From positions 61 to 64,060 of the forward strand of contig JAKAXE010000004.1 of the NCBI GenBank assembly GCA_021816695.1: DNA of 64,000 bases, in the 5' to 3' direction. This document shows positions 1 through 64,000 of the stretch, in pieces; the first letter of the stretch is position 1, and every line of letters starts with the position of its first letter. Below the pieces are notes generated by a model that saw nothing but the letters and a program-made list of their open reading frames with translations, was not told where the DNA came from and did not search any database. The DNA comes from a bacterium. Its GTDB lineage: Bacteria; Chloroflexota; Dormibacteria; Aeolococcales; Bog-877. Both the position numbers and the translations under genes were made by a program.

Positions 1-1
1 C

Positions 2-187
2 GGGGCCCGGGTCATCACCCAGGCCACCTATGAGCAGCTCCCCGCCGGCTTCCAGACCAGCGAGTTCCACCATGCCCGCGGCCTGATCGACCAGGTGGTT
101 GACCGCCGCCAGCTGCGCGAGGTCCTGGGACGGCTGCTGGCGGTGCTCGGCCCCTCCGCCGCGGAGGACGCCCGGCGCCCGGCGTGA
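2..187 (+). CDS. accD: Acetyl-CoA carboxylase carboxyltransferase beta subunit, 3' end only (runs off window)
   Basis: Frame 2 reads GARVITQATYEQLPAGFQTSEFHHARGLIDQVVDRRQLREVLGRLL, like the AccD C-terminus; TGA at 185-187 overlaps the accA GTG (GTGA). Confidence 0.85.
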   Translation, partial: GARVITQATYEQLPAGFQTSEFHHARGLIDQVVDRRQLREVLGRLLAVLGPSAAEDARRPA

Positions 188-1020
188 GTTCCACGGACCT
201 CGACGGCAACGCCGCCGGGGAGGCCGCCCAGGCCGCCTGGGCTCACGTCGAGGTCTCTCGCCACCCCGACCGCCCCTACTCCCTGGACCTGGTCCAGCGC
301 TGCCTGGACGACTTCATTGAGCTCCACGGCGACCGCCAGGGCGGGGACGATGCCGCGGTGGTCATCGGACTGGCACGGCTGGGGGGGCAGCCGCTGGCGG
401 TGGTCGCCAACCAGAAGGGGCGGACCCTGGAGGAACGGGGCAAGCGCAACTTCGGCATGGCCCACCCGGAGGGTTACCGCAAGGCCCAGCGGCTCTTCAC
501 CCTGGCGGGGCGGCTCAAGCTGCCGGTGGTCAGCTTCATCGACACTCCGGGGGCCTACCCCGGGGTAGCCGCCGAGGAGCGGGGCCAGGCCTGGGCCATC
601 GCCCAGACCCTCGAGGCCCAGCTGGCCCTGCCCACCCCGTACCTGGCGGTGGTGATCGGGGAGGGGGGAAGCGGCGGGGCGCTGGCCACGCTCCTGGCGG
701 ACTCGGTCCTGGTGCTGGAGCACGCCTTCCTCTCCGTGGCCTCGCCGGAGGCGGCCGCCGCCATCCTCTTCCGGGACGCCGGGCGCAAGCAGCAGGCCGC
801 GGCCGCGCTCAGGTTGGAGGCGGCCAACCTCCTGGAGTGGGGGATCGCGGACGAGATCGTCCCCGAGCCCCCGGGCGGCGCCCACACCGACTGGGACGAG
901 ACCGCCCGTCTACTCCGCCCGCGGCTGGAGGCCCGGCTCTTGGAGATCACCTCCCGAGGGTTCGACCCCGCCCGCCGGCGGGAGCGCTATCGGCGCCTGG
1001 ACGGGCTCTTCTCCGCCTGA
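184..1020 (+). CDS. accA: Acetyl-CoA carboxylase carboxyltransferase alpha subunit
   Basis: FIELHGDR, NFGMAHPEGYRKA, IDTPGAYPG and GEGGSGGALA motifs. Confidence 0.95.
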   Translation: MSSTDLDGNAAGEAAQAAWAHVEVSRHPDRPYSLDLVQRCLDDFIELHGDRQGGDDAAVVIGLARLGGQPLAVVANQKGRTLEERGKRNFGMAHPEGYRKAQRLFTLAGRLKLPVVSFIDTPGAYPGVAAEERGQAWAIAQTLEAQLALPTPYLAVVIGEGGSGGALATLLADSVLVLEHAFLSVASPEAAAAILFRDAGRKQQAAAALRLEAANLLEWGIADEIVPEPPGGAHTDWDETARLLRPRLEARLLEITSRGFDPARRRERYRRLDGLFSA

Positions 1021-2777
1021 GGCAGCTGGCCCCCGGCGGCGGGCCGGGACGGGTTGCGGGAAGTCCGGTGGCTGGTGGCGGCGAAGGCCGCCTCACTCTC
1101 CTCGTAGTGGAACTTGCCCCCACGCAACCACGAGGCCACCCCGGCCACCAGGCAGGCCACCACCGCGAAGTCGAAAGCCACCCGGAGCCCGCCCATGAAG
1201 GGGGCGGAAATCAGGGAGGAGAAGAAGGTGCGGCCGGTGAGGTAGGCAACCTTTGCCGGCGGCATGTGGGCGAGCAGAGGCCCGAGCAGCGAGTGGACCG
1301 GGTTGTACCCCAGGAAGGCGGCGAAGAGCGCTCCGGTGGGGGGGAGATGGGAGATCCGGGCCGCGGCCGCCGCCGGAATCCCCTGAGCCGTGAGGCCGTG
1401 GTAGAGCGCCCCCGGGAGCTGGGCCGCCAGCCCAGTGATGATGAGGGTGAAGAAGATCCCGATCGAGAGGACCTGGGCCGAGTTCTGGAAGGTCGCGGTC
1501 ATGCCGGAGCCGGCGCCGCGCTGGGTGGCGGGGAGGCTGTTCATGATCCCCGCTCGGTTGGGGGATGCGAAGAGCCCCATGGCGAGGCCGTTGAGGAGGA
1601 GCAGCGCGGCAAATACCGGGTAGCTGAAATCAGCGGGCAGCAGCTCGAGCAGCCCGAAGCTGAGCGCGGCCAGCAGCATCCCCCCGGTGGCGAACGGCCG
1701 GGCTCCATAGTGGTCGGACAGGTACCCGGATACCGGCCCGGCGACCAGAAAGCCCACAGTGAGCGGGAGCATGTAGATCCCCGCCCAGAGAGGGGTGCTG
1801 GCGAAGCTGTAGCCGTGCTCCGGGAGCCAGATCCCCTGCAGCCAGATGATGAGGATGAACATGATCCCGCCCCGGCCGAGGGAGGCCAGCAGGCTGGCCA
1901 CGTTGCCGGCGGCGAAGGCCCGGATCCGGAAGAGGGGGAGACGGAACATCGGGTTGGGCACGCGGGTCTCCAGGTAGAGGAAGAGCCCCAGCAGCACCAG
2001 CCCCAAGCCGATCTCGGTCAGCACCGATGGACTGGTCCAGCCCATGGTCGAGTTGCCATACGGCTCGATCCCGTAGGTGATGCCGACCAGCAGCGAGATC
2101 AGCCCGGCGGCAAAGGTCACGTTGCCCCACCAGTCGATCGAGGAGCGAACGCGCACTCCCCGCTCCTCGAGCTTGAAGTAGGCCCAGATCGTGCCGAAGA
2201 TGCCGAAGGGCACCGAGACCAGGAAGACCAGGTGCCAGTCCACCGGTCCCAGCAGCCCGCCGAGGATCAGGCCGATGAAGGACCCACCGATCGCCGCCAC
2301 CTGGTTCACCCCGAGGGCCAGCCCCCGCTGGTCCGGGGGGAAGGCGTCGGTGAGGATGGCCGAGGAATTGGCGAAGAGAAGCGCCCCGCCCACTCCCTGC
2401 ATGACCCGCATGGCGATCAGCCAGAGAGCGCCCGCCTGGCCGTCCAGCCAGGTGATGGAGAGCAGCACCGAGAAGGCGGAGAAGACCGCAAACCCGAGGT
2501 TGTACATGCGCACCCGCCCGTACATGTCCCCGAGCCGTCCGAAGCTCACCACCAGCACCGCGGTCACCACCATGTAGCCCATGAGCAGCCAGAGGAAGTA
2601 ACCGGTGTTCCCCGGGGTGAGGGGGTTCAGGTGGATGCCCCGGAAGATGTCGGGGAGGGCGATCAAGGTGATCGAGGAGTTGATCACCACCATGAGCATC
2701 CCCAGGGTGGTGTTGGAGAGTGCGACCCACTTTCCCCGGTAGCGGTCGGAGGTGGTCGGCGGGGATGCGGCGGGCAA
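987..2777 (-). CDS. DHA2-type (14-TMS) MFS efflux transporter
   Basis: Many hydrophobic segments; FGRLGDMYGRVR (motif A), QGVGGALL, and GPVSGYLSDHYGAR repeat. Confidence 0.9.
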   Translation of the reverse strand: MPAASPPTTSDRYRGKWVALSNTTLGMLMVVINSSITLIALPDIFRGIHLNPLTPGNTGYFLWLLMGYMVVTAVLVVSFGRLGDMYGRVRMYNLGFAVFSAFSVLLSITWLDGQAGALWLIAMRVMQGVGGALLFANSSAILTDAFPPDQRGLALGVNQVAAIGGSFIGLILGGLLGPVDWHLVFLVSVPFGIFGTIWAYFKLEERGVRVRSSIDWWGNVTFAAGLISLLVGITYGIEPYGNSTMGWTSPSVLTEIGLGLVLLGLFLYLETRVPNPMFRLPLFRIRAFAAGNVASLLASLGRGGIMFILIIWLQGIWLPEHGYSFASTPLWAGIYMLPLTVGFLVAGPVSGYLSDHYGARPFATGGMLLAALSFGLLELLPADFSYPVFAALLLLNGLAMGLFASPNRAGIMNSLPATQRGAGSGMTATFQNSAQVLSIGIFFTLIITGLAAQLPGALYHGLTAQGIPAAAAARISHLPPTGALFAAFLGYNPVHSLLGPLLAHMPPAKVAYLTGRTFFSSLISAPFMGGLRVAFDFAVVACLVAGVASWLRGGKFHYEESEAAFAATSHRTSRNPSRPAAGGQLPQAEKSPSRRR

Positions 2778-2820
2778 GGGATCCTCCCAGCTGAGCTGTC
2801 TCGGTTGAGGATACTCCCTA

Positions 2821-2838
2821 CTTTACGTTGACGTAAAG
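2821..2838. promoter_or_regulatory. Perfect inverted repeat CTTTACGT-TG-ACGTAAAG, probable MerR-family operator overlapping a minus-strand TTTACG-N18-TATCCT promoter of the MFS gene
   Basis: 8-bp AT-rich perfect arms about 45 bp upstream of the MFS start in a GC-rich background. Confidence 0.65.
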
Positions 2839-2857
2839 CGCGAAGAACTCGGAAGGG

Positions 2858-4336
2858 TCAGGCGGCTCGGGAGGCGGCCAGCTGCAGCGCTGCGAAGAGG
2901 CGCTCCACATCGTGGGGGGTGGTGCGCAGGCCCCCCACCGTGGCCCGAAGCACAAACCGCCCGTCTGGGGCAGCGTGCGAGATGAAAGCCTCGCCGGATT
3001 CGTTCACCAGCCGCATCACCTCCCGGTTGTGGGCCTCCAGCCCCCCCTCGTCGTCGGAACCTTTCGGATGGTGCCGGAAACAGACGGTGGCCAGCGGAAC
3101 CGGGGCCATCACCTCCCAGCCTCCACCGGACTCCAGCTGGCGGCGCAGCCAGTCGGCCATCTGCAGATGGGAGCGCAGCAAGCTTTGCAGCCCAGAACGG
3201 CCGAAGTAGCGCATCACCATCCAGAGCTTGAGGGCTCGCTGGCGACGGCCCAGAGCGACGCCGAGGTCCATGAGATTGCGCGAGCCCATTCCGGAGTCGC
3301 GGTCCGCCTCCGGAGTCTCGAGGTAGGCCGGGACCAGCGAGAAGGCCTGCCGGATGGCCCCTGGGTGGGCGGTGAAGAGGACCGAGCAGTCCATCGGGGT
3401 GAAGAGCCACTTGTGGGGGTTGACGACCAGGGAGTCGGCCCGGTCAGTCCCCTCCAGAACCCAGCGGCGCTCAGGCAGGATGGCCGCCACGCCGCCGTGC
3501 GCCGCGTCCACGTGGAGCCAGAGGTGATGCCGGGAGGCAACCTCGGCGATGGCCGGGATGGGGTCAACGCTGGTGGTGGCGGTGGTGCCGGCGGTGGCGA
3601 CCACCGCGCAGGGGATCACGCCGGCCTCGAGGTCCTCGGCGATGGCCCGCTCGAGCTCATCGGGGAGCATCCGGAACTCGGGGTCGCAGGCCACCGGGCG
3701 GTACCCTCGGCGGCCCATCCCCAGGGCCACCACCGCCTTCTCCACCGAGGAATGAGCCTGTGTCGAACCGTACACCCGGAGGGGGGCCAGTCCGCTGAGC
3801 CCCTGCTCCCGGGACTCCGGTGCCACCCGGTGGCGAGCCGCGCCCAGGGCCACCATGGTGGAGGTGGAGGCGGTGTCGTTGATGTGGCCGTCGAAGCTCC
3901 CCGGTAGCTCGAGCAGCTCCGCCAGCCAGCCGCAGGTGAGGTACTCCAGCTCGGTGGCCGCCGGACCGGTCCGCCAGAGCATGGCGTTGGCGTTGACCGA
4001 GGCGGCGATCAGCTCCCCCAGGATCCCCGCCGCCGCTGAGGTGCTGTTGAAGTAGGCGAAGAAGCGGGGGTGGTTCCAGTGGGTCGAGGCGGGGAGCAGG
4101 ATTCTCTCGATGTCCCCCAGGATGGTGTCCAGCTCCTCCCCCTCCTCGGGGGGTGAGGGCGCCAGCGCCGCCAGCACCTCGCCGGGGTTCACCTGCGGGA
4201 GGGGTGAGATCCCGTCCAGCCCCTCCAGGTACCGGGCCACCAAGTCCACCACCTCCTGTCCGTACCGCCGGAACTCGGTGGGCGCCATCTCCCCACTGTG
4301 GCCACCTGGCCCCGACCCGCCGGACGGAGTTTTCAC
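2858..4336 (-). CDS. Group II PLP-dependent decarboxylase (aromatic-L-amino-acid decarboxylase family)
   Basis: HWNHPRFFAYF, WLHVDAAHGG and NPHKW (PLP lysine); GTG 4336 overlaps the metF stop (alternative ATG 4288). Confidence 0.9.
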   Translation of the reverse strand: MKTPSGGSGPGGHSGEMAPTEFRRYGQEVVDLVARYLEGLDGISPLPQVNPGEVLAALAPSPPEEGEELDTILGDIERILLPASTHWNHPRFFAYFNSTSAAAGILGELIAASVNANAMLWRTGPAATELEYLTCGWLAELLELPGSFDGHINDTASTSTMVALGAARHRVAPESREQGLSGLAPLRVYGSTQAHSSVEKAVVALGMGRRGYRPVACDPEFRMLPDELERAIAEDLEAGVIPCAVVATAGTTATTSVDPIPAIAEVASRHHLWLHVDAAHGGVAAILPERRWVLEGTDRADSLVVNPHKWLFTPMDCSVLFTAHPGAIRQAFSLVPAYLETPEADRDSGMGSRNLMDLGVALGRRQRALKLWMVMRYFGRSGLQSLLRSHLQMADWLRRQLESGGGWEVMAPVPLATVCFRHHPKGSDDEGGLEAHNREVMRLVNESGEAFISHAAPDGRFVLRATVGGLRTTPHDVERLFAALQLAASRAA

Positions 4337-5145
4337 CCGGCGGCCACCACCAGCCGGCGCGATCGGAACTCGGCGCAGATCCGCGCCGCATGTCGCTCCG
4401 CACCAAGGGGGATGACGTGCAGGCGGAGATCGGGGCGCGATCCCAGCTCGCCGGCGATCTCCACGGCCACCTCCGCACCTTCCCCCGCAGTGATCCGGGC
4501 GGCGTAGGACTCGGGCACCGGGCAGTCGGGAAGAGCCCGGCGGACGAACTGGAGACTGCGGGCGGAGCGGATCACCCCCACGCTGGCAAACACCGTTACC
4601 GTGGGCGAAAGGACTCCTGCCAGGTCCTGAAGGAATTCGTCGAAGGCGGCCAGGTCGAAGACCATCTGCGTCTGGACGAAGTCGACCCCGGCAGCCGCCT
4701 TGCGCTCCAGGAGCCGGAGCTCGCGCCGGCGGTCGGCGAAGGGATTGACCACCGATCCGCGCAGCAGCTGCTGGGGTGCCACCCAGTCGGGGATCGCCGC
4801 CAGTGCCTCGGCGACGGTGGGCGACGCTGCCGCCCGCTCCGCCCCTGGGTCGCCGCGAACGACCAGGACCCCCGCCGCCCCCAGTGCCGCCGCCCCCAAC
4901 ACCTGTTGCTGGAGTCCGAGGCGGGTGCGGTCGCGGAGCGAGAGGTGGACCACCGCGGCCAGCCCGCGCTCCCGGCACGGGGCCACGGCCGCCAGCGGGG
5001 AGAGTCGGGGCCGGGCGGTATGGTTGTCGGTCAGTCCCACCAAGGTGACGCAGCCGGCCAGCTGGTCCGCGGCCCGCTGCACCCTGGAGAGGTCGGCTCG
5101 TCGGGGCATGGCCAGCTCGGCCGAACACAAAGCGGCGGAGATCAC
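4333..5145 (-). CDS. metF: Methylenetetrahydrofolate reductase family flavoprotein
   Basis: HLSLRDRTR, VRGDP and RKAAAGVDFVQTQMVFD motifs; TATAGT -10-like hexamer 9 nt upstream. Confidence 0.8.
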   Translation of the reverse strand: MISAALCSAELAMPRRADLSRVQRAADQLAGCVTLVGLTDNHTARPRLSPLAAVAPCRERGLAAVVHLSLRDRTRLGLQQQVLGAAALGAAGVLVVRGDPGAERAAASPTVAEALAAIPDWVAPQQLLRGSVVNPFADRRRELRLLERKAAAGVDFVQTQMVFDLAAFDEFLQDLAGVLSPTVTVFASVGVIRSARSLQFVRRALPDCPVPESYAARITAGEGAEVAVEIAGELGSRPDLRLHVIPLGAERHAARICAEFRSRRLVVAAG

Positions 5146-5289
5146 AACCGCACCACTATATTTGGCCGGGCGTGGCGAAAATTTTCATCCTTTTGGGCGA
5201 TGGCGGCCGCCAGCCTGCCGCCTCACACTGGACCTTGGCCGAGGTGCCCCCTCCGGACCCCTCCTCCGGCATCCTCCCCCTGGTCCTCA

Positions 5290-6054
5290 ATGTCTGACTT
5301 CGCCACCGCCTCCTCCCCCAACCAGGCGGATGGATCCGCCCCCGCGGTAGGCGAGGTCCCGGTCCTGGAGGTGCGGCACCTCGGCCGGTCGCTGCGCCTC
5401 GGGTCCGAGGAGCTGGAGATCCTCCAGGACATCACGTTCTCCATTCCCCCGGGCGAGTTCGTCACCCTTATGGGCCCCTCGGGAAGTGGCAAGAGCACCC
5501 TTCTGGGGTGCATCACCGGGTTGGACAACCCCAGCCAGGGCCAGGTGCTGCTCAACGGGGTGGATGTGTCCAAGATGCGCGAGTCGCAGCTGGCGGGGAT
5601 CCGCAATCGCACCGTGGGCATGGTGTTCCAGGCCTTCAACCTCATCCCCACGCTGACCGCTCGGGAGAACGTCGAGGTGCCGCTCTACGCCGGGCGCTGG
5701 CGGGGCTCTCCGTCAGCCAGGGCGATCGAGCTGCTGGGTCTGGTGGGGCTCTCCCACCGGCTGGAGCACCGCCCCAACCAGCTCTCCGGTGGGGAGCAGC
5801 AGCGGGTGGCGATCGCCAGGGCGCTGGCCACCGAGCCGCCCCTGGTGGTGGCCGACGAGCCCACCGGCAACCTCGCCGCAGCCCAGGGCAAGGAGATCCT
5901 GGAGCTGCTTTGGGACCTGCGCCAGCGCATGGGCACCACCTTCGTCATCGCCACCCATGACTCCACCATCGCCGGCTATGCCACGCGGATGCTGCAGATC
6001 TCGGACGGGCGGCTGGTGGGGGACCACCCGGGACCCCGTGCGGGCGCTCGGTGA
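5290..6054 (+). CDS. ABC transporter ATP-binding protein (LolD/MacB type)
   Basis: GPSGSGKS Walker A, LSGGEQQRVAIARAL, ADEPTGNL; start refined to ATG 5290. Confidence 0.92.
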   Translation: MSDFATASSPNQADGSAPAVGEVPVLEVRHLGRSLRLGSEELEILQDITFSIPPGEFVTLMGPSGSGKSTLLGCITGLDNPSQGQVLLNGVDVSKMRESQLAGIRNRTVGMVFQAFNLIPTLTARENVEVPLYAGRWRGSPSARAIELLGLVGLSHRLEHRPNQLSGGEQQRVAIARALATEPPLVVADEPTGNLAAAQGKEILELLWDLRQRMGTTFVIATHDSTIAGYATRMLQISDGRLVGDHPGPRAGAR

Positions 6055-8789
6055 AGGCCGGGCTCTACCTCCGCTACACCACCCGCTCGCTGACCCGCGG
6101 GGGCCGCCGGACGGTTCTCGCGGCTTTCTGCGTGGGGGTCGGGGTCATGGCCATCGTGGGGCTGCAGATGGCTGCGTCGATGGTCAACAGCTCGCTGACC
6201 GCCAACGTCCGCCAGGCCAACGGGGGTGACGTGTCGGTGGTCTCGGTGGCGGTCCCCTTCCCCCAGTCCGAGCTCCGGACTTTCCAGCAGCTGCAGAGCT
6301 CGGGGAAGATCACGGCGTTCACCGCCGTGCGGGAGTACTCCTCGACGGTCATCCGCCCGGGCGGCCAGGGGGTGGCCGCGACGGTGGACGCCGTGAACCC
6401 GTCCACCTTCCCCCTGGTGGGCACGGTGGCCCTACGTCCGGGCGCTGAGGGCACCTTCCGGCAGCTGATCTCGCGCCCAGGGACGATGGTGCTCTCCTCG
6501 ACCATCGAGAGCCTGCTGGGCGCCAAGGTCGGCACCAAGGTCCGAGTCAACCTCGCGCGGGCCAAGGGACCAGTGTACTGGCGGGTGGGAGGCATCGCCC
6601 AGGGCTCCCTCCCGGCGGGGATGGACCAGGACCTCGTGGTCTCCAACGCCACCCTGAACGCCGCCGTCTCGAGTTCGGCGCTCGTTGACTACGGCGAGGT
6701 CTACCTGACCACCGCCAGCACCAAGGCCGCCTCCCAGGTGGCCCGTCAGCTGACCGACCAGCTGCCGCTGGCCACCGTCTCCACCGTCCAGCAGGCGCTC
6801 AACTCCGACAAGAACGCGAGCTCGCAGCTGACCCAGTTCCTCTCCATCGCCGGGTTGGCGGCCCTGCTCATCGGGGGGATCGGGATCGTCAACACCATGC
6901 AGGTGAGCCTGGCCCGGAGGCGGCTGGAGATCGCCATGCTCAAGACCACCGGGTACCGGCGGCGCGACCTCTACCTCCTCTTCGGCTTGGAGGCGGTGAT
7001 GCTGGGGCTGGTGGGCGGGGTGGGCGGCGCGGCAGTGGGGATCGGCCTCTCCGACGCGGTCCGCTCCCTTCTCGAGGGGGTGGCCAACGTGGTCATCAAC
7101 TTCGCCATCAGCTGGGAGATCGTCCTCGCCGGGGTGGCCATCGGTGTGGCCACCACCTGCATCTTCGCCCTCCTGCCGATCGTGAGACTGAGCCGCGTCC
7201 GCCCGGCCGCGGTCCTCAGGGACACCCCAGCGGAGGTCACGGCAGGCGTTTTGGGCTCCAGCGCCATCCTCCTGGCGGTGGTGGCAGTGTTGTTCTGGCT
7301 ACTCGCCTCGGCGATCCTGGGTTCGGCCGGCCTCGCCCTGATCCTGGTGATCGGCACCGGGGTGGCGCTCGCCGTCCTCACCCTCATCTTCAGTCAGGCG
7401 CTGCGCCTGATCGGCCACCTTCCCGTGCCGGAGGGCTTCACCCCGTCGCACGTCCTACTGGTCACCTTGGCCCTTCTTATCTCGGTGGCTATCACCACGG
7501 TCGCCAGCCTGCGGGCGGTGGGTGCGCTCCTGATCCTGGCATCCCTCCTGGGATACGTGGTGGTCGTGCTACCCCGTCCGGCCAAGGCAGTGGTGAGGAT
7601 GGCGCTGCGCAACTCGGAGCGCACCAGGACCCGCACCGCGGCCACCTCGGTGGCGCTCTTCGTGGGCGTCTTCGCGGTGGGCCTCATCCTCATCCTGGGC
7701 ACCGACATCCGCAGCGACCTCGATAGCATCATCACCCAGTCCACCACCTACAACGTGATCGCCGTGGCCCCGGGGCAGAGCGCCGCCCGCCTGGTCCAGG
7801 CGGCCCGGGGCCTGGGGAGCACCTCCGAGCTCTCCACCTCCGCGGCCATCTCCGCGCCGGTGGCGATCAACGGCCGGCCCCTGTCCCAGGTGGTCGCCCC
7901 GCTGAGCCACGGAGACCGGTCCGAGCTCGCCTTCCTCACCAGCGGCATCCAGGGCTTCTCGGTCTCCTCGGGCACCCTTCCCGACGTGACCATCAAGCAG
8001 GGCCGCCAGCTGCGACCCGCGGACGCCTCCACCAACGGAGTCCTGGTCAGCACCGCCCTCTCCCGCTCGCCGTTCAACCTCAAGGTGGGGGACACCATCA
8101 CCTCCATCGACCCCCTGGCGCCCCACGCGGCTCCAGTGACTCTCCAGGTGGTCGGGCTCTACTCGGCCACCTCCGCGGGCAGCAAGAAGGGAATATCGAT
8201 AACCACCACCGTGGCCCCCATCCTGGCCACCCAGCAGACCGCCACCGCGGTGGCCGGGAGCAACCTCCAGCAGGTCCTGGAGCTGAAGTTCCCACCCAAG
8301 CGTGCTGACGCGGCTGCCACCCAGCTGCGGAGCGCGGACCCGGGAGCTCAGGTGGTCAGCCTCGCCGACTTCACCCTGATCATCGACCAGTTCCTCAACA
8401 ACGCCATCCTCTTCCTCACCGCCATCGCCTCCCTGGCCCTGCTGGCGGGGATCGTGATCATCGCCAACTCCGTGGCCCTGGCCCTGCTGGAGCGGCGGCG
8501 GGAGATCGGCATCCTGAAGGCGGTGGGGCAGGGCCGGGGAGCGGTCCTGGGCGAGGTCCTCACCGAGACCGCCGCCGTGGCGGGGCTGGGGGCCGCCGGG
8601 GGGATGGTGGCGATCGCCCTGGTGCTGCTGCCGCTGCAGAAGCTGGTGATCAAGATCAACCTCGGCATCCCCACCCCCCTGGCGCTGGCGCTGGTTGTGG
8701 GGGCGATCCTGGTGGCGGTGGTGACCGCCGCTCTGGTGGCCTGGGGCCCGGTCCGGGTGCGCCCGCTAGAGGTTCTGCGCTACGAGTGA
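6051..8789 (+). CDS. FtsX/MacB-family ABC permease with duplicated halves (912 aa)
   Basis: Two FtsX-like modules with RRLEIAMLKTTG and RRREIGILKAVG signatures; GTGA coupling to the ATPase. Confidence 0.9.
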   Translation: MKAGLYLRYTTRSLTRGGRRTVLAAFCVGVGVMAIVGLQMAASMVNSSLTANVRQANGGDVSVVSVAVPFPQSELRTFQQLQSSGKITAFTAVREYSSTVIRPGGQGVAATVDAVNPSTFPLVGTVALRPGAEGTFRQLISRPGTMVLSSTIESLLGAKVGTKVRVNLARAKGPVYWRVGGIAQGSLPAGMDQDLVVSNATLNAAVSSSALVDYGEVYLTTASTKAASQVARQLTDQLPLATVSTVQQALNSDKNASSQLTQFLSIAGLAALLIGGIGIVNTMQVSLARRRLEIAMLKTTGYRRRDLYLLFGLEAVMLGLVGGVGGAAVGIGLSDAVRSLLEGVANVVINFAISWEIVLAGVAIGVATTCIFALLPIVRLSRVRPAAVLRDTPAEVTAGVLGSSAILLAVVAVLFWLLASAILGSAGLALILVIGTGVALAVLTLIFSQALRLIGHLPVPEGFTPSHVLLVTLALLISVAITTVASLRAVGALLILASLLGYVVVVLPRPAKAVVRMALRNSERTRTRTAATSVALFVGVFAVGLILILGTDIRSDLDSIITQSTTYNVIAVAPGQSAARLVQAARGLGSTSELSTSAAISAPVAINGRPLSQVVAPLSHGDRSELAFLTSGIQGFSVSSGTLPDVTIKQGRQLRPADASTNGVLVSTALSRSPFNLKVGDTITSIDPLAPHAAPVTLQVVGLYSATSAGSKKGISITTTVAPILATQQTATAVAGSNLQQVLELKFPPKRADAAATQLRSADPGAQVVSLADFTLIIDQFLNNAILFLTAIASLALLAGIVIIANSVALALLERRREIGILKAVGQGRGAVLGEVLTETAAVAGLGAAGGMVAIALVLLPLQKLVIKINLGIPTPLALALVVGAILVAVVTAALVAWGPVRVRPLEVLRYE

Positions 8790-8793
8790 GGGG

Positions 8794-9450
8794 ATCGCCC
8801 CCACAACGGCCCAGGCAGCCCTGCTGGGGGCGTATGGGCAGCTGGCGGAGCTCCTGCCATCCTCCGACCCCCTGGCGCCCACCGGGTGCCGGGGCTGGAG
8901 TGCAGGTGACCTCTGGTTCCACCTCTTCCTGGACGCCCAGCGGGCCCTGATGGCCCTGGCGACTCCGACGGATTCTCCCCCCGACCGGGACTACGTCACC
9001 TACTGGAGAGAGTGGTCGTCGTCCGATCCGGATGCCGTGGAGCATGCGGACTTCGTGCGGCGCATGGCAGCTGCTCTCGGGGGTCGGGAGGCGGGGCGCT
9101 GGTGGAAGGAAACCAGTGAGGCGGTGCTCAGGGCCGCAGTCGCCACACCAACTGGGGCGGTGCTGGCCACCCAGGGCCACCGCCTGCGACTACCCGACCT
9201 CTTGGGCACCCTGGCGGTGGAGGCGACGGTGCACCACCTCGACCTTTTGGTGGGAGTCCAGGGTCCGAGTCCGGCGCCCCTGGCGCTGACGGTCTCGCGT
9301 CTGACCCTGGACGGCCTCCTGGGCGCCCCCTGCCCCTGCGACTGGGACAACCCGACGTACCTCAAGAAGGGGACCGGGCGGGACGAGCTCATAGTGGAGG
9401 AGCTGACCCAGCTCGGGGGGCTGGGGGATCGGTTCCCCCTTTTCAGCTGA
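8794..9450 (+). CDS. Maleylpyruvate isomerase N-terminal / DinB-like metal-binding protein; start uncertain
   Basis: Frame upstream of ATG 8950 reads ...LAPTGCRGWSAGDLWFHLFLDAQRAL, and EATVHHLDL occurs later; no in-frame ATG/GTG/TTG upstream of 8950. Confidence 0.7.
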   Translation: MAPTTAQAALLGAYGQLAELLPSSDPLAPTGCRGWSAGDLWFHLFLDAQRALMALATPTDSPPDRDYVTYWREWSSSDPDAVEHADFVRRMAAALGGREAGRWWKETSEAVLRAAVATPTGAVLATQGHRLRLPDLLGTLAVEATVHHLDLLVGVQGPSPAPLALTVSRLTLDGLLGAPCPCDWDNPTYLKKGTGRDELIVEELTQLGGLGDRFPLFS

Positions 9451-9490
9451 GGATCCAGCTGGCCGCGCGGGGCACAGCTCCGGCACCCGG

Positions 9491-10291
9491 TCAGTGGGCG
9501 ACCCAGCCTCCATCGATCGGGAGCGCGGCACCGGTGATCGTGGCCGCTTGGGGTCCACAGAGGAAGACGGTGAGCTCGCCCACCTGTTCTGGGGTGGTGA
9601 AGCGGCTGAGGGGCTGAGTCTCGGCCAGCATCTGCCGCTTGGCCTCCTCGATGGATGTGCCGGCCGCCTCAGCCCGCTCCTCGAGCTGGCGCGCCACCAG
9701 GGGGGTGAGCACCCAGCCGGGGCAGATCGCGTTCACGGTAACCCCGGAGTCGGCGGCCTCGATGGCGGCCACCTTGGTGGCCCCGACCACCCCGTGCTTG
9801 GCGGCGACGTAGGCGACCTTGCTGCCGCTGGCAACCAGCCCGTGGGCAGAGGCGATGTTCACGATCCGTCCCCAGCCTCGCTCTTCCATCACGGGAAGGG
9901 CGTAGCGCATCCCGTAGAAGACCCCGGAGAGGTTGACAGCGATGATCCTCTCCCACCTCTCCAGGGGGAACTCGGTGAGCCTCGCCACATGCTGGAGGCC
10001 GGCATTGTTCACCAGGATGTCCAGTCCCCCGAACTCTGCCACCGCCGCCGCCACCATTGCCGCCACCGCCTGCGGGTCGGCGACGTCCGCACCATGGTGC
10101 CGGACAGGGACTTTGAACTCGTTCTCCAACCCGAGCCGGAGTGCCTCCACCGTGGCCGGATCGCCGAACCCGTTGAGCATCACCGCCGACCCGGAGCGGG
10201 CCAGAGCTCTGGCTATCCCCCAGCCGATCCCGCTCGTGGAACCGGTGACGATGGCCACTCGCCCGTTCAGCTGCTCAGCCTCCACCACCAT
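9491..10291 (-). CDS. bdhA: 3-hydroxybutyrate dehydrogenase (SDR)
   Basis: TGSTSGIG, LNGFGD, NNAGLQHVA, YVAAKHG; SD GGAGG upstream of ATG 10291. Confidence 0.88.
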   Translation of the reverse strand: MVVEAEQLNGRVAIVTGSTSGIGWGIARALARSGSAVMLNGFGDPATVEALRLGLENEFKVPVRHHGADVADPQAVAAMVAAAVAEFGGLDILVNNAGLQHVARLTEFPLERWERIIAVNLSGVFYGMRYALPVMEERGWGRIVNIASAHGLVASGSKVAYVAAKHGVVGATKVAAIEAADSGVTVNAICPGWVLTPLVARQLEERAEAAGTSIEEAKRQMLAETQPLSRFTTPEQVGELTVFLCGPQAATITGAALPIDGGWVAH

Positions 10292-11801
10292 GGGCCTCCT
10301 CCCAGCGCTCGCGGAGTGCGCTCCGCCGGACCTTCCCCCCCTCAGTGGCGCGGGGAAGCTCCGCCACCACCACGACTTCCTTCGGCACCTTGAAGCCGGC
10401 CAGCCGTCCCCGCGCGAATCGGACCAGCTGCTGGGCATCGATCTCCGCTCCCTCCTTGGTGATGACGAAGGCGACTCCAACCTCCCCCCACCGAGAGTCG
10501 GGAACGCCCACCACCACCGCCTCGGCAACCTGGGGGTGGCTGGCGAGGACCTGCTCGACCTCGGCGGGGTACACGTTCTCGCCCCCGGAGATGTACATCT
10601 CACTGAGCCGTCCGAGCAACCAGTAGAAGCCGTCCTGGTCGCGCTCCGCCAGGTCCCCGGTGTGGAGCCAGCCCTGGGAGAGAGCCGCTGCCGTCGCCTC
10701 GGGCCTTCCCCAGTAACCCTGGAAGACGTTGGGGCCCCGCACCAGGAGCTCTCCCCTCCCGGGCCCGTCCAGCAGGGGCGGATCGAGGTCCTCCCCATGC
10801 GCCCGCTCCAGCGCCACCTCCACGTGGAGGTAGGGCCTGCCAGCCGAGCCGACCTTGGTGCGGCTGTACTCGGGCGGCACGCACAGCACGTTGGGCGAGG
10901 CCTCTGTCAGGCCGTAACCCTGAAGCACCGTCACCCCGCGGTCCAGCCAGAGCTCCAAGAGTCCTCTCGGCATGGCGGCGCCGCCGACGACCACCATCCG
11001 CAGGCTGGTGAGGTCAGTGGCGCCGAAGGCCGGATGCTCGGAGAGGAACAGGTAGTTGGTGGGGACGCCCATCATGGTGGTGACTCGGCGCTCGGCGATC
11101 AGGGCGAGGACCCGGCCGGCGTCGAAGCGGGGCTCCAAGAGCAAGCGGGCGCCGTGCCAGATGGCCTGCAGTGGCTGGACGTTCCACCCCCCGACGTGGG
11201 ACTGGGGGAGCACTTGGAGCACCACGTCGCTGCCCGCCAGCTCCGCGGTACGGTCGAGGCTCAGATTGGTCCAGAAGCAGTTGGACTGGGTCAGGACCGC
11301 TCCCTTGGGGGCTCCCGTGGTCCCTGAGGTGTAGATGATGAGCAGGGGATCGGAGCCGCGAGGCGGCGGAGTGGTCACCAGCCGAGAGGACGCCTCCTCG
11401 AGGTCGGAGAGCGGCAGCACCCGGACCTCGGGCCCGGATGCGGCCGCCTGGGCCGCCTCCTCGAGCTCACTGCCACTGAGCAGCAGGGTGGCTCCGCAGT
11501 CCCTCAACTGGAACTCCAGCTCCGGGGCCGCCAGCCGCCAGTTCAGCGGCACCATGATCAGCCGGGAGGAGGCGCAGGCGAAGAGTAGGGCGATCTGGTC
11601 GGGGCTGTTCTGGGACAGGGTGGCAATCCGGTCGCCGGGGCGCAGGCCCAGCGCCGCCAGTGCCGCCTGGATCGTGGCCGTACGGAGGGCCAGCTCCCGA
11701 TAGGTAAGAGATCCACCTCCGAACTCGACGGCCACCCGGTCGGGGGTCAGTGCGGCCCGTTGCGGGAGCCAGTCCGCGATGGTCGTCTCACCCTGGACCA
11801 T
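10275..11801 (-). CDS. Acyl-CoA synthetase (AMP-forming, FadD/MenE-like)
   Basis: YTSGTTGAPKG, QGYGLTE, HTGDL, YISGGENVYPAEVE. Confidence 0.92.
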   Translation of the reverse strand: MVQGETTIADWLPQRAALTPDRVAVEFGGGSLTYRELALRTATIQAALAALGLRPGDRIATLSQNSPDQIALLFACASSRLIMVPLNWRLAAPELEFQLRDCGATLLLSGSELEEAAQAAASGPEVRVLPLSDLEEASSRLVTTPPPRGSDPLLIIYTSGTTGAPKGAVLTQSNCFWTNLSLDRTAELAGSDVVLQVLPQSHVGGWNVQPLQAIWHGARLLLEPRFDAGRVLALIAERRVTTMMGVPTNYLFLSEHPAFGATDLTSLRMVVVGGAAMPRGLLELWLDRGVTVLQGYGLTEASPNVLCVPPEYSRTKVGSAGRPYLHVEVALERAHGEDLDPPLLDGPGRGELLVRGPNVFQGYWGRPEATAAALSQGWLHTGDLAERDQDGFYWLLGRLSEMYISGGENVYPAEVEQVLASHPQVAEAVVVGVPDSRWGEVGVAFVITKEGAEIDAQQLVRFARGRLAGFKVPKEVVVVAELPRATEGGKVRRSALRERWEEAHGGGG

Positions 11802-11803
11802 CC

Positions 11804-12811
11804 TCAGCCCCAGGTGATCACGGTCGCCGCCCAGGTGTACCCCGTGCCGGCGGCGATGAGGAGCAGGTTCTGCCCGGCGCGCAGATGGCCGGCGCGTGCC
11901 AGGCGGTCGAGGCCCAGGATCGGATCAGCACCACTCAGGTGGCCGGTGTCCTCCAGGTAGATCGATCTCTCGGGGGAGGACCCCAGGGCCGCGAGCAGGG
12001 AGGTGTGCATCGAGCGCTTCATGTGGATGGGCAGGACCCAGTCCACCTGGTCGAGGGTCAGCCCGGAACGAAGCAGTGCCTCCTTCGCGACCGCCACGAA
12101 GTTGGGCAGGCTCACCTCGCCCAGGCGGGCCCTCATCCCCTCGAGGTCCTCCACGTCGAGGAAGTGGAGGCGCTGGTCCACCGTGAGGTGAGAGGCGGGA
12201 AGCGCCGATCCCCCGGCGGGGATCTTGACGTGCTGGCTTAGCGTACCGTCGGTGAGCGTGCTCGAGCCGCGGACTAGGTTGTGCGGGTGGTCCCGGGTCA
12301 GGAGGGCTGCCACCGCCCCGTCCCCGAAGTTGAACATGAAGCGCGAGCGCTGGTTGGCGTAGTCGAGGAGCCGGGACTCACAGCTGGCGGCCACCATGAG
12401 GATGGTTCCCGCTCCCGGGTCGGACGAGGCCAGCGCCTTGGCCACGCGGAGCGCCACCGGGGCTCCGCAGGAGACGTAGTCGAGCTCCAGGGCGAACGCC
12501 CTACGGCAGCCGAGCCGCTCCTTGACCCGCGGAGCCGCCTGCCAGACCGGATAGTCCTTCCAGGTGGAGCCGAAGTACAGGACGGCATCCACGTCCAGCG
12601 GGTCGACGCCTTGCTCCTGCAATAGAGTGCGTCCAGCCTCGACTGCCATGGTGCTGGGGTGCTCCTCGGGACCGGCGAGGTGTTTGCCCGAGATCCCGAA
12701 CCGCCCGACCAGGACCTCTTCTGGGATGCCGCTGAGAACCGAGAGTTCGGCCGCCGGTAACCAGCCCTCGGGCAGGTAGTGGGCCGTTGCGACCAGCCCC
12801 ACCTCAGCCAT
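11804..12811 (-). CDS. 3-oxoacyl-ACP synthase III-like (FabH fold) condensing/acyltransferase
   Basis: Catalytic Cys in YVSCGA, FGDGAVA, His in PIHMK, GHLSGAD and AAGTGYTW. Confidence 0.85.
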   Translation of the reverse strand: MAEVGLVATAHYLPEGWLPAAELSVLSGIPEEVLVGRFGISGKHLAGPEEHPSTMAVEAGRTLLQEQGVDPLDVDAVLYFGSTWKDYPVWQAAPRVKERLGCRRAFALELDYVSCGAPVALRVAKALASSDPGAGTILMVAASCESRLLDYANQRSRFMFNFGDGAVAALLTRDHPHNLVRGSSTLTDGTLSQHVKIPAGGSALPASHLTVDQRLHFLDVEDLEGMRARLGEVSLPNFVAVAKEALLRSGLTLDQVDWVLPIHMKRSMHTSLLAALGSSPERSIYLEDTGHLSGADPILGLDRLARAGHLRAGQNLLLIAAGTGYTWAATVITWG

Positions 12812-13472
12812 TTGGCCCCTCCCCCTCCCCGGCAGGGGCAGCCGCGACGCCGAGGGCCCGGGCCACGAACGCCATGGTCCGGTCGAGGATCTCCGGCGGG
12901 ACGGCCTTGGCCTCGTCCCAGAGGATCCAGCGCATGCCGATCATCTCGCCCACCGCCATCAGGGCCCAGGCGGTGACTTCGGGGTCTGCTTCGGCGATCT
13001 CGCCCCGGGCGGAGGCCAAGCGCAGCGCCTCAGCGTAGCCGTCGGCGATGTGCTCATAGTGCCAGTGGAGCATGCGCGGCGAGGCGAACTCGGCCTGGCG
13101 GATCACCCGGTATAGCGCCGGGTGGTCCGCGGTGAAGCGGAAGAAGGCCTGGAAACCGAGGCGCTCCGCCTCGAGGCGGTCACGTCCGTGGCCGGAGGCA
13201 ACGGACATGGCGTGGCGCACCCGACGGCTGAGGTCCGCCACCAGCTCTTCGAAGACCGCCTGCTTGCCGTCGAAATAGCGGTAGAAGGTGCCCTGGGCGA
13301 CCCCGGCCAGCTCGGTGATCTTGGCCACGGAGGCGTCGTGGTATCCGAGTTCGCCAAAGACCTGCTCCGCGGCACCCAGCAGCCGTTCCCTGGTGCGCGC
13401 CCCCTTGGTGCCGGCAGCAGCCGCCACGGCCGCGACCGCCACTCCGCCCGAGCCGACCCGCACCCGGCTCAT
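12804..13472 (-). CDS. TetR-family transcriptional regulator
   Basis: HTH ASVAKITELAGVAQGTFYRYFDGK. Confidence 0.92.
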   Translation of the reverse strand: MSRVRVGSGGVAVAAVAAAAGTKGARTRERLLGAAEQVFGELGYHDASVAKITELAGVAQGTFYRYFDGKQAVFEELVADLSRRVRHAMSVASGHGRDRLEAERLGFQAFFRFTADHPALYRVIRQAEFASPRMLHWHYEHIADGYAEALRLASARGEIAEADPEVTAWALMAVGEMIGMRWILWDEAKAVPPEILDRTMAFVARALGVAAAPAGEGEGPNG

Positions 13473-14551
13473 GTTCGGCCCCCGAGAAAGCGGCCCACCA
13501 CGGCCGCGAACTCCTCGGGGTGCTCGAGATGGGGTGAGTGCCCGCAGTCAGCCAGCACCACCTCTTCTACCCTGGTACCGGCCTTACGGCACTCGGTGAG
13601 CACCGCCCTCGTCTGGGTCACCATGGGTTGGGCTGGGTAAACCTCAGCTCCGGGCCATCCGGGGATCAGCCCCAGCTCTGCCAGGTGCCCGATCTCGCTG
13701 AGGGACTGGTCCGACACGATCTGGTCATCGGCACCGCGGACCCAGAGGATGTCAGGCCCGGGCCGCAGCTCGGCAATGGCGCTCAGGTCGCAGTAGCGGG
13801 GCGAGATGGAGTTGACCACCCCCCGGGTCCCGGGGGCGACGTAGGGCCAGTGCGGGCTGGGCTCGCTGTCGCCCGGATAGTTGCCATCCCCGATCACAGT
13901 CGACAGCATGGCGCTGAGCAACTCCTCCTCCCACTCCGGTGGCAACCGCCTGCCGGGCTTCATGTACAGGGTATTCATCACCCGGCGGGGAGAGAGGTCG
14001 CTCTCTTCGCTCCGATCCGCGGCCGCCAGACGGCGGACCAGCTCGGGGTTGGCGGTGCCCCCGCCCGAGCCGGCAAAGTCCGGCCAGCAGGGGGTGCCAT
14101 CCGCGTCTCGGGTGCCCCCGAATCCCCGGGGGGACATCGGGCTCTCCAGAACCAGGGCGGAGACCATGCTGGGGTGATCCATTGCGAACTGCAGCGCGAC
14201 TCCGCCCCCCATGGACCACCCGAGGATGGGAAGCGGCTGACCCGGAGCGGTGACCTCAGCAACTCTCAGGAATTCGAAGAGATCATCGCCGAAGTCGCGC
14301 AAGCCGCGAGTGGCGTCAACCGGAAGCGCCTCCGAGCCGCCGAAGCCACGGAGGTCGGGCGCCCACACCCTCCACTCTCCCGCCAGCCGCAGTATCAGGT
14401 CCTGAAAGAAGCGCGCGCAGGAGACGTTTCCGTGGATCAGCACCAGCGCCGGCGCCGCGGGCGGACCGGCCACCAGGGCCTGCATCCGGACCCGCGGGGT
14501 CGGCACGGTCACCCGCTCGATCTCTGCAATCCGGCCGAGGTCGTGCATCAT
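13469..14551 (-). CDS. Alpha/beta-fold hydrolase (esterase/depolymerase-like)
   Basis: LIHGN oxyanion loop, GWSMGG nucleophile elbow, GHSPHLE; ATGA overlap with the upstream permease. Confidence 0.9.
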   Translation of the reverse strand: MMHDLGRIAEIERVTVPTPRVRMQALVAGPPAAPALVLIHGNVSCARFFQDLILRLAGEWRVWAPDLRGFGGSEALPVDATRGLRDFGDDLFEFLRVAEVTAPGQPLPILGWSMGGGVALQFAMDHPSMVSALVLESPMSPRGFGGTRDADGTPCWPDFAGSGGGTANPELVRRLAAADRSEESDLSPRRVMNTLYMKPGRRLPPEWEEELLSAMLSTVIGDGNYPGDSEPSPHWPYVAPGTRGVVNSISPRYCDLSAIAELRPGPDILWVRGADDQIVSDQSLSEIGHLAELGLIPGWPGAEVYPAQPMVTQTRAVLTECRKAGTRVEEVVLADCGHSPHLEHPEEFAAVVGRFLGGRT

Positions 14552-15660
14552 GAGGGGGCCTCCTTGACATGACTCGCCCGCCGGGGCAGGCGCTGCGCCA
14601 GACCGGCGAGCCCGCCGGGAACGAAGATGACGAACAAGATGAAGATGGCCCCCAGCAAGAAATCGGGCTGGGAGAGGGGGATCCGCAGTGGCCCGGGAAG
14701 GCTGGCGAAGGCTGGGAGGCCGCTGAAGCCGAGCAGGTACTGCTGCAGGTAGACGTACACCATGGCTCCCAGCGCCGGGCCCCAGAGGCTGCCGGCTCCG
14801 CCCAGCACCACCATCACCAGGATGGAGACGGTCACCGAGGTGGAGGCCACACTCGTGGGCGCGGCGGTTCCGACCAGAAGCAGATAGACGACCCCCCCGG
14901 CGCTGGACACCACGGACGAGAGGACGAATGAGGCCAGCTTGAACGGGAATGGCCGGTAACCCATGACCTCGACCCGTAGCTGATTGTCTCGGATGGCCGT
15001 CCACACCAGCCCTGCGGCCGAGCTGGAAGCCCACCAGGCCAGCAGCAGCGCCACCACCAGGTAGCCTAGTGCCACCCAGTACAGATTAGGCGTGTTGGCG
15101 ACCCCCACCAGAAAGCCGGGGAGCCGGGAGCTGGAGAGGACCAGCCCGGTGTCGCCGCCGGTCAGGCCCAGAGGATTGGACTGGGCGAGGAAGTAGCCCG
15201 CCTGGGCGAAGGCCAGGGTGACCATGGCGAAGGCGATTCCCCCCACTCTGAGGCAGATGGACCCCAGGGCCAGCGCCACGACGATGGCGGAGGCAAGCGT
15301 GAGCACGAGTGCCGGCCCGGGCGACCAGCCCCAGTCCGAGATCGCGATGTCGAACACGTAGACGCCTAGGGCGAAGTACAGCGCGGGCCCGAACGAGAGC
15401 AGACCGGTACGGCCGAAGAGGACGTCGTATCCCACCGCCACTCCGGCGAAAACCAGGCAGAGCCCCAGGACCTGCAGGGTCCCTGCGGAGTTGACCGGCG
15501 CCGCCGGCCCAGGCATGAGGCCGGGAACCGAGAACCCCAACAGGGGCACCACGGCGAGCAGTACCAGGACGACGGCAAGAACCCCCCGGGGCAGGCGGCT
15601 AGACGGCCCACCTGTGAGCCGGGCCCTGAGGGCGGCCAGCTGGGGGCTGAGCGGCCTCAT
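14548..15660 (-). CDS. Branched-chain amino acid-type ABC permease (LivM-like)
   Basis: GRTGLLSFG, IAFAMVTLAFAQ, GGDTGL, VVLGGAGSLWG. Confidence 0.9.
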   Translation of the reverse strand: MRPLSPQLAALRARLTGGPSSRLPRGVLAVVLVLLAVVPLLGFSVPGLMPGPAAPVNSAGTLQVLGLCLVFAGVAVGYDVLFGRTGLLSFGPALYFALGVYVFDIAISDWGWSPGPALVLTLASAIVVALALGSICLRVGGIAFAMVTLAFAQAGYFLAQSNPLGLTGGDTGLVLSSSRLPGFLVGVANTPNLYWVALGYLVVALLLAWWASSSAAGLVWTAIRDNQLRVEVMGYRPFPFKLASFVLSSVVSSAGGVVYLLLVGTAAPTSVASTSVTVSILVMVVLGGAGSLWGPALGAMVYVYLQQYLLGFSGLPAFASLPGPLRIPLSQPDFLLGAIFILFVIFVPGGLAGLAQRLPRRASHVKEAPS

Positions 15661-16559
15661 CGCGCCTCTCCCATGAGCCCGGAGGGGCGCACCAGGAGCA
15701 CCACCGCCAGGAGCAACACCACCGAGATGCTGCCCATCTGAGCGAGCCCGCCGGTGCCCGCGTAGAAGCTGACGTAGTCCTGGAGCATCCCCACCATCAC
15801 GGCGGCGAGGGCCGAGCCCCAGAGCGACCCCAGGCCGCCAATCACGACCACGATGAAGGCAAAGATCAAGAGCGAGTCGCCCTGGGTGGGGCTCACCAGG
15901 GCCCCGGAGAACACCACGCTGTTGAGGATCCCAGCCAGGCCGGCCGCCGCCCCCCCGATCACGAAGACCAGGGTGAAGGCTCGGCGGACGTTGATCCCCA
16001 GGGCCGCGACCATGTCCCGGTTCTCCACCCCGGCCCGAATGATCAGTCCATAGCGGGCGTGGCCCAGGAACCAGACCAAACCGAGCAGTACGGCGGCCCC
16101 CGCTCCCAAGGCCACGAAGTCAGCATTGGGCAGGATTTCGGGCCCAACGCGCGTGGCCCCCGCGAGCCACGAGGGAACCGGAACCGCCTGGGAGTTGCTT
16201 CCGAAAACTCCCAGCAGCAGCGCCACCACCACCAGGTCGAGTCCCACGGTGACCAGGATCTGGCTGACCGGGCGGCGATAGAGAGGCCGGATCAGGGCCA
16301 CCTCCGTGGCCCCGGCGATGACCGCCCCGGCCAGCACCGCCACCACCACCGCGACCAGGAAGCGCTCGGGGGCGCTCACCGACGCCGGAAGGTGTGTGGC
16401 GGTCACCCAGGCCGCGTAGGCGCCTACGGTGAGGAAGGCACCGTGGGCGAAGTTGAGCACCTCCATCAGTCCGTAGATCAACGAGAGGCCGGAGGCCACC
16501 AGGAAGTAGATCGCGCCCAGCGCCAGGCCGCTGAAGCTGATGGCGATGAAGGTGCTCAC
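15657..16559 (-). CDS. Branched-chain amino acid-type ABC permease (LivH-like)
   Basis: GLSLIYGLMEVLNFAHG, VVVIGGLGS, RPSGLMG. Confidence 0.92.
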   Translation of the reverse strand: MSTFIAISFSGLALGAIYFLVASGLSLIYGLMEVLNFAHGAFLTVGAYAAWVTATHLPASVSAPERFLVAVVVAVLAGAVIAGATEVALIRPLYRRPVSQILVTVGLDLVVVALLLGVFGSNSQAVPVPSWLAGATRVGPEILPNADFVALGAGAAVLLGLVWFLGHARYGLIIRAGVENRDMVAALGINVRRAFTLVFVIGGAAAGLAGILNSVVFSGALVSPTQGDSLLIFAFIVVVIGGLGSLWGSALAAVMVGMLQDYVSFYAGTGGLAQMGSISVVLLLAVVLLVRPSGLMGEAR

Positions 16560-17266
16560 TCTGGCCCCGAGACCCCAACCAACCGCCGCGCCAGGTTCTC
16601 ATCACTGAGCTCGTCCGCGGGCCCCTCGTGGACCACCTCACCGTGGTCCAGGACCAGCACTCGCTGCGCCAGGCGGCGGACGACGTGCACGTTCTGCTCG
16701 ACGAGGAGAATCGTCGCCGAGGAGCTGAGCTGCGCCAGCACTTCGACCACCTCGCCCACCAACTTGGGGGCTAACCCTTTGGTGGGCTCGTCCACTAGCA
16801 GCAGGGGGCGGACCCGAAGCAGAACCCGGGCGATCGCCAGCATCTGCTGCTGCCCCCCGGAGAGAGTCCCGGCCGCCTGGCGGCCGCGCTCCTGTAACTC
16901 CGGAAACAGGGAGTACACCCGGGGATAGTCGCCGCTGAGCCCGGCCTCGGCGAGACGCAGATTTTCCGCCACCGTGAGGCGGGTGAATATCTCCCGCTCC
17001 TCGGGAACGTAGCCCACCCCGAGCTGGGCGATGCGGTGCGTGGGCCAGCCGCGGACCTCCTGACCCATGATCCTGGCCGACCCGGTGCTGGGAACGAGCC
17101 CCAGGAGGGCCTTCAAAGTCGTGGTCTTGCCCACCCCGTTCCGCCCCATCATGGCGGTGACCCCGCCCGCCGCCACGCTGAAGCTGACCCCTTGGAGGAT
17201 GTGCGCTCCCCCCAGCCGCACGTGAAGATCGCTGACCTCCAACATCGGGGGCGCCGAGCCGCTCAC
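16556..17266 (-). CDS. ABC ATP-binding protein (LivF-like)
   Basis: GRNGVGKTT, LSGGQQQMLAIAR, DEPTKGLAP. Confidence 0.92.
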   Translation of the reverse strand: MSGSAPPMLEVSDLHVRLGGAHILQGVSFSVAAGGVTAMMGRNGVGKTTTLKALLGLVPSTGSARIMGQEVRGWPTHRIAQLGVGYVPEEREIFTRLTVAENLRLAEAGLSGDYPRVYSLFPELQERGRQAAGTLSGGQQQMLAIARVLLRVRPLLLVDEPTKGLAPKLVGEVVEVLAQLSSSATILLVEQNVHVVRRLAQRVLVLDHGEVVHEGPADELSDENLARRLVGVSGPE

Positions 17267-18033
17267 AGTGGGTCGCCCAGGTAAACGGCCTGGACAGTGG
17301 TGTCGCTCGCCACTTCCTCGGGCGTGCCGCAGGTCAGCAGCCTGCCGTGGTGGAGGACGGCGACCCGGTCTACCAGTCCCATGACCACTGCCATGTGGTG
17401 CTCCACCATGAGCACGGTCCTCCCTCCCTGGCGGAGCCTGGCAATCAGCTGCACCAACTCCGGCACGTCTTCGCGGTTCACGCCGGCCATCGGCTCATCC
17501 AGCAGCAGGGTCCGCGCTCCGCCGGCCAGCAGTATGGCCAGCTCGACCTTACGTCGGTCCCCGTGGGACAGGGCCGCCACCGGGCGATCTGCCAACTTCT
17601 CCAGCCCCACTGCTCTCACCGCCTCCACGGCCAGGCCCTGGGCTGGATCACCCGGCCGCAGGCGTGCCCACCAATGGGGGTGGGCACCGGCCCGGGCTAG
17701 GGCCGCCAAGCGGGCGTGGTCCAGGGGAGAGAGTGCCGCAAACACGGTGGAGGATTGAAATGTCCGGCCTAACCCCAAGCGGGCTCTAGGAGCCGGCCCC
17801 AGCCCCGCCAGGTTGCGGCCCTCGATCTCGACCTGCCCCGCCGTCGGCGTGAGCAACCCCGAAAGTAGGTTGAACAACGTGGTCTTGCCCGCTCCATTAG
17901 GCCCAATTACGCCAAGGCACTCACCCTGGGCCACCTCCAAGTCAACGTCTTGGAGAATGTCCAGCCCCCCCACCCGGAAGCCCAGCCCTGAGAGCCGCAC
18001 CGCGGGCGGCTCAGGGCTGGGCCGTGCAGCCAC
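17263..18033 (-). CDS. ABC ATP-binding protein (LivG-like)
   Basis: GPNGAGKTT, LSHGDRR, LDEPMAG, VYLG C-terminus. Confidence 0.92.
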   Translation of the reverse strand: MAARPSPEPPAVRLSGLGFRVGGLDILQDVDLEVAQGECLGVIGPNGAGKTTLFNLLSGLLTPTAGQVEIEGRNLAGLGPAPRARLGLGRTFQSSTVFAALSPLDHARLAALARAGAHPHWWARLRPGDPAQGLAVEAVRAVGLEKLADRPVAALSHGDRRKVELAILLAGGARTLLLDEPMAGVNREDVPELVQLIARLRQGGRTVLMVEHHMAVVMGLVDRVAVLHHGRLLTCGTPEEVASDTTVQAVYLGDPL

Positions 18034-18036
18034 CGG

Positions 18037-19254
18037 TCAGTTGCTGAGGTGGGCCGCCACCGGCGGCGCGGTGTCTGCCGGGGTCAGGGTGCGCACCAGC
18101 TGGGGAACGAACAGCTGCGGGGTTTGCTCCACCAACTTGGCCTGGTACATGGGCTGGAGCATGGCATGGTCGGAGGGCCTGATCTGCTGCTCCCCCTTAG
18201 GCGCCAGGAAGCTCCAACCGGCCAGCCCCTTGATCATGGCGTTGACGTTGGTCCCACCTCCTGTCGCGATGGCCCGCGCCACCATCTGGGCGGCCACAAA
18301 GCCGTCGGGTGCAAAGAGGTCAGGCACCGTGTTGTACAGCTTCTTTTCCATCTTGACCAGGTAGAGGTTGGGGGCGTTGTGCGACGCCTGGTAGAAGTAC
18401 AGCGAAAGGTAGTCGAATTTGGTGCCCGTGGCGCCGTAGAACGGATAGGTCGCGATGTTGGCCAGCCCGGTTACCACCTTGACCCCGTTGAAGTCGCCCT
18501 GCTGGTCGAGGGCCTGGGCCAGCGGCGCCCCGGTCGTTCCGGCCCAGGCCAGGAAGATCAGGTTCGGGTTCAGCTGCTTGACCTGGAGGGCCGTGGGGGT
18601 GAAGTCCGTGGTGGTGAGCGGCACCAGCACGGGGACCACCGTGTCACCGAGAGCGGTGAACACCTGCTGGGCGTCCGTCACGTAGGACTGCCCAAAGGCA
18701 TAGTCCTGAGCCAGAACCACGATTTTCTGGCCCGGCCCGGCACTGGAGATAAAGGACTTCGCGGCCATCACGTCCTGGTAGGTCTGGCGTCCGGAGCGGA
18801 AGGTGTAGCGGTTCGCCCCGGTGATCTGATCCGCAGCCGCCGGACCGGAGATGTAAAGGACCTGGTTCTGCGCCGCCAGCGGTGCCAGCTGGGTGGCGAT
18901 CCCCGAGTCCACCGTCCCGCCGATGATCTTGTAGCCCTCGCCGACAAGGCTCTTGAAGTCGGTCACGGCGGTGGTCGCACTGTCGCCGTCGTCGGACCAG
19001 GTCACCTGCACCGGGTGGCCGTCCACCTTGCCGGTCCCGTTGGTGGCGTAGTCCATCCCGATGGTGAATCCCTGCCGGTACTCCTGCGCGTAGATGGAGT
19101 AGATGCCCGTGGCCTCGGTGAGCATCCCGACCTTCACCGGGGAAGAACCCGGAGAGCTCCCGGGGCTGGGGCTTGACCCGCCGCACCCGGCGATAGCCAG
19201 CGTAAGGCCCGCCGCCCCCGCGGCGGCTCCGAGGCGCCCTGTGCTCCAGCGCAT
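18037..19254 (-). CDS. Lipoprotein substrate-binding protein of the Liv-type ABC system
   Basis: Lipobox IAGC; YTFRSGR, AQDYAFG and IRPSDHAMLQP; SD GGGAGG before ATG 19254. Confidence 0.9.
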   Translation of the reverse strand: MRWSTGRLGAAAGAAGLTLAIAGCGGSSPSPGSSPGSSPVKVGMLTEATGIYSIYAQEYRQGFTIGMDYATNGTGKVDGHPVQVTWSDDGDSATTAVTDFKSLVGEGYKIIGGTVDSGIATQLAPLAAQNQVLYISGPAAADQITGANRYTFRSGRQTYQDVMAAKSFISSAGPGQKIVVLAQDYAFGQSYVTDAQQVFTALGDTVVPVLVPLTTTDFTPTALQVKQLNPNLIFLAWAGTTGAPLAQALDQQGDFNGVKVVTGLANIATYPFYGATGTKFDYLSLYFYQASHNAPNLYLVKMEKKLYNTVPDLFAPDGFVAAQMVARAIATGGGTNVNAMIKGLAGWSFLAPKGEQQIRPSDHAMLQPMYQAKLVEQTPQLFVPQLVRTLTPADTAPPVAAHLSN

Positions 19255-19276
19255 CCTGGTCCCTCCCAAAAGTGAG

Positions 19277-19322
19277 GACTGAGTCAGGCGTCGAGTATGC
19301 TCATCGTAGGCGCTCCTGTCAA
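19277..19322 (-). promoter_or_regulatory. Sigma70-type promoter TTGACA(19322-19317)-N17-CATACT(19299-19294) with a downstream GACTGAGTC dyad (19277-19285)
   Basis: Exact -35 consensus and 17-bp spacer read directly from sequence, upstream of the SBP-led operon. Confidence 0.7.
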
Positions 19323-19576
19323 GCCCCTCTACACCGTCTCGGAGCTCCACCAAGCCAGAGCCAGGAGGCGGACGGCCTACCGGGGTCGACGGTGCGCGGG
19401 GGTGGCGCACCCGGTCCCGTTCCTCGCTCGCGTCACCGAGCGTGGGGGGGCTGAGAAGGGCCGGTGCGCTGGCCTCCCCATGCGACCGCGCGGCCCCGCC
19501 GCGCCCTCGAGATCTCCCCTGGGCGTCCGGACTCAGAAGGGTGCCATCCCCCCAGGCACCGACACCCTAGCCCGGC

Positions 19577-20209
19577 TCAGAGTGGGCTGGGTCGACCCTC
19601 TGGTAGGGCTCCCTCACGGTTGCCCGGAGGGCGGCGCATGATCCGGAAGTGCGGTGCTCCAGGCCTCCGCACCTCGTCCACCACCTCAAAGCCACGGCGC
19701 TGGTAGAAGGCGACATCCTCGGCGGTGACGGTGTCCAGGGTGGCGGGAAGGCGCTCTTGGTCGCAGCGCCGGAGGACCGGCTGGAGCACCGCGGTGCCCA
19801 GCCCCCGACCCTGGAGATCCGGCTCGGTCCCCAGCGCCGCTAGGTACCAGGTGGGCTCTCGCGGATGGCGGCGGTGGACCTCCAGGTTCACCGAGAGCGC
19901 CGCGAGGAGCCGGGTGCGCAGCGCGACCCCGATCCGGAGGTTGAGGCCGAGCTGGCGCCAGATGTGGGGCCTGGCTCCACGCCGGGGAACCCCCATGGGC
20001 AACCACAGTGCTGCTGCGGAGAGGTCGTCGGTGACCCATCCCTCCCCCGCGTCCTGCAGCGCCATCACGTTGAGGCAGTACCAGCGCTCCAGCCGCCGCT
20101 CCCGGCCGCGCGTCGAGGGAAACAGCCACTCCGTGGTGGGGTCCGTGGCGAAGGCCCGCGCCAGCATGGCGCCCACCTGGGGAACGTCGCCGTCGCGCAG
20201 CTCCCGCAC
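19577..20209 (-). CDS. GNAT-family N-acetyltransferase
   Basis: WYLAALGTEPDLQGRGLGTAVL acetyl-CoA motif; NxxFY-like EDVAFYQRRGFEVV. Confidence 0.88.
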   Translation of the reverse strand: MRELRDGDVPQVGAMLARAFATDPTTEWLFPSTRGRERRLERWYCLNVMALQDAGEGWVTDDLSAAALWLPMGVPRRGARPHIWRQLGLNLRIGVALRTRLLAALSVNLEVHRRHPREPTWYLAALGTEPDLQGRGLGTAVLQPVLRRCDQERLPATLDTVTAEDVAFYQRRGFEVVDEVRRPGAPHFRIMRRPPGNREGALPEGRPSPL

Positions 20210-20270
20210 CCCTGGTGACCCCGGGCCGATGGTGGTGATCGCCGAGGTGGGGCCGTCGGTCCAGGAGCTG

Positions 20271-20720
20271 TCAGCTGTCGTCGTCGCGCCGGCCCACCAG
20301 CCGCTCGGCGGCGGCGTTCAGCACCACCGGCGCCGCCATCCGACCCAGGCGGAGCCCGGCCTTCTGCCAGAGCGGCTGGCTCCGGTGCCCCCGCTCCGCC
20401 CCGGCGGCGGAGCTCAACCCGCCCTTGCTGGCGGCCTCGGCGAGCAGCTCCTCGAGCCGCCGGCGCCACTCCTCGGGCATGGCCGCGATCCAGTCCTGCT
20501 CGGGCTGGTCCGAGTGGTGCCGCCGTCGGCGCGCCCACACCGCCACCCCAACCACCAGCAGCGCCACTCCGGCCGCCGCGATCCGCGGGCCATCCCGGCG
20601 GAGGCGGTAGCGGGGGTCGAGATCGCGACGAAGCCGCTCCTCCAGCCGGTCCAGGGTGCCCTCCAGCCGCTGGCGGGTGGCGACTACCTGTGCGTGCGCC
20701 TGGTCTGTAGCCGCGCCCAC
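20271..20720 (-). CDS. DUF3618-like small membrane-associated protein
   Basis: AQVVATRQRLEGTLDRLEERL coiled segment followed by a TM helix; downstream of a holin-III family gene, a usual pairing. Confidence 0.6.
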   Translation of the reverse strand: MGAATDQAHAQVVATRQRLEGTLDRLEERLRRDLDPRYRLRRDGPRIAAAGVALLVVGVAVWARRRRHHSDQPEQDWIAAMPEEWRRRLEELLAEAASKGGLSSAAGAERGHRSQPLWQKAGLRLGRMAAPVVLNAAAERLVGRRDDDS

Positions 20721-21076
20721 TCGAGGTCCTCCTGCACCGTCTTGCGAGTCAGCACCAGCGGGATGAGCCGGCGGTTGGCGAAGACCACCGCCCCTCCCGC
20801 TCCCACCATCAGCAGCCCGACCGCGGCGATCAGCCCAGCCACCAGGGTGTGGTTGGGGATCCACTCCACCAGAGTGACCAGGGCGAAGGGCAGCATGAGG
20901 CTGAGTCCCAGGATGGCCAGCGCGAGCCCGATCAGCGCCCGGAGACCGCGCCTCAGGGTGTCCTTGGCCTCGGACTTGGCCAGCTGCAACTCGTCCGTCA
21001 CCAGCTGGCGCAGATCCCGGGTGAGCGACTCGACCAGCTCGGAGACGCTCTCCTCAGCCGAAGGTGAAGATGCCAC
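20684..21076 (-). CDS. Actinobacterial holin-X / holin superfamily III (DUF1469-like) membrane protein
   Basis: SVSELVESLTRDLRQLVTDELQLAKSE followed by two TM helices; no phage genes nearby. Confidence 0.7.
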   Translation of the reverse strand: MASSPSAEESVSELVESLTRDLRQLVTDELQLAKSEAKDTLRRGLRALIGLALAILGLSLMLPFALVTLVEWIPNHTLVAGLIAAVGLLMVGAGGAVVFANRRLIPLVLTRKTVQEDLEWARLQTRRTHR

Positions 21077-21139
21077 CTCTGCAGGTTAGCGGATGACACC
21101 GCTCCCGGCATCGGGGCCCGGCCCATCTATGATCGGAAA

Positions 21140-21979
21140 GTGGCACCGGCAGCGCCCCCGGGGATCGCGGCGCTGGCCGCCCCCCTGATCAGGCTGGCAA
21201 GACGTGGCAGCCTGCTGGTGGCCACCGACTTCGACGGCACCCTGGCGCCGGTGGTCCGGGACCCGGACCGCGCCGCCCCTCTCCCGGAGGCCCGCCTGGC
21301 GCTGGAGAAACTGGCCTCTCACACCCCCGTGGCGGTCATCAGCGCCCGCGACCTGGCCAATCTCGCCTCGCGCTGCCGGATCACCGGGGCGCTCCTGCTG
21401 GGCAGCTACGGCCAGGAGCCCTGGCTCCAGCTGAGCTCCGGCGAGCCACCTCCGTCTCCCCCTCGCCCCCGCCCAGAGCTCCTCCAGCTGGCCCAGGAGC
21501 TCTCCGCCTACACCGCCGAGATGCCCGGGGTCGGGGTGGAGGTCAAGGCGCTGGGGGTGGCGGTCCACTACCGCAACTCCCCGGAGTCTCGCCGGGTCGG
21601 CCCGCTGATCCGCCGCCAGGTGGAGGAGCTCTGCCGGAGCCACCAGCTGCAGGTGGTCCGGGGACGCCAGGTGGTGGAGGCCCGACCATTCCGGAGCGGC
21701 AACAAGGGGACGGCCCTCCGCCTGCTCCTGGACCGCCTCGGGCCCCGCGGCTGCGTCTATGCCGGGGACGACCTGGGAGACCTCCCGGCGATGCGGGAGC
21801 TGCATGCAGAGCGTGGCCAGCTGGAGCTGGCCGCCGCGGTGGGGGTGGCGAGCTCGGAGGTGAACCCCGAACTGGTGGCTGAGGCGGACCTTCTCCTGGA
21901 TGGTCCTAAGGAGTGGGCCAGGCTCCTGGCCGAGGTCGCCATGGGGCTGGACCGACCTACTGGGCCAGCAGGTCGTTGA
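21140..21979 (+). CDS. otsB: Trehalose-6-phosphate phosphatase (HAD)
   Basis: TDFDGTLAPVV, AVHYR, NKGTAL, YAGDDLGD. Confidence 0.88.
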   Translation: MAPAAPPGIAALAAPLIRLARRGSLLVATDFDGTLAPVVRDPDRAAPLPEARLALEKLASHTPVAVISARDLANLASRCRITGALLLGSYGQEPWLQLSSGEPPPSPPRPRPELLQLAQELSAYTAEMPGVGVEVKALGVAVHYRNSPESRRVGPLIRRQVEELCRSHQLQVVRGRQVVEARPFRSGNKGTALRLLLDRLGPRGCVYAGDDLGDLPAMRELHAERGQLELAAAVGVASSEVNPELVAEADLLLDGPKEWARLLAEVAMGLDRPTGPAGR

Positions 21980-23456
21980 GGTCCTGCAGCTGGTTGCTGA
22001 TCCAGCGGGTGATGTCGTTGCGCCGCACCTCCTGGCGCAGCTGGCGGGCCCGGCTGGCGCGGTACCGACGAGGCATGGTGAGGGCCGTGTGCAGCGCCTC
22101 GGCGGTCTGGTCGATGTCGAAGGGGTTGATGCCCAGGGAGTTCGCCCCCAGCTCCTCGAAGCTGCCGGCGTTCTCGCTCAGCACCAGGACGCCGTCACGC
22201 CCATTGCAGAGCACCCCCTCCTTGGCCACCAGGTTCATCCCGTCGTATATGGGGTTGACCAGCAGGGCGTCGTAGCTTTTGTAGGCGGCCACCGCCTTGT
22301 GAATGTTCTCCTCCACCTCGAGGCGGATGGGTAGCCAGTCCGCGGTCTGGAAGCGCCGGTTGACCCGGGCCGCCGCGGAAACCACCGCCCCCAGGTAGGC
22401 GCGGTAGGCGTCCAGGTCCTGGCGGCTGCGCTGCAGAAACGCCCAGAAGACCACTCGGGAGCGCAGCTCGGGATGGGTCTCCAGGAGGCGCTCGTAGGCC
22501 AGGAAGCCGCGCACGATGTTCTTGCTGAGGTCGGTGCGGTCCACCCGCAGGATGAGCAGCTCCGGCCTCCAGGAGTCGATCAGGCGCTCCTGCTCCGCCA
22601 CCCCCTCGCTCGCCACCAGCTGCTCCATGGCGCTGATGTCGATGGAGATGGGATAGGCACGGACCCAGACCGAGCGCCCCTCGTAGAAGACGATGCGCTG
22701 GCGGTGGTCCACTCCCAGCCCCAGATTCTCCTCACAGGTCATGAGGAAGTTGCGCACGTCGAGGCTGGTCTGGAGGCCCACCACGTCGTTGCCCAAAAGC
22801 CCGGTCAGGATCCCGTCCCGCATCCCCCGGGGGATCACCTTCCAGTACTGCGGGGTGGGCCAGGGCACATGGATGAAGTGCTGAAGGCGGGCCTCGGGCA
22901 GCCGCTCACGCACCATCGCCGGCGCCAGATAGAGGTGGTAGTCCTGGGTCATCACCAGCGGCCGGGCGCGGCTGCTGCCCGCCACCTCCACCACCCGGTC
23001 GGCGAACAGGCGGTTCACCTCGACATACCCGTCCCGCCAGGCCCGCCAGGTCCGGCCGTCCAGGATGGGCTCCCGGCCCAGATCCCAGAGGTAGTGCTGG
23101 ACGAACCAGAGCAGGGGATTGCTGATCTGGTTGTAGTAGAGGTCGTAAGCCTCGCGGTCGGGGGTGACGAAGGCCACCCGGAAGAAGTCCCCGGTCTCCG
23201 ATGTGACCTCGGCCACCCCGTCCTCGCCGGAAACCAGCTCCAGGTCGGATGGCCCGCGGGCGCAGGCCACCCAGACCGACTCGCTGGCCTGGGCCAGGGC
23301 GGACATGGCGGTCACCAGCCCCCCGCCACCCCGGGTGATCCTCGAGGGACCGGAGCGCTCGGGGTGGACATCGATCGGGGGCCGGTTGGCGACCACGATG
23401 GGCTGCCAGCCGGCGAGCATCCGTCGCAGGTACGACTGGATCCCGGGCATCGGCAT
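21957..23456 (-). CDS. otsA: Trehalose-6-phosphate synthase (GT20)
   Basis: VANRPP, GGGGLVTA, QDYHLYL, HFIHVPWP, RVDRTDLSKNI, DGMNLVAKE; start among ATGs 23420/23450/23456. Confidence 0.9.
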   Translation of the reverse strand: MPMPGIQSYLRRMLAGWQPIVVANRPPIDVHPERSGPSRITRGGGGLVTAMSALAQASESVWVACARGPSDLELVSGEDGVAEVTSETGDFFRVAFVTPDREAYDLYYNQISNPLLWFVQHYLWDLGREPILDGRTWRAWRDGYVEVNRLFADRVVEVAGSSRARPLVMTQDYHLYLAPAMVRERLPEARLQHFIHVPWPTPQYWKVIPRGMRDGILTGLLGNDVVGLQTSLDVRNFLMTCEENLGLGVDHRQRIVFYEGRSVWVRAYPISIDISAMEQLVASEGVAEQERLIDSWRPELLILRVDRTDLSKNIVRGFLAYERLLETHPELRSRVVFWAFLQRSRQDLDAYRAYLGAVVSAAARVNRRFQTADWLPIRLEVEENIHKAVAAYKSYDALLVNPIYDGMNLVAKEGVLCNGRDGVLVLSENAGSFEELGANSLGINPFDIDQTAEALHTALTMPRRYRASRARQLRQEVRRNDITRWISNQLQDLNDLLAQ

Positions 23457-23796
23457 AGGATGACGGAAGCCGGTCACTCCGGGGGCTGTCTCAATTCGAG
23501 GTCGGGCAGGGGCACGGCCACGAGTAGGGATGATGCGGACGCCCGCTCTGGGCTGACCGGCTGGGGGACGGCCCTGCTCCAAGCATCGCGGAGAGCGTTG
23601 CTGAGAGATCGTGGCATTCGGTCCTGCGGGAGGCGATGTCGCTCCCCGGAGCAGTCGGCTCCAGCCGCGCCGAGCTGGAGCGCACCAGCGTGAGGGCCGG
23701 TGAGGCGCCGGGCCAGCGAGTCAGGGCTCGCCGCCGCCACAGGTCCGCGGCGAACGGCCGCACCCACGGCGCCGGCACCGCCGTGGCGGGAGCGAC

Positions 23797-24987
23797 CTAC
23801 AGCAGCTCCAGGATGGTGGCATTGGCCATGCCCCCTCCCTCACACATTGCCTGCAAGCCCCACCGCGACCCGCGCCGGACCATGGAATGGACCAGGGTGG
23901 TCATCAGCCGCGCTCCGCTGGCGCCCACAGGGTGGCCCAGGGCAATGGCCCCGCCGTTCACGTTTACCCGCTCCAGGTCGGCCCCGGTATCCCGCTGCCA
24001 CGCCAGCACCACGCTGGAGAAGGCCTCGTTGATCTCGAACAGATCGATGTCGGCCAGGGATAGCCGGGCTGAGCTGAGAACCCTTTGCGTGGCGGGAATC
24101 ACTGCGGCCAGCATGAGGATTGGGTCCGCGGCGGCCACGGCCATGGCATGCACCCGGGCCAGGGGTCGGAGGCCAAGGTCTCGTGCTCGCTCGCCGCTCA
24201 TGAGCAGTAGGGCCGCTGCCCCGTCACTGATCTGACTGGAGTTGCCGGCAGTGACCGTCCAATCGATCCCGGGAAACCTGGATGCCAACCCCGGGTCGGC
24301 GAAGGCCGGGGAGAGGCGGGCCAGAACCTCCGGAGTCGTTTCGGGTCGGATTCCCTCGTCGGCCACCGTGGCACCGGGCGAGGCGGTGCCTTCCGGGCAA
24401 GGCAGCAACTCGGCGGCGAAGGCCCCCTCCAGGTGGGCACTGGCCGCTCTCTGATGGCTGCCGGCGGAGTAAGCGTCGAGCTCGGCGCGGGACAGCCCCC
24501 ACTGGGCAGCGATGAGCTCGGCGCTGATGCCCTGATGCACCATCCCCTGGGGATAGCGGAGGGCCATCCCGCGGCCCAGAGGATCGACGCCCTTGAGCAC
24601 ATTGGAGCCCAGGGGGACCCGGCTCATGCTCTCGACGCCACAGGCGATGACGGCATCGTAGGAGCCGGCCATGATCCCCTGGGCGGCAAAGTGCACGGCC
24701 TGCTGGGAGGAGCCGCACTGGCGGTCGATGGTGGTGGCGGGCACCGTCTCCGGGAGGCCGGCCGCCAGGGTGGCCCAGCGGGCGATGTTGAGCGCCTGCT
24801 CCCCCACCTGGTCGACGCACCCGGCGATCACGTCGTCGATCAGCTCGGGAGGCACCCCGGTGCGCTCCACAAGGGCCGCCATCGTTCCGGCGAGGAGGTC
24901 CACCGGATGCACAGCGGAGAGCAGCCCTCCTTGACGCCCGCGGCCGATGGGGGTGCGGACGGCCTCGACGATCACCGCGTCCCGCAC
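23797..24987 (-). CDS. Acetyl-CoA C-acyltransferase (thiolase II/FadA family)
   Basis: RTPIG, QCGSSQQA, NEAF, GHPVGASG, MCEGGG; SD GGAGG before GTG 24987. Confidence 0.95.
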   Translation of the reverse strand: MRDAVIVEAVRTPIGRGRQGGLLSAVHPVDLLAGTMAALVERTGVPPELIDDVIAGCVDQVGEQALNIARWATLAAGLPETVPATTIDRQCGSSQQAVHFAAQGIMAGSYDAVIACGVESMSRVPLGSNVLKGVDPLGRGMALRYPQGMVHQGISAELIAAQWGLSRAELDAYSAGSHQRAASAHLEGAFAAELLPCPEGTASPGATVADEGIRPETTPEVLARLSPAFADPGLASRFPGIDWTVTAGNSSQISDGAAALLLMSGERARDLGLRPLARVHAMAVAAADPILMLAAVIPATQRVLSSARLSLADIDLFEINEAFSSVVLAWQRDTGADLERVNVNGGAIALGHPVGASGARLMTTLVHSMVRRGSRWGLQAMCEGGGMANATILELL

Positions 24988-25138
24988 GGACTTCCTCCAA
25001 CCCGCGACTCCCGCCGCCAGCATCACGAGGATAGCCGGAGAACGCCCGAGACCGGGAGCGCCACTGCGGATCCGGCCCCAGTCGCACGCATCGTCCGCCG
25101 GCGGCGGTGAAAGAGATGAACCGAGGCGGACAGGGCTC

Positions 25139-25720
25139 TCAGGCGCGGCGGCGGACCCGGTCCAGGTGGATGGCAACGGTGAACGAAGCCACCACCAACA
25201 CAAGGAGGATCAAGGTTCCGACGGTCGGCGGTAGTCCCTTGCAGTGGGTGACCATCCGTCCTCCCACCGGGCCGTAGGTGAGGCATTCGGAGGAGGCCCC
25301 CGGCAGGAGTCCGAACATCGTTACCCCCATCAGGCCCAAGGGGACCACCAAGGTGCCCAGTACTTTGTCGCGGAGCCGCCAGACCGGTGAGGCCCAGAGG
25401 ATGGCCACCCCGGCCAGCCAGCCCACCAGGAAGACGAAGCCGCCGAAGAGGAGGAGAACCGGTACCAGCGCCTCCGGCCATGTTCGTCGGTGAAGGTCGG
25501 CGCCCGCCTCCCGGGCGATCTCCTCGGGCTCGCCCAGCTGGTCCAGGAGTTGCCGCACACCGGCCTCGTCCTCGGGAGCCAGCTGGCGGCACGCCTCCTC
25601 GATATGGGCCTGCACCTCCCCCCTGACCTGGCGTCTCCGGCCCCGGGGCAGGGAAGCGAGCCGGCGGTCGAGCTCGCGCAGATAGTCGCGTGTCAGCTCA
25701 TCCCTCTTGGTGTTCCCCAT
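25139..25720 (-). CDS. HAAS/DUF1700-like membrane protein (PadR partner)
   Basis: YLRELDRRLASLP...LGEPEEIARE N-terminus plus TM helices; TGATG coupling to PadR. Confidence 0.7.
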   Translation of the reverse strand: MGNTKRDELTRDYLRELDRRLASLPRGRRRQVRGEVQAHIEEACRQLAPEDEAGVRQLLDQLGEPEEIAREAGADLHRRTWPEALVPVLLLFGGFVFLVGWLAGVAILWASPVWRLRDKVLGTLVVPLGLMGVTMFGLLPGASSECLTYGPVGGRMVTHCKGLPPTVGTLILLVLVVASFTVAIHLDRVRRRA

Positions 25721-26064
25721 CAACCACCCTCCTCCAGGGCCTGGTCGACCGCGGTTCGGAACTGCCCCCACCCCTGCTCGAAGGCCGCCAGCGCCTGGGT
25801 ACCCTGCTCCGTGAGGCGGTAGTAGCGGCGCGGCGGACCGTCCTCCGACTCCCTCCAGGTGGTCTCCACCCAGCGCCGCTGGCGCAGTCGGGCCAGAAGG
25901 GGATAGACCGTACCCTCTCCCATCAGCAGCCCTCCCGGCGCTCCCAGCGACCGAGCGAGCTCGAAGCCGTATCGCTCCCGCGAGCGCAGGGCCGCCAGGA
26001 CGCAGTACTCCACGACCCCCCGGCGGAGCTGAGCCTCCCAGTTGCTGTCCGTGCCAGGTATCAT
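25720..26064 (-). CDS. PadR-family transcriptional regulator
   Basis: QLRRGVVEYCVL, YGFEL, EGTVYPLLARL, GPPRRYYRLT. Confidence 0.92.
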   Translation of the reverse strand: MIPGTDSNWEAQLRRGVVEYCVLAALRSRERYGFELARSLGAPGGLLMGEGTVYPLLARLRQRRWVETTWRESEDGPPRRYYRLTEQGTQALAAFEQGWGQFRTAVDQALEEGG

Positions 26065-26140
26065 GCGGCGCAGTGTACTGAGCGTCGCATCCAAGGTCAA
26101 TGCTTCCGAGTGGTCCGATCCCCGGGGAGGTTGGGGGCGG

Positions 26141-27196
26141 CTAGCGCAGCCTGGCCTGGAACTTGGCCAGTTCAGCGGAGCCGGGGCAGAGCCGCTGGAA
26201 CGGGAGGTCCCAGAGCCGCTCCTCGGTGGTGGCGCTCACCTGATGCATGTCTGGGGTGGTTTCGTCCAGGTAGAGGAGCCCGGTCGCGATCTCACCCTGG
26301 CGCGCGCTCTCCACCAGGTAGGAGCCGACCCGGACCCGGTCCGTCGGGTCGTAGCCCTCGGGGACGGCACGGAAGAGCACCCGGCTGCCATCGTGGAGCT
26401 CGACCTCGGTGAGCGAGCCCGGGGTCTGCTCCGAATGGATCTGGCCCCGCACCGGGATGATGTCGGCGTCGATGTCCTGGAGCTCGTGCTCCCGGACGTA
26501 GCGGAAGCTCTTGGTGGAGCCCTCGTGGTCGTTGAACTGCACGCAAGGGGAGATCACGTCCACCAGGGCGAAGCCACCATGGGAAAGCCCGGCCTTCAGG
26601 ATGGGCACAAGCTGGGCCTTGTCCCCGGAGAAGCCCCGAGCGAGGAAGGTGGCACCCAGGCTCAGCCCCAGCAGCATCGGGTCCACCGGCGGCAGGAGGT
26701 TGGGCTCCCCCTTGCGGGAGCGGGATCCGATGTCCGCCGAAGCCGAGAACTGCCCCTTGGTCAGCCCGTACACCCCGTTGTTGGCGATCACGTAGAGCAT
26801 CCTGACGTTGCGCCGGATGGCGTGGGCGAGGTTGCCCAGGCCGATCGAGAGCGAGTCGCCGTCCCCCGACACTCCGACCACCACGAGGCCGCGGTTGGCG
26901 GCTGCGGCGCCGCTGGCCACCGCCGCCATCCGGCCGTGAACCGAGTTGAAGCCAACCGCCGCCGAGTCGAAGTACTGCGGGGTCTTGGAGGAGCAGCCGA
27001 TGCCGCTCAGCTTGGCCACCTGGTAGGGCGGGATGGAGAGCCCCCAGAGCGCCTCCTGGATGGCGGCGGTGACCGAGTCGTGGCCACAGCCGGCACAGAG
27101 GGTGGACATGCTCCCGGAGTAGTCGCGGATGGTGAGCCCAAGCTGGTTGCGCTCGAGGGGCAGGAGGGGGATCTGGGGCTTGGCTATCGAGGTCAC
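26141..27196 (-). CDS. 2-oxoacid:ferredoxin oxidoreductase beta subunit
   Basis: LCAGCGH, SGIGCSS, HGR, GDGDSLSIG (TPP), NNGVYGLTKGQ; GTGA coupling. Confidence 0.93.
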   Translation of the reverse strand: MTSIAKPQIPLLPLERNQLGLTIRDYSGSMSTLCAGCGHDSVTAAIQEALWGLSIPPYQVAKLSGIGCSSKTPQYFDSAAVGFNSVHGRMAAVASGAAAANRGLVVVGVSGDGDSLSIGLGNLAHAIRRNVRMLYVIANNGVYGLTKGQFSASADIGSRSRKGEPNLLPPVDPMLLGLSLGATFLARGFSGDKAQLVPILKAGLSHGGFALVDVISPCVQFNDHEGSTKSFRYVREHELQDIDADIIPVRGQIHSEQTPGSLTEVELHDGSRVLFRAVPEGYDPTDRVRVGSYLVESARQGEIATGLLYLDETTPDMHQVSATTEERLWDLPFQRLCPGSAELAKFQARLR

Positions 27197-29022
27197 TTGG
27201 AGCTCTCCTGCTCCAGGATCCGATCCTGGATGAACGAAGCGGTGATGGGAAGGCCCCCGTAGGAGAGGACGGGGCGCAGCCGCTCCCCGCCGACCCCGGT
27301 GTCGATGAGCAGGAGGGAGCGGAGCTGACCGTCCCGGTTCTGCTCCACCACGTAGCAGTGGGGGTGGGCGTCGATGAACTCCGCCACCGCCGGCGGGAAG
27401 GGGTAGCCGGTGATTCGCAGGTAGCTGGGGGAAGGGCCAGGGAGCTCCTCCAGCGCCTCGCGCACCGCCAAGTCGCAGCTGCCCATGGTTATGACCCCGA
27501 AGGGTGCACCCTCCCGCAGCTCGACCACCGGCGGGGGAAGGTGCTCGGCCGCGGCCCGGTGCTTGCGCAACAGCCGGTCCACCACCTCCTGGTATTCGTC
27601 CGGGCGCTCGGTGTAGACGGCCCGGAAGTCGTGGCCGGACCCCCGCACCAGGTGGCCGGCCAGGGGGGTCTCGCCGGGGACCGCCCGGGGCGTGGTCCAC
27701 TCGGGGTCAGGGTCCCCATAGCGCCAGAAGTGCTCCAGCCGCTCCAGCTCCTCCGGGCCCAGCAGCCGGCCGCGGTCCGGGCGGTAGGAGTCGTCCCAGG
27801 TGAGCTCGGGAACCTCCCAGTCGTTCATCCCGATGTCCAGGTCGCTCATGACCAGGACCGGAGTCTGGAAACGCTCGGCCAGGTCGAAGGCCTGGACCGT
27901 GTGCCGGAAGCACTCACTGGGATCTGAGGGGAAGAGGAGGATGTGGCGGGTGTCACCATGGGAAGCGAAGGCGGCGGAGAGCAGGTCGGCCTGTTGCACC
28001 CTGGTTGGCATCCCAGTGGAGGGGCCGGCCCGCTGCACGTCCACCACCACCGCCGGGACCTCGGTGTAGTAGGCCAGGCCTAGCAGCTCCTGCATCAGCG
28101 AGAGGCCGGGGCCGGAGGTGGAGGTGAAGGCTCGGGCGCCGGCCCAGCTCGCCCCGACCACGATCCCCAGCGCCGCCAGCTCGTCCTCCGCCTGGAGGAT
28201 GAGGTAGTCATTGACCTCCCGCCCGTCGGGGCCGGGATGGCGGCGGTACTGGGCGCAGAGCCGAATGAAGTTCTCCATCACCGAGGTGGCCGGGGTGATG
28301 GGGTACCAGGCGCCCACGGTGGCCCCCGCGAAGACCGCCCCCAGCGCCACTGCCGTGTTGCCATCGATGAGGATGCGGCCGTCGGGGGCGCCCATCTGCT
28401 CCACGTGGAAGGGCAGGGGGCAGGAGAAATTCTCCAGGGCGTACTGGTAGCCGAGCTGCAGCGCCGCCTGGTTGTCCTCCAGCAGCTGGGGACGCCGGGA
28501 GTAGGCCGCCACCAGCTGCTTGGACAGCTCGTCCACGGGCAGGGCGAGGAGCGCCGCCACCAGCCCGGCGGTGGCCACGTTCTTCATCAGGATCCGCTCT
28601 TTGACCGTGGCGAAGCGCTGGGCGCAGAGCTGGGCCAGGGGCGCCCCCAGGAAGGTGATGTCGGGGCGGCGCATCTCCTGGTCCAGAGGCCAGCTGTCGT
28701 CGTAGACCAGGTAGCCTCCTGAGGCCACCTCCGCTATGTCCTGCTGGTAGGTCTGGCCGTTCATGGCCACCATGAGGTCGAAGCTGGAGGTTCGGGCGGT
28801 GTGCCCCGACTGGCTGACCCGCACCTCATACCAGGTGGGCAGCCCCTGGATGTTGGAGGGGAAGAGGTTCTTCCCCGAGACCGGCACCCCCATGCGGAAG
28901 ATGGTCTGCATCAGGAGGTTGTTGGTGCTGGCCGATCCGGTGCCGTTGACGTTGGCCAGCTTGATGGCGAACTCGTTCACCCGGGCCCGGCTGGGGGCCT
29001 CCGGAAGCTGGACCTTGGCCAT
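27193..29022 (-). CDS. 2-oxoacid:acceptor oxidoreductase alpha subunit (gamma+alpha fusion)
   Basis: NGTGS, YPITPAT, QAEDELAA, TSTSGPG, QRAGPSTGMPT. Confidence 0.93.
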   Translation of the reverse strand: MAKVQLPEAPSRARVNEFAIKLANVNGTGSASTNNLLMQTIFRMGVPVSGKNLFPSNIQGLPTWYEVRVSQSGHTARTSSFDLMVAMNGQTYQQDIAEVASGGYLVYDDSWPLDQEMRRPDITFLGAPLAQLCAQRFATVKERILMKNVATAGLVAALLALPVDELSKQLVAAYSRRPQLLEDNQAALQLGYQYALENFSCPLPFHVEQMGAPDGRILIDGNTAVALGAVFAGATVGAWYPITPATSVMENFIRLCAQYRRHPGPDGREVNDYLILQAEDELAALGIVVGASWAGARAFTSTSGPGLSLMQELLGLAYYTEVPAVVVDVQRAGPSTGMPTRVQQADLLSAAFASHGDTRHILLFPSDPSECFRHTVQAFDLAERFQTPVLVMSDLDIGMNDWEVPELTWDDSYRPDRGRLLGPEELERLEHFWRYGDPDPEWTTPRAVPGETPLAGHLVRGSGHDFRAVYTERPDEYQEVVDRLLRKHRAAAEHLPPPVVELREGAPFGVITMGSCDLAVREALEELPGPSPSYLRITGYPFPPAVAEFIDAHPHCYVVEQNRDGQLRSLLLIDTGVGGERLRPVLSYGGLPITASFIQDRILEQESSK

Positions 29023-30845
29023 CAGCCCACCTCCGCCGGGCGGCCGGCGTAGGGGATGCCCAGTTCGAAGCGGGCCATGTCCCAGGCCGCCGTCGGGCAG
29101 CGCTCGGCGCAGAGGCCGCAGTGGACGCAGAGGTTCTCGTCCTTGACCATCACCCTCCCGGTCTGGGGCAGCGCCTCGGAGACGTAGATCGCCTGGCTCC
29201 GGTTCTCCGCGGGAGCGTTGAGCCGGGCGCGGAGCTCATCCTCGTCGGCCCAGTCGGGGCGGACGATGGTGAGGCAGCGCACCGGGCAGACGTCGATGCA
29301 GGCGTCGCACTCGATGCAGAGGGGAGCCTGGAACTCGGTCTGGATGTCGCAGTTGAGGCAGCGCTGCACCTCCCTGGCGGTCTCGTCGGGGCCGAAGCCC
29401 AGCTCCACCTCCAGGTTGAGGCGCTCAAACCGCCGCCTGAGGTCCACCCGGGCCATCTCCTGGCGGCCGTGGGGGTTGTAGTCGTTGTGGTAGCTCCACT
29501 GGGTCAGGCCCATCTTGCGGCTGGTGAGCCGCATGGTCTGGGCCGGCCGCTCCGCCACCGGCACCCCCTGGCAGTGGTTGTGGATGGAGATGGCGGCCTG
29601 ATGGCCGTGCTCCACCGCCCAGATGATGTTCTTGGCGCCGAAGGCGGCGTCCCCCCCAAAGAAAACCCCGGGGATGGTGGCCTGCATGGTCAGCTCGTCG
29701 ACCGCCGCCAGCTGGGGGGAGGTGAATTCCAGAGGAAGGTCACGCTCGATCCAGGGGAAGGCATTCTCCTGGCCGATCGCCAGGATCACATCGTCGCAGT
29801 CGATGCGCACCGTCCCCACGGTCCTGGAGTGGACCGCACCCTCGTCCCACTCCACCTGGTCGAACTCTATGCCCACCAGCCGCCCGTCCTCGACGATGAA
29901 GCGGCGAGGGGCGTGGTTGACCACGATCTGCACCCCCTCCTCCTCGGCGTCCTCCAGCTCCCAGGGAGAGGCCTTGAAGTACTGCCGGGGCCGTCGGGCC
30001 ATCACCCGGATGTCCTCCCCGCCCAGACGCCGAGAGGAGCGGCAGCAATCCATCGCCGTGTTCCCCACCCCGATGATGAGCACCCGGCGCCCCACCTTGT
30101 TGACGTGGCCGAAGGCGATCGACTCCAGCCAGTCGATGCCGATGTGGATGTGGGTCTCCCCCACCTCGTCGTGGCGCCCGGGTAGCTCCAGCTCCTTGCC
30201 CCGAGGGGCACCGCTGCCCACGAACACGGCGTCGTATCCCATCTGGAGCAGCTCGCGCATGCTGGAGATCTCGGTGCCATAGCGGATGTCCACCCCCATG
30301 TCGAGGATCACCGCGATCTCCTCGTCCAGCACCTTGGCCGGCAGCCGGAAGGCGGGGATGTTGGTGCGCATCAGCCCGCCGGGGAGCTGCTGGCGCTCGA
30401 AGATGGTGACCTCGTAGCCCAGGGGCATGAGGTCGTTGGCCACGGTCAGCGAGGCGGGGCCGGCGCCCACGCAGGCGACCCGCTTGCCGTTCCTCGCCTC
30501 GGCCGCCCGGGGAAGCCCCCAGCCCACGTCCTCCCGGAGGTCGGAGGCCACCCGCTTCAGGCGGCAGATGGCCACGGCGTCGCCGTCCACGCGGCCCCGG
30601 CGGCAGGCCGGCTCACAGGGCCGGTCGCAGGTGCGCCCCAGAATCCCGGGGAACACGTTGGACTTGCGGTTGAGGAGGTAGGCGTCCCCGTACCTCCCCT
30701 GGCCGATGAGGCGGATGTACTGGGGCACATCGGTGTGGGCGGGGCAGGCCCACTGGCAGTCCACCACCTTGTGGAAGTAGCTGGGGTCCTCGACGTTGGT
30801 GACCGGGATGGGCACCAGGGTGCGGCGTGGGGCCAGCTCAGCCAC
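29022..30845 (-). CDS. GltD/NfnB-like FAD/NAD(P)H Fe-S oxidoreductase with C-terminal 2x[4Fe-4S] ferredoxin domain
   Basis: CQWACPAH, CDRPCEPACRR, GAGPA, GVGNTAMD, CIECDACIDVCP, CVHCGLCAERCP; start uncertain (30845-30893). Confidence 0.85.
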   Translation of the reverse strand: MAELAPRRTLVPIPVTNVEDPSYFHKVVDCQWACPAHTDVPQYIRLIGQGRYGDAYLLNRKSNVFPGILGRTCDRPCEPACRRGRVDGDAVAICRLKRVASDLREDVGWGLPRAAEARNGKRVACVGAGPASLTVANDLMPLGYEVTIFERQQLPGGLMRTNIPAFRLPAKVLDEEIAVILDMGVDIRYGTEISSMRELLQMGYDAVFVGSGAPRGKELELPGRHDEVGETHIHIGIDWLESIAFGHVNKVGRRVLIIGVGNTAMDCCRSSRRLGGEDIRVMARRPRQYFKASPWELEDAEEEGVQIVVNHAPRRFIVEDGRLVGIEFDQVEWDEGAVHSRTVGTVRIDCDDVILAIGQENAFPWIERDLPLEFTSPQLAAVDELTMQATIPGVFFGGDAAFGAKNIIWAVEHGHQAAISIHNHCQGVPVAERPAQTMRLTSRKMGLTQWSYHNDYNPHGRQEMARVDLRRRFERLNLEVELGFGPDETAREVQRCLNCDIQTEFQAPLCIECDACIDVCPVRCLTIVRPDWADEDELRARLNAPAENRSQAIYVSEALPQTGRVMVKDENLCVHCGLCAERCPTAAWDMARFELGIPYAGRPAEVG

Positions 30846-31000
30846 AGCAATCCTCGGGAGACCGGCCGCCGACCCCCGTCCCGCTCTCGGCACGGCGACC
30901 TGGAAGGATCATCACAGCCCCTCTATTCTGGCCCTCCGCTGGCCCGGAGGGAGTCGGCGGCCGCAGCAGGTGGCGCGACCGGATCCGGGTCACCTGCGCT

Positions 31001-32395
31001 TCAGGCGGCCTTGACCGCCGCCACCAACTTGGTGAGGGAGTCCTTGGCGTCGCCGAACAGCATGATGGTCTTGGGGTCGTAGAGCAGCTCGTTGTCGATC
31101 CCGGCGAATCCCGGGCGCATGGAGCGCTTCATGAAGACGATGTTGTGCGCCTCGTCGGCGTTGAGGATGGGCATCCCGTAGATGGGGCTGCCCGGGGAGT
31201 TGCGGGCCGCCGGGTTGACCACGTCGTTGGCCCCCACGACAAGGGCCACGTCCGCGGTCTTGAAGGCGTCGTTGATCTCTTCCATGTCCTTGAGCTGCTC
31301 GTAGGGGACGTTGGCCTCGGCCAGGAGCACGTTCATGTGCCCCGGCATCCGTCCTGCCACCGGGTGGATGGCATAGTCCACCGTCACCCCCCGCTTCTCC
31401 AGCACGTCGGCCAGCTCGCGGGCCACGTGCTGCGCCTGGGCCACGGCGAGCCCGTAGCCCGGGACGATGATCACCCGCTGCGAGTAGGCCAAAAGGGTGC
31501 CGATGTCCTCGGCCGAGCCGGAACGCACGGACTTGGCGCCCCCGGGTCCGGCAGCCTCACTCACCTGGATCTTGCCGAAGGCGCCGAACAGCAGGTTGCC
31601 CAGGGAACGGCCCATGGCATCCGACATCATCTTGGTGAGGAAGGTACCCGAGGCCCCCACCAAGGTCCCGCCCACGATGAGCACCGGGTTGCCGACCACG
31701 AAGCCGTCCCCGGCCACCGCCAGCCCGGTGAAGGCGTTGAGCAGCGAGATCACCACCGGCATGTCGGCTCCGCCGATGGGGAGGACGAAGGCGACGCCCA
31801 GGATGAGGGCGAGCAGGAGCAGCACCCAGAGGCCGAGGGCGGAGAGCGTCCCCACCACGACCAGAACTCCGACGACCACGATCGCCGCCGCCACCGCGCC
31901 GTTCACCGGCTGCTGGCCGGGATAGGTGATGGGGGTGCCGCGCATCAGCTCCTGGAGCTTGGTGTAGGCGATGGCCGAGCCGGCGAAGCTGATCGCCCCG
32001 ATCACCACCGCGAAGACCACCGAGATAGAGAGCACCAGTGACGGGCTGGAATGAACCGGGACCCTGAGGAACTCCACGATCGCCACCAGCGCTGCCGCCC
32101 CACCTCCCACCCCGTTGAAGGTGGCCACCATCTGGGGCATCGCGGTCATCTTCACCGCCCGGGCGGCCACCGCTCCTACCGGCGCCCCGATGACGATCGC
32201 CACCACCAGGAGCACGAGGTCCAGCGTCGTGTGGTGGAGGAGGTCGATCGTGGTCCCGACCGCGATCAAGGCCCCTAGCGCCGCCACCAGGTTCCCCGAG
32301 CGGGCGTGCTTGGGCGAGCTCAGCTGGTGCAGCCCCAGGATGAAGAGGACGGCGGCCAGCAGGTAGAGCAGGACGATGTAGGGCGCCAGGTGCAT
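31001..32395 (-). CDS. pntB: NAD(P) transhydrogenase beta subunit
   Basis: MTAMPQMVA, GGADMPVVISLLN, PGYGLAVAQAQ, HPVAGRMPGHMNVLLAEA. Confidence 0.97.
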   Translation of the reverse strand: MHLAPYIVLLYLLAAVLFILGLHQLSSPKHARSGNLVAALGALIAVGTTIDLLHHTTLDLVLLVVAIVIGAPVGAVAARAVKMTAMPQMVATFNGVGGGAAALVAIVEFLRVPVHSSPSLVLSISVVFAVVIGAISFAGSAIAYTKLQELMRGTPITYPGQQPVNGAVAAAIVVVGVLVVVGTLSALGLWVLLLLALILGVAFVLPIGGADMPVVISLLNAFTGLAVAGDGFVVGNPVLIVGGTLVGASGTFLTKMMSDAMGRSLGNLLFGAFGKIQVSEAAGPGGAKSVRSGSAEDIGTLLAYSQRVIIVPGYGLAVAQAQHVARELADVLEKRGVTVDYAIHPVAGRMPGHMNVLLAEANVPYEQLKDMEEINDAFKTADVALVVGANDVVNPAARNSPGSPIYGMPILNADEAHNIVFMKRSMRPGFAGIDNELLYDPKTIMLFGDAKDSLTKLVAAVKAA

Positions 32396-32417
32396 CAGCC
32401 GTTCCCCCCAGCCCGGT

Positions 32418-32723
32418 TCACGACCGAGCCCCGCCCCTGGGGTTGCGGCTCTTGAACATCTCCAGCATGCGGTCGGTGACCACGTACCCGCCCACCATGT
32501 TGATGGTGGCCAGGATCACCGCCACGAAGGCCACCCCGATCTGGAGGGGACCGGTGGCCTCGCTCATGATGACCATCGCTCCGACCAGGATCACGCCGTG
32601 GATGGCGTTGCTGCCCGACATCAGCGGGGTGTGCAGGATGGTCGGCACCTTGGAGATCACCTCGAAGCCGAGGAAGACCGCCAGCACGAAGATGGAGATC
32701 TCGTTGACCAGCTGCGCGTTCAA
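32418..32723 (-). CDS. pntAB: NAD(P) transhydrogenase alpha subunit part 2 (membrane)
   Basis: LHTPLMSGSNAIHG, INMVGGYVVTDRMLEMF. Confidence 0.95.
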   Translation of the reverse strand: MNAQLVNEISIFVLAVFLGFEVISKVPTILHTPLMSGSNAIHGVILVGAMVIMSEATGPLQIGVAFVAVILATINMVGGYVVTDRMLEMFKSRNPRGGARS

Positions 32724-33847
32724 GAGGAGATGGCCTCCTTGAGTTGGGGGCTGCGAACCTCCCCGGCGTGGATGGCGCAGGCGCCGGCCACCACCTCGTC
32801 CTCGAAGTCCAGGTGGAGCTCCCCGTCCTTCACCAAAAGGGCCACGATGGCCGCCACGTTGCGAGCCAGCATCTGGCTGGAGGTGGTCGGCACGCTGGCC
32901 GGGAGATTGCGCTGCCCGATGATGGTCACCCCCTTCACCACGACCTCCTCGCCGGGCCTGGTGAGCTCGCAGTTTCCGCCGGTGTCGGCGGCCAGGTCGA
33001 CGATGACCGCCCCCGGCCGCATTCGCTCGACCAGCTCTCTGGTGATGAGGATGGGGGCTCGCCGTCCCGGGACGGCGGCGGTGGTGACCACCAGGTCGCT
33101 CTGCTCCACCCGCTGGGCGATCAGCTCGCGCTGGCGCCGGAGAAACTCCTCGGACTGCTCCCGGGCGTATCCGCCCTCACCCTCCTGAGCCTCCAGCTCC
33201 AGCTCCACGAAGGTGGCGCCCAGGCTCTTGACCTCGTCCCGGACCGCGGTGCGGACGTCAGTCGCCTCCACCACCGCCCCCAGCCTCCGCGCGGTGGCGA
33301 TCGCCTGCAGCCCCGCGACCCCGGCCCCCATGACCAGCACCCGGGCAGGGGGAATGGTCCCCGCGGCGGTCATCTGCAGCGGCAGGATCTTGGGCAGCCG
33401 GGCAGCACCGACTAGGACCGCCTTGTACCCCCCGATCGAGGCCTGGGACGAGAGGGCGTCCATGGACTGGGCCCGGCTGATCCGGGGCACAAGCTCGAAG
33501 CTGAAGGCGGTGATCCGGCGTCCCACCAGTTCATCCACCACCGCCCGCTCGGTGGAGCTGGGCAGGAAGCTGATGAGGCAGCAGCCCTCGGGCAGCGCCT
33601 TCGCCTCCTCCATCGTGGGCGGCTGGACCTTGCAGACCAGCTGGGCGCCCTGGAGGGCCGCGGCCCGGTCCGGGGCCACCTCGGCCCCCACTCCGGCCAG
33701 CGCCTCGTCGGTGAAGCCGGCAGCCTCCCCGGCGCCGGCCTCCACCACGACCTGAAGCCCCAAGGCGGTGAGGCGGGGGACGGAGTCCGGGCTCAACGGG
33801 ATCCGCCGCTCCCCGTCCGCGAACTCACGCAGGACCGAGAACTTCAC
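32720..33847 (-). CDS. pntAA: NAD(P) transhydrogenase alpha subunit part 1 (NAD-binding)
   Basis: RISRAQSMDALSSQ, GAGVAGLQAIATARRLGA, GGYA, VDLAADTGGNC. Confidence 0.96.
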   Translation of the reverse strand: MKFSVLREFADGERRIPLSPDSVPRLTALGLQVVVEAGAGEAAGFTDEALAGVGAEVAPDRAAALQGAQLVCKVQPPTMEEAKALPEGCCLISFLPSSTERAVVDELVGRRITAFSFELVPRISRAQSMDALSSQASIGGYKAVLVGAARLPKILPLQMTAAGTIPPARVLVMGAGVAGLQAIATARRLGAVVEATDVRTAVRDEVKSLGATFVELELEAQEGEGGYAREQSEEFLRRQRELIAQRVEQSDLVVTTAAVPGRRAPILITRELVERMRPGAVIVDLAADTGGNCELTRPGEEVVVKGVTIIGQRNLPASVPTTSSQMLARNVAAIVALLVKDGELHLDFEDEVVAGACAIHAGEVRSPQLKEAISS

Positions 33848-34054
33848 CAGCCCATGGTATCGGAGCGATGGTCGGCAAAGGCAGGGGTTTTCGCCCAGGT
33901 GGCGCGGAGCGTTTCCCTCGATGCCGGGACTGCCGCCGCTGCCTGGAGATTAGGGGCCCCCTGCTAAAATCGAGTTCAAAAGATCGCCGAGCCGCGGCCC
34001 CGAGCCCGCCTTCGCCGGGGGCCCCGGGCGGGGCTCCATGGGAGGGCCCCAGCC

Positions 34055-34882
34055 ATGTCCGTCGTCTTTGACTTCTCCGGGAGGGTGGCGCTGGTGACCG
34101 GGGCGGGCCGGGGGGTCGGGAGGGTGACCGCGGCGGCCTTCGCCGACTCCGGGGCCAAGGTGGTGGCGGCTGACCGCGACGCCCCTGGGCTCGCGGAGAC
34201 CGTGGCCCCCTACTCCGGGCGGATGATCTCCGTGGAGGCGGACATCAGCACCCCGGAGGGCGCCCGGGAGGTGGTCTCCAGAGCGGTCCGGGAATTCGGT
34301 CGGCTGGACATCTGCGTGAACAACGCCGCCGTCGCCCCCCACACCAGCCTTCTGGAGGAACGCGTCGAGGTCTGGGACCGGGTCTACGCGGTCAACTGCC
34401 GGGGCACCTTTCTCATGACCCAGGCGGCCGCCCGGGCGATGATCGAGCAGGGCACCGGAGGGCGGATCATCAACTTCTCCTCCGGAGTCAGCTCCCGCGG
34501 CTCGGCCGGCGCCGCCGCCTATGCCAGCAGCCGGGCCGCCACCGAGAGCTTCACCCGGGTGGCGGCCATCGAGCTGGCCCCGCAGGGGATCCTGGTCAAC
34601 TGCGTCAGCCCGGGGCTGATCGACACCCAGCCCAAGCCGCTGCCCCCGGCCATGGCCGCCTCGCTGGCCGCCCGGATCCCGAGGTTGCCCCTGGCTCGGC
34701 CCGGGAGACCCGAGGAGGTGGCGGCGATGGTGCTCTGGCTCAGCTCAGAGGCGGCGAGCTACGTCACCGGGACGGTGCTCTCGGTGGACGGGGGGGCGGG
34801 AGTCGGCTCCCGCTCCGAGGACCCGGTCGTGGACGACGACGTCCGCTACGACTGGGTCACCGGCCGGCAGCGACCCGGCTGA
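34055..34882 (+). CDS. SDR-family oxidoreductase (FabG-like) with YxxxR in place of YxxxK
   Basis: TGAGRGVG, NNAA, YASSRAA, VSPGLIDT, VDGG. Confidence 0.85.
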   Translation: MSVVFDFSGRVALVTGAGRGVGRVTAAAFADSGAKVVAADRDAPGLAETVAPYSGRMISVEADISTPEGAREVVSRAVREFGRLDICVNNAAVAPHTSLLEERVEVWDRVYAVNCRGTFLMTQAAARAMIEQGTGGRIINFSSGVSSRGSAGAAAYASSRAATESFTRVAAIELAPQGILVNCVSPGLIDTQPKPLPPAMAASLAARIPRLPLARPGRPEEVAAMVLWLSSEAASYVTGTVLSVDGGAGVGSRSEDPVVDDDVRYDWVTGRQRPG

Positions 34883-34903
34883 GGGGAGGAGAACCCCCCG
34901 GGA

Positions 34904-36253
34904 TCAGCGGAAGCCGAGGCGGAAGCCCCGCACGCGCAGGCTGGGAGCGCTGGCGACCCCGTTCCAGACGTTCATGATCGGCTGGCTGAGGAGCTGCGAG
35001 CCCACCCCGTCGGTACGGCTCAGGATTCCCAGCACCTCCTCGGTGAATCGGGAGGAGGCCACCGGACCCGCCAGCCGTCCCCCGCGGATGCGAAACGCCG
35101 CGTCGCGGGTAACCCCGGTGAAGGCGCTGGTCTCGGGGTCCACCATGCGGGTGTAGTGGAAGCGGGAGATGTAGAGGCCGTCGTCCACCCCTTCGATCAG
35201 CTCCGCGGTGGTTGAGGATCCGGGTCTCAGGATGAGATTGGCCGGGGTCGGGGACGGGGCCTCCTCCCTGGCGATGTGGGCGTGCCCGGTGCTCCTGGTC
35301 CCCGCGGCCCGGGCCGTGGCCAGGTCGAACACGGCCGCTCCGACCCGTCCACGGTCCAGCATGGGGACCTCCACCTTGGGCATCCCCTCGATGTCGAAGG
35401 GGATGGGGAGGCCGACCCCGGCGAAGAGCGCGTCATCGGCGACGGTGACCAGCTCGGAGGCGACCGTCTGCCCCTGCCGCCTGGCAACCGCCCCGGCGCC
35501 GGCGGCCACGGCCTCCCCGGTGAACCCCATGGCGCCGAAGAAGGTGAGCATATCCCCCACGGCCAGTGGTCCCAGGACCACGTCGTAGGTACCCGGTGGG
35601 AGCGGCTCCGGGTCCCGGGCGGCGGCGGCCTCGGCCAGCGCTCCGTGCACCATCTCCTCCACCGCCATCCGCTCCACGGATCGCGACAGGTCGCCCCGGT
35701 AGGCCGAGCCCGCTCCGGAGCGGACCAGGAGGGTGGCCGCGGCCTCGGTGGCGCTGACATAGGCGCGCCCCGAGGGACCGGCGGTAGCCATCTCCACGAG
35801 AACCCGGGAGAGCATCCCGTTGGCGGTGGCGCCCGCGGCCTGGGCGAGGGTCATGGCGACCGAGGCCACCTGGCTGCGGGCACCCGCACCCCAGGCGGCG
35901 GTGTCCTCGTCCCACTCGGAGAAGGAGCCGGAGACGGCCTCCGCGGGAGCGCCGGCCGAGGTGAGTCCGGGCACCAGGGCGGCGGCCCTTCTGAGCGCCT
36001 CCGCGCCGGTGGCTCGAGCATCCTCCAGCCGGGAGGTGGCCACCCGGGCGGCGCCGCCACCTCGGTCCACGGTCACCATGAGCTGGACCTCCTCCACCGC
36101 CTGCGGCTGATGGACCCTGGTCCCGGCGAAGCGGGTGTGCTCCCCCTGGCGCACGGTGGTGAAGGCATGGGCACCTTCGCCTCCGGCAGCTAGCAGCGCC
36201 TCCTCCAGGCGGCCCAGTAGCTCGTCGCCTCCACGAAGCTGGGCGGCGATCAC
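34904..36253 (-). CDS. TldE/PmbA-family protein (non-catalytic partner)
   Basis: TRFAGTRVHQ, FDIEG, HAHIA, HYTRMVDP...FTGVTRD; no HExxxH; GTGA coupling to TldD. Confidence 0.88.
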   Translation of the reverse strand: MIAAQLRGGDELLGRLEEALLAAGGEGAHAFTTVRQGEHTRFAGTRVHQPQAVEEVQLMVTVDRGGGAARVATSRLEDARATGAEALRRAAALVPGLTSAGAPAEAVSGSFSEWDEDTAAWGAGARSQVASVAMTLAQAAGATANGMLSRVLVEMATAGPSGRAYVSATEAAATLLVRSGAGSAYRGDLSRSVERMAVEEMVHGALAEAAAARDPEPLPPGTYDVVLGPLAVGDMLTFFGAMGFTGEAVAAGAGAVARRQGQTVASELVTVADDALFAGVGLPIPFDIEGMPKVEVPMLDRGRVGAAVFDLATARAAGTRSTGHAHIAREEAPSPTPANLILRPGSSTTAELIEGVDDGLYISRFHYTRMVDPETSAFTGVTRDAAFRIRGGRLAGPVASSRFTEEVLGILSRTDGVGSQLLSQPIMNVWNGVASAPSLRVRGFRLGFR

Positions 36254-37737
36254 CCGGCCACCCCGATCCGGACGCCTCTCACCAGGATGGGGGCGGCGCC
36301 GTGGGAGACGAACCCCCACTGCTTGGGCTCGCCCTTGCCGCAGGGAAGCCCAAACACCTGGAGGGTCTCGGGGCCTCCGACCGCCTCCACCGATCCCCAG
36401 AACTCGGGGGTCACCCCGCCGTAGGAGGCGTTCCTGTACAGTCGGGTCCGCCGCCCCCGGCGGACCTCCCAGGCCACCTCGGTCCCGAACTGGAAGTTCA
36501 GGCGCTTCTCGTCGATGCTCCAGCTGCGGTCCATGTCCAGGTAGTAGCCGTCCCCCAGCCGTTCCAGGAGGGCGTCGAGGTCCCCCTCCCCCGGCCGGAG
36601 GCCGACGTGGGTGGAGAAGCAGAGGGGCATGAAGCTGTGGCCGTCGGCCCGCATGGCCGCGGTGCTGGACCGCCCGATCCGCTGGGCCGTCTCCCTGGAA
36701 GAGAGGAAGTCGTTGACGATCCCGTTCTCGATCAGGACCGCGGGTCGGGCCGGCTGGCCCTCGTCGTCGAAGGCGAAGGAGCCGCGGGCCCCGGGTGTGG
36801 TGGGGTCGGCGATCATGGTCACCGCTTCTGAGCCGTATCGCATCCGCCCCCGCTCCTCGGCGCGGATGAAGGAGGTGCCGGCAAACCCGGCCTCGTCCCC
36901 GAAGATCCGGTCCAGCTCCAGGGCGTGCCCGCAGGACTCGTGGATCTGCAGCGCGGTCATCGCCGGCCCCAGCACCAGGTCGGCCGTGCCCGCCGCCAGG
37001 ACCGGGGCTCGCAGCAGCGCCCGGGCCTCGTCCGCCACCCTGGGCAGCTCCGCGGGAAGCCGCAGCTCATCGAGGTACTCCCAGCCGGCGGCAGCGGTGT
37101 TGCCGTGAAATGAGTTGGGGTAGGAGCGCCGCTGCACCTCTCCGTCGCGAGCCGCCCAGACCTGGAGCAGCCCCCCGGTCTCCAGCAGCTCCTGGACCTG
37201 CCACGACCCCTCGCTGCTGGCGAAGCATCGGCGCTGGCGCTTGGCGTTGACCCCGGCCACCGCCCGCGTCACCTCCGGGGTGGCGAGCGCCTCCTCCAGA
37301 AGCCCGGCCACCAGCTGGTGCTTGGTGGATGGCGGAACGGCGAACGGGTCCACGATGAACGGCGTCCGGAAGTGGCCGCTGGCCCCCGGCAGAGGATCCA
37401 GGTGCGCCGAGTTCGGGCCCACCTGCGCCTCCGCCATCTCCACGGCGGCGACGGCTGCCTCGATCGCCTGAGAGGCGGGCCCGAGCACCCGGCTGCCGAA
37501 GCCCCAAGCCCCCCGGAGGAGCACCCGGACACCGAGCCCGACCACCTGCTCCAGCCGCCAGTCGGGCTCCCGGCCCGAGGCCGCATACAGCCGCTCCTCC
37601 ACCACCTCCACCAGTCGGGCGTCGGCGTAGGTCGCGCCCCGGCCGAGCGCCAGGTCAACGGCCTCCTGGGCGAGGGCGCGGGCTTCGTCTTCGGAATGCG
37701 CCCATGCCCAAGAGGACGCGGTGGCAATCTGGCTCAA
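36250..37737 (-). CDS. tldD: TldD-family zinc metalloprotease
   Basis: QIHESCGHALE (HExxxH), LPCGKGEP (C-terminal Cys ligand), FAFDDEG; TTG 37737 after SD GGAGGAGG. Confidence 0.9.
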   Translation of the reverse strand: MSQIATASSWAWAHSEDEARALAQEAVDLALGRGATYADARLVEVVEERLYAASGREPDWRLEQVVGLGVRVLLRGAWGFGSRVLGPASQAIEAAVAAVEMAEAQVGPNSAHLDPLPGASGHFRTPFIVDPFAVPPSTKHQLVAGLLEEALATPEVTRAVAGVNAKRQRRCFASSEGSWQVQELLETGGLLQVWAARDGEVQRRSYPNSFHGNTAAAGWEYLDELRLPAELPRVADEARALLRAPVLAAGTADLVLGPAMTALQIHESCGHALELDRIFGDEAGFAGTSFIRAEERGRMRYGSEAVTMIADPTTPGARGSFAFDDEGQPARPAVLIENGIVNDFLSSRETAQRIGRSSTAAMRADGHSFMPLCFSTHVGLRPGEGDLDALLERLGDGYYLDMDRSWSIDEKRLNFQFGTEVAWEVRRGRRTRLYRNASYGGVTPEFWGSVEAVGGPETLQVFGLPCGKGEPKQWGFVSHGAAPILVRGVRIGVAG

Positions 37738-37807
37738 ATCGGGAACTCCTCCTCCCCGCTGTCGACGGGGGCGGGGGGGCGGCCGCCCCGGGCGGCCGCC
37801 CCCGAGG

Positions 37808-39655
37808 TCACTTGGTGTAGTACCAGTCCTGCGGGAAGATGGCGAGCAGGGGGTTGGCGGGAAGGACCCCCTTGAGCTTGCTCTTGACCTCCAGGAGCTG
37901 GTAGTCGGCATTGGGGATCCAGAGCTCCGGAAGCTGCTTGGCGACGTAGGTCTCCCAGGCGAACAGCGCCGACTGTCCGCCCTGAACGGCCGCGTTGGAG
38001 AGCCCCACCTCGGTCTGGTCGCAGTAGCTGCCAGCGTTCAGCGCCCCGCCACAGCGGAAGTAGCCGCCGCCCGGCGGGTAGTAGGGCAGGGTGTAGACCG
38101 CACCGCCCCAGTCGATCATCTGCCAGCTGCAGGCAGCCTGCGAGCTGGTGCAGGGGATGGCGTCCGCGTAGGCGAAGGTGCTGCCCTTGAGGTTGATCTG
38201 GACCCCGGCGTGGCTGGCCGTGGACTTGTAGATCTCCATCTCCGTGAGGCCGGCCGTGTAGTTGTCCTGGTAGATGAGGGTGAAGGACAGCTGGCTGCCC
38301 TTGGCCACCCCGGGGCCGCATTGATTGGATGCGGTGCCGGGGTTCTGACAGCTGTCCACGCCGCCGGGAACGATGCTCCAACCGTGCTGCCGCAGCAGCG
38401 ACTCGGCGGTGCTGATGCTGTACGGGTACGGGTAACCCTGGGCGCTGAGGCTGGGTGCCGTCACCGCCGGGGCGCCGTTGACGACCGGCCCGTAGGTGGG
38501 CACGCCATACCCCACCAGCGCCGTCTTGATCCACTGGGGCTGGTCGACGAGCCGCTCCAGCGCCTGGCGGATGTAGAGCTGATGGAAGAGGGGGCCCGCG
38601 GTCGGGTTGTTGAAGTTGATGAACAGGGAGTTGAAACCGTACACCGGCCAGACGCCGAAGCTGTATCCCTGGTGGGACAGCTCGGTCGTCAGGTTGGAAT
38701 CGCTGGTGGGCAGGTAGCCCACGTCCACCGAGCCCGCCCGGACCGCGTCCACCTCCGCCGTCTCACTGTCGAAGGGCTCGAAGATGAGCTTGGAGATGTG
38801 GGGCTTGTCCGGCCCGCTGTAGCTCGGGTTGGGCTGCATCACGATGTAGCCACTGTTAAGGAAGGTGGTGAGCCGCCACGGCCCATCCACCACCTTCCAC
38901 AGCGGGTTGGTCGCGTAGGTGGCGATGTTCTTCGACTGAGCATCGAGGAAGTTGAAGACGGACTGGGCACCGGCGGTGGTCTGGTCGTAGTTGCCGATGG
39001 CGCCCGAGGAGGACTCCTTGTCCCAGGCGTGCTGGGGCATGGGGGTGATCTGCGCCAGCTCGTTGTAGGTGAACCAGGTCGGGGAGTACGCCTTGTTGAG
39101 GGTGAACGTCAGCTTGTAGGTGCTGTCGATCTTGATCGAGGTGACGTTGTCCGGAAACAGCCCGGGCACGTACGCCGCCCAGTTGTCCTTCTCCGCCCTT
39201 AACTCGTTCATCCAGAAGGTGACGTCCCGGGCGCTCACCGGGGTGCCATCCGACCAGACGTAGTGCTTGAGGGTGATCACCACCTGGGTGTTCCCGTCCT
39301 GGTAGACAGGTGGATAGGCCAGGCTGATCTTGTAGTTGATCGCGGGCGAGGTCCCGGACCCGAACTGATACAGCGGCGGGATCATGAGGTACTCAAACTG
39401 GCTCTGGTACTGCACCGTGAAGTCGGTGGCCGGGTACAGCGGCAGAATCCAGGGCGGGCCGATGCCCGCCGTCTCGGCCACCGTCACCGTTCCCCCGGAG
39501 ACCGGCTTGCCGCTGCCCGAGGCCTGCCCGGAGTTGGTGCTGGCGCAGCCCGCCACCAGCCCGAGCGCCACAAGGCCCGATACCCAGATGGGGCCGGCGG
39601 CCCAGCGCCGGCCGCCTATCCTCATCAACCTGGAAAGCATTCTCATCCCGGTCAC
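37808..39655 (-). CDS. Family-5 (peptide/opine/oligosaccharide) ABC substrate-binding lipoprotein, with no adjacent permease or ATPase
   Basis: Lipobox LVAGC, WSDGTPVSARDVTFW, VDGPWRL, IRQALERLVD; SD TAAGGAGG. Confidence 0.88.
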   Translation of the reverse strand: MTGMRMLSRLMRIGGRRWAAGPIWVSGLVALGLVAGCASTNSGQASGSGKPVSGGTVTVAETAGIGPPWILPLYPATDFTVQYQSQFEYLMIPPLYQFGSGTSPAINYKISLAYPPVYQDGNTQVVITLKHYVWSDGTPVSARDVTFWMNELRAEKDNWAAYVPGLFPDNVTSIKIDSTYKLTFTLNKAYSPTWFTYNELAQITPMPQHAWDKESSSGAIGNYDQTTAGAQSVFNFLDAQSKNIATYATNPLWKVVDGPWRLTTFLNSGYIVMQPNPSYSGPDKPHISKLIFEPFDSETAEVDAVRAGSVDVGYLPTSDSNLTTELSHQGYSFGVWPVYGFNSLFINFNNPTAGPLFHQLYIRQALERLVDQPQWIKTALVGYGVPTYGPVVNGAPAVTAPSLSAQGYPYPYSISTAESLLRQHGWSIVPGGVDSCQNPGTASNQCGPGVAKGSQLSFTLIYQDNYTAGLTEMEIYKSTASHAGVQINLKGSTFAYADAIPCTSSQAACSWQMIDWGGAVYTLPYYPPGGGYFRCGGALNAGSYCDQTEVGLSNAAVQGGQSALFAWETYVAKQLPELWIPNADYQLLEVKSKLKGVLPANPLLAIFPQDWYYTK

Positions 39656-39815
39656 GATCCCTCCTTAAGTCGCGGCCGCTAGCGGACTTCGGGGTCGCGT
39701 TCGCACCCCGAAAACAGACGTTGGAAGGCCGTCCGGTGACGGCCCGTGGACACCCAAGTGGGCCTGCGCCCCAACCGGGGAGACGCCAGGGGAACCGTTG
39801 GCGAGGTCAGCCCCA

Positions 39816-40571
39816 TCACTCGCCGCTCACTTCACTGGAGATGTCGCCCCCGGAGGCGCCGGGGGTAGTGTCCGCCCGATGGTCGAGGGGCTCGACGTAC
39901 CCCTTGATCAGGCGGGCGTACGCACCCTCTAGGTGGACCCGGATCATTTCCAGCGCCTTCTCGGTGTCATGGGCGGCCATGGTCTCCACCAGCTCCCCGT
40001 GCTCCCGGTGGCCCACCTCGCTGAAGTCCGGATTCACAAGGTTGCGCGTCAGAAGGAAGCGGAAGATGTGCGAGCGGAGCATGGTCCAGCAGGCGTAGAG
40101 CCGGTCGTGGCGCGCAGCTTGGTACACCAGGTCGTGGAACGCGACGTCCAGCTCGGCATATTCCCGGGGGCTGAGGCGTGCGGCGGCCTCAGGCATTCGG
40201 TTGGCCAGCTCGCGGAGGCGGCCCAGGTCCTCCGGGGTGGCCCGCGCGATGGCCAGCCGCACGGCGAGGCTCTCCAGGCTGGCCCGCAGGGTGTAGACCT
40301 CCTCCACATCCTGTGCCGTGAGCCCCACCACGATGGCGCCGCGATGGCTGCGGATGGCCACCAGCCCCTCGTGGCCCAGCTGGGCAAAGGCGTCCCGCAC
40401 CGGGCTTCGGCTCACCTGCAGCGCCGCTGAGATCTCCGCCTCGCGCAGGTGCTGGCCGGGTTTGAACCTCCCCGTGACGATGGCCTCCCTCAGTCGGTCT
40501 GCCACCTCGTCGGAGAGGACCCGGTGGGGAACCGCGGTCAGGGCTTTGGCTTCGCTGAAGTCGTCTGGCAC
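39816..40571 (-). CDS. GntR-family (FadR/FCD) transcriptional regulator
   Basis: LREAEISAALQVSRSPVRDAFAQLGHEGLV winged HTH; FCD LDVAFHDLV and HREHGELVE; start moved to GTG 40571 because the promoter lies inside the longer track ORF. Confidence 0.93.
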   Translation of the reverse strand: MPDDFSEAKALTAVPHRVLSDEVADRLREAIVTGRFKPGQHLREAEISAALQVSRSPVRDAFAQLGHEGLVAIRSHRGAIVVGLTAQDVEEVYTLRASLESLAVRLAIARATPEDLGRLRELANRMPEAAARLSPREYAELDVAFHDLVYQAARHDRLYACWTMLRSHIFRFLLTRNLVNPDFSEVGHREHGELVETMAAHDTEKALEMIRVHLEGAYARLIKGYVEPLDHRADTTPGASGGDISSEVSGE

Positions 40572-40581
40572 GGTGGATGTA

Positions 40582-40610
40582 ATATTGTCGACAATCCATC
40601 TACCTGTCAA
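40582..40610 (-). promoter_or_regulatory. Promoter TTGACA-N17-CAATAT with palindromic GntR-type operator ATTGTCGACAAT (40584-40595)
   Basis: Perfect 12-bp palindrome overlapping the -10; same architecture as the 41657-41685 site. Confidence 0.85.
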
Positions 40611-40708
40611 GTCCCCGGACACGCGATCGGATGAGGATCCGCCCCGAGGTGCCGCGGCGCCGTCCCCCCCAGGGCCATCGCCGAGTTCCCCGGGCAGTCC
40701 GGTCGACG

Positions 40709-41467
40709 TCATGCGCGCGCCGCCTCGGTCCGCAGGCTGATGGCCTCAGACAGCTGGAAGGCGTCGAACCGCAGCCCCGTGGCCTGCTCCGCATCCAGGG
40801 CGGCGAGGTAGGCGAAGGCGGGGGCCAGGCGGCTGGGTGAGATCATCCGCTCCCGCATCTCGGGGGTGTAGTGCCCCCACGACATGGGAGTGTCGATCGG
40901 CGCTCCTGTGGTCGCGGTGTTCACCGCGATGTTGAACTCGGCGCCCTCAATACTGAGCACCTTCATGAGCCCTTCCTGGCCGTGCTTAGCGGGGGTGTAG
41001 GCGGACTCCAGGGGGAAGCCCCGCAGGGCGGAGCCGGAGGAGATGAAGACGATGCTTCCGTGGCCCTGAGCGATCATCGGCTCCCAGACCCCCTTGGCCA
41101 AGACGAAGGCCCCCTGCAGGATGATGTCCAGCTCCCGGCGCCAGCCCTCGAAGGTCCACTCCCGGAACGGGCGCGGCGTCAGGACGGCGGCGTCGTGGAT
41201 CAAGGCCCGCGGCGGCCCCACCTGACGCACGGCCTCGGCCACGGCGGTCTGGGTCCCGGCGGCATCGGCCAGATCTGCCACCACCGGGAGCGCCTGGATC
41301 CCGAGCGCCAGGAGTTCGTGAGCCAGCGAGGCCACCTTGCCCTCCTGCACGTCGAAAAGGACCAGGTTCATCCCCCGTGCCGCCAGCTCCCGGGCGATCG
41401 CGTTTCCCAGGCCGTCTGCGGCGCCGCTGAGGAAGCACCACTGGCCGCGGATGTCGTGCAGACCCAT
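40709..41467 (-). CDS. SDR-family oxidoreductase
   Basis: SGAADGLG, HDAA, SSGSA, YTPAKHG; SD GGGAGG before ATG 41467. Confidence 0.88.
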   Translation of the reverse strand: MGLHDIRGQWCFLSGAADGLGNAIARELAARGMNLVLFDVQEGKVASLAHELLALGIQALPVVADLADAAGTQTAVAEAVRQVGPPRALIHDAAVLTPRPFREWTFEGWRRELDIILQGAFVLAKGVWEPMIAQGHGSIVFISSGSALRGFPLESAYTPAKHGQEGLMKVLSIEGAEFNIAVNTATTGAPIDTPMSWGHYTPEMRERMISPSRLAPAFAYLAALDAEQATGLRFDAFQLSEAISLRTEAARA

Positions 41468-41656
41468 TAGCTCGCCTCCCAGTTCGGGCGGGGTTGGCCA
41501 CCGCCGCTGTCCACCATGGGCGGGCGCCCCAGCTGCCACCCGGAGCGGAGCGCCGGGTCCGAGGTCCCCGTGTCCAAGGAACCCGCGCGGGCGTCCCTTC
41601 CCGGGGGGCGGGCGGCGGCGTTGGCGTGCTGGCGATGCTCAATCACGGTGTACCAC

Positions 41657-41685
41657 ATATTGTCGACAATCATCAGCTGTGTCAA
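41657..41685 (-). promoter_or_regulatory. Promoter TTGACA-N17-CAATAT with operator ATTGTCGACAAT (41659-41670)
   Basis: Exact second copy of the palindrome and promoter geometry, upstream of the SDR. Confidence 0.85.
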
Positions 41686-41710
41686 GCCCCTCTGAGCGCG
41701 TCCCTGAGGC

Positions 41711-42868
41711 TCATGGGAGCGGCTCGGATCGGACCTCGGTCCAGGACCGGGAGCGGTGCGAGGCCTCGACCGCGTTGATCACCTCCTGCACCGCCGCCCC
41801 CTGGGCGAAGTCGCCCTGGTTGTCATCCCGGCCTGAGGTGATCTCCTCCACGAAGCTGCGGATCAGGTTGCCGTAGCAGGTCTCCTCCCAGCCGTGACCG
41901 GTCTCGTGCTGGGGCGGGAAGAACTCCTCGGGGATGGGTAGGCGCCTGAACTCCACCTGGTCGGCGGTGGCCCCCCAGAGGCGCTGCCACTCGCCGTTCT
42001 CCTCGACGATCCGGCAGATCAGGGCCCCGCGGTCGCCGTACAGCCGGGCTTCCACGCCGGGGTAGTTGCCCACGGTGACATAGCTGCTTTGGATCGTCCC
42101 CAGAGCCCCGTTGGCGAACTTGGCGATGAAGACGTCGCCGTCATCCAGGTTGATCGGCTCCCGGGCGCTGTCGAGATTGGTGCGGCGGCGCTCCGGTACG
42201 AAGTTGCGCAGCACTCCCACCGTCTCCTTGATGCCGGACCCGGTGAGCATCAGCCCGATGTCGATGATGGGAGCTCCATAGCCCTCGAGGCTGGAGACCG
42301 TGATCGCCTCCTCCCCCGGCTCCCAGCCGCCCACCTGGTCGTCGGCGGGGGCGGCGAGGAGCCGCTTGTCGGCTGGATTGTCCGGGTCCAGCCACTGGCT
42401 GTTCTGCTCGTAGCCGTTGAAGACGAAGGGGCGGCCGCACCACCCCTGGGCCACCAGATGGGCCATGTAGGAGATGGCCGGCGCGTAGCGGAAGGTGAGC
42501 CCGACCTTGGTCTTCAGACCCCGGCGCCGCGCGATCTGCGCCGCCCTCCAGACATCCTCCGCCCGATGGGCCACCGGCTTCTCGGAGAGGCAGTGCTTGC
42601 CCGCCTCCAGGGAGGCGAACACCAAGGGGTCGTGCTCGTCCCGGGTGCAGACGTCCACCACGTCGATGTCGTCCCGGGCCAGCACCTCACGGTAGTCGGC
42701 GGAGATCCCATCAGCCCCGAACTGGGCGGCGGCGGCGCTGGCCAGCTCCTGGTTGAGGTCACAGACCACGGCCAGCCTTACTCCCGGGCACCTTTGCCAG
42801 CCGGGCAGGTGGGCCCGCTGCGACCACCTCCCGGCACCGATGACTGCCACCCGCAGCTCGTCCGCCAT
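41711..42868 (-). CDS. Gfo/Idh/MocA-family oxidoreductase (paralog of 46647-47765)
   Basis: GAGRWS, LSEKP, FNGYEQNSQWLDP, SSLEGYGAPIID. Confidence 0.88.
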   Translation of the reverse strand: MADELRVAVIGAGRWSQRAHLPGWQRCPGVRLAVVCDLNQELASAAAAQFGADGISADYREVLARDDIDVVDVCTRDEHDPLVFASLEAGKHCLSEKPVAHRAEDVWRAAQIARRRGLKTKVGLTFRYAPAISYMAHLVAQGWCGRPFVFNGYEQNSQWLDPDNPADKRLLAAPADDQVGGWEPGEEAITVSSLEGYGAPIIDIGLMLTGSGIKETVGVLRNFVPERRRTNLDSAREPINLDDGDVFIAKFANGALGTIQSSYVTVGNYPGVEARLYGDRGALICRIVEENGEWQRLWGATADQVEFRRLPIPEEFFPPQHETGHGWEETCYGNLIRSFVEEITSGRDDNQGDFAQGAAVQEVINAVEASHRSRSWTEVRSEPLP

Positions 42869-42873
42869 CTACC

Positions 42874-43866
42874 TCACCTCCCTGATTCTCTGGAAGCGGC
42901 CGCCCGAACCCACTCGAGCGCCTGGGCCGTGGGAATCGAGTCGTCGATCGCCAGGTGCCGGGGGCTGGCTCCCTCCCTCAGCACTGCGTGGATGTGCCGG
43001 AGCAGCGGGGCGAAGGTGGGCTCGTCGGTCATCAACCGCTCCCTCTCGCCTGGGCGCCCGGCGACACGCAGCTCGAAGGTGTCATGGGCACCGGGATGAA
43101 AGGGGTCGGTGAGCTCCAGAGAGCCCTCGGTGCCCAGGAGCCGAGTGGTCGTGTCCCTCGCCCGGGAGAGACCGCTGCTGAAGAGGAGGCGGAGCCCTCC
43201 ACCGTACTCGAGGAGGCCACAGGTCTCCAGGTCAACCCCGGAAGGGGCCGCGGTGGCGGAAACCAGGGCGCGCCCGGGAACCTGCCGGAAAAGGAGTGCG
43301 GCCAGGTGGACGGGGTAGCAGCCCACGTCGTTGAGCGCACCTCCGGCCAGCTCCGGGCTCCAGCGGATGTTATCCGGCCGGCGGACCGGGAAGTGGAAGT
43401 GGCTCACCACCTCCCTGAGCTCTCCGATCTCCCCCCCGGAGATCAGCTCCTCGGCCCTCAGGTACTGCCGGTGGAAGGGGAAGGCGAAGGCCTCCCACAG
43501 TGGGGCTCGGGCCCCCCGGGCCAGGGCCACCAGCTCCTCCACCTCGGCCAGGTCGACGCCCAGCGGTTTCTCGCAGAGCACCGCCTTGCCCGCTCGCAGC
43601 GCCGCCCCGGCCCACTCCACGTGAACGGTGTTGGGTAGGGCCACGTAGACCGCGTCGACCTCGTCGGTACCGATCGCCCCCTCATAGTCGGAGATCCGGC
43701 ACTCCACCTCCTCGCGAGCCAGCAGCTCGGCGGCTCGCCGGCTGTCCCGGCTGCCCACGACCACCACCTCACCGCCGCCGGCGGCCCGCAGCGAGGGCAG
43801 GAAGTTGGCCCTGAAGATGTTGGCGGCGCCGAGAACCCCCCAGCGGACCGATGCCGGCTCAGCCAT
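42874..43866 (-). CDS. Gfo/Idh/MocA-family oxidoreductase (GFOR/aldose dehydrogenase-like, Tyr type)
   Basis: WGVLGAANI, VYVALPNTVH, LCEKP, GGALNDVGCYP. Confidence 0.9.
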   Translation of the reverse strand: MAEPASVRWGVLGAANIFRANFLPSLRAAGGGEVVVVGSRDSRRAAELLAREEVECRISDYEGAIGTDEVDAVYVALPNTVHVEWAGAALRAGKAVLCEKPLGVDLAEVEELVALARGARAPLWEAFAFPFHRQYLRAEELISGGEIGELREVVSHFHFPVRRPDNIRWSPELAGGALNDVGCYPVHLAALLFRQVPGRALVSATAAPSGVDLETCGLLEYGGGLRLLFSSGLSRARDTTTRLLGTEGSLELTDPFHPGAHDTFELRVAGRPGERERLMTDEPTFAPLLRHIHAVLREGASPRHLAIDDSIPTAQALEWVRAAASRESGR

Positions 43867-44746
43867 TCAGCCCCTCCTCCGTCCCCAGGGAGAGCAGCTC
43901 AGCCAGGTTGGCCCCGGGGTCCACTGCCAGGGCGAGCTTCCCCTCGCGGCCGGAGAGGAGGACGGTGAGCCCCAGGCCGTGCCCCGGCAGACGGCTGGCC
44001 CCGTGGGACACGACGCCCACCACCACCGAGCCCGGGCGATATCCGCTGATGTAGGCCGCGTCCCAGTCCCGGACCGCAACCAGGTCACCCAGGCGCGCCT
44101 GGGCCAGCTCCGGGATCGTCTCCAGCAGGGAGGGGGGAGTCTGCAGCTCCCAGGAGGTGGCGGCGGCCACCCGCCCGGCCCCCATCCCGACCGCCTCCGG
44201 GGGCAGCTCCAGCCTCACCCGGACCTCCAACCCGTCCCCCCTGGGCTCCGGGGCCCAGGCTGCCCAGAGCTCGGGCCCCAGGCTGTGAGCCACCACGGCC
44301 GGGGAGGGGCACGGCCGGAGGCCGCGGCCGATCGCCTCAATCGCCACCTGGTCTCCGGGGGCGAGCACCTCCAGGGCAGCGGCCGGGAGGTCGACCAGCA
44401 CCTCCTGGAAGCGCTGGAACTCCTCGTGCTTCCCGGTCACCACGCCCTCGGCGCCGGCGGCCGCCCCGGTTCGGACCCTGGCCCGGTTGCCCACACAGGC
44501 GAAGAGGTTCAGGGCCCGGTTGGCCGCCACGTCCGGATGGGCGATGCTCGCCCCGGGCTGGACCCGATCCGCCTCCCAACCGAAGGCGGGCATCCCGACC
44601 CGCACGTTGTAACGGACCCCCTGGCAGCCCACCGGCACGAACGCTCGGCCCTCAAAGTCGGTGAGGTAGGGCGAGGACTCCATCTCCGGCTGGCTCACCC
44701 ACCCCACCAGCATGGTTCGCACCAGACGCGGGGAGTCCACGGTCAT
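43859..44746 (-). CDS. DUF4438-like protein, copy B
   Basis: Aligns by eye with copy A: YNVRVG, QPGAS, ACVGN, VTGKH, GDLVAV, GVVSHG..PGHGLG; ATGA coupling. Confidence 0.75.
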   Translation of the reverse strand: MTVDSPRLVRTMLVGWVSQPEMESSPYLTDFEGRAFVPVGCQGVRYNVRVGMPAFGWEADRVQPGASIAHPDVAANRALNLFACVGNRARVRTGAAAGAEGVVTGKHEEFQRFQEVLVDLPAAALEVLAPGDQVAIEAIGRGLRPCPSPAVVAHSLGPELWAAWAPEPRGDGLEVRVRLELPPEAVGMGAGRVAAATSWELQTPPSLLETIPELAQARLGDLVAVRDWDAAYISGYRPGSVVVGVVSHGASRLPGHGLGLTVLLSGREGKLALAVDPGANLAELLSLGTEEGLNG

Positions 44747-45609
44747 CGGGCCAGCTCCAAAAGGTTGGCCAGATTGCGGCCCGGCCCCGGGTGGTAGGAG
44801 AGAAGCTCCCGTCGGCCGCTGAGCAGGGTGACCACCCCGACCCCGTGCCCCGGGCTGGGGCCGAGAGCGTGGACCACCACCCCCACGGCCGAGTACCGGG
44901 GATCGTAGCGGCGGCCGAAGCGGTGGTCCTGGCCGGGCATGCCGACGAGGTCCCCCACCCTCAGCCCCTCCAGTCCCAGCCGGCGGACAGTCTCGCGGTC
45001 GTGCAGCATCACGTCGCAATTGGCCCACTCGCAGTCCATCCCCAGTCCCGCGCCCATCACCTCGGGGGTGAGCTCCGCGGCCACGGCCACCGAAATGGCC
45101 CCCGGACCGGTGAGCTCCAATCCCAGGCGGTTCAGGAGGTGCGGCGAGCAGTTCCTGCAGGCGACCTCGGGAGCGTCCAGGATGGCCAGCCCCTGGCCAC
45201 TGGCCCGCACCAGGAGGCGGTCTCCGGGGAGGATCTGCTCCAGGGCCTCCTGGGGGAAGTCGATCAGCACGTAGGCGTGCTTGCCGGCCACAATTCCCCG
45301 GGAGCCCCGCGCCGCCCCGCTGAGCACCTGGACGGGATTGCCCAGGCAGGCCAGGACCTGGAAGGCGAGGTTGGCTGACTCCCCCTCGGCCTCCGCCGAC
45401 ACCCCCGCTTCGCCATGGTCGCAGGCGAAGTCGAACACCGGGGACCCCACCCGGATGTCCGGGGTCACCCCGGACATGCCAGGCAGGATCCCGGGCAGAT
45501 CGTCCCGGTCCACGGCGTAGGTGCCGGGGTGGCGAGGGTAGCTGACTCTTCCCAGTAGCCCCACCTGCACCAGCATCTCCTCGTTGGTGCGGAGAAGAGC
45601 GGGCGGCAT
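44743..45609 (-). CDS. DUF4438-like protein (Thermotoga TM1086 family), copy A
   Basis: LRTNEEMLV, DHGEAGVS, ACLGN, GSRGIVAGKH, LRVGDLV, GVVVHA..PGHGVGV match my recollection of the family. Confidence 0.8.
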   Translation of the reverse strand: MPPALLRTNEEMLVQVGLLGRVSYPRHPGTYAVDRDDLPGILPGMSGVTPDIRVGSPVFDFACDHGEAGVSAEAEGESANLAFQVLACLGNPVQVLSGAARGSRGIVAGKHAYVLIDFPQEALEQILPGDRLLVRASGQGLAILDAPEVACRNCSPHLLNRLGLELTGPGAISVAVAAELTPEVMGAGLGMDCEWANCDVMLHDRETVRRLGLEGLRVGDLVGMPGQDHRFGRRYDPRYSAVGVVVHALGPSPGHGVGVVTLLSGRRELLSYHPGPGRNLANLLELAR

Positions 45610-46643
45610 CAGTAGAGACGGTCCTTGCGCAGCACGTTCAGGAGTTCCGCCCCGTGCCGGTACCGCTCCAGGTTCTCGCTGAAGAGCTGGGCCAGAAGCT
45701 GGTTCTCACCGGCCACCGTGCTCATGGAGTGTGGCGTGACCAGGACGTTGGCAAGGTCCCACAGTGGGCTCCCCGGCGGGAGCGGCTCCTCCCGGAAGAC
45801 ATCCAGGGCGGCCCCGCGAAGCCTGCCCTCCCGAAGCGCTGCGGTGAGGGCGTCCTCGTCCACCACGGTGCCTCGGGCCAGGTTCACCAGCACCGCCGAG
45901 TGGGGCAGTAGGGAGAGCCGCGCTCCCGAGATGAGCCCCTCGGTCTCGTCGGTGTGGGGCATGGCCAGGACCAGGAAGTCGGCCTCAGGCAGGGCGCTCT
46001 CCAGCTCCGCCACCTCGAGCAGCCGGTCGACGCCGGACGAGGCCGCCGTCCTGCCGTCCAGGGAGCGCACCACCCCCGTGGTTCGCGCCCCCAGGGCCCT
46101 GGCCAGGGTCGCCACCTCCCGGCCGATGCTGCCCAGCCCGACGATGACCACCTCCTGGCCCGCCACCAGGCGGCCGCTGCGTCGCGCCCACTGGTGGAGC
46201 CGTTGGTCGGCGAGGATCTCCGGCAGGTCGCGGTTGAAGTAGATCATGGCGAAGATGGCGAACTCCGCCAGCGCCCGCCCATGGACTCCCCGGGCGGTGG
46301 TCACCACCACCTTCGCACTCTGGTCCAGCCCCACCCGGCGAACGAACTGTCCGACCCCCGCCGAGGTGGCCTGGATCCAGCGGAGATTGGGGAGATGGGC
46401 CAGCTCGGTGTGCAGGGCAGGCGGCCCAAAGTCGAACATCACCTCCGCCCGGGAGAGCAGCGTACGCCAGCGGTCGAGTTCCTCCCCCTGGGCCCCGGGC
46501 ATACGGTGGTGGCCGGGGTACTGGGGGGTGGCGATGAGGTCCTCGGGGTACTCGAAGGTGTACTCCGGATGGGACCGCCGCAGGCGCTCCACCAGCTCCG
46601 GCTCCAGGGGGGTGGTGAACACCACCAGGCGGTCCACTGGCAT
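45609..46643 (-). CDS. D-isomer-specific 2-hydroxyacid dehydrogenase
   Basis: SAGV, VGLGSIG, NLARG, LDVFREEPL, VTPH (R/E/H triad). Confidence 0.92.
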   Translation of the reverse strand: MPVDRLVVFTTPLEPELVERLRRSHPEYTFEYPEDLIATPQYPGHHRMPGAQGEELDRWRTLLSRAEVMFDFGPPALHTELAHLPNLRWIQATSAGVGQFVRRVGLDQSAKVVVTTARGVHGRALAEFAIFAMIYFNRDLPEILADQRLHQWARRSGRLVAGQEVVIVGLGSIGREVATLARALGARTTGVVRSLDGRTAASSGVDRLLEVAELESALPEADFLVLAMPHTDETEGLISGARLSLLPHSAVLVNLARGTVVDEDALTAALREGRLRGAALDVFREEPLPPGSPLWDLANVLVTPHSMSTVAGENQLLAQLFSENLERYRHGAELLNVLRKDRLY

Positions 46644-46646
46644 CGC

Positions 46647-47765
46647 TCAGCCCTCCAGGGGGAGCTGAACCCAGCCGTGGCGGCGGTGGGACAGCTCGAC
46701 GGCATTGATCACCTCCTGCACCCGGGCGGCGGCCAGGAAGTCGGCCTGCGCCGGAAGGTCGGGGTCGGCGATCTCACTGACGAAGGCGGAGATCAGGTTG
46801 GCGTAGAAGGCGGTGTCCCAGGGCTCGGTGAGACCGCCCCCGGGTGGGTACAGCCGCTCCGGAACCTCAAGGCTGCGGAACTCCACCTGGTCCCGGCGGG
46901 CGCCGTAGAGCCGCTCACACACCCCCTCCTCCTCCACCAGCCGGCAGATCAGGGCACCCTCGGTGCCGTACAGCCGCGCCTCCAAGCCGGGGTAGTTGCC
47001 CACCGTGACATAGCTGCTCTGGATGGTGCCGATGGCGCCGTTGGCGAAGCGGCAGAGGAAGGCGTCGGCGTCGTCGATCGGCAGCCGCACCGGGACCTGG
47101 GATCCCGGTACCAGGCGCTCGGGGACGAGATTGGCCAGCTGACCCACCACCTCCTCGAGCTCGGAGCCCACGAACCAGAGGGCGAGGTCGATGATCGGGG
47201 CCCCGTAACCCTCCAGGGAGCTCACCTGGATGTCGGCTCCGGCTCCCGGATCCCCCTCGCCGGCCCGGATGGGGGTCATGGGGTCGAGGAACTGGGAGTT
47301 CTGCTCGAAGCCGTTGAAGACCAGGGGCCGTCCGACGTACCCCTCGGCGATCAGCTCGCGCATGCGCATCATCGCGGGGCTGAACCGGAAGGTGAAGCCC
47401 ACCTTGGTGCGGAGCCCGCGGGAGAGCGCCAGCTCCCCCGCGTCCCGGGTGCGGGCCCACTCCCGGTGCACCGGTTTCTCGCAGAGGACGTGCCTCCGGG
47501 ACTCGAGGCCGGCCATGGCGCTCAGGAAGTGAGCCGGCCCCCAGGTGACCACGTCCACAACCTGGACCTCGGGGTCGGCTAGCAGCTCGGCCTCCGAGGA
47601 GTAGGCCCTGGAGCCGGGAGCCATGGCTGAGAGAGCACGGGCTCGATCCTGGTCCAGGTCGTACACCCCGACCACCCGAGCCCGCGGGTCCCGCAACCAG
47701 CCGGGAAGGTGGGCGCGCTGAGCCCAGCGTCCCGCCCCCACGATCGCCGCCCCCAGCTCTGCCAA
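46647..47765 (-). CDS. Gfo/Idh/MocA-family oxidoreductase (paralog of 41711-42868)
   Basis: GAGRWA, LCEKP, FNGFEQNSQFLDP, SSLEGYGAPIID; TTG 47765 after SD GGAGGGG. Confidence 0.88.
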   Translation of the reverse strand: MAELGAAIVGAGRWAQRAHLPGWLRDPRARVVGVYDLDQDRARALSAMAPGSRAYSSEAELLADPEVQVVDVVTWGPAHFLSAMAGLESRRHVLCEKPVHREWARTRDAGELALSRGLRTKVGFTFRFSPAMMRMRELIAEGYVGRPLVFNGFEQNSQFLDPMTPIRAGEGDPGAGADIQVSSLEGYGAPIIDLALWFVGSELEEVVGQLANLVPERLVPGSQVPVRLPIDDADAFLCRFANGAIGTIQSSYVTVGNYPGLEARLYGTEGALICRLVEEEGVCERLYGARRDQVEFRSLEVPERLYPPGGGLTEPWDTAFYANLISAFVSEIADPDLPAQADFLAAARVQEVINAVELSHRRHGWVQLPLEG

Positions 47766-47814
47766 CTGCTCCCCTCCAACACCGGGCCGGACCCGTCTGA
47801 GCGTGATTGGAGAA

Positions 47815-47829
47815 AGTATATTGTCGACC
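47815..47829 (-). promoter_or_regulatory. Degenerate GntR box (ATATTGTCGACC) adjoining a TATACT -10 hexamer at the head of the oxidoreductase operon
   Basis: ATTGTCGAC at 47820-47828 matches 9 of 12 nt of the perfect boxes; no clear -35. Confidence 0.6.
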
Positions 47830-47873
47830 GAGCCCACGCGCCCACGCGGGTCAGCCGAGATGACGACACCGGG

Positions 47874-48881
47874 TCACCCCGAAGGGGACGGGGTGGTGGA
47901 GTACCGGAGCGGGGCGCAAGCCGCCGTGGACGCCGCGCAGGTCACGAAGTCCGTGACCGGGGGTTGGTTGGACACAGAGAAGACCAGGACCGGGACGAGG
48001 AAGCCGGCGCTGGCCACCATCCCCAGGCTCGCCCCCGAGATCAGCACCACGGTGCTCGTGGCGTTGGGGCTGGGAGAGGGAAAGGGCTGCCCGGAGGAGT
48101 CCAGAAGGTAGGAGCCCGGTGCCAGGAGGCCCTGGTTCAGATCCTGGATCATGAGATCGGGAGTCGTGGCAGGGTAGGCGGCCAGCGGGCCGGTGATCGG
48201 CGGGGGTACGGTGCCCGAGAGGCCCACCAGGGACAGCTGCTCCCGGTAGTTGGCGGCCACGTCGGCGTACACCTCCTGGGGCTGACCGCTGATGTCTACC
48301 AGCGGGTACCCGCTCACCGCCCACTCGAAGAAGACCCGGCGGTCGGCGGCGTTGACGACGCTCAGGGAGGGCAGGGGGAGCAGGCTCTCATGGGGGTAGG
48401 GGAGGTGGCGGGTGGCGAGGAATTGGGAGACGAAGGCGTCGGCGGCCGCCACCGAGGGGGTCGCCCCCGTCTCGTCCACCGGGGTGTTGGGGTGGAAGTT
48501 GAAGAGCTGGTACCCCGTCGGCGAGGTGAGCTGGTATCCGGAGGTGGCGCCAAGGTTGTAGGAGAGGCCGGCGCCGGTGTTGACGGCCGGCCCGGGGACC
48601 TCCAGGGCGGTCACCAGGTCCTGGAGGGCGGTCAGGGGATCCTGCGCCGTCTGGGCGGCGGGAACATGGCGGGGCATCTGCGGCAGCCGGCCCTGGACCA
48701 GGAACGGGGGCTGAAGGTCAAGAGGGGCGGCGACCTCTCCCCCCAGAGGCAGCACCCCCAGGGGAAGTGGCGGGGTGGGAGTGGGGCTCACCTCGGGATG
48801 GGGATGGTGATGCGGCGCGACGGAGCCACAGCCGGCCAGCAGCAGCAACGCCAGCGCCGCGGCCGGGATGAGCGTTCTCAC
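47874..48881 (-). CDS. Hypothetical lipoprotein
   Basis: Hydrophobic signal with lipobox LLLLAGC, His/Pro-rich linker; no family recognised. Confidence 0.65.
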   Translation of the reverse strand: MRTLIPAAALALLLLAGCGSVAPHHHPHPEVSPTPTPPLPLGVLPLGGEVAAPLDLQPPFLVQGRLPQMPRHVPAAQTAQDPLTALQDLVTALEVPGPAVNTGAGLSYNLGATSGYQLTSPTGYQLFNFHPNTPVDETGATPSVAAADAFVSQFLATRHLPYPHESLLPLPSLSVVNAADRRVFFEWAVSGYPLVDISGQPQEVYADVAANYREQLSLVGLSGTVPPPITGPLAAYPATTPDLMIQDLNQGLLAPGSYLLDSSGQPFPSPSPNATSTVVLISGASLGMVASAGFLVPVLVFSVSNQPPVTDFVTCAASTAACAPLRYSTTPSPSG

Positions 48882-48900
48882 GCCCTCACAATGCCAGACC

Positions 48901-50199
48901 ATGGACTACCGTGAGTCGCTGGCGGCGCTGGCCGCATCCAGCCGGCCGGGCATGCGCCTCGGCCTGGACTCCACCAGGGCCCTCTGCCGGGAATTGGGTG
49001 ACCCTCAGGACCAGCTCACAGGAGTCCTGGTGGCGGGCACCAACGGTAAGGGCTCGGTCTGCGCCCTGGTCGCGGCCATGGCCAGGGCTGCCGGGCTGCG
49101 CGTGGCACTCCTCACCAAGCCCCATCTCACCAGCTACCGGGAGCGGGTCCAGCTGGGGGAGCGCCCGGTCGCGGAGGAGGAGTTCGCCCGCCTGGCAGCC
49201 CAAGCCCTGGAGGCCGCCCGCCGAGGGGGGGTGGACGCCACCCACCACGAACTCCTGACGGCGATGGGGTTTCTCGCCGCAAGGGAGTGGGGTGCCGAGG
49301 TCACCGTGTGTGAGGTGGGGCTGGGAGGGCGGCTGGACGCCACCAACGTCTGGGACGGCGGGGTGGCGGTCGTGGTCTCGGTGGGGCTGGATCACCAGGC
49401 CCAGCTGGGCGACACCGTGGCCCAGATCGCCGGCGAGAAGGCGGCGATCTTCAAGCCGGGTGACCTGGCCATCTCCGGGGCCCTGGGGGAGGCCCGGCCG
49501 GTGGTGCGGGCGGCCGCCGCAGGGGTGGGCGCGGAGCTCTGGCAGCTCGGAGAGGGGATCGAATACGCCTGGGAGGCGGCGGGACTGCGGGTCCGGACCC
49601 CGGCCCGGGAGCTGGGCGAACTGGAACTGGGGGTGACCGGCCAGGTGCAGGGGGCCAACGCCGCCGTGGCCGTGGCCGCCACGGACGGCCTGGGCCGGCT
49701 GCTGGGAGCGGAGATCGGTGAGGGAGCGGTCCGGCAGGGATTGCTGGGGGTCCGCTGGCCGGGACGGCTGGAGGAGGTGGCCACCTCCCCCACCGTGCTG
49801 GTGGACGCGGCTCACAACCCGGCCGCCGTCGAGGCGGTCCTGGGGGAGCTGCGGGCAGCCACCGGGGGCCGGCGGGCGGTGCTGCTGTTCGGGTCCATGG
49901 GCGACCACGACCACTCAGGGATGCTGGCCCGGCTCTCGTCCCTGCCCCTCTGGGCGGCGGTCTTCACCAGGGCCGACGCCATCCGGGCGGTGGAGCCCGA
50001 GGTCCTGGCCCGCGAGTGGCCCGGGAGATCGGAGCGCCTGGTGCCGGTGGCGGCGGCGCTCTCCCGGGCACGGGAGCTGGCCGGTCCCGAGGGGGCGGTG
50101 ATCGCCCTCGGTTCGATCTACCTGGTCGGAGAGGTCATGGCCGAACTGGGAATCGGCCTCCCGCCCGATCCCAAGGTGGCCTGGCGGCCCGCCTACTGA
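48901..50199 (+). CDS. folC: Folylpolyglutamate synthase/dihydrofolate synthase
   Basis: VAGTNGKGS, TKPHLTSYRER, EVGLGGRLDATN, WPGRLE, DAAHNP, GSIYLVGE. Confidence 0.95.
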   Translation: MDYRESLAALAASSRPGMRLGLDSTRALCRELGDPQDQLTGVLVAGTNGKGSVCALVAAMARAAGLRVALLTKPHLTSYRERVQLGERPVAEEEFARLAAQALEAARRGGVDATHHELLTAMGFLAAREWGAEVTVCEVGLGGRLDATNVWDGGVAVVVSVGLDHQAQLGDTVAQIAGEKAAIFKPGDLAISGALGEARPVVRAAAAGVGAELWQLGEGIEYAWEAAGLRVRTPARELGELELGVTGQVQGANAAVAVAATDGLGRLLGAEIGEGAVRQGLLGVRWPGRLEEVATSPTVLVDAAHNPAAVEAVLGELRAATGGRRAVLLFGSMGDHDHSGMLARLSSLPLWAAVFTRADAIRAVEPEVLAREWPGRSERLVPVAAALSRARELAGPEGAVIALGSIYLVGEVMAELGIGLPPDPKVAWRPAY

Positions 50200-50223
50200 A
50201 CTGCGGCTGAGGGCGCCGCCGGG

Positions 50224-50871
50224 TCAGACGGGGAGCGGGGCGGCCTCCGCCAGCGCCCGCCGGCAGAGCTGGGTGATCTCCTCCCACCTCTCCTCCCGCA
50301 GGAGGCCGGGCCGGAAGAGGTCGTTGGTCAACCCCACCACCCGGACCCCGGCGGCGAGGTACTCGGTGACGTCCCCGATCCCCACCATCCCGCTGACCCA
50401 GAGGGGCACCTCGGGCATCGGCCCCCGGACGGCGCGGATGTACTCGGGCCCGCCCAGGGGGTTGGCCGGGAACACCTTGACCAGACCCGCCCCCAGCTCC
50501 ATCGCCCGGGCGATCTCGGTGGGGGTGCTGGCCCCCATCACCAGCAGGACCCCGGCCTGCCGGGCCACCTCGGCCACCTCGGGGACCAGGTACGGGGTGA
50601 CCAGGTATTCGGCTCCAGCCCCGAGCGCGGCCTCGGCCAGCTCAGCGCTGGTGATCGTCCCGCCACCGAAGTGGCAGCTCGAGCCGAACTCCTTCCGCAG
50701 GCGGGCGATGGTCTTGAACGCCCCCGGGGTGCCCGAGGTGACCTCAACCGACCCGACCCCCGCCCGAGCCGCCGCCTCCGCCCCGCGATACGCCTGCTCC
50801 CCGTCGGACCAGCGCATGACCGCTGCCAGGCGGGTCGGGAAGTAGGTGGCGATCTGGTCGGGCTGGGTCAT
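50224..50871 (-). CDS. eda: KDPG/KHG aldolase family protein
   Basis: VEVT (catalytic Glu), GGGTI, TPTEI, VKVFPA (Schiff-base Lys), GGPEYIRAVRGPMP; SD AAGGAG. Confidence 0.85.
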   Translation of the reverse strand: MTQPDQIATYFPTRLAAVMRWSDGEQAYRGAEAAARAGVGSVEVTSGTPGAFKTIARLRKEFGSSCHFGGGTITSAELAEAALGAGAEYLVTPYLVPEVAEVARQAGVLLVMGASTPTEIARAMELGAGLVKVFPANPLGGPEYIRAVRGPMPEVPLWVSGMVGIGDVTEYLAAGVRVVGLTNDLFRPGLLREERWEEITQLCRRALAEAAPLPV

Positions 50872-51128
50872 CAGGTGGCTCTCCTTCATCTGCGGGGGGC
50901 TGCGCCGGCTCAGAGGCCGACCGGCCATGGCGGTGCTTCGCCGGAGCTGGCGGAGCCGGACGTGAACTGGATCCCGGAGCCCAGTATGGCGCGGGGCGCT
51001 GGATCACTTCAAGGGAAGCTGGCCGTGGGCGCGGCTCCTGAACGGATCCGACGGCTCGCCCGCCACCGCCGGAGTCGCCCGTCCCCTTCGAACCGGTGGG
51101 TCCCACCCCACCGGGAGCCGCGGCATGA

Positions 51129-51158
51129 TTGACACGTGCCGATATAGGCATGTAATCT
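51129..51158 (+). promoter_or_regulatory. Promoter TTGACA-N18-TAATCT with imperfect palindrome ACGTGCCGATATAGGCATGT (51134-51153), probable ArsR operator
   Basis: Read directly; 16 of 20 positions self-complementary; ATG 6 nt after the -10. Confidence 0.7.
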
Positions 51159-51164
51159 CCAGCC

Positions 51165-51554
51165 ATGGCCCGAGCTTCGACCACCAGCGACGCCTTCAAC
51201 GCCGTGGCCGAGCCGCGCCGACGACAGATCCTCGATGCCCTGGCGGGCGGTGAGCACTCGGTCGGCGAGCTGGCCCAGCGCCTGCGGGTCGCCCAGCCGG
51301 TCGTGTCCAAGCACCTCAGGGTGCTTCGCGACGTGAACCTGGTGGCCCGCCGGGACCAGGGGCGCCGGCGCCTCTATCGGCTGAACGGGGCGGCGCTCCG
51401 GCCGATTCACGAATGGCTGCGCCGGTATGAGGAGAGCTGGTCTGGGGCGTTCGACCGCATGGAGATGGTGCTGCAGACGCTGGAAGCACAGGAGGAACTG
51501 CAACATGGCCAAGGAGCAGAGACGCAGGGCTCTGGTCACGCTGCCCAGAGATGA
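51165..51554 (+). CDS. ArsR/SmtB-family transcriptional regulator
   Basis: DAFNAVAEPRRRQIL, QPVVSKHLRVLRDVNLV, GRRRLYRL. Confidence 0.92.
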   Translation: MARASTTSDAFNAVAEPRRRQILDALAGGEHSVGELAQRLRVAQPVVSKHLRVLRDVNLVARRDQGRRRLYRLNGAALRPIHEWLRRYEESWSGAFDRMEMVLQTLEAQEELQHGQGAETQGSGHAAQR

Positions 51555-52002
51555 TCAGATCCTGATCACCCGGGAGTTCACGGCGCCGCGCGCCCTGGTC
51601 TACCGCGCCTACACCACCCCGGAGCTGGTGGCGCAGTGGTGGCACGCCGACCGCGGGACCATCGACAGCATCGAGATCGACCTCCGGGTGGGTGGCAGGT
51701 GGCGCTACGCCATGACCGCCAACGGCGGCTTCCCCGTAGTCTTCCATGGCGAGTACCTGGAGATCGTGCCGGCGGAGAGGATCGTGTCGACCGAGGTCTT
51801 CGAGGGGATGCCCGAGGCGGCGGCAACCAGCACCGTGACCTTCAGCGACACGGCCCAGGGCACCACCCTGGCGATCCTGGTGCAGCACAAGAACCGGGCC
51901 AATCGCGACGTCCACCTGCACTCGGGAATGGAGGACGGGCTCCAGGAAGCCATGGACCACCTGGAGGAGGTGGCGTCGGCCCAGGGGAGCAGGGATGGTT
52001 AG
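51505..52002 (+). CDS. SRPBCC/AHSA1 (START-like) ligand-binding protein
   Basis: ITREFTAPRALVYRAYTTPELVAQWW, DLRVGGRWRY, GEYLEIVP. Confidence 0.9.
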   Translation: MAKEQRRRALVTLPRDDQILITREFTAPRALVYRAYTTPELVAQWWHADRGTIDSIEIDLRVGGRWRYAMTANGGFPVVFHGEYLEIVPAERIVSTEVFEGMPEAAATSTVTFSDTAQGTTLAILVQHKNRANRDVHLHSGMEDGLQEAMDHLEEVASAQGSRDG

Positions 52003-52128
52003 CAGCCGACCGAGCTACCGCACCTCCCCCCGGGATCATTCCCCGGCCTTCCCGGGACCCGGCACGGCTGGGCAGGGGGCGGGGACGCGAGCCCCGGTGC
52101 CCGCGCCCCCCCGCCGGGCCGGAGGCGC

Positions 52129-53688
52129 TCAGAGGCGCTCGGCGATGCTCTGCCCCTGCATGAAGAAGAGCAGGTAGTCTGGCCCCCCGGCCTTGGTGTC
52201 GGTGCCGCTCATGTTGAACCCGCCGAAGGGGTGGACGCCCATCAGGGCGCCGGTAGACTTGCGGTTTACGTACAGGTTGCCGACGTGGATGCGCTCCTTG
52301 GCGAAGGCGATCCGCTCCGGGTCGCGGCTGAAGTAGGAGCCGGTGAGCCCGTACTCCGTGGAGTTGGCGATGCGGATGCCGTCCTCGAAGTCCCGGGCGG
52401 GCATGACCGCCAGAACCGGGCCGAAGATCTCCTCCTGGGCGATGCGGGCCTCGGCCCGGACCCCGGAGAAGACCGTGGGCTCGATGTAGTAGCCCTCACC
52501 CGGGGGCTTCCGCCCCCCCAGCACCAGCTCCCCCTCGTGCTTGCCTACCTCGATGTAGTCGAGGATCTTCTCCTCGGCGGCCGAGTCCACCACCGGGCCC
52601 ATGGTCACCTTGGGATCCACCGGGTCCCCGAGCCGGATCTCCCGGACCCGGTCCAACACCTTGGTTAGCAGCTGGTCATACACCTCCTGCACCACCACGG
52701 CCCGGGAACCCGCCGAGCACTTCTGGCCCTGGAAACCGAAGGCGGAGATGGCGATGTCGCGGGCGGCGCGGTCCAGGTCGGCGGTCTCGTCCACCACCAC
52801 CGCGTTCTTGCCACCCATCTCCAGCTGTACCCGCTTCAGCCAGCGCTGCCCGGGGTGCACCCGAGCGGCCCGCTCGTTGATCCGCACCCCCACCTCACGC
52901 GAACCGGTGAAGGCCACGAAGCGTGTCTGGGGGTGGTCCACCAGCGGGTCCCCAACCAGCGATCCCCTCCCGGTGAGCAGGTTGATGACCCCCGGAGGCA
53001 GGCCGGCATCCTCCCAGATCCGCACCAAAAAGGCGGCCGTGGTGCAGGCGGTGTTGGCGGGCTTGAGAACGACGCAGTTGCCCGCCACCAGGGCCGCGGT
53101 GGTCATCCCGGTGGTAAGCGCCACCGGGAAGTTCCAGGGGGAGATCACCGCCCCCACCCCGAGCGGGATGTAGCGGAACTGGGTGATCTCCCCGGCGATG
53201 GGGGCGGTCCGGTCGCCGGCGGCGAACTGCAGCGCCTGCCGGGCATACCACTCCATGAGGTCGACCGCCTCCGCCGCCTCGCCGTCCGCCTCATCCCAGG
53301 GCTTGCCCACCTCGTACACCATCACCGCGGCCAGCTCGTGGCGGCGGCGGCGGACCAGCTCGGCCGCCCTCACCAGCACCGCGGCCCGCTCCTCCACCGG
53401 TGTCCTGGACCACTCCGGGAACGCTTGCCAACCGGCCGCCAGCGCCTCCTCGACATGCTCGAGCTGTGCCGCCGCATGCCGCCCAACCACCTGGTCGGGG
53501 TGGGCCGGGTTGACGGAGACGATCTGCTCAGTGGAGCCCACCCGGCGCCCCCCGATGATCAGCGGGTAGTCCTCTCCCAGCCGACCCTCCATCTGCCGGA
53601 GGGCGGCCCGCATGGCCTCCTGGTTGGCCGGGATGGAGAAGTCCAGGGCGGGCTCGGTGGAGAAGGGGGGAAGGTTCATGGGCGTCAC
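52129..53688 (-). CDS. pruA: L-glutamate gamma-semialdehyde (P5C) dehydrogenase
   Basis: ISPWNFP, FTGSREVG, LEMGGKN, FGFQGQKCSAGSR, EEIFGP, TDTKAGGPDYL. Confidence 0.96.
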   Translation of the reverse strand: MTPMNLPPFSTEPALDFSIPANQEAMRAALRQMEGRLGEDYPLIIGGRRVGSTEQIVSVNPAHPDQVVGRHAAAQLEHVEEALAAGWQAFPEWSRTPVEERAAVLVRAAELVRRRRHELAAVMVYEVGKPWDEADGEAAEAVDLMEWYARQALQFAAGDRTAPIAGEITQFRYIPLGVGAVISPWNFPVALTTGMTTAALVAGNCVVLKPANTACTTAAFLVRIWEDAGLPPGVINLLTGRGSLVGDPLVDHPQTRFVAFTGSREVGVRINERAARVHPGQRWLKRVQLEMGGKNAVVVDETADLDRAARDIAISAFGFQGQKCSAGSRAVVVQEVYDQLLTKVLDRVREIRLGDPVDPKVTMGPVVDSAAEEKILDYIEVGKHEGELVLGGRKPPGEGYYIEPTVFSGVRAEARIAQEEIFGPVLAVMPARDFEDGIRIANSTEYGLTGSYFSRDPERIAFAKERIHVGNLYVNRKSTGALMGVHPFGGFNMSGTDTKAGGPDYLLFFMQGQSIAERL

Positions 53689-53708
53689 TCCTGAAGGCGG
53701 GCCACAGC

Positions 53709-54635
53709 TCAGCGCCGGACCAGGTTTCGGGCGAGAAACAGGACGTTGGCGGGGCGCTCGGCCAGCCGGCGCATGAAGAAGGGGTACCAGTGGGTCCCGT
53801 AGGAGACGGCCACCAGCACCGTGTAGCCCCGGGAGACCAGCTGGCGCTGGAGGTCGGGGCGCACTCCGTACAGCATCTGGAATTCGAAGCGGTCCCGGGG
53901 GATCCCCTTGCGGAGGGCGAAGGTCACCGACTCCTCGATGATCTCCGGGTCGTGGGTGGCGAGGGCGGTGTAGCCACCGCCGGAGAGGGCCAGCTCCATC
54001 ATGCGCAGGTAGTTGCGGTCCACGTCCTGCTTGCGGGGGAAGGCCACCTGCACCGGCTCGAGGTAGGCGCCCTTGACCAGCCGCAGGTTGGGGCTGAGCG
54101 GCAGGAGCTGCTCCAGGTCCTGGTAGCTGCGGAAGAGGTAGGACTGGAGCACGCAGCCCACGTTGTCGTAGCCGAGCTCGCGCAGGTGGCGGTAGGCGTC
54201 CAGGGTGGGCTGGACGTGGGCCGAGTCCTCCATGTCGATGCGGATGAACAGACCCAGCTCCCGCGCCAGGTCCAGGAGGTGGGCCAGGTTGCGCTCCGCG
54301 AGCCCGGGGTCGATGTCCTGCCCCAGGAGGGTCAGCTTGAGCGCCGCGTTCGCCCGCAGCCCCTCAGAGGCCATCCGCCGCAGCAGGACCTCGTAGTCCC
54401 CCACCGCCCGGGCGGCGTCAGCCTCGGTGGCGACCGCCTCACCCAACTCGGTGGCGTTGCACTTGAATCCGGCCTGGTTCAGCCTGCGGATGGTGTCCAC
54501 CGCCTGGTCCAGGGTCTCCCCGGCCACGAACCGGGAGGCGCCCAGCCTCATGCCGTACCGGTTCATGAACCGTTCCGTGCCCCGATTGCCGGCGGCCAGC
54601 AGGATGGCCGACCGCGCGGCCCCGTTCAGCGGCAA
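53709..54635 (-). CDS. putB: Monofunctional proline dehydrogenase
   Basis: RFVAGE, RIDMED, LQSYLFRS, RLVKGAY, ATHD, EFQMLYGVR, FMRRLAERPAN. Confidence 0.95.
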   Translation of the reverse strand: MPLNGAARSAILLAAGNRGTERFMNRYGMRLGASRFVAGETLDQAVDTIRRLNQAGFKCNATELGEAVATEADAARAVGDYEVLLRRMASEGLRANAALKLTLLGQDIDPGLAERNLAHLLDLARELGLFIRIDMEDSAHVQPTLDAYRHLRELGYDNVGCVLQSYLFRSYQDLEQLLPLSPNLRLVKGAYLEPVQVAFPRKQDVDRNYLRMMELALSGGGYTALATHDPEIIEESVTFALRKGIPRDRFEFQMLYGVRPDLQRQLVSRGYTVLVAVSYGTHWYPFFMRRLAERPANVLFLARNLVRR

Positions 54636-54675
54636 GGTCGGTCGGTTCGCCCGACGGGGCGGCCAAAGACGCAGC

Positions 54676-55824
54676 TCATCCGCTCACCTCCATAAGGCGG
54701 GATGCCTCGAGCGGCCCGATCGGCCGCAGCGGCCGACCCTCCAATACCAGGTCGGCCATCAGCTCGCCGATCACCGGGGAGAACTTGTAGCCGTGCCCGG
54801 AGAAGCCACAGGCCACCTGGACCCGGGAGCACTCCGGGTGCGGACCCAGGGCGAAGTCACCGTCCGGGGTGTTGGTCATCAGCCCGACCCGGGCGCGCAC
54901 CACCGGCGCCGCCCGCAGCGAGGGGGCGACGTTCCCGATCCCCTCGCGGATGGCCGCCAGCTCCTCCTGATGGCACTCGCGGTCCACCGAGTCGGGGGCG
55001 GTGACCTCCCCTCCGTGATGCCGGGCGACCTTGACCGTCACACCGTCCAGGGTAGGGAAGCCGTACCAGGAATGGCCGGGATCGTGCTGGTAGTAGAAGG
55101 CCGGCAGCCGGTCCGGCGCGAACGACTCCACGACCGCCGGGCGCAGCCACACCATGACCTGCCGCTCCACCGTGAGCGGCAGCTGCCAGCCCCGCAGCAG
55201 CTTCGCCGTCCAGGCCCCAGCCGTGAGCACCAGGTGGTCGAATCGAAGCTGGCCCGAGGGGGTCTCGACCAAGACCCCGTCCGCAGTGGGCGCCCAGGAG
55301 AGCGCCGGCTCGCCGAAGCGGAGAGATGCACCGGCGCCGGCGGCCGCCCGCAGGTGGCAGAGCACCCCGGCCTCCGGCCTCAGCACCCCCGCACCCGGTT
55401 CCAGAAGAGCGGTGACGCCGCGGGGAGGATCCAGGGCGGGGAACTCCCGCCGAACCTCGGAGGCGGTGAGAAGCCGGGCCTCCAGGCCGTACTTCCGGGA
55501 GCTGGCCAGCGCCCCCCGCACGAGGCCCGAATCCGGGGCCCCCAGGATCAGCCCGCCGGTTATCTGCAGGATCGGCTCGCGGCACTCCGCCTCCAGCTCC
55601 CGCCAGAGCTCGTAGGCGCGCAGGACCAGGGGAACGTAGGCGGGGTCCGAGTAGTAGGCCTGGTGGATCACTCGGGACTCGCCGTGCGAGGAACCCAGGT
55701 CGTGACCGGGTCCGAAGGCCTCCAGGCCCACCACCCGAGCTCCCCGCCGGGCCAGATGGTAGGCGCTGGCGGCGCCCATGGCCCCCAGGCCGACCACGCC
55801 CACCAGGGGCCGCGCCCCCGTCAT
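54676..55824 (-). CDS. SolA/monomeric sarcosine oxidase-family flavoprotein
   Basis: GLGAMG, GSSHGESRVI, TAGAW, TPDGDF, GFSGHGYKF; flavinylation Cys absent. Confidence 0.88.
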   Translation of the reverse strand: MTGARPLVGVVGLGAMGAASAYHLARRGARVVGLEAFGPGHDLGSSHGESRVIHQAYYSDPAYVPLVLRAYELWRELEAECREPILQITGGLILGAPDSGLVRGALASSRKYGLEARLLTASEVRREFPALDPPRGVTALLEPGAGVLRPEAGVLCHLRAAAGAGASLRFGEPALSWAPTADGVLVETPSGQLRFDHLVLTAGAWTAKLLRGWQLPLTVERQVMVWLRPAVVESFAPDRLPAFYYQHDPGHSWYGFPTLDGVTVKVARHHGGEVTAPDSVDRECHQEELAAIREGIGNVAPSLRAAPVVRARVGLMTNTPDGDFALGPHPECSRVQVACGFSGHGYKFSPVIGELMADLVLEGRPLRPIGPLEASRLMEVSG

Positions 55825-55873
55825 GCCGCCCCGACCCCCATCATCGCCCCCCAGCAAGTGGACACCAACGAGT

Positions 55874-56860
55874 CTAAGCTCTCGGCCGCACCCCCTCCGG
55901 AGGAGCGGCCACCGGCGGGCTGGAGGACAGCTGCGGCGCACCCGAGCCCCCCCGGCTCCCACCCACCCGACGCGGACGCGGCCGTCCCAGAGCGACCCCC
56001 ACCAGCATGATCGCACCTCCCAGGAGCTGCAGCGGCAGGACCGCCTCCCCGATCAGGAGGGCCGCGGCCACCACCGCGATGAACGGCTGCAGGTAGGTGT
56101 AGGCGGAGGTGCGGGCTGGTCCCAGCCGCTCCAGGCCGACGAGGAACAGCCAGGTGGTGGCCACCACGGCCACCAGCGAGCTGTAGGCCAAAAGGCCCAC
56201 CCACCCGAGGTTGATCCGGGGCGGGCTGGCCACCGCCTCCACGGCGCCGAAGGGCAGGAGCATGAGCGCCCCCAGGACGGTCACCAGGGCGGAGAGGGTG
56301 AGGGGACGGTGCTGCCGCAGAAGTCTGGGCAGCACGAGCAGGTAGGCGGCCCAGCTGGTGGGCATGATCAGAGCCACCACAATTCCCAGCGCGCTGGCCC
56401 GGGCCCCGCCCCCCGTGTCCACCACCAGCGCCAGCCCCGCCAGCCCCAGCCCCAGCCCCACCCAGACCCTCCTGCCGAAGTGCTGCTTGCTGACGGCCGC
56501 CAGCCAGCCGGCCACCATGAGGGGAGTCGCCGCCTGCACCAGGGCCACGAAGTCGGCGCTGTTGAGGGCCAGCGCCCCGGTGAAGCTGGCCTGGTTGATG
56601 GCGGTGCCCAGGGCGGCCGCCGTGAGGACCAAGGCCAGGTCCCGGCCCCGGGGGAGACGGACCGGGCCCTCCAGCCGCCAGGCCAGGAGCCAGAGCCCGG
56701 CGCCGCCCAGCAGGAAGCGCACCGCCGCGTAGAAGAGGGGACCGCTGTCGGTGAGGGCCACCTTGACCACCACCACGTTCACGCTCCAGGCTGCGGTGAC
56801 CAGGAGGATCACCAGGTCCGCACGCGTCAGCGACCGGCCCGCCAGCCCCACCTTCCTCAC
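55874..56860 (-). CDS. EamA/DMT-family transporter
   Basis: About 10 TM helices in two EamA repeats; YTYLQPFIAV..LIGE. Confidence 0.9.
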   Translation of the reverse strand: MRKVGLAGRSLTRADLVILLVTAAWSVNVVVVKVALTDSGPLFYAAVRFLLGGAGLWLLAWRLEGPVRLPRGRDLALVLTAAALGTAINQASFTGALALNSADFVALVQAATPLMVAGWLAAVSKQHFGRRVWVGLGLGLAGLALVVDTGGGARASALGIVVALIMPTSWAAYLLVLPRLLRQHRPLTLSALVTVLGALMLLPFGAVEAVASPPRINLGWVGLLAYSSLVAVVATTWLFLVGLERLGPARTSAYTYLQPFIAVVAAALLIGEAVLPLQLLGGAIMLVGVALGRPRPRRVGGSRGGSGAPQLSSSPPVAAPPEGVRPRA

Positions 56861-56996
56861 TTTTCAGAGGATAGGCCGCCTCCCTCACTAGGCCTCCCCC
56901 TCCCGGTCCGGTCAGGCGGAGGGCGGGAGAACCGTAGTCAGGTATACAATATGGGCGCGGCGGGATGGCAGCTCCGTCCGGTATTCGAGGTGGAAC

Positions 56997-58319
56997 ATGG
57001 CACGGAACGCGGACGGAGTGAAGCAGGGGGACCCCGGCACCTCCCAAGGTGGCGCGCCGCTCCCCTCGGACGAGGACCGGAGAGGAGGGTCAGGAAGCGC
57101 CTGGAGGGTGCTGGGAACCACCTCCCTCGCCCACTTCGTCAATGACGGGACGGTGTTCTTCGTCCCGGTGATGGCCGACCTGTTGGCCAGCCGCGGCCAC
57201 GTCTCTGCGCCGGTCATCACGGTGATGCTCACCGGGTTCTACCTCAGCTCCAGCGCCGCCGGGATCCTGATCGGGCGGCTGGCTGACTCCGGCGGCAGCC
57301 GGGGGGCCAAGATGGCGATGGGGATCCTGGGCCTGGCCGCCGGGCTGCTGCTGTTCGCGGCGGCGGTGGCCGCTCCGGATGTGACAGAGAGGACGGTGCT
57401 GGCGCTCCTGGCGGCGCTGGTGGCCGGAGTCGGCAGCTCCGTCTACCACCCGCTGGGAGCCAGCCTGATCATCGCCGCCTTCCCACCCCGCGGCCGGGCC
57501 CGGGCGCTGGGGGCCAACGGCGCCATGGGAAGCTTGGGGCGGGCGCTGTATCCCACACTCTTCTTCGCGGTGACCGGGCTCATCGCCTCCCAGACCGGTG
57601 CGGTCGTGGTCTTCGCCGTGGTGGCCGCGGGGGCGGCGGTCCTGCTCTGGACCACCCGGGTGGACTCCCGGCCCGTCGCCGGGGCCGGGGCCCACTCCCC
57701 GGTCGCGACCGGCGGCGCCCCCCAGAGGGCCTGGCTGGACCGCAACATCGCCATCCTCACCGTGGTCTCGCTGCTGCGGTCTTTGGCCTTCACCGGGATG
57801 GTGGCCTGGCTCCCCACCTACTTCACCCGGGAGCGGGGGCTCGGGCTCTCCGGGGAGCTGGGCCTGATGGTGACCCTGCTGTACGCCGGTGGGATCGTGG
57901 GCCAGCCGGTGTTCGGGCTGCTGGCCGACCGGGTGGACAAGCGGCTCATGCTGGCCCTAGCCACGCTGGGCGCGGCAGGCACCACCTTCGGATACCTCAA
58001 CGTGGGCGGTGCCGGAGGGCTGGCCCTCCTGGGCCTGTTCGGGGTCTTCAACTTCAGCGGCTTCCCCCTCCTCATGTCGCTGGTCGCCGACTACGCCCCT
58101 AAGGGCAGCTCCTCGACCGCCAACGCCTTCGTCTGGGGGCTGGGATCCACCGGGGGGCAGGCGCTGGGGCCACTGGTTATCGGGCTGCTGGCGCTCAGCT
58201 CCTACCGGCACCTGGCGGTCTCCTTCGAGTCGCTGGCGCTGGTGGCGGTGGCCGGCCTGGTCGGCCTGCTGCTCCTCCCCCGCGCCGGGAGGCGATCCAA
58301 GGCCCAGCTGTTCGGCTGA
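56997..58319 (+). CDS. MFS transporter (Fsr-like)
   Basis: LAHFVNDG, GRLADSGG, SSVYHPLG, GLLADRVDKR; start uncertain. Confidence 0.85.
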   Translation: MARNADGVKQGDPGTSQGGAPLPSDEDRRGGSGSAWRVLGTTSLAHFVNDGTVFFVPVMADLLASRGHVSAPVITVMLTGFYLSSSAAGILIGRLADSGGSRGAKMAMGILGLAAGLLLFAAAVAAPDVTERTVLALLAALVAGVGSSVYHPLGASLIIAAFPPRGRARALGANGAMGSLGRALYPTLFFAVTGLIASQTGAVVVFAVVAAGAAVLLWTTRVDSRPVAGAGAHSPVATGGAPQRAWLDRNIAILTVVSLLRSLAFTGMVAWLPTYFTRERGLGLSGELGLMVTLLYAGGIVGQPVFGLLADRVDKRLMLALATLGAAGTTFGYLNVGGAGGLALLGLFGVFNFSGFPLLMSLVADYAPKGSSSTANAFVWGLGSTGGQALGPLVIGLLALSSYRHLAVSFESLALVAVAGLVGLLLLPRAGRRSKAQLFG

Positions 58320-58328
58320 GCGGCACCG

Positions 58329-58466
58329 TCAATGGTGGCGGCGCACCATTCCCAGCATCTTGAGATTGATGCGCAGGAACCTCCAGGCCTGCCAGGGGAG
58401 GAAGGTGCGCAGGAAGACGGTCCACCGGGTGGGCAAGGTGACGGAGGCGGCCTCTTCGTCAGGCAC
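58329..58466 (-). CDS. Small 45-aa amphipathic protein downstream of SQR (below the ORF-track cutoff)
   Basis: GTG 58466 to TGA 58329 reads MPDEEAASVTLPTRWTVFLRTFLPWQAWRFLRINLKMLGMVRRHH; AGGGGG SD; GC3-rich codons. Confidence 0.7.
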   Translation of the reverse strand: MPDEEAASVTLPTRWTVFLRTFLPWQAWRFLRINLKMLGMVRRHH

Positions 58467-58493
58467 AGCTGGCCCCCTGTTGGGCACCCTGAC

Positions 58494-59945
58494 CTACTCC
58501 GGGATCAGGGGCCAGCCGGGGCGGAGCTTGGCCTTGTAGATGAACATGTGGTGCAGCAGGATCTTGATCCAGTGCCCGGCCAGGCCGATTTCGCCGAACG
58601 TCCGCTTCATGTCGCGTCCGTATCCCGGGTAGCGCTCGTAGTCGGGCACGACCGGGTACACGGTCATCGAGGCGGCCGTGCCGGAGAAGGGGTTGGCCCC
58701 GGCCGAGGCGACGCAGGCGGCCCCCATCTCGGCCATCGAGGCGGTCGCGGTGGGGCGGGGCGCACCCCTCAGCATGTCGACGACGCTCCGGGCCACCGCC
58801 CTGCCGATCTGGGCCGAAGGCATTCCCGTGCGTGGGGCGGCCGGGGTGATGACCGTGCCCCGGGGGCTGGTGTGGGGGCGGGAGATGGGATGAGGCGGTG
58901 CGAAGGCGATCCCCGCCGCGAAGAGGTTGGGATAGGCGGGTGACTGGTAGGTGCGGGGCCAGTCCCGCGCCGACCACTCCTCGAAGGGCCGCGGGGTGTA
59001 GTCCCCGTCCACCCGCATGAACCCGTTGGGCTGGAACAGCCGGTCGGTGATCTCCGTGCCCTGGCGGTCGAACGCCCGGAGCCCCACACCCGAGAAGGGG
59101 GGGAGAAGCATGGCGAAGTCGAACCCCAGCTCTGCCTCGCCCCCGTCGAGGGTCTCGTAGGACAGCCGATCGGGCTCCACCTTGCGCACGTGGGCCCGGG
59201 TTATCCAGCTGATGCCCCGCTCGGCGAAGAGGGAGGCCGTGAAGATGCTGGCGGGTATGAGGTACCCGGAGCGGCGCATCTGCATCCCGGCCATCCCGAA
59301 GTCCCCCAACTCGTACTCGTTGGTGATCCAGACGATCTCGGCGAGCTCCCGCACCTTGCGGGCCCTCAGTTCGAACTCCAGGTTGACGATGTACTCGAAG
59401 GCCGCTCCCTCGCAGGTGCATCCTCCATGTCCCACCCCGACCACGAAACGCTGGCGCTGGCCCCGCCGCATCCGCTCGACCGCTCGGTCCAGCGCCCGAG
59501 CCGCCAGCTGGGCATGCTCCGGGGTGCAGACCGACATGCTGTTGGCCTCCGGCCCCAGACCCTCGGTCATGTCGAAGCGCAGCCGGGGTCCCGTGGCGTT
59601 GATGAGGAAGTCGTAAGGCAGCCGAAGGAAATCGCCATCCCCGCCCGCCACCCTCTCCACGGCGACGAAGGGCCGGGAATCGCCCGCGTCACCCTCCGGA
59701 TGAATTTGGCGGGCGAAGCCGTGGACGAACTCGATTCCGTGCCGCTCGTAGACCGGGGCCAGCGGGAAGGTCACCTGGTGTGGCTGCATCAGGCCCACCC
59801 CGACCCAGATGTTGGACGGCACCCAGTTGTAGCGGTCGACCGGGGAGACAACGGTGACGGTTTCAGTCCGAGGAAGCCACCTCCGCGCGAAGGAAGCGGC
59901 CGTGTGCCCGGCGATACCCGACCCGAGCACCACCACCCGGCTCAC
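58494..59945 (-). CDS. sqr: Sulfide:quinone oxidoreductase-family flavoprotein
   Basis: GSGIAG; SVCTPEHA, CTCEGAAFEY, PRTGM and AACVAS align with SQR FAD-linking and catalytic Cys motifs. Confidence 0.8.
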   Translation of the reverse strand: MSRVVVLGSGIAGHTAASFARRWLPRTETVTVVSPVDRYNWVPSNIWVGVGLMQPHQVTFPLAPVYERHGIEFVHGFARQIHPEGDAGDSRPFVAVERVAGGDGDFLRLPYDFLINATGPRLRFDMTEGLGPEANSMSVCTPEHAQLAARALDRAVERMRRGQRQRFVVGVGHGGCTCEGAAFEYIVNLEFELRARKVRELAEIVWITNEYELGDFGMAGMQMRRSGYLIPASIFTASLFAERGISWITRAHVRKVEPDRLSYETLDGGEAELGFDFAMLLPPFSGVGLRAFDRQGTEITDRLFQPNGFMRVDGDYTPRPFEEWSARDWPRTYQSPAYPNLFAAGIAFAPPHPISRPHTSPRGTVITPAAPRTGMPSAQIGRAVARSVVDMLRGAPRPTATASMAEMGAACVASAGANPFSGTAASMTVYPVVPDYERYPGYGRDMKRTFGEIGLAGHWIKILLHHMFIYKAKLRPGWPLIPE

Positions 59946-60058
59946 CGGCGTCCCCTCCGGAAATGGAGGAAGGAACGCCTCCTTGCATCCATGTGAGCCA
60001 TCTTGGCATTCCCGGCGAACTCTGTGTTGCCGGCCGCAAACTGCTCCCCAGGAGGATC

Positions 60059-60400
60059 TCAGACCTGGGGGCCGTCCCCCCGCTGAACCTGGCGCAGGAT
60101 GCTCTCGATCACCTCCTGCCCGGGGTGGCGGCGGCTCCCCACCCGGCGACTGGGGTTGCGGCGCCGCTCCTGGCGGGGGCTGAGCATGTGCGCCTCCTGC
60201 TTGCGCCAGACCCGCTCGATCAGGATGCGCACCTCGGCGCCGTCCTCGTAGGGGATCTGGTGCGCCTCCAAAGAGCGCCGGACCCGGTCCGGGAGCTGAG
60301 TGGCCTCGGAGAGGTTGAGCTGCTCCAGTGCCTCGAGGACATCGTCCAGGCGGCGCAGCAGAGCGCGCCTCTCGGTGGTCTCCTCGGGGGCGGTCATCAC
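60059..60400 (-). CDS. Hypothetical protein (~113 aa), helical with Arg-rich tail
   Basis: LLRRLDDVLEALEQLNL; plausible codon use; GATAAT hexamer 6 nt before GTG 60400. Confidence 0.55.
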   Translation of the reverse strand: MMTAPEETTERRALLRRLDDVLEALEQLNLSEATQLPDRVRRSLEAHQIPYEDGAEVRILIERVWRKQEAHMLSPRQERRRNPSRRVGSRRHPGQEVIESILRQVQRGDGPQV

Positions 60401-60438
60401 GGCCCGATTATCCGCGTTCCGGAGAGCGGGCCGCCAGT

Positions 60439-62721
60439 TCAGGCGGCCTTCGCCGGAGGCACCGGCGCGGAGCTCTCGTACAGGCCCAGCCGGGCCACCA
60501 GCCGCTGGGCCGGAGCCGGCGCCCACCAGTTGGCCCGGCCGAGCAGGCGCATCAAGGCCGGGACCATGACCCCCCGCACCAGGCTGGCGTCAACCGCCAC
60601 CGCGATGGCCATCCCCAGCCCCAGGATCTGGATGTCCAGGACGTGCCCCAGGGCGAAGGCGCCGAACACCGCGATCATGATCAGCGCTGCCGAGGTGATG
60701 ACCCCTCCGGTCGAGGCCATGCCCTCCTGAACCGCCCGGCGGTTGTCCCCGGTGGCCAGATAGCGCTCCCTGATGCGGGTGAGCAGGAAGACCTCGTAGT
60801 CCATGGAGAGGCCGAAGATGAAGGCGAACATCAACACCGGGTCGGTGGCGGTGATCGAGCCGGGCGAGCTGAAGTTCAGCAGGTGGGAGAGATGTCCCTC
60901 CTGGAAGATCCAGACCATGGCGCCGAAGGCGGCACTGATGGAGATGAGGCTCATCAGCACCGCCTTGATGGGCAGCACCACCGAGCCAAAGGTGAGGAAC
61001 AGGACCGCCATGGTGGCCAGCACCACCATGGCCACCGCCCAGGGGATGGTGTCGGCGAAGGCCTGGAGGAAGTCCACCGAGACGGCCGCCCCGCCTCCGT
61101 ACAGTACCGAGGCGCCGGGTGGCGGGGCCAGCCGCCGAAGCTGGGACACCAACCTCGCCCCCGAACTGGAGTCGGGACCGTATGCGGTGGAGACCTCGAA
61201 TTGGGCCACAGGTCCGGCCAGATAGCCCGCGATGTACTTCTCGACCGCCGCCGGGCGCTGTGCCGGGGGCCCGCTGAGCAACCCCAGATAGACCTTCGCG
61301 GGAATCCCCGGGGGTGGGGAGAGCACCCCGACCAAGCCCTGCACCCCATGGAGCCGCTCCGCCCGTGCCAGGTAGGCGCTGAGGGTGGACTGCTGGGCCG
61401 GGGTCAGCCTCCCCGAGAGCTGGTGGCCGTAGTTCACCACCATGTTGAGGTCGTTCACCCCACCGGCCTGGGGGAAATTGTTCACCAACTGGGCGTAGCC
61501 GGTGCGCGCCGGGCCAGCCGGGATCTCCTGGACGCTGGCCCCAGTGGAGAGCCGGAGGCTGAGGAAGGGCGTGCCCACGGCCAGCAGGAGCACGGCCACC
61601 GGGAGGGCGATGGCCACCGGATGGCGCATCACCCGCTCGCCGGCCCATCCCCAGAAGCTGGAATGGTGGTGGGTGAGCTCAGTTGCACCGCGCAGCCCGC
61701 GCCTCAGGGTGAGCCAGTTGAGCCGGTTGCCGAGCAGGGAGAGGATGGCCGGCAGGACGGTGAGGGCGTAGAGCAGGGTGCAGGCGACCACCACCACACC
61801 TCCGATCCCCATGCTCCCCAGGGCGGTCGCCGGGAAGAGGGTCAGGGAGAGGAGACCCAGGGCCACGGCGGTGCCGGAGATGGCCACCGCCTTGCCGGCG
61901 CTGGCGGTGGCCGCCACCACCGCCACCTCGGGCGGGCTCTGGGTCAGCTCCTCGCGGAAGCGCTTGACAAAGAAGAGCGAGTAGTCGATGGCCAGCCCCA
62001 GCCCCACGATGGTGGCCACATTGGTGACGAAGATGGACATGGAGAAGTGGGCGGCGATGAGGCGTATCACCGAGAGGGCGGTGGGGACGGCCAGCCCGGC
62101 GATCAGGAGGGGGAGGAGGGCCGCGGTGACCGAGCCGAAGACCAAGAGCAGGAGGAGCAGGGAGATGGGGAGGGCGATCAGCTCGGCGGTCTTGAGCTGA
62201 GCCTCCAAGGCGGTGTTGTAGAGGGCGTCGATAGGGGCCGGGCCTGTCACCCACATGGTGAGCCCCCTAGGGCGGCTCAGGTAGGACTCCAGCTGGGGCA
62301 GCTGGTTGGTGGCCGCCACCTCGCTCATCTTCAGGTTGACCACCGCGAAGGTCTCATACCCCCGGTCCCCGATGAAGATCGGGAGCTTGGTGGTGGCGTA
62401 GGTCTGGACCGAGGCCACCTGCGGGCGGCGGGCCAGACGGGCGAAGCTGGAGGCCACCTCGGCCTGGACCTGCGGGCTGGTCACGTCCTGGTGGGAGCTG
62501 CGGTACACCAGGAGCAGCTGGGTGGTGGCGGCGCCGAAGTGCCGGGTGAGGAGCTGGCTGGCGCGCTGGCTCTGCGAGCCCGGGACCGAGAAGCCCCCCG
62601 CCTGGAGGGAGCCCCCGAGCGGCCCGGAGAGGACCAGGAGCAGGACCATCAGGGCCAGCCCCCCCACCGGAATGGAGCGCCGGTGGCGGTGGGCGAAGGC
62701 GCCGAGGCGGGCGAAGGGCAT
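60439..62721 (-). CDS. MMPL-family RND transporter
   Basis: GLGLAIDYSLFFVKRFREEL, FGLSMDYEVFLLTRIRE, DASLVRGVMVPALM. Confidence 0.95.
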   Translation of the reverse strand: MPFARLGAFAHRHRRSIPVGGLALMVLLLVLSGPLGGSLQAGGFSVPGSQSQRASQLLTRHFGAATTQLLLVYRSSHQDVTSPQVQAEVASSFARLARRPQVASVQTYATTKLPIFIGDRGYETFAVVNLKMSEVAATNQLPQLESYLSRPRGLTMWVTGPAPIDALYNTALEAQLKTAELIALPISLLLLLLVFGSVTAALLPLLIAGLAVPTALSVIRLIAAHFSMSIFVTNVATIVGLGLAIDYSLFFVKRFREELTQSPPEVAVVAATASAGKAVAISGTAVALGLLSLTLFPATALGSMGIGGVVVVACTLLYALTVLPAILSLLGNRLNWLTLRRGLRGATELTHHHSSFWGWAGERVMRHPVAIALPVAVLLLAVGTPFLSLRLSTGASVQEIPAGPARTGYAQLVNNFPQAGGVNDLNMVVNYGHQLSGRLTPAQQSTLSAYLARAERLHGVQGLVGVLSPPPGIPAKVYLGLLSGPPAQRPAAVEKYIAGYLAGPVAQFEVSTAYGPDSSSGARLVSQLRRLAPPPGASVLYGGGAAVSVDFLQAFADTIPWAVAMVVLATMAVLFLTFGSVVLPIKAVLMSLISISAAFGAMVWIFQEGHLSHLLNFSSPGSITATDPVLMFAFIFGLSMDYEVFLLTRIRERYLATGDNRRAVQEGMASTGGVITSAALIMIAVFGAFALGHVLDIQILGLGMAIAVAVDASLVRGVMVPALMRLLGRANWWAPAPAQRLVARLGLYESSAPVPPAKAA

Positions 62722-62744
62722 GCGGGCGGCCTCCGGTGGAGCAT

Positions 62745-62766
62745 CCTGAATGAACGTTCATTCAGG
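62745..62766. promoter_or_regulatory. Perfect 22-bp palindrome CCTGAATGAACGTTCATTCAGG, probable TetR operator between divergent mmpL and tetR
   Basis: Fully self-complementary, read directly. Confidence 0.85.
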
Positions 62767-62812
62767 TAGGCTTACAGGTTAGCAGGAGAGCCCAGGGAGC
62801 GGAGGAGGTGGC

Positions 62813-63424
62813 TTGGCCGTCCAGCCGGCGATCAGCGAGCACGCGGACCAGATGCGCCGCCGCATCCTGGAGGGCGCGGCGCGCGCCTTCTCCCGGTCGG
62901 GCCCGCAGGCCACCTCGGTGCCCGAGATCGCAGCCGAGGCCAGGGTCTCCGTAGGGCTGATCTACCGCTACTTCAGCGGCAAGGCCGAGCTGTACGCCGC
63001 CGCCTGCACCCTGGGGGCGGAGGCGGAGATGGCGGGACTCATGGCCGAGATGGCGGCCATCCGCGACCCCCGGGCCCGTCTGGCCCACGCCGTGGACTTC
63101 TACCTCTCCCGGCTGGCCGAGGACGGTGAGGGGGCGCTCCTCCTGGGGGCGATGGCCGAGGCCCAGCGGAACCCCGGGCTCCAGGCCTCGCTGCGGCTCC
63201 GTCGTGACACCATCGTGGCCTTCATCCGCCGGTACCTGGAGGAGCGCCGGGCGGAGGGGGAGGTGGAGGGTGAGGTGGCCCCCCTGGCCCGCGCCATCGC
63301 CATGACCATGGACGGGGCGCTGACCGAGCTGGCGCTCGGGGACTCTGACATTGGCGCCGTCCGGGAGGCGATCCTGAACCTATTGGAGCGCCTGCTTCAG
63401 GCGAGCGGGCCGGCCCCCACCTGA
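62813..63424 (+). CDS. TetR-family transcriptional regulator
   Basis: TSVPEIAAEARVSVGLIYRYFSGKAEL. Confidence 0.92.
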   Translation: MAVQPAISEHADQMRRRILEGAARAFSRSGPQATSVPEIAAEARVSVGLIYRYFSGKAELYAAACTLGAEAEMAGLMAEMAAIRDPRARLAHAVDFYLSRLAEDGEGALLLGAMAEAQRNPGLQASLRLRRDTIVAFIRRYLEERRAEGEVEGEVAPLARAIAMTMDGALTELALGDSDIGAVREAILNLLERLLQASGPAPT

Positions 63425-64000
63425 GCCAGCGCCCGACCCAGGTCCTCCAGCAGGTCCTCCTGGTTCTCGATCCCGCAGGAGAGGCGGATCAACCCCTCGG
63501 GCAGGTACTCCTCTCCCGCCCACCGGCCCCGGCGCTCCAAGAGCGACTCGACCGAGCCGAGGCTGGTGGCGTTGGTCCAGATCCTGGTGGAGGTGCAGAC
63601 CCGCTCCGCCGCCACTGCGCCCACCTCCAGCTCCAGCGCCAGCAGGGCGCCGAAGGCCCCGTCCAGCTGCGCCTCCGCCAGCTCGTGCTGGGGGTGGGTG
63701 GGGAGCCCGGGATAGTGGACCTCCCGCACCCGGGAGGTCCCGGCAAGCGCCTTGGCCAGGAACCCCGCCGTCTGGCACTGGCGGGAGAGGCGCACCGCCA
63801 GGGTGCGCATCCCCCGGAGCGCCAGCCAGGCCTCCAGCTGTCCGGGGCAGCCTCCCTGCCGGGTGCGGTGCTGGCGCAGCCGCGAGAGGAGCTCCAGGTC
63901 CCGCCCGGCCACCACTCCGAGCATGAGGTCGCTGTGGCCGCCGAGGTGCTTGGAGGCGGAGTGAGCCACCAGGTCAGCGCCCAGCTCCAAAGGACGGCAG
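63397..64000 (-). CDS. Cys/Met-metabolism PLP enzyme (cystathionine gamma-synthase/lyase family), 5' end outside window
   Basis: HSASKHLGGHSD (PLP Lys), RGMRTL, VHYPGLPTHPQH, SLGSVESL, RLSCGIE. Confidence 0.9.
   Translation of the reverse strand, partial: CRPLELGADLVAHSASKHLGGHSDLMLGVVAGRDLELLSRLRQHRTRQGGCPGQLEAWLALRGMRTLAVRLSRQCQTAGFLAKALAGTSRVREVHYPGLPTHPQHELAEAQLDGAFGALLALELEVGAVAAERVCTSTRIWTNATSLGSVESLLERRGRWAGEEYLPEGLIRLSCGIENQEDLLEDLGRALAQVGAGPLA

Follow-up and report, generated by a model that had tools for sequence, protein, structure and literature searches.

A TetR-linked Liv-type operon with a KASIII-fold enzyme: possible uptake and breakdown of a small 3-hydroxy-acid

What would a bacterium take up with a Liv-type ABC importer whose genes are joined to those of an ester hydrolase, a TetR regulator, a KASIII-fold enzyme, a CoA ligase and a 3-hydroxybutyrate (3HB) dehydrogenase? 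The answer that we find likeliest, and to which we give a little less than an even chance, is that this TetR-repressed unit imports and degrades a small 3-hydroxy-acid, the best candidates being (R)-3HB and short 3HB esters or oligomers from other organisms. A literature search found no biochemical description of the operon, in agreement with an earlier note on this DNA, whose author knew of no biochemical definition for such clusters.

Gene packing, promoter and operator-like motif

The window (the whole stretch of 64,000 nucleotides analysed) contains ten intact open reading frames between 9491 and 19254, all on the minus strand and, according to an ORF and junction check, all without internal stops. 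From the gene for the substrate-binding protein (SBP) to that for the dehydrogenase, the successive gaps are +3, -4, -4, -4, -4, -4, -8, +2 and -17 nt, the dehydrogenase start being taken at 10291, which we preferred to 10282. The single-strand, mostly overlapping or near-abutting arrangement described in the earlier note was thus borne out, and its domain names were returned by both Pfam and NCBIfam. This organization supports a single operon of ten genes.

The promoter placed by the earlier note ahead of the operon was likewise recovered, as a sigma-70-like site (TTGACA-17-CATACT; 19294..19322, minus strand; 10/12 matches) that is the sole one within 9000-20500, where shuffled sequences average 0.5. 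The -35 hexamer begins at position 19322, where that note had ended the unit, and TTGACA stands at the equivalent position in most of the related loci compared. A Shine-Dalgarno sequence, GGGAGG, lies upstream of the SBP start.

Directly after the -10 box there is an operator-like palindromic motif, CCTGACTCAGTCCTCA (19270..19290, minus strand), which is presumed to be the TetR site; the symmetric variants AGGTGAATCACCT and ACCTGAATCAGGT retain a 13-mer palindrome centred on a single nucleotide. The pattern TGANTC[AG]NNN[CG]TC[AG] occurred in 56 of 58 SBP-upstream regions, as opposed to 45 of 5000 random 360-nt windows, which ties the embedded TetR gene to the whole unit. This gene (12804..13472, minus strand; TetR_N, 52.6 bits) overlaps the hydrolase stop with its start and the start of the KASIII-like gene with its stop. 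We propose that the regulator would shut the promoter through the palindrome, over the transcription start, and that a pathway intermediate would release it.

Conserved core and transporter

Similar clusters had been said to occur in other bacteria, and neighbourhoods of the KASIII-like gene are indeed conserved in 80 close loci (homologue 56-99% identical) and 12 distant ones (39-48% identical). Among close loci, the KASIII-like gene is immediately preceded by a TetR homologue in 74 of 77 and adjoins a CoA ligase gene in 62 of 66 (53 upstream, 9 downstream), and the five-gene ABC set is complete in 50 of 58. A MaoC hydratase gene stands directly 3' of the KASIII-like gene in 45/77, and a FabG-like short-chain dehydrogenase (SDR) is found in 15/72, giving a row of KASIII-like, MaoC and FabG-like genes (KS, DH, KR). 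The constant core of the close loci is transporter, ligase, TetR and KASIII-like enzyme, mostly with the MaoC hydratase. The hydrolase is rare there (5/80), and only one locus (1/68) has a dehydrogenase that shares 50% identity or more with that of the window, so that the 3HB-specific parts are accessory in these loci.

In the distant loci, the ligase is adjacent to the KASIII-like gene in 11 of 12, the same hydrolase family is found in 8 (44-53% identity), ABC parts in 8, TetR in 7 and a 3HB dehydrogenase in 4, all four of which pass TIGR01963. The 3HB dehydrogenases of L001, L105 and, despite its divergence, the close locus L006 pass this model too; overall, seven loci besides the window have such a gene beside ligase, KASIII or hydrolase genes. 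In a cross-tabulation, 23 of the 28 genomes that carry the KASIII-like family also had the hydrolase (no more than 7 kb away in 21 of the 28), versus 64 of 373 that do not. The recurrence of the gene set in related and distant genomes argues that the arrangement is not due to chance.

The importer consists of an SBP lipoprotein (18037..19254; 405 aa, lipobox LAIAGC) of the HAAT/Liv type, a LivG/UrtD-like and a LivF/UrtE-like ATPase (17263..18033 and 16556..17266) and a LivH/UrtB-like and a LivM/UrtC-like permease (15657..16559 and 14548..15660), all on the minus strand and the last four named from Pfam and NCBIfam. It is very improbable, in our judgement, that this is an ordinary branched-chain amino acid importer beside unrelated metabolic genes. 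Pfam does give the permeases and an ATPase tail names that refer to branched-chain amino acid transport; however, the SBP (Peripla_BP_6, 185 bits) scores 31.9 bits with the LivJ model, whose cut-off is 477, and falls likewise far below the cut-offs of urea models. In addition, the junctions are translationally coupled, synteny is kept in the 50/58 loci and the promoter/operator motif in the 56/58 regions mentioned above, and the near-identical relative L001 has swapped the transporter for another Liv-type system yet kept promoter, operator and enzymes. The LivJ score lends support to the earlier suggestion that the transporter would not carry branched-chain amino acids.

According to a study on R. 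palustris, this species has HAAT-type systems that serve aromatic, fatty and dicarboxylic acids and adjoin CoA-ligase genes, e.g., beside pimFABCDE, and most such SBPs failed to bind Leu/Ile/Val (PMC3223731). The window resembles these systems in that its transporter genes adjoin an activating ligase, and the closest solved relatives of its SBP are R. palustris proteins. The partners in the pim, hba and cou clusters, however, differ from the KASIII-fold enzyme, PhaZ-like hydrolase and 3HB dehydrogenase found here.

Dehydrogenase, hydrolase and ligase

By curated cut-offs, the SDR encoded by the last gene (9491..10291, minus strand; 266 aa) is assigned as a D-3-hydroxybutyrate dehydrogenase, as it passes both TIGR01963 (322.5 > 307) and PRK12429 (324.8 > 258). 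It matches solved D-3HB dehydrogenases in the PDB with E 1e-89 to 8e-90, and its Q97, H147, K155 and Q199 align without gaps with the Q, H, K and Q of 1wmb that we take to be carboxylate-binding.

The alpha/beta serine hydrolase (13469..14551, minus strand; 360 aa) has a GWSMGG nucleophile motif, an invariant His342 and a large conserved lid; no signal peptide is visible, so the protein is predicted to be cytoplasmic. Its top sequence match is the PhaZ of B. thuringiensis (E 4e-19), also placed first by Foldseek (8ynv; E 3e-20, TMt 0.77; next esterases 2e-17) with an AF2 model of pLDDT 87.8. Both enzymes are cytoplasmic and use a GxSxG serine, but the match is limited to the generic fold core (residues 37-171), and the window hydrolase is 22% identical, about 60 residues longer and capped by a different, larger and strongly conserved lid. 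No PHA synthase was detected in the genome (89% complete), which argues for an external substrate and against a role of the hydrolase in mobilising granules made by the cell itself.

The order of steps that we infer begins with uptake of the compound by the SBP and the HAAT-type importer, after which the PhaZ-like hydrolase would cleave ester bonds in the cytoplasm, the dehydrogenase would yield acetoacetate and the FadD/Fcs-like ligase would form a CoA thioester. The KASIII-fold enzyme of the PRK06840 type would then use the resulting C4 (3-oxo- or 3-hydroxyacyl) CoA ester, our preferred guess being a thiolase-like C-C cleavage to acetyl-CoA. The earlier note had proposed much the same uptake and breakdown of 3HB oligomers or similar compounds, and this proposal stood in part: the dehydrogenase score and the hydrolase's proximity to PhaZ favor it, whereas the hydrolase reaches 96.5 bits with the scl-PHA depolymerase model NF050089, whose cut-off is 300.

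Classical use of PHB breakdown products employs an oligomer hydrolase, the 3HB dehydrogenase BdhA, an acetoacetyl-CoA synthetase or CoA-transferase and a PhaA/BktB thiolase. The window would follow the same hydrolyse-oxidise-activate-cleave logic, with an ester hydrolase, a TIGR01963 dehydrogenase, CoA activation and a thiolase-superfamily enzyme. However, its hydrolase is outside the 3HBOH family and below the depolymerase cut-off, its ligase is FadD/Fcs-like and not of the 650-aa acetoacetyl-CoA synthetase type, its last step would fall to a KASIII-fold enzyme, which Pfam does not class as a thiolase, uptake would occur via a Liv-type ABC system, and all the genes stand under one promoter, presumably TetR-controlled. 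Moreover, elsewhere in the genome there is a gene of the acetoacetyl-CoA synthetase family (586 > 521 bits), and the genome also encodes four canonical thiolases, so that 3HB use would require neither another ligase nor a "thiolase" of KASIII fold. The occurrence of the hydrolase in unrelated neighbourhoods (5/12 loci, in genomes without the KASIII-like family) also counts against the proposed pathway.

The acyl-CoA ligase (10275..11801, minus strand; 508 aa; AMP-binding, 280 bits) is FadD/MenE/Fcs-like, and its best PDB matches are 8weu/8wev, a feruloyl-CoA synthetase (E 1e-118). The SBP matches the R. palustris chains 4f06, 4evs, 4ey3 and 4evq (E 4e-22 to 3e-15), which presumably bind aromatic acids (benzoate derivatives). 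Both relationships count against the 3HB reading and would suit the catabolism of plant-derived aromatic acid esters, e.g., hydroxycinnamates: an esterase would free the acid, the Fcs-like ligase would activate it, and MaoC, SDR and KASIII-fold enzymes would shorten the side chain beta-oxidatively. An enoyl acid as starting compound would explain the absence of an acyl-CoA dehydrogenase, and one locus, L093, has a gene of the tannase/feruloyl-esterase/3HBOH-like esterase family. We nevertheless regard this route as decidedly unlikely, given the curated 3HB dehydrogenases of the window and seven loci, in which the presumed carboxylate-binding residues are conserved, the Hbd and C4-type CoA-transferases of related loci, and annotated flanks that hold no ring-cleavage or vanillin/benzoate genes. 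Furthermore, the top PDB matches of the SBP are 3n0x/3nnd (E 5e-45), for which we know of no ligand.

As to the C4 context, Hbd occurs in L003 (486 > 319), and a butyryl-CoA:acetate-type CoA-transferase in L083 and L107. In L103 and L107 the hydrolase has as its neighbour an archaeal-type acetoacetyl-CoA thiolase, and L103 encodes a DUF35 protein as well. Together with the MaoC and FabG-like enzymes, these accessory genes point to the acetoacetyl-CoA node. The tannase/3HBOH-like esterase of L093 also belongs to this C4 theme. In further support of the proposed pathway, a search with a control found no canonical thiolase in the 92 loci.

The KASIII-fold enzyme and its candidate reactions

The KASIII-fold enzyme (11804..12811, minus strand) belongs to NF005308/PRK06840 (386 bits vs a cut-off of 315). 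With an AF2 model of pLDDT 97.5, Foldseek ranked BioZ and FabH first (TM 0.85-0.9, 22-26% identity). The enzyme shares with FabH, BioZ, DpsC and CerJ the fold, two Pfam domains and a glycine-rich C-terminal loop, but it remains below the fabH model cut-off (116.7 < 292.1), and its gene belongs to an uptake operon that lacks ACP. Its catalytic positions read Ser114-Cys115/His263/His291 as opposed to Cys/His/Asn, i.e., Ser-Cys where FabH has Cys-Ser, His263 one residue later and His291 for Asn. Ser-Cys is the window-type arrangement of the family; among the 12 distant members the canonical nucleophile is Cys in nine, and Ser stands alone in L090 and L091, as it does in P0122, P0123 and P0129. 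Such alternation between Cys and Ser would fit acyl transfer better than Claisen-type chemistry. After His263, an invariant Lys and Arg/Pro-Ser (HMKRS) could, to judge from the sequence, hold a free carboxylate.

These features suggest an acyltransferase acting in the same pathway, whose Ser/Cys would move a 3-hydroxybutyryl group from an oxo-ester (3HB dimer or oligomer) to CoA or, in a variant, pass the acyl group from CoA to another acceptor. Thiolytic ester cleavage would save one ATP; the ligase would activate leftover free acid, and (R)-3HB-CoA would enter beta-oxidation through MaoC, FabG-like or Hbd enzymes. The sequence matches include DpsC (4xs7; E 5e-18), which uses Ser, and CerJ (3s3l; E 5e-13), which forms esters, and the 45/77 close loci that lack the ester hydrolase and have MaoC directly next would suit an (R)-3-hydroxyacyl-CoA product. 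Still, we deem this reaction improbable: we know of no precedent, the third catalytic residue of known KASIII-fold acyltransferases is Asp and not His, and the hydrolase and the KASIII-like enzyme co-occur in the 23/28 genomes, implying that neither simply replaces the other.

Equally improbable, in our view, is a scavenging and elongation module, in which an imported short or medium acid would be activated and then condensed with malonyl-ACP or malonyl-CoA, as by FabH, BioZ or V. cholerae FabH2, before FabG-like and Had/MaoC-like enzymes performed the next FAS-II-type steps and the acid entered lipid synthesis. The fold, the Pfam domains and the top structural neighbours, all of them condensing enzymes, agree with this, as do the Cys-His-His set used by KAS I/II enzymes, the KS, DH, KR row (15/72), a MaoC weakly matching HadA/HadB dehydratase models in L089, the weak matches of TetR to the FasR and FadR models, and the biotin carboxylase and BCCP genes adjoining the L083 cluster. 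On the other hand, no ACP gene was found in the window or the 92 related loci, upholding the earlier note on this point, and an ordinary FabH is encoded separately in the genome. Uptake under local repression is a typical catabolic arrangement; the 3HB dehydrogenase (eight loci), ester hydrolase, Hbd and CoA-transferases fit elongation poorly, as do the missed fabH cut-off and the Ser nucleophile in part of the family.

Further known systems for comparison are the archaeal acetoacetyl-CoA thiolase/HMG-CoA synthase/DUF35 complex and PhlABC. L103 and L107 resemble these in having, beside the hydrolase, an archaeal-type thiolase (PRK06064, 446 and 455 bits > 420) and a KASIII-like protein, a thiolase-superfamily set working on acetoacetyl-CoA. 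In their KASIII-like proteins, however, the three catalytic positions read Cys/Gln/Tyr, and the identity to the enzyme of the window is only 23-24%; the operon in the window has neither DUF35 nor an SCP-x-type thiolase. That a true thiolase accompanies a different type of KASIII-like gene in these loci counts against the proposed pathway.

What is new here is the palindromic operator-like motif just downstream of the -10 box, and the KASIII-fold enzyme of this operon is a widespread, unstudied relative of the enzymes that start fatty acids.

Operon layout, promoter and transporter

The earlier note had described an operon of ten genes on one strand, and this description stands: between 9491 and 19254, ten intact ORFs follow one another on the minus strand, with junctions of -17 to +3 nt. 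In the order of transcription, they encode a lipoprotein substrate-binding protein (SBP; 19254-18037), two ABC ATPases (18033-17263 and 17266-16556), two ABC permeases (16559-15657 and 15660-14548), an alpha/beta hydrolase (14551-13469), a TetR regulator (13472-12804), a KASIII-like protein (12811-11804), an acyl-CoA ligase (11801-10275) and an SDR (10291-9491), the successive junctions being +3, -4, -4, -4, -4, -4, -8, +2 and -17 nt. Searches with Pfam and NCBIfam confirmed every family named in that note, and its upper coordinate, 19322, turned out to be the first base of TTGACA-17-CATACT, the sole sigma-70-like site within 9000-20500 (shuffled sequence averages 0.5). A GGGAGG ribosome-binding site lies 5' of the SBP start. 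The flanking genes, namely a GNAT gene on the same strand past the promoter (19577-20209) and a convergent MacB/FtsX-type gene downstream (6051-8789), are unrelated to the operon.

Farther upstream, the same strand carries a GT20 trehalose-6-phosphate-synthase-like gene (21957-23582) and a canonical thiolase (23797-25203), the latter 4.5 kb from the operon promoter and outside the conserved gene set. A 2-oxoacid:ferredoxin oxidoreductase-type gene (POR/POR_N) and, next to it, a gene for a 623-aa protein that combines Fer4 and pyridine-nucleotide-disulphide oxidoreductase domains occupy 27193-30893, both on the minus strand. On the downstream side of the operon, a PLP-dependent decarboxylase ORF (2858-5128, minus strand) overlaps a plus-strand ABC ATPase ORF (4153-6054), which is followed by the MacB/FtsX-type permease; this ATPase probably begins well inside its ORF.

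Directly 3' of the -10 box, the SBP-upstream regions share a conserved motif, exemplified by ACCTGAATCGGGTCTCAGGTTT in L013 and AGGTGAATCACCTCTCAT in L012 (two homologous loci) and present in the window as CCTGACTCAGTCCTCA, at about 19270-19290. The pattern TGANTC[AG]NNN[CG]TC[AG] occurred in 56 of 58 SBP-upstream regions; of 5000 random windows drawn from these loci, 45 had it. The core of the motif is a palindromic 13-mer centred on a single base. Its arms vary symmetrically (AGGTGA-A-TCACCT vs ACCTGA-A-TCAGGT), which is in keeping with a dimeric DNA-binding protein and makes an RNA hairpin impossible. The obvious candidate for binding this operator-like palindrome is the TetR protein encoded in the operon, which has a TetR_N helix-turn-helix (52.6 bits, Pfam cut-off 24) and fell far below the cut-off of every specific NCBIfam regulator model (ScbR, 56 against 150). 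Since the motif overlaps the likely transcription start, repression is implied. The motif is an addition to the earlier note, which does not mention it.

The SBP, two permeases and two ATPases make up the five components of a LIV-I/HAAT transporter. None of the Liv equivalog models was satisfied, however, by the corresponding proteins: the scores were 31.9 against 477 for the LivJ-type model NF011933, 173.8 against 362 for LivG, 151.9 against 441 for LivF, 78.3 against 379 for LivH and 49.9 against 366 for LivM, and the SBP also missed the UrtA urea model (46.3 against 492.75). The SBP is a Peripla_BP_6 protein with a lipobox, and its nearest solved relatives are 3n0x and 3nnd, both from R. 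palustris (E 5e-45), followed by four further chains that we take to be binders of benzoate derivatives. A literature search did not reveal the ligand of 3n0x/3nnd, and PMC3223731 makes no mention of these two structures. According to that paper, 22 COG0683 proteins of R. palustris showed binding unlike their annotation; they bound aromatic, fatty and dicarboxylic acids, and very few responded to Leu/Ile/Val (PMC3223731). This cluster is one more case in which the annotation of an ABC system as "branched-chain amino acid" transporter is misleading.

A swap of the transporter cassette was seen in L001, a homologous locus from a MAG with 93.6% nucleotide identity to the window over 12.7 kb (window 14482-1819). 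Its promoter and operator-like motif are retained, at 77% identity over 78 nt, as are the genes for hydrolase, TetR, KASIII-like protein, ligase and dehydrogenase. Between promoter and hydrolase (L001 3266-8202, corresponding to window 14552-19254), L001 has a non-orthologous Liv-type transporter: its SBP shares only 25% identity over 95 aa, permease and ATPase are fused in one 937-aa protein, and there is a second ATPase.

The KASIII-fold enzyme and its partner enzymes

The KASIII-like protein passed the NF005308/PRK06840 model with 386 bits (cut-off 315; 386.7 in the genome search), over model positions 4-336 of 339, and missed the fabH models TIGR00747 (116.7 against 292.1) and PRK09352 (128.6 against 249). 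In Pfam it matched ACP_syn_III (43.1 bits) and ACP_syn_III_C (73.1 bits) and neither of the thiolase domains, Thiolase_N and Thiolase_C. Its AF2 model (pLDDT 97.5) superposes on BioZ/FabH with TM 0.85-0.93 at 22-26% identity (Foldseek).

Alignment with the FabH of N. meningitidis and with the FabH encoded elsewhere in the genome showed that the enzyme lacks the FabH Cys-His-Asn triad (C112/H244/N274 in E. coli). The Cys column is occupied by Ser114, followed by Cys115; the His column by Ile262, followed by His263 within an invariant H-x-K-[RP]-S motif; and the Asn column by His291 within an invariant G-H motif. At the nucleophile position, nine of the 12 distant family members have Cys and two have Ser alone, and the branch of the window has Ser-Cys. 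In P0116, a homologue with 60% identity, Met replaces Cys115 (VSMG) and Asn replaces Tyr112, with Ser114 being kept; judging from this alignment, Ser114 may be the essential residue, rather than Cys115. As for the reaction catalyzed, thiolase-like cleavage fits the missing step of the pathway, the Cys/Ser toggle fits acyl transfer better than it fits such cleavage, and condensation fits both the fold and the KAS I/II-like His-His pair.

ACP genes were absent both from the window and from all 92 homologous loci analyzed (80 close and 12 distant), the two ACP genes of this genome being on other contigs. A canonical thiolase was likewise absent from all 92 loci, in a search run with a positive control. 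The idea of the KASIII-like enzyme as a substitute for a thiolase or ligase that the organism lacks was weakened by the genome itself, which has four thiolases, all outside the operon, and one acetoacetyl-CoA synthetase-family gene. An HMG-CoA synthase-like function was set aside because the N-terminal similarity was weak (45 bits against 244) and the aligned sequence has no Glu where HMG-CoA synthase carries its catalytic one.

The family is sizeable: among 8000 proteins scored, 2722 belonged to it at E <= 1e-20, and at E <= 1e-30 it formed 116 clusters at 50% identity. Members are also present in Thermoflexus hugenholtzii and in an Aeromicrobium. A literature search found nothing on PRK06840. 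Searches on 3N0X/3NND and 8WEV/8WEU retrieved nothing bearing on this cluster, and among the matches listed for hydroxycinnamate/MaoC/thiolase, KAS III Cys-His-His, ABC uptake of 3-hydroxybutyrate (3HB) oligomers and the cluster genes, none concerned it. Databases and cluster members offered only the name "3-oxoacyl-ACP synthase", which is probably wrong, and the ESM Atlas was similarly generic.

The SDR exceeded two curated cut-offs for D-3HB dehydrogenase (TIGR01963, PHB_DH, 322.5 against 307.05; PRK12429, 324.8 against 258), and by these sequence models it is assigned to that activity. It matched solved 3HB dehydrogenases with E 1e-89 to 8e-90 and aligned without gaps to 1wmb, showing the SDR Ser-Tyr-Lys residues S145, Y158 and K162 and, at the positions of the carboxylate binders, Q97, H147, K155 and Q199 (numbering of the 263-aa query); in the P. 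fragi enzyme these binders are Q94, H144, K152 and Q196. The hydrolase has an alpha/beta fold, a GWSMGG motif with an invariant Ser, an invariant His342, and a long lid strongly conserved across loci. By both sequence and fold its nearest match was PhaZ, an intracellular PHB depolymerase from B. thuringiensis (8ynv/8ynw, Foldseek ranks 1-6). It missed the scl-PHA depolymerase model NF050089, scoring 96.5 bits against 300 and over the N-terminal part only; homologues in L084, L086, L088 and L011 scored 93-110 bits, and the ESM Atlas returned only generic names. The ligase is FadD/MenE-like and closest, among solved structures, to a feruloyl-CoA synthetase pair (E 7e-118 to 8wev); it remained below the cut-off of all NCBIfam ligase models. 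In the genome of the window, which is 89% complete, neither a PHA synthase nor a PF01144 CoA-transferase was detected.

Conservation and distribution of the gene set

A scan of one genome per species yielded 435 stretches encoding KASIII-like relatives, from which the best 80 were kept (KASIII-like protein 56-99% identical); these 80 belong chiefly to Gaiellales, Acidimicrobiia and other Actinomycetota, with a few Chloroflexota. Genes were counted by tblastn with the ten window proteins, and denominators were restricted to loci with sufficient flank. Conservation of the gene set, a check named in the earlier note, was borne out: the TetR gene is directly upstream of the KASIII-like gene in 74/77 close loci, all five ABC genes lie upstream on the same strand in 50/58 (at least three in 53/58), and a ligase adjoins in 62/66, just upstream in 53 of these 66 loci and just downstream in nine. 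The hydrolase was found anywhere in the locus in only 5/80, and a dehydrogenase at least 50% identical to that of the window in 1/68. Replacing these two genes, a 144-aa MaoC hydratase gene occurs within 170 nt 3' of the KASIII-like gene in 45/77 close loci, and a FabG-like SDR 3' of it in 15/72.

Among the closest relatives of the window cluster, the genes 3' of the ligase differ. They encode a beta-lactamase-fold (esterase-like) protein in L002 (10643-11959), two Zn-dependent alcohol dehydrogenases and a MIP channel in L004 (12727-15958), and an MFE-2-type double hot-dog hydratase and a luciferase-like monooxygenase in L007 (13391-15183). Apparently the core is fixed and the accessory modules around it are swapped. 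In L006 (10768-12565), the ligase is spread over two overlapping ORFs (one with AMP-binding 3-297, the other with 299-384 plus the C-terminal domain), the result of a frameshift or sequencing error, and a 3HB dehydrogenase gene (318 bits against 307) lies directly 3' of them.

A distant set comprised 12 loci from KASIII-positive genomes of the phylum, with KASIII-like proteins 39-48% identical to that of the window. The ligase adjoins the KASIII-like gene in 11 of them, a butyryl-CoA:acetate-type CoA-transferase taking its place in L083. ABC parts were present in 8/12, TetR in 7/12, the window-type hydrolase family in 8/12 (44-53% identity) and an SDR in 4/12, and all four of these SDRs pass the 3-hydroxybutyrate dehydrogenase model (335-349 against 307), as do the dehydrogenases of L001, L006 and L105.

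At the genome level, the sample of the phylum consisted of 401 genomes, including six unpublished ones that enter the denominators of the KASIII-like and hydrolase tallies and gave no positives. The PRK06840 family scored above its cut-off in 28 of the 401; apart from the window's own genome, it was absent from the 46 sampled genomes of the class, nine of which have the hydrolase family. The distribution is therefore patchy, which suggests that the KASIII-like/ligase core was inherited patchily or transferred. The hydrolase profile matched in 87/401 genomes, that is, in 23/28 with the KASIII-like family and 64/373 without it, and in 21 of the 28 the hydrolase gene is within 7 kb of the KASIII-like gene. 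The distant loci and this co-occurrence thus mark the ten-gene set as an old association, not a local accident. The view that the hydrolase is marginal, drawn from the close loci (5/80), is corrected by the same data (8/12 distant loci, 23/28 genomes).

In three regions (L103 4831-10801, L107 4694-10302 and L083 8983-17661), the hydrolase family adjoins a second KASIII-like type, with Cys/Gln/Tyr at the three catalytic columns. The companions of this type are an archaeal-type thiolase (PRK06064, 446-455 bits against 420), a C4-type CoA-transferase and a BTAD regulator, with a DUF35 protein in L103; L083 also has a biotin carboxylase and BCCP. The set recalls the thiolase/HMG-CoA synthase/DUF35 complex or PhlABC.

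Proposed function and significance

A 3HB dehydrogenase lies near the ligase/KASIII-like pair in eight loci. The other accessory enzymes near the pair include Hbd (3-hydroxybutyryl-CoA dehydrogenase; 486 bits against 319 in L003), the MaoC hydratase, the FabG-like reductase, several esterases, a crotonase in L098, the butyryl-CoA:acetate-type CoA-transferase and, in L103 and L107, an archaeal-type acetoacetyl-CoA thiolase, joined in L103 by the DUF35 protein. The substrates of all these enzymes are C4 compounds or short acids of the 3-hydroxy, 3-oxo or enoyl kind, or esters of such acids, and the 3HB dehydrogenase, FabG-like enzyme and MaoC are three alternative entries of an (R)-3-hydroxy acid into beta-oxidation. 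On account of this theme and these alternatives, we read the operon as an inducible system that would take up and catabolize (R)-3-hydroxybutyrate-type substrates, small esters included, with the ligase/KASIII-like pair at the acetoacetyl-CoA or 3HB-CoA node; we give this reading slightly less than an even chance. Four points weigh against it: housekeeping enzymes make it redundant, the hydrolase is only a weak member of the PhaZ family, both hydrolase and dehydrogenase are rare in the closest loci, and the ligase is Fcs-like.

It is conceivable, and in our judgment rather unlikely, that PRK06840 is a catabolic KASIII-fold enzyme with Cys/Ser-His-His residues, always paired with a ligase in a TetR-controlled uptake operon and working in the breakdown direction of a PHB-fragment pathway. 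Such an enzyme might cleave a 3-oxoacyl-CoA (acetoacetyl-CoA) as a non-thiolase "thiolase", or might cut the ester bonds of 3HB with CoA to yield 3HB-CoA directly, in which case the energy of the ester bond would be conserved. We know of neither as a reaction type of the KASIII fold. Through this pathway, PHB-less soil Actinomycetota and Chloroflexota would feed on the PHB fragments of others.

The logic of the operon resembles the classical route for PHB fragments but differs from it in transporter type, ligase type, hydrolase family, last enzyme and regulatory design. The catabolic operon is conserved and uncharacterised, and its key enzyme comes from an unstudied KASIII branch. PHB ranks among the major stores of carbon in soil and water, and fragments of it commonly serve as food; to our knowledge, the uptake and use of 3HB oligomers by non-producers is poorly mapped. 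The operon offers a testable 3HB-oligomer route with a dedicated importer and regulator, and it sets a large group of unstudied KASIII-fold proteins in a defined genomic and regulatory context.

Follow-up and report, generated by a model that had tools for sequence, protein, structure and literature searches.

Results

Organization of the locus

The stretch of DNA that was analysed (the window) is 64 kb long and contains a row of 11 minus-strand genes, which Pfam assigned, in order, to a Gfo/Idh/MocA oxidoreductase (GfoA), a 2-hydroxyacid dehydrogenase (2-Hacid_dh), two DUF4438 proteins, two further Gfo/Idh/MocA oxidoreductases (GfoB and GfoC), a short-chain dehydrogenase (SDR), a GntR+FCD regulator, a family-5 solute-binding protein (SBP_bac_5), TldD, and PmbA (Table 1). 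When these 11 genes and a convergent SDR gene were searched with Pfam, only Gfo, 2-Hacid_dh, DUF4438, SDR, GntR/FCD, SBP_bac_5, and PmbA_TldD families were found; the 2-hydroxyacid dehydrogenase scored under all NCBIfam equivalog cut-offs. The preliminary description had placed gntR, SBP, tldD, and pmbA on one strand with short gaps, and both Pfam and the gene boundaries agree: gntR and SBP are separated by 160 nt, SBP and tldD by 70 nt (with a hairpin inside), and tldD and pmbA overlap by 4 nt. Moreover, the order gntR-SBP-tldD-pmbA was conserved in the related loci L001, L003, L005, L087, and L091; in L002 and L004 the contig ends inside the SBP gene, and SBP-tldD-pmbA was still present. SBP identity across L001-L005, L087, and L091 ranged from 65% to 94%. 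Judged by sequence comparison, this arrangement is not a product of chance. The convergent SDR gene was probably once part of the same unit and later inverted in the lineage of the window, because in L003, L005, and L091 its orthologs (74-76% identity) come after pmbA and share its strand.

Table 1. Coordinates of genes and regulatory features in the window
Feature	Position	Strand	Basis
GfoA, Gfo/Idh/MocA oxidoreductase A, first of six-gene enzyme operon	46647..47837	-	Pfam
D-isomer-specific 2-hydroxyacid dehydrogenase	45609..46643	-	Pfam PF02826
DUF4438 paralog A (TM1086 family)	44743..45609	-	Pfam; PDB 3N99/3DCL, E 4e-49
DUF4438 paralog B, start overlapping paralog A stop	43859..44746	-	Pfam
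GfoB, Gfo/Idh/MocA oxidoreductase B	42874..43866	-	Pfam
GfoC, Gfo/Idh/MocA oxidoreductase C	41711..42868	-	Pfam
Exact palindromic operator ATTGTCGACAAT, GfoC-SDR intergenic promoter	41659..41670	.	sequence
SDR, short-chain dehydrogenase	40709..41539	-	Pfam
gntR promoter TTGACA-N18-AATATT, exact operator ATTGTCGACAAT (40584-40595) over -10	40581..40610	-	sequence
gntR, GntR/FCD regulator (FadR-type), GTG start 40571	39816..40571	-	PF00392 + PF07729
SBP, family-5 solute-binding lipoprotein, GTG start 39655, SD AAGGAGG	37808..39655	-	PF00496, E 5.5e-42
Hairpin, perfect 13-bp GC, without U-run, directly 3' of SBP stop	37775..37803	-	sequence
tldD, TTG start 37737, SD GGGGAGGAGG, stop 36250	36250..37737	-	PF19289, E 4e-34
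pmbA (PmbA/TldE-type), GTG start 36253, stop 34904	34904..36253	-	PF19289, E 3e-42
Second SDR, convergent, 21 nt from pmbA stop	34055..34882	+	Pfam

Predicted operator and transcription of the unit

The regulator combines a winged-helix GntR domain with an FCD domain (Pfam), and a predicted palindromic operator lies over its target promoters, as in the FadR subfamily. Exact copies of ATTGTCGACAAT occur twice in the 2.49-Mb genome (0.01 expected), at the gntR and SDR promoters. At the head of the enzyme operon, the half-site ATTGTCGACCGA (47820-47831) adjoins a TATACT -10 element, and the true start of GfoA is therefore probably downstream of 47837. The ATTGTCGACAAT box was also found ahead of gntR in L001, L003, L091, L115, and L116, and one-mismatch boxes were found at the GfoA-equivalent site in L003 and L091. 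Boxes with 0-2 mismatches were present ahead of gntR and the first Gfo gene, directly before SBP in L085, and ahead of SBP-first operons in Streptomyces L081 and L139. As predicted from these motifs, the operator of the GntR/FCD protein sits on the enzyme-operon, SDR, and gntR promoters.

The GTG start of gntR lies 9 nt past the -10 hexamer, so that the gntR mRNA would be leaderless or nearly so. Between the hairpin and the tldD start there are 35 nt, SD included, which therefore leaves no room for a separate tldD promoter in the window; in L003, L005, and L091 the SBP-tldD gap is 130-145 nt, sufficient for an own promoter. A hairpin is kept at this position in relatives, with differing sequences, and the GC hairpin of the window could be a U-less terminator. 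In L005 and L087, GntR-SBP-TldD-PmbA-DppB-DppC lie on a single strand.

Features of the TldD/PmbA pair

As had been noted in the preliminary description, the HExxxH motif and C-terminal cysteine of TldD are intact: HESCGH (residue 266) and CGK (466) are both in register with the corresponding motifs of E. coli TldD (5NJ5). HESxGH and CGK were invariant in the 12 TldDs compared, within and outside the clade, and HExxxH was absent from the window PmbA and from all 11 PmbAs compared. The PmbA_TldD domain was thus found in both proteins and HExxxH with the distal cysteine in TldD alone, the pattern of an M103 pair. TldD, in which no signal peptide was found, is the predicted catalytic subunit, with metal-binding and catalytic residues kept. 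The pmbA start overlaps the tldD stop (GTGA), which predicts translational coupling of pmbA to tldD. The window pair matched PF19289 only; close homologs additionally match PF01523 and PF19290.

The E. coli TldD/TldE (PmbA) pair (MEROPS M103, PDB 5NJ5) is likewise encoded by two adjacent paralogous genes of similar lengths, is cytoplasmic, and has HExxxH and the distal CGK cysteine at aligned positions in TldD, with a partner lacking both. The match to E. coli TldD (E 5e-20) was confined to the C-terminal 240 residues of the window TldD. Unlike the E. coli pair, the window pair belongs to a separate clade and coexists with a second TldD/PmbA pair, located on contig C74, whose TldD is about 34% identical to the cluster type. 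Both TldD types were found in each of two genomes, G000 and a Streptomyces, and in a TldD tree the two types were parted by a branch of 3.35. Moreover, whereas E. coli tldD is a stand-alone housekeeping gene, the window pair is embedded in an importer/oxidoreductase regulon under a GntR repressor.

Association of TldD/PmbA with DUF4438 clusters

Loci encoding members of the window TldD clade (56-62% identity) were inspected in Streptomyces (L081), Actinoplanes (L082), Nakamurella (L083/L084), Cnuibacter (L171), Streptosporangium (L173), and an uncultured organism (L172). All six were clusters with Gfo, TldD, PmbA, and two DUF4438 genes and, except in L172, formed one co-directional, mostly overlapping gene row. 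In five of the six, Gfo lay on one side of tldD-pmbA and the DUF4438 pair on the other, with overlaps of 1-4 nt; in L172, GntR plus another Gfo gene separate tldD-pmbA from the DUF4438 pair. Among relatives in the family of the window, the cluster-type TldD (64-93% identity) was found in 6/12 DUF4438-positive genomes versus 0/6 DUF4438-negative genomes, and the second type (about 34% identity) in 17/18. Within the genomes compared, the specialised tldD/pmbA clade is thus found only with DUF4438 genes, in Dormibacteria and Actinomycetota.

The actinobacterial operon, ordered SBP-DppDFCB-Gfo-TldD-PmbA-DUF4438x2-GntR, encodes orthologous enzymes (TldD 60%, PmbA 52%, Gfo 50%, and DUF4438 42% identity; by blastp, the single Gfo of the Streptomyces operon was 50% identical to GfoC). 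Both regulators are of the FCD-type GntR kind (30% identity), and the operator core TGTCGACA is common to both. In Dormibacteria the order is rearranged, with the enzymes followed by gntR and then SBP-tldD-pmbA, and the set has two further Gfo genes as well as two SDR genes. These comparisons suggest that a gene set for nutrient uptake and breakdown is conserved in soil Dormibacteria and actinomycetes.

The proposal that the SBP-TldD-PmbA tail is tied to the DUF4438/Gfo genes was therefore borne out by co-occurrence across two phyla. The contrary picture, a tail with its own GntR-independent promoter that never co-occurs with these genes, disagrees on both counts with the operator-bearing gntR promoter upstream, the 35-nt spacing, and the co-occurrence. 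We also consider it extremely improbable that a housekeeping protease pair and a spare SBP merely landed beside a catabolic operon. The binding-protein family is indeed highly expanded (at least 11 paralogs in the genome), and gene order differs between Dormibacteria and actinomycetes; yet the association persists across phyla despite rearrangement, contradicting a meaningless adjacency, and the strict phyletic pattern, the shared operator, and the presence of a distinct housekeeping-type pair all argue against it.

When the clusters were viewed from the DUF4438 side, TldD/PmbA was found in 6/11 metagenome loci flanked on each side by at least 5 kb, and in 7/19 when 3 kb or more was required. 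No TldD match was found anywhere in two Chloroflexota genomes with DUF4438. Because about half of the well-flanked DUF4438 clusters are without the pair, TldD/PmbA is predicted to be an accessory add-on, optional in both actinobacterial and Dormibacteria clusters and dispensable for the core chemistry.

Binding protein and candidate transporters

The SBP has an N-terminal signal with the lipobox LVAGC. Within the 64-kb window, no Opp/Dpp-type BPD_transp_1 permeases or oligo_HPY ATPases were found alongside it, so that the claimed absence of permease and ATPase genes holds for this type, but not in general: a Liv-type ABC system is encoded at about 14.5-19.4 kb, and there is an ABC-ATPase-like stretch near 5.4-6.0 kb. 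Nor is the SBP an orphan, as had been stated, other than locally. In relatives, dppBC directly follows pmbA (L005 and L087) or permeases follow SBP (L085). The window's genome carries orthologous dppBC permeases (C76:40-1944, 68-78% identity), dppDF ATPases (C76:5738-7908), and, on contig C91, a third, operator-bearing SBP-dppBC operon. The Dormibacteria transporter belongs to another family-5 lineage than that of the actinobacterial operon, and the window SBP is not orthologous to the Streptomyces-operon SBP (23% identity); the permease genes are detached in the window's genus. Across the DUF4438 clusters, family-5 transporters of at least three lineages are in use, so the ligand need not be identical in all of them.

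E. coli MppA is a family-5 binding protein encoded apart from, and served by, the OppBCDF permease. Like MppA, the window SBP is without permease genes of its own and presumably docks onto a Dpp/Opp-type translocator encoded elsewhere; unlike for MppA, sharing is deduced here solely from orthology (C76) and an operator site (C91).

Could the trio be co-regulated with the oxidoreductases and yet chemically separate, with the SBP importing oligopeptides, TldD/PmbA degrading them, and the oxidoreductases acting elsewhere? Peptides are the classical ligands of family-5 binding proteins, the PDB matches of the SBP include OppA, AppA, and DppA-type proteins, and SBP-tldD-pmbA forms its own block after gntR in Dormibacteria. 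Moreover, E. coli TldD/E degrades unfolded peptides whatever their sequence (PMC10885120). Peptide scavenging is nevertheless unlikely in view of the position of tldD-pmbA in five of the six actinomycete loci, where they overlap their neighbours inside the Gfo-DUF4438 row, the absence of the TldD clade from DUF4438-negative relatives, and the near-universal pair already on C74. In addition, at least four locally permease-less SBP paralogs adjoin GntR genes in the window's genome, and the neighbours of the other locally orphan paralogs are small-molecule enzymes (an isochorismatase-type hydrolase, an acyl ligase, and aminotransferases), not peptidases.

DUF4438 and pathway chemistry

The predicted model of DUF4438 paralog A (pLDDT 92.5) gave a Foldseek match to TM1086 only; the structure of TM1086 has been solved since 2008. 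Tandem DUF4438 pairs were present in 68/80 metagenome loci, and the remaining 12 end at contig edges. No chemical clue for the substrate came from Foldseek of the DUF4438 model, NCBIfam, or the literature. Loose hints come from the aminotransferase and RidA genes that recur nearby, from the FCD regulator, and from the sugar-type dehydrogenases: they would fit a carboxylated compound, sugar-like or polyol-like, that bears an amine or amide.

The preliminary description had suggested an Amadori or opine-like substrate. Opine and Amadori systems (Agrobacterium moc/soc and E. coli frl) similarly combine an ABC importer and binding protein, a Gfo/Idh/MocA-family dehydrogenase, and a local repressor, but have no counterpart of DUF4438 or TldD/PmbA. 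The Pfam search, which covered the 11 cluster genes plus the convergent SDR, found no deglycase or kinase (FrlB/FrlD), no FAD fructosyl-amine oxidase, and no MocD/E-type enzyme. Nothing in the data identifies such a compound, and the suggestion stays a conjecture.

Discussion

Taken together, these data suggest that gntR-SBP-tldD-pmbA is probably the arm for uptake and pre-processing in one catabolic regulon under GntR/FCD control, and that the core of this regulon would comprise the DUF4438 paralog pair and NAD-dependent oxidoreductases (Gfo/Idh/MocA, 2-hydroxyacid dehydrogenase, and SDR). Transcription would start at the gntR promoter, which would be autoregulated, and continue through SBP, and the hairpin behind it may lessen read-through or stabilise the upstream mRNA, keeping tldD-pmbA output below that of SBP. 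The surface lipoprotein SBP would capture the substrate and pass it to Dpp-type permeases encoded elsewhere, candidates being the dppBC orthologs on C76 and the SBP-dppBC operon on C91, which bears an operator, with energy supplied by the C76 dppDF ATPases. Once the compound is in the cytoplasm, the TldD/PmbA heterodimer would cleave one of its peptide or amide bonds and so remove a peptidyl or acyl substituent, after which the product would enter the Gfo/DUF4438 route.

Removal of a peptide or acyl group from the imported compound is the most likely role of TldD/PmbA. The proposed substrate is thus an imported nutrient, as opposed to the ribosomal peptides of E. coli TldD/TldE (microcin B17 and CcdA). 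To our knowledge, every TldD/E peptidase that has been defined biochemically acts on unfolded peptides rather than on nutrients, which counts against a nutrient role. A TldD/E-type pair does, however, also lie inside a small-molecule pathway cluster for LmbIH/CcbIH of lincosamide biosynthesis, which is given as an N-deacetylase (PMC12945683, table 1) and for which PMC10885120 cites Vobruba et al. 2022 (ref 135). That pair is actinomycete and biosynthetic, whereas the window pair is proposed to be catabolic, and the likeness is one of functional analogy only; as a precedent, it shows that amide hydrolysis on a small sugar-linked molecule is within reach of the TldD/E fold.

Alternatively, TldD/PmbA might leave the nutrient untouched and mature or quality-control a pathway protein; a DUF4438 subunit or some other enzyme could, for instance, be trimmed. 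The best-established TldD/E roles are proteolytic processing of microcin B17, CcdA, and klebsazolicin (PMC10885120), and the optional occurrence of the pair could mean that the housekeeping pair substitutes elsewhere. We nonetheless regard protein maturation as quite improbable: genomes G028 and G127 have DUF4438 and no detectable TldD anywhere, DUF4438 proteins are similar in length and alignable at their ends whether or not TldD is a neighbour, TM1086 was crystallised at full length in the absence of a TldD/PmbA partner, and the unit holds no conserved small precursor-like gene.

Returning to a role on the imported compound, we tentatively propose, as a possibility more doubtful than the regulon itself, that the DUF4438-associated TldD/PmbA clade is a dedicated catabolic hydrolase that strips a peptide or N-acyl group from an imported conjugate and feeds an undescribed pathway whose key step is a unique-fold DUF4438 heteromer. 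Such conjugates might include glycated peptides, peptides linked to an amino sugar, or a mycothiol-like N-acyl amino-sugar-inositol from dead actinomycetes. If this proved true, the M103 family would for the first time have a substrate-specific role in nutrition.

TldD/TldE occurs in roughly 60% of bacterial genomes, and its role beyond a few antibiotic peptides and CcdA is unclear (PMC10885120). The present comparisons tie a distinct TldD/PmbA clade strictly to one inducible import/oxidoreductase regulon across two phyla, and point to a nutrient-processing job for a specialised branch of a family known mainly for antibiotic-peptide trimming. The regulon offers a concrete genetic setting in which to probe TldD/PmbA function, with cultivable actinomycete carriers (Actinoplanes sp. 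N902-109 and Cnuibacter physcomitrellae among them), a defined repressor and predicted operator, and the SBP as ligand bait, and it links the function-unknown DUF4438 (TM1086) to a defined regulon. The findings also suggest how nutrient uptake may be organized in uncultured Dormibacteria, with many SBP paralogs beside GntR genes and few permease sets in common.

Gene row and predicted operators

The window (about 70% G+C; nearest relatives, Candidatus Dormibacterota/Dormibacteria MAGs) contains a minus-strand row of genes whose calls were established by Pfam matches and whose junctions were read directly from the sequence. It had been noticed before that gntR, the gene for the family-5 binding protein (SBP), tldD and pmbA share one strand and that TldD has an intact HExxxH and cysteine; the Pfam matches, the junctions and alignment with E. 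coli TldD bore this out. HESCGH and the cysteine of CGK occupy the E. coli TldD positions, PmbA lacks HExxxH, neither protein has a signal peptide, and at the sequence level the pair has the features of the TldD/TldE family.

Table. Features of the gene row (window positions) and of related sites on other contigs (C) of the same genome.
Feature	Position	Strand	Basis or remark
GfoA (Gfo/Idh/MocA oxidoreductase)	47837-46647	-	Pfam
D-2-hydroxyacid dehydrogenase	46643-45609	-	Pfam
DUF4438 paralogs (two)	45609-44743 and 44746-43859	-	Pfam
GfoB	43866-42874	-	Pfam
GfoC	42868-41711	-	Pfam
Short-chain dehydrogenase (SDR)	41539-40709	-	Pfam
gntR promoter	40581-40610		TTGACA-N18-AATATT
GntR/FCD regulator	GTG start 40571	-	Pfam, junction reading
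SBP_bac_5 binding protein	GTG start 39655	-	Pfam, junction reading; AAGGAGG upstream; signal peptide, lipobox LVAGC
Hairpin	37775-37803		Directly 3' of SBP stop
TldD	TTG start 37737	-	Pfam, junction reading; preceded by GGGGAGGAGG
PmbA	36253-34904	-	Pfam, junction reading; GTG at 36253 overlaps tldD stop (GTGA)
Second SDR	34055-34882	+	Convergent with pmbA, 21-nt gap
One-mismatch operator	C91:11528		AATGTCGACAAT
SBP-DppB-DppC-SDR operon	In region C91:11440-16669, which includes the operator
SBP paralogs beside GntR genes (three)	In regions C67:3983-14392 and C96:6298-13144

A search of the 2.49-Mb assembly for the predicted operator of GntR, the palindrome ATTGTCGACAAT, gave exactly two copies where 0.01 would be expected; one lies over the -10 hexamer of the gntR promoter and the other in the GfoC-SDR promoter region. 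A half-site, ATTGTCGAC, was found ahead of GfoA, beside a TATACT -10 hexamer. When related loci were inspected, the box (0-2 mismatches) was present ahead of gntR in L001, L003 and L091 (Dormibacteria relatives), L115 and L116, ahead of the first Gfo gene in L003, L091 and L085, immediately before SBP in L085, a locus without gntR, and before the SBP-first operons of a Streptomyces locus (L081) and a metagenome locus (L139). The sole one-mismatch operator in the whole genome is located on contig C91, just 3' of a TTGACA-N17-TAGACT promoter and about 200 nt upstream of an SBP-DppB-DppC-SDR operon that the GntR regulon probably includes as well. Another 19 genome-wide sites with two mismatches resembled noise and were not used.

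Expression of tldD and pmbA

The GTG start of gntR is situated 9 nt past the -10 hexamer of its promoter, so that the gntR-SBP transcript would be leaderless or nearly so. When the gap between gntR and SBP was read, no consensus promoter or terminator was found in it. The SBP stop codon is directly followed by a GC hairpin with a perfect 13-bp stem and no U-run. Hairpins of 12-14 bp, likewise GC and without a U-run, were found at the equivalent site in L001, L003, L005/L087 and L091, with a different sequence each time; what is conserved is the structure, not the sequence. GTCGACA, lying between the hairpin and tldD, was considered as an extra operator and rejected, with 5 mismatches and no conservation in L001.

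The preliminary description had placed the whole tail directly behind GntR, the alternative being a GntR-independent promoter for SBP-tldD-pmbA. In the window, the hairpin is separated from the tldD start by just 35 nt, Shine-Dalgarno sequence included; given this spacing, which leaves no room for a promoter 5' of tldD, the tldD-pmbA mRNA of this genus is predicted to arise, most simply, by read-through from SBP. In L003, L005 and L091, on the other hand, the gap measures 130-145 nt, and a separate promoter could be accommodated there. Transcription from the gntR promoter is the probable reading for the window, and a promoter proper to tldD-pmbA is possible for those three relatives. The hairpin may serve to keep the binding protein in high excess over the enzymes, as in many ABC operons.

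Transport genes

The binding protein had been described as an orphan, and the window as lacking any permease or ATPase. The latter is correct for transporters of the Opp/Dpp type; a Liv-type ABC system and an ABC-ATPase-like stretch are present. The former applies only locally, because permease genes follow pmbA or SBP in relatives. L005 and L087 have GntR-SBP-TldD-PmbA-DppB-DppC(-SDR) on one strand, and L085 has SBP-DppB-DppC with TldD/PmbA convergent. Moreover, orthologous permeases (DppB, 68-72% identity; DppC, 78%) are encoded in the window's own genome, at the extreme start of contig C76, with a dppDF pair 4 kb away. In L003, L005 and L091, orthologs of the plus-strand SDR (74-76% identical) have the orientation of pmbA and come after it; the convergent position in the window points to a local inversion, together with loss of dppBC, in this genus. 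DppB-DppC of the C91 operon, whose SBP is a paralog (40% identical) of the window's binding protein, would be a second candidate translocator for the latter.

This genome encodes at least 11 paralogs of the SBP. Like the window's binding protein, three of them have no adjacent permeases and are located beside GntR genes, on C67 and C96, where the neighbours encode an isochorismatase-type hydrolase, an AMP-dependent (acyl) ligase, a glyoxalase-like protein, Zn-ADH, class-V aminotransferases and an NCS1 permease. A detached SBP accompanied by GntR and enzymes is thus a recurrent design, a habit of the genome and not a peculiarity of the locus.

Association of the TldD clade with DUF4438

Among 80 loci encoding SBP relatives, TldD-PmbA followed SBP in only five, all of them Dormibacteria loci with SBP identity of at least 65%; L003 and L005 also retained the entire Gfo/DUF4438 row upstream. 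Paralog-level SBP relatives (<50% identity) had ordinary dppBCDF neighbours in place of TldD-PmbA. Outside Dormibacteria, the nearest TldD homologs were actinomycete proteins (55-62% identical), and each of the six homologs inspected there was encoded in a cluster together with Gfo, PmbA and two DUF4438 genes. In five of the six, the order was a co-directional [2-Hacid_dh]-SBP-DppD-DppF-DppC-DppB-Gfo-TldD-PmbA-DUF4438-DUF4438-GntR, with overlaps mostly of 1-4 nt; the exception was L172, where the cluster genes were more dispersed. Compared with this order, the Dormibacteria row is rearranged. The proposed tie of the tail to the DUF4438/Gfo genes was well supported, as trio and DUF4438/Gfo genes occur together elsewhere in both Dormibacteria and actinomycetes.

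DUF4438 itself was followed in a metagenome scan that yielded 80 loci, using an alignment of 4 sequences as query (one of 8 was too diverse). The tandem DUF4438 pair was found in 68 loci, the remaining 12 being cut by contig ends, and the usual partners were family-5/Dpp transporters, Gfo, 2-Hacid_dh, SDR and GntR. When only loci flanked by 5 kb or more on both sides were counted, TldD/PmbA was present in 6 of 11; with a limit of 3 kb, it was present in 7 of 19. It is thus a frequent but optional component of DUF4438 clusters.

Another TldD/PmbA pair, 35% identical to the first, is encoded on contig C74 of the same genome. Both TldD types are also present in the Streptomyces genome; in Planotetraspora, a genome without DUF4438, the 35% type alone was found. 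DUF4438 was found in 13 of 25 genomes of the window's own family versus none of 16 in the sister family. Cluster-type TldD (64-93% identity) occurred in 6 of 12 DUF4438-positive relatives of the own family, in 3 of the 6 on the contig of the DUF4438 pair and about 5.5 kb from it, and in none of 6 DUF4438-negative relatives; the 34% type occurred in 17 of 18 relatives. In a maximum-likelihood tree (rows L167 and L168, wrong longest ORFs with branch length 10, were disregarded), a long branch (3.35) divides the two types, and the Dormibacteria TldDs are monophyletic (support 100/99) inside an unresolved set of actinomycete subclades. A search meant for the phylum of genome G151 gave 0 of 300 other genomes, which was not taken as an Actinomycetota frequency.

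When the window was compared with Streptomyces locus L081, identity was 60% for TldD, 52% for PmbA, 50% for Gfo, 42% for DUF4438, 30% for GntR and 23% for SBP; of the module's proteins, TldD is the one that has changed least from one phylum to the other. The scattered occurrence of the module, restricted to certain families, and its high identity across phyla are consistent with horizontal spread. Taken together, these sequence comparisons show a TldD clade dedicated to the DUF4438 module, with predicted catalytic residues intact, and place the window's TldD, PmbA and SBP in that module and in the predicted GntR regulon.

Substrate and proposed role

None of 10 cluster proteins reached an NCBIfam equivalog cut-off; the best scores of the Gfo proteins, far below it, were to inositol, levoglucosan and glycoside-3 dehydrogenase models. 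FCD regulators generally sense carboxylates. Beside DUF4438 clusters of the actinomycete type (L136, L139, L140, L141, L149, L160, the Cnuibacter locus L171 and the Actinoplanes locus L082), class I/II aminotransferase genes recurred at 7 or more loci and genes for luciferase-like monooxygenases at 6; both are absent from the window's cluster. RidA, a DHDPS-family aldolase, GH20 and GH3 each occurred once beside clusters. No enzyme families besides Gfo, 2-Hacid_dh, SDR, DUF4438 and TldD/PmbA were found in the cluster. These weak clues would be compatible with a sugar- or polyol-like acid that carries an amine or amide group. An Amadori or opine-like compound, as suggested earlier, is not singled out by the Gfo scores, the FCD regulator or the neighbour genes.

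The matches of the binding protein in the PDB (nickel, peptide and cysteine binders; E >=1e-8) were weak, so its ligand cannot be inferred from them. The DUF4438 model was confident (pLDDT 92.5), and a Foldseek search of the PDB matched it to TM1086 only (next match, E 0.17); lacking another structural neighbour, the fold gives no chemical clue. Another search for homologs, made with DUF4438A, gave soil metagenome proteins only and no TM1086. With 5 and 30 chains, the two TM1086 entries (PDB 3DCL/3N99) hint at an assembly built on pentamers.

We propose that a cytoplasmic TldD/PmbA heterodimer would act on the imported compound by hydrolysing a peptide or amide bond in it, ahead of the oxidoreductase and DUF4438 steps; given the many DUF4438 clusters without the pair, this step would be accessory. 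A precedent for an amidase acting on small molecules is LmbIH/CcbIH (PMC12945683; Vobruba 2022 via PMC10885120). Trimming of a peptide up to a modified residue would also fit, by analogy with the "pencil-sharpener" mechanism of E. coli TldD/E (PMC10885120). Unlike E. coli TldD/E, the pair described here forms a separate clade, exists alongside a housekeeping-type pair and is wired into an inducible importer regulon. The whole would be a substrate-specific ABC uptake and catabolic regulon. A literature search found no published description of such a regulon and no paper naming DUF4438, and its TM1086 matches were irrelevant.

The PmbA partners of the DUF4438-associated clade have in common the motif STGHAH(I/V)(A/G)REE, with Ser replaced by Thr in the near relative L001; PmbA of the C74 type has just H-G-H at this place. 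The motif may mark a second site of function in a subunit taken to be non-catalytic.

Follow-up and report, generated by a model that had tools for sequence, protein, structure and literature searches.

A rare palindrome as the likely operator of a FadR-type GntR regulator tied to DUF4438 genes in Ca. Dormiibacterota

In a window of 64,000 nucleotides (the whole stretch of DNA that was analysed) from a member of the uncultured phylum Ca. Dormiibacterota, similar short boxes precede a gntR gene, a short-chain dehydrogenase gene and a six-gene operon that includes two DUF4438 genes. The locus therefore raises the question of whether these boxes are operators of the adjacent regulator and, if so, which genes are switched together. 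The presence of the boxes at the locus is confirmed, and the claim of the initial annotation that they form a local GntR regulon is supported by the core of the palindrome, by a box in the regulator's own promoter, by conservation across genera and by a remote site.

All genes of the cluster lie on the minus strand. The gene gntR (39816-40571) neighbours the SDR, a short-chain dehydrogenase (40709-41467, Pfam adh_short), whose ATG at 41467 stands behind GGGAGG. The six-gene operon has the order Gfo1-2HADH-DUF4438a-DUF4438b-Gfo2-Gfo3, namely a Gfo/Idh/MocA oxidoreductase (Gfo1, 46647-47765, with a TTG start behind GGAGG), a D-isomer-specific 2-hydroxyacid dehydrogenase (2HADH, 45609-46643), two DUF4438 paralogs of the TM1086 family, both assigned by Pfam (a, 44743-45609, matching PDB 3N99/3DCL at 4e-49, and b, 43859-44746, whose ATG at 44746 overlaps the stop codon of paralog a in ATGA), and two further Gfo/Idh/MocA oxidoreductases (Gfo2, 42874-43866, and Gfo3, 41711-42868). 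Downstream of gntR are a family-5 solute-binding protein (SBP, 37808-39655) and the pair TldD (36250-37737) and TldE/PmbA (34904-36253), spanning 34904-37737 with a stop/start overlap GTGA.

The box ATTGTCGACAAT is a perfect palindrome of 12 bases that reads ATTGT-CG-ACAAT and contains a GT-N2-AC core. The first copy, O1 (40584-40595, no strand assigned), overlaps the -10 hexamer and the spacer of the gntR promoter P_gntR (40582-40610, minus strand), which consists of TTGACA (40610-40605), a 17-nt spacer and CAATAT (40587-40582). The GTG start of gntR at 40571 lies only 10 nt past this -10 hexamer, so the gntR mRNA is apparently leaderless. The second copy, O2 (41659-41670, no strand assigned), is identical to O1 and occupies the SDR promoter P_SDR (41657-41685, minus strand; TTGACA 41685-41680, N17, CAATAT 41662-41657), which begins 25 nt past the stop codon of Gfo3. 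Two identical TTGACA-N17-CAATAT promoters with a box over the -10 hexamer had been described ahead of gntR and the SDR, and both coordinates and letters agree with this description; the position of the SDR promoter stands, with the coding start corrected to the ATG at 41467, so that a leader of about 183 nt intervenes. This leader lacks conservation and varies in length among the three genomes compared. No Rfam family matched anywhere in 34000-50500 at E <= 1, thus neither the 183-nt SDR leader nor the gntR-SBP gap corresponds to a known RNA family. A GTG located 10 nt after the -10 hexamer of P_SDR was considered as the start of a gene and rejected, since the frames that it opens differ in length between the three genomes (59, 26 and 21 codons) and show no conservation.

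The palindrome is rare. Exact copies of ATTGTCGACAAT occur twice in the whole 2.49-Mb genome (69.7% GC), both times at this locus. Dinucleotide-shuffled versions of the window, 100 in all, contained none. A control set of 120 composition-matched palindromes gave a mean of 0.025 exact copies per genome, and only ATTGTCGACAAT reached two or more. Across 151 genomes of the order, we observe 33 exact copies in 27 genomes and none of the reversed control pattern. For sites with one mismatch, the null mean is 0.23 per genome (120 palindromes), or about 0.5 by a composition-based estimate, so a single such site somewhere in the genome is unsurprising by itself. Matches with two mismatches were found on contigs C30, C101 and C86; those on C30 and C101 were discarded as chance occurrences, since the DNA around them, of 54-61% G+C, looks like coding sequence.

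Comparison with related genomes supports the reading as a regulon. The sequence TTGTCGACAA precedes gntR or its operon at 11 of 14 orthologous loci in five genera (52-94% protein identity), at constant distances from TTGAC and from the start codon, while the surrounding bases vary between relatives. The layout of P_gntR is repeated in 16 aligned promoters, and the left half of the box, ATTGTC, which lies inside the promoter spacer, is invariant across genera. The O2 site is conserved in G002 and G003. Within genus g2, G019 and G008 have a full box ahead of their ortholog of the Gfo1/DUF4438 operon, and G016 has one ahead of a reduced operon that starts at 2HADH and includes gntR. The circuit is not universal, since no box was found at the gntR of G001, whose ortholog (74% identity) is the nearest one in the genus beyond the core group, and the operator is clade-specific, as Streptomyces GntR homologs (38-47% identity) have no box upstream. 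Distant GntRs of a sister family (about 33% identity) also have ATTGTCGACAAT upstream. In a sister GntR clade, the wing motif RPRHGA replaces RSHRGA/RRHRGA, and TGTATACAAT or CTGCATACAAT is found at the same promoter position. This covariation of wing and operator rests on a single evolutionary event.

A genome-wide scan for the box, which had been suggested as a way to find remote members such as missing permeases, was run and yielded a one-mismatch site on another contig (within C91:11500-11560), before an operon encoding a second family-5 binding protein, two permeases and an SDR. Here, the box lies 7 nt after TTGACA-N17-TAGACT, across the expected transcription start; it is conserved in the orthologs of G003, G006 and G019, and with two mismatches in that of G016. 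The box would connect the Gfo/DUF4438/SBP/TldDE cluster with a second, unlinked operon that supplies the permeases absent locally. The assembly is 89% complete and lacks further expected members such as the ABC ATPase genes.

The remote site also bears on whether the shared sequence is merely a duplicated promoter, whose -10 hexamer and spacer are palindromic by chance and have no operator function. P_gntR and P_SDR are indeed alike beyond the box (TTGACA, GATG, ACCGTG), which makes P_SDR probably a duplicate of P_gntR rather than an independent occurrence, and the direction is indicated by the fact that P_SDR repeats the flanks and the GTG at equal distance without a conserved reading frame. 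Duplication fits poorly with the remote box, which stands and is conserved in a different context, downstream of its own TAGACT -10 hexamer. Promoter spacers are normally unconstrained in sequence, yet ATTGTC is invariant across genera despite lying in one, and promoter function does not need perfect dyad symmetry. We consider a duplicated promoter devoid of operator function highly improbable.

The adjacent regulator is a protein of 251 residues. Its N-terminal part (residues 20-82) matches the GntR winged helix-turn-helix (PF00392, E = 4.6e-17) and its C-terminal part the FCD domain (PF07729, E = 9.4e-27, covering profile positions 1-124 of 125); the presence of both domains places it in the FadR subfamily and bears out the earlier assignment. 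Among solved structures it comes closest to the FCD-type GntR regulators 3C7J, 2HS5 and 3FMS, and inspection of the translation by eye reveals the motifs DVAFHD, REHGE and RVHLE, which may correspond to the D..H, H, H pattern of the FCD metal site. None of the NCBIfam equivalogs compared with it (PhnR, NanR, CsiR, LldR, PdhR, GlcC, UxuR/ExuR) scored above its cutoff; the best match was TIGR03338 phnR_burk, with 122 bits against a cutoff of 271.5, the others being lower.

Since the genome encodes at least two further FCD-type GntR paralogs, another transcription factor encoded elsewhere might bind the palindrome, its place before gntR then reflecting coincidental co-regulation. The motif is shared by more than one ortholog group, as the box upstream of the sister-family GntRs shows, and this would fit such a reading. 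Against it, the box accompanies the orthologs of this gntR in five genera, does not occur upstream of the paralogs found on C67 and C96 in the same genome, and has a sequence that fits the subfamily core GT..AC; moreover, in the sister clade a change of the wing motif goes along with a change of the operator centre. A factor encoded elsewhere is, in our opinion, improbable, and ATTGTCGACAAT is quite likely the operator of the adjacent FCD-type GntR, a predicted repressor. Consistent with this assignment, the position of O1 over the -10 hexamer of P_gntR, kept in 11 of 14 orthologous loci, corresponds to an autoregulatory layout.

The third site is less clear. A degenerate box beside TATACT had been described before the six-gene operon; the site itself is there, while the first gene starts at TTG 47765 and no recognisable -35 hexamer was found in this promoter. 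The element O3/P3 (47815-47830, minus strand) reads CGGTCGACAATATACT, a half-box GTCGACAAT (9/12) fused to a -10-like TATACT. The box, ATTGTCGAC at 47820-47828, matches 9 of 12 positions, has CGA in its distal half where the full box has AAT, and abuts TATACT (47820-47815). By count it is not significant because the 9-mer half-site occurs at chance level (6 matches with at most one mismatch in the window versus 5.2 expected; 13 strand-hits genome-wide), so its support comes from position and conservation. The 16-nt block is invariant in five same-genus genomes with diverged flanks, and near-invariant bases follow just downstream. The conservation of this block could reflect the -10 hexamer and the leader instead of repressor binding.

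For this site, it is possible, if somewhat doubtful, that GntR acts at O1, O2 and the remote site as its operators but has lost binding to the half-box at 47820, transcription of the operon then coming from the lipoprotein gene upstream or from a GntR-independent TATACT promoter. The left half-site and the -35 hexamer are lost, leaving only the 9/12 match at chance frequency; the end of a gene on the same strand lies 37 nt before the block, and conservation that takes in TATACT and leader bases is expected from promoter function alone. Promoter function would not readily explain, however, why CGGTCGACAA, well upstream of TATACT, is likewise invariant in the five genomes amid diverged neighbours, nor why the same variant CGGTCGACAA precedes Gfo1 in G020, of another genus, and G019 and G008 have full boxes at this place. 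A conserved imperfect palindrome is, in addition, still bound with lower affinity by the regulator DipR (PMC11472048). Control of the third site by GntR, predicted here from sequence, is the weakest link of the regulon.

On the other side of gntR, the gap before the SBP gene contains conserved hairpins and neither a box nor a promoter-like site, which suggests that SBP is probably co-transcribed with gntR. A terminator scan of the minus strand of the cluster found none. The order SBP-TldD-TldE after gntR, on the same strand, is kept in G007, G019, G008 and G020, which represent three genera, and counts among the observations in favour of the regulon.

We favour a model in which a GntR dimer at O1 and O2 would cover the -10 hexamer and the spacer of two near-identical promoters and keep RNA polymerase off both. 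GntR would thereby limit its own expression (negative autoregulation), probably that of SBP, TldD and TldE downstream as well, and that of the SDR, acting as a repressor rather than as an activator. At the remote box, GntR would repress the second binding protein, the two ABC permeases and the other SDR. The half-box before the Gfo1 operon would descend from a full operator, still present in another genus, and would probably give weaker, partial repression at TATACT. A single small molecule, presumably the transported substrate or a pathway intermediate, would bind the FCD domain and release the repressor, so that transporter, oxidoreductases, both DUF4438 proteins and the two TldD/TldE peptidase proteins would be induced together. 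More tentatively, with slightly less than an even chance in our estimation, the regulon may mark an undescribed catabolic route of Dormiibacterota, comprising uptake by family-5 SBPs, a DUF4438 heteromer, three Gfo/Idh/MocA oxidoreductases, a D-2-hydroxyacid dehydrogenase, SDRs and TldD/TldE, with the FCD domain sensing the substrate or an intermediate.

Since the palindrome is found on the promoters of gntR and of a neighbouring gene and is conserved in related genomes, the circuit appears real but ordinary; an autoregulated FadR-type repressor acting on palindromic boxes is a textbook mechanism. Its interest lies in the definition, by sequence and comparative evidence, of co-switched genes in an uncultured phylum, and its main use is as a handle on DUF4438, whose uncharacterised genes it ties to one co-regulated pathway of uptake and oxidation. 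The DUF4438 family has solved structures (TM1086: 3N99, 3DCL), and a full-text literature search for the family name found no paper. Purified GntR and the 12-bp box would provide a simple in vitro route to ligand screening and to the substrate of the DUF4438 pathway. If the catabolic route exists, the operator-repressor pair could be used as a biosensor for the ligand, giving DUF4438 a function.

A literature search for Dormibacterota together with GntR found no paper, and one for TTGTCGACAA returned no report of a bacterial operator among the matches listed, these being likely cloning primers because the core GTCGAC is a SalI site. Known FadR-type systems nevertheless offer close parallels. 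The FadR-subfamily consensus operator is TNGTNNNACNA (Rigali et al. 2002, as cited in PMC11472048), LldR with TGGTCTGACCA being an example. The present system shares with it the T-GT...AC-A dyad and would share recognition by a winged-helix dimer, repression by promoter overlap and the autoregulation that is frequent in the subfamily, but its GT and AC are two bases apart rather than three, a spacing also found in Atu1419 and DipR. Atu1419 of Agrobacterium fabrum, as described in the citing work (PMC11472048), is a FadR/VanR-type repressor of hydroxycinnamate degradation with the 10-bp site ATGTATACAT. Both it and the present GntR are VanR-like FCD regulators with a 10-bp palindrome xTGT-NN-ACAx, whereas the central dinucleotide is TA in Atu1419 and CG here, and pathway and phylum differ. 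DipR of Alcaligenes faecalis, a GntR/FadR-family repressor of the dipicolinate dip cluster, binds several promoters of the cluster including its own, among them the imperfect palindrome conserved among relatives, and is released by its effector (PMC11472048). In both systems, an FCD/FadR-type regulator belongs to a catabolic cluster in which short palindromes mark several promoters, its own among them, and one imperfect box is conserved among relatives. They differ in the core, GTATAC for DipR and GTCGAC here, and the proteins are not close relatives; the cluster under predicted control here instead carries genes for Gfo/Idh/MocA oxidoreductases, DUF4438 proteins, a family-5 SBP and TldD/E.

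A run of thirteen minus-strand genes extends from 48902 down to 34904 in the window (C22:61-64060), part of an assembly of 2.49 Mb (142 contigs, 69.7% G+C, 89% complete). Twelve are itemised here from Pfam matches and refined starts: a lipoprotein (47874-48902, without a Pfam match), the Gfo/Idh/MocA oxidoreductase Gfo1 (46647-47765), a D-2-hydroxyacid dehydrogenase (45609-46643), DUF4438a (44743-45609), DUF4438b (43859-44746), whose start overlaps the DUF4438a stop (ATGA), two further oxidoreductases, Gfo2 (42874-43866) and Gfo3 (41711-42868), a short-chain dehydrogenase or SDR (40709-41467), a regulator with GntR and FCD domains (39816-40571), a family-5 solute-binding protein or SBP (37808-39655), TldD (36250-37737) and TldE (34904-36253). 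No intrinsic terminators were predicted on the minus strand between 50500 and 34000, and an Rfam scan of the cluster region gave no match. The predicted lipoprotein (342 aa, lipobox LLLLAGCGS) has no NCBIfam match either; in each of the five same-genus genomes its gene directly precedes the Gfo1 operon, a position where examination of the other genera detected none.

The three boxes from which the initial annotation read a local GntR regulon are all present where it placed them. Boxes 1 (40584-40595) and 2 (41659-41670), ahead of gntR and the SDR respectively, are perfect copies of the palindrome ATTGTCGACAAT, each within TTGACA-N17-CAATAT on the gene strand, so that the box spans the -10 and the greater part of the spacer. 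The 12-mer is more than a chance occurrence: it was absent from 100 window shuffles, its only exact copies in the whole genome are boxes 1 and 2, and among 120 palindromes of identical composition (mean 0.025 genome copies) no other has two. Across 151 genomes of the order, we found 33 exact 12-mers in 27 genomes, versus 0 for a reversed control. Box 3 (47820-47828) keeps only GTCGACAAT, fused to TATACT and without a -35; the 9-mer half-site is not enriched, occurring at chance-level frequency, and box 3 therefore needs to be judged on other grounds.

We retrieved the neighbourhoods of GntR orthologs (52-94% identity) from 13 relatives in five genera. In 11 of the 14 loci, TTGTCGACAA stands ahead of gntR or of the operon containing it, at a constant spacing both to TTGAC and to the start codon, and the surrounding spacer and flanks vary freely, so this box is, judged from sequence conservation, a classic phylogenetic footprint. 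The GTG or ATG start follows only 10-11 nt past the -10, which suggests that the gntR mRNAs are leaderless. One same-genus ortholog (L037 on G001:C129, 74% identical) retains TTGACA and has lost the box (GCGCGCGAACAAGAT); its gntR adjoins an alanine dehydrogenase gene and lacks neighbouring SBP-TldDE genes, and in that lineage the circuit thus seems to have decayed.

The SDR and its promoter occur only in the window's genus (the window, G002 and G003). This promoter looks like a copy of the gntR promoter, with ACCGTG at equal distance, and in G002 another copy precedes an extra family-5 binding-protein gene directly after Gfo3. The GTG of this ACCGTG was rejected as a gene start, as it opens no conserved frame; in three close genomes the SDR starts 183-580 nt further downstream, behind GGGAGG. 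The SDR leader (41468-41650; equivalents L034 and L035) holds no conserved reading frame in these genomes and looks like a decaying remnant of something formerly driven by this promoter.

In two relatives (G019 and G008), the genes from Gfo1 through the D-2-hydroxyacid dehydrogenase, DUF4438a, DUF4438b and Gfo2 to Gfo3 continue directly into gntR-SBP-TldD-TldE, and the Gfo1 operon has its own full box inside a TTGACA promoter. A full box also precedes a reduced, dehydrogenase-led operon containing gntR in G016. Within the window's genus (five genomes), the region upstream of Gfo1 has diverged save for an invariant block, CGGTCGACAATATACT, and neighbouring leader bases, and the same variant of the box, CGGTCGACAA, precedes Gfo1 in another genus (G020). 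From the full boxes in G019 and G008, the invariant block and this variant, box 3 is read as descending from a full operator, decayed and yet conserved; it probably, though by no means certainly, still binds the repressor.

GntR bound over the -10 and spacer would repress the gntR and SDR promoters, and an FCD-domain ligand would release it. Since the SDR promoter starts 25 nt past the Gfo3 stop, repressor at boxes 2 and 1 may also block read-through from upstream. SBP, TldD and TldE are most likely carried on the gntR transcript, because the 160-nt gntR-SBP gap (39656-39815, minus strand) contains hairpins and no box or promoter-like site, and four other genomes share the gntR-SBP-TldD-TldE order. 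The two hairpins, GGCCGTCACCGGACGGCC and GGGGTgcgaacgcgACCCC, are kept in four same-genus genomes, the second with compensatory changes and followed by an invariant 40 nt running to the SBP start; they have no Rfam match and may act in processing or stabilisation, or as an attenuator.

The genome-wide scan proposed in the initial annotation, with missing permeases in mind, returned one single-mismatch site, AATGTCGACAAT, at C91:11528-11539 of the same genome. One such chance site is not unlikely (null mean 0.23). The site lies 7 nt past TTGACA-N17-TAGACT, spanning the expected transcription start. Some 100 nt downstream of it comes the gene for a second family-5 binding protein, which shares 41% identity with the local SBP, and then two Dpp/Opp-type permeases and another SDR (C91:11460-16669; L003/L054); this operon provides the permeases absent from the local cluster. 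Orthologous operons in G003, G006 and G019 also have the site in front of them, between diverged flanks; in G016 it has two mismatches and the operon adjoins the gntR cluster. Comparative genomics thus supports the GntR regulon, extended by this conserved transporter operon, where GntR bound at the start site would repress. No ABC ATPase genes adjoin the local cluster or the remote operon; immediately upstream of the latter, the opposite strand encodes an IS-type transposase and a DNA methyltransferase. Two-mismatch matches on contigs C30 and C101 were taken as chance; they fall in stretches (C30:38000-42800 and C101:3200-4400) that have 54-61% G+C, versus about 70% for the genome, and may be acquired DNA. 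This lineage has a greatly enlarged set of family-5 binding proteins (at E <= 1e-60, 11 matches in the window's genome and at least 32 in several relatives), and some copies adjoin their own distant GntR paralogs (G010:C33, G012:C73).

In a well-supported sister GntR clade, comprising a second copy in G008 (L041, G008:C29) and one in G026 (L043, G026:C101), the corresponding promoter position is occupied by TGTATACAAT or CTGCATACAAT (centre TA versus CG), and the wing motif is RPRHGA versus RSHRGA or RRHRGA. The wing of FadR-type regulators comes close to the centre of the operator in their complexes, and since both are altered here, protein and site seem to have changed in step. This is a modest argument from a single event; paralogous repressors may here have undergone a natural switch of specificity. 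The box was not found for two GntR paralogs elsewhere in the window's genome or for Streptomyces homologs. Upstream of GntRs only about 33% identical to the window's, in a sister family (L023, L028 and L122 in G049, G052 and G056), ATTGTCGACAAT occurs as well, next to another, related repeat (ATTGTTCACA...), indicating an operator core common to more distant regulators of the order.

Our literature search returned no report of this operator and no paper on DUF4438, which corresponds to TM1086 (solved structures, no assigned function). Speculatively, the three Gfo/Idh/MocA proteins, the D-2-hydroxyacid dehydrogenase and the SDRs suggest that a polyol or sugar-like moiety is oxidised, and TldD/E with the family-5 binding proteins would allow a peptide- or opine-like conjugate. 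The circuit is of a type already known, and its interest lies chiefly in the access it gives to an uncharacterised pathway of an uncultured phylum. No curated equivalog profile reached its cutoff for this GntR, and its box shows the GT..AC dyad of the family, with the same two-base GT-AC spacing as the sites of Atu1419 (ATGTATACAT) and DipR (core GTATAC), unlike that of TNGTNNNACNA (PMC11472048).
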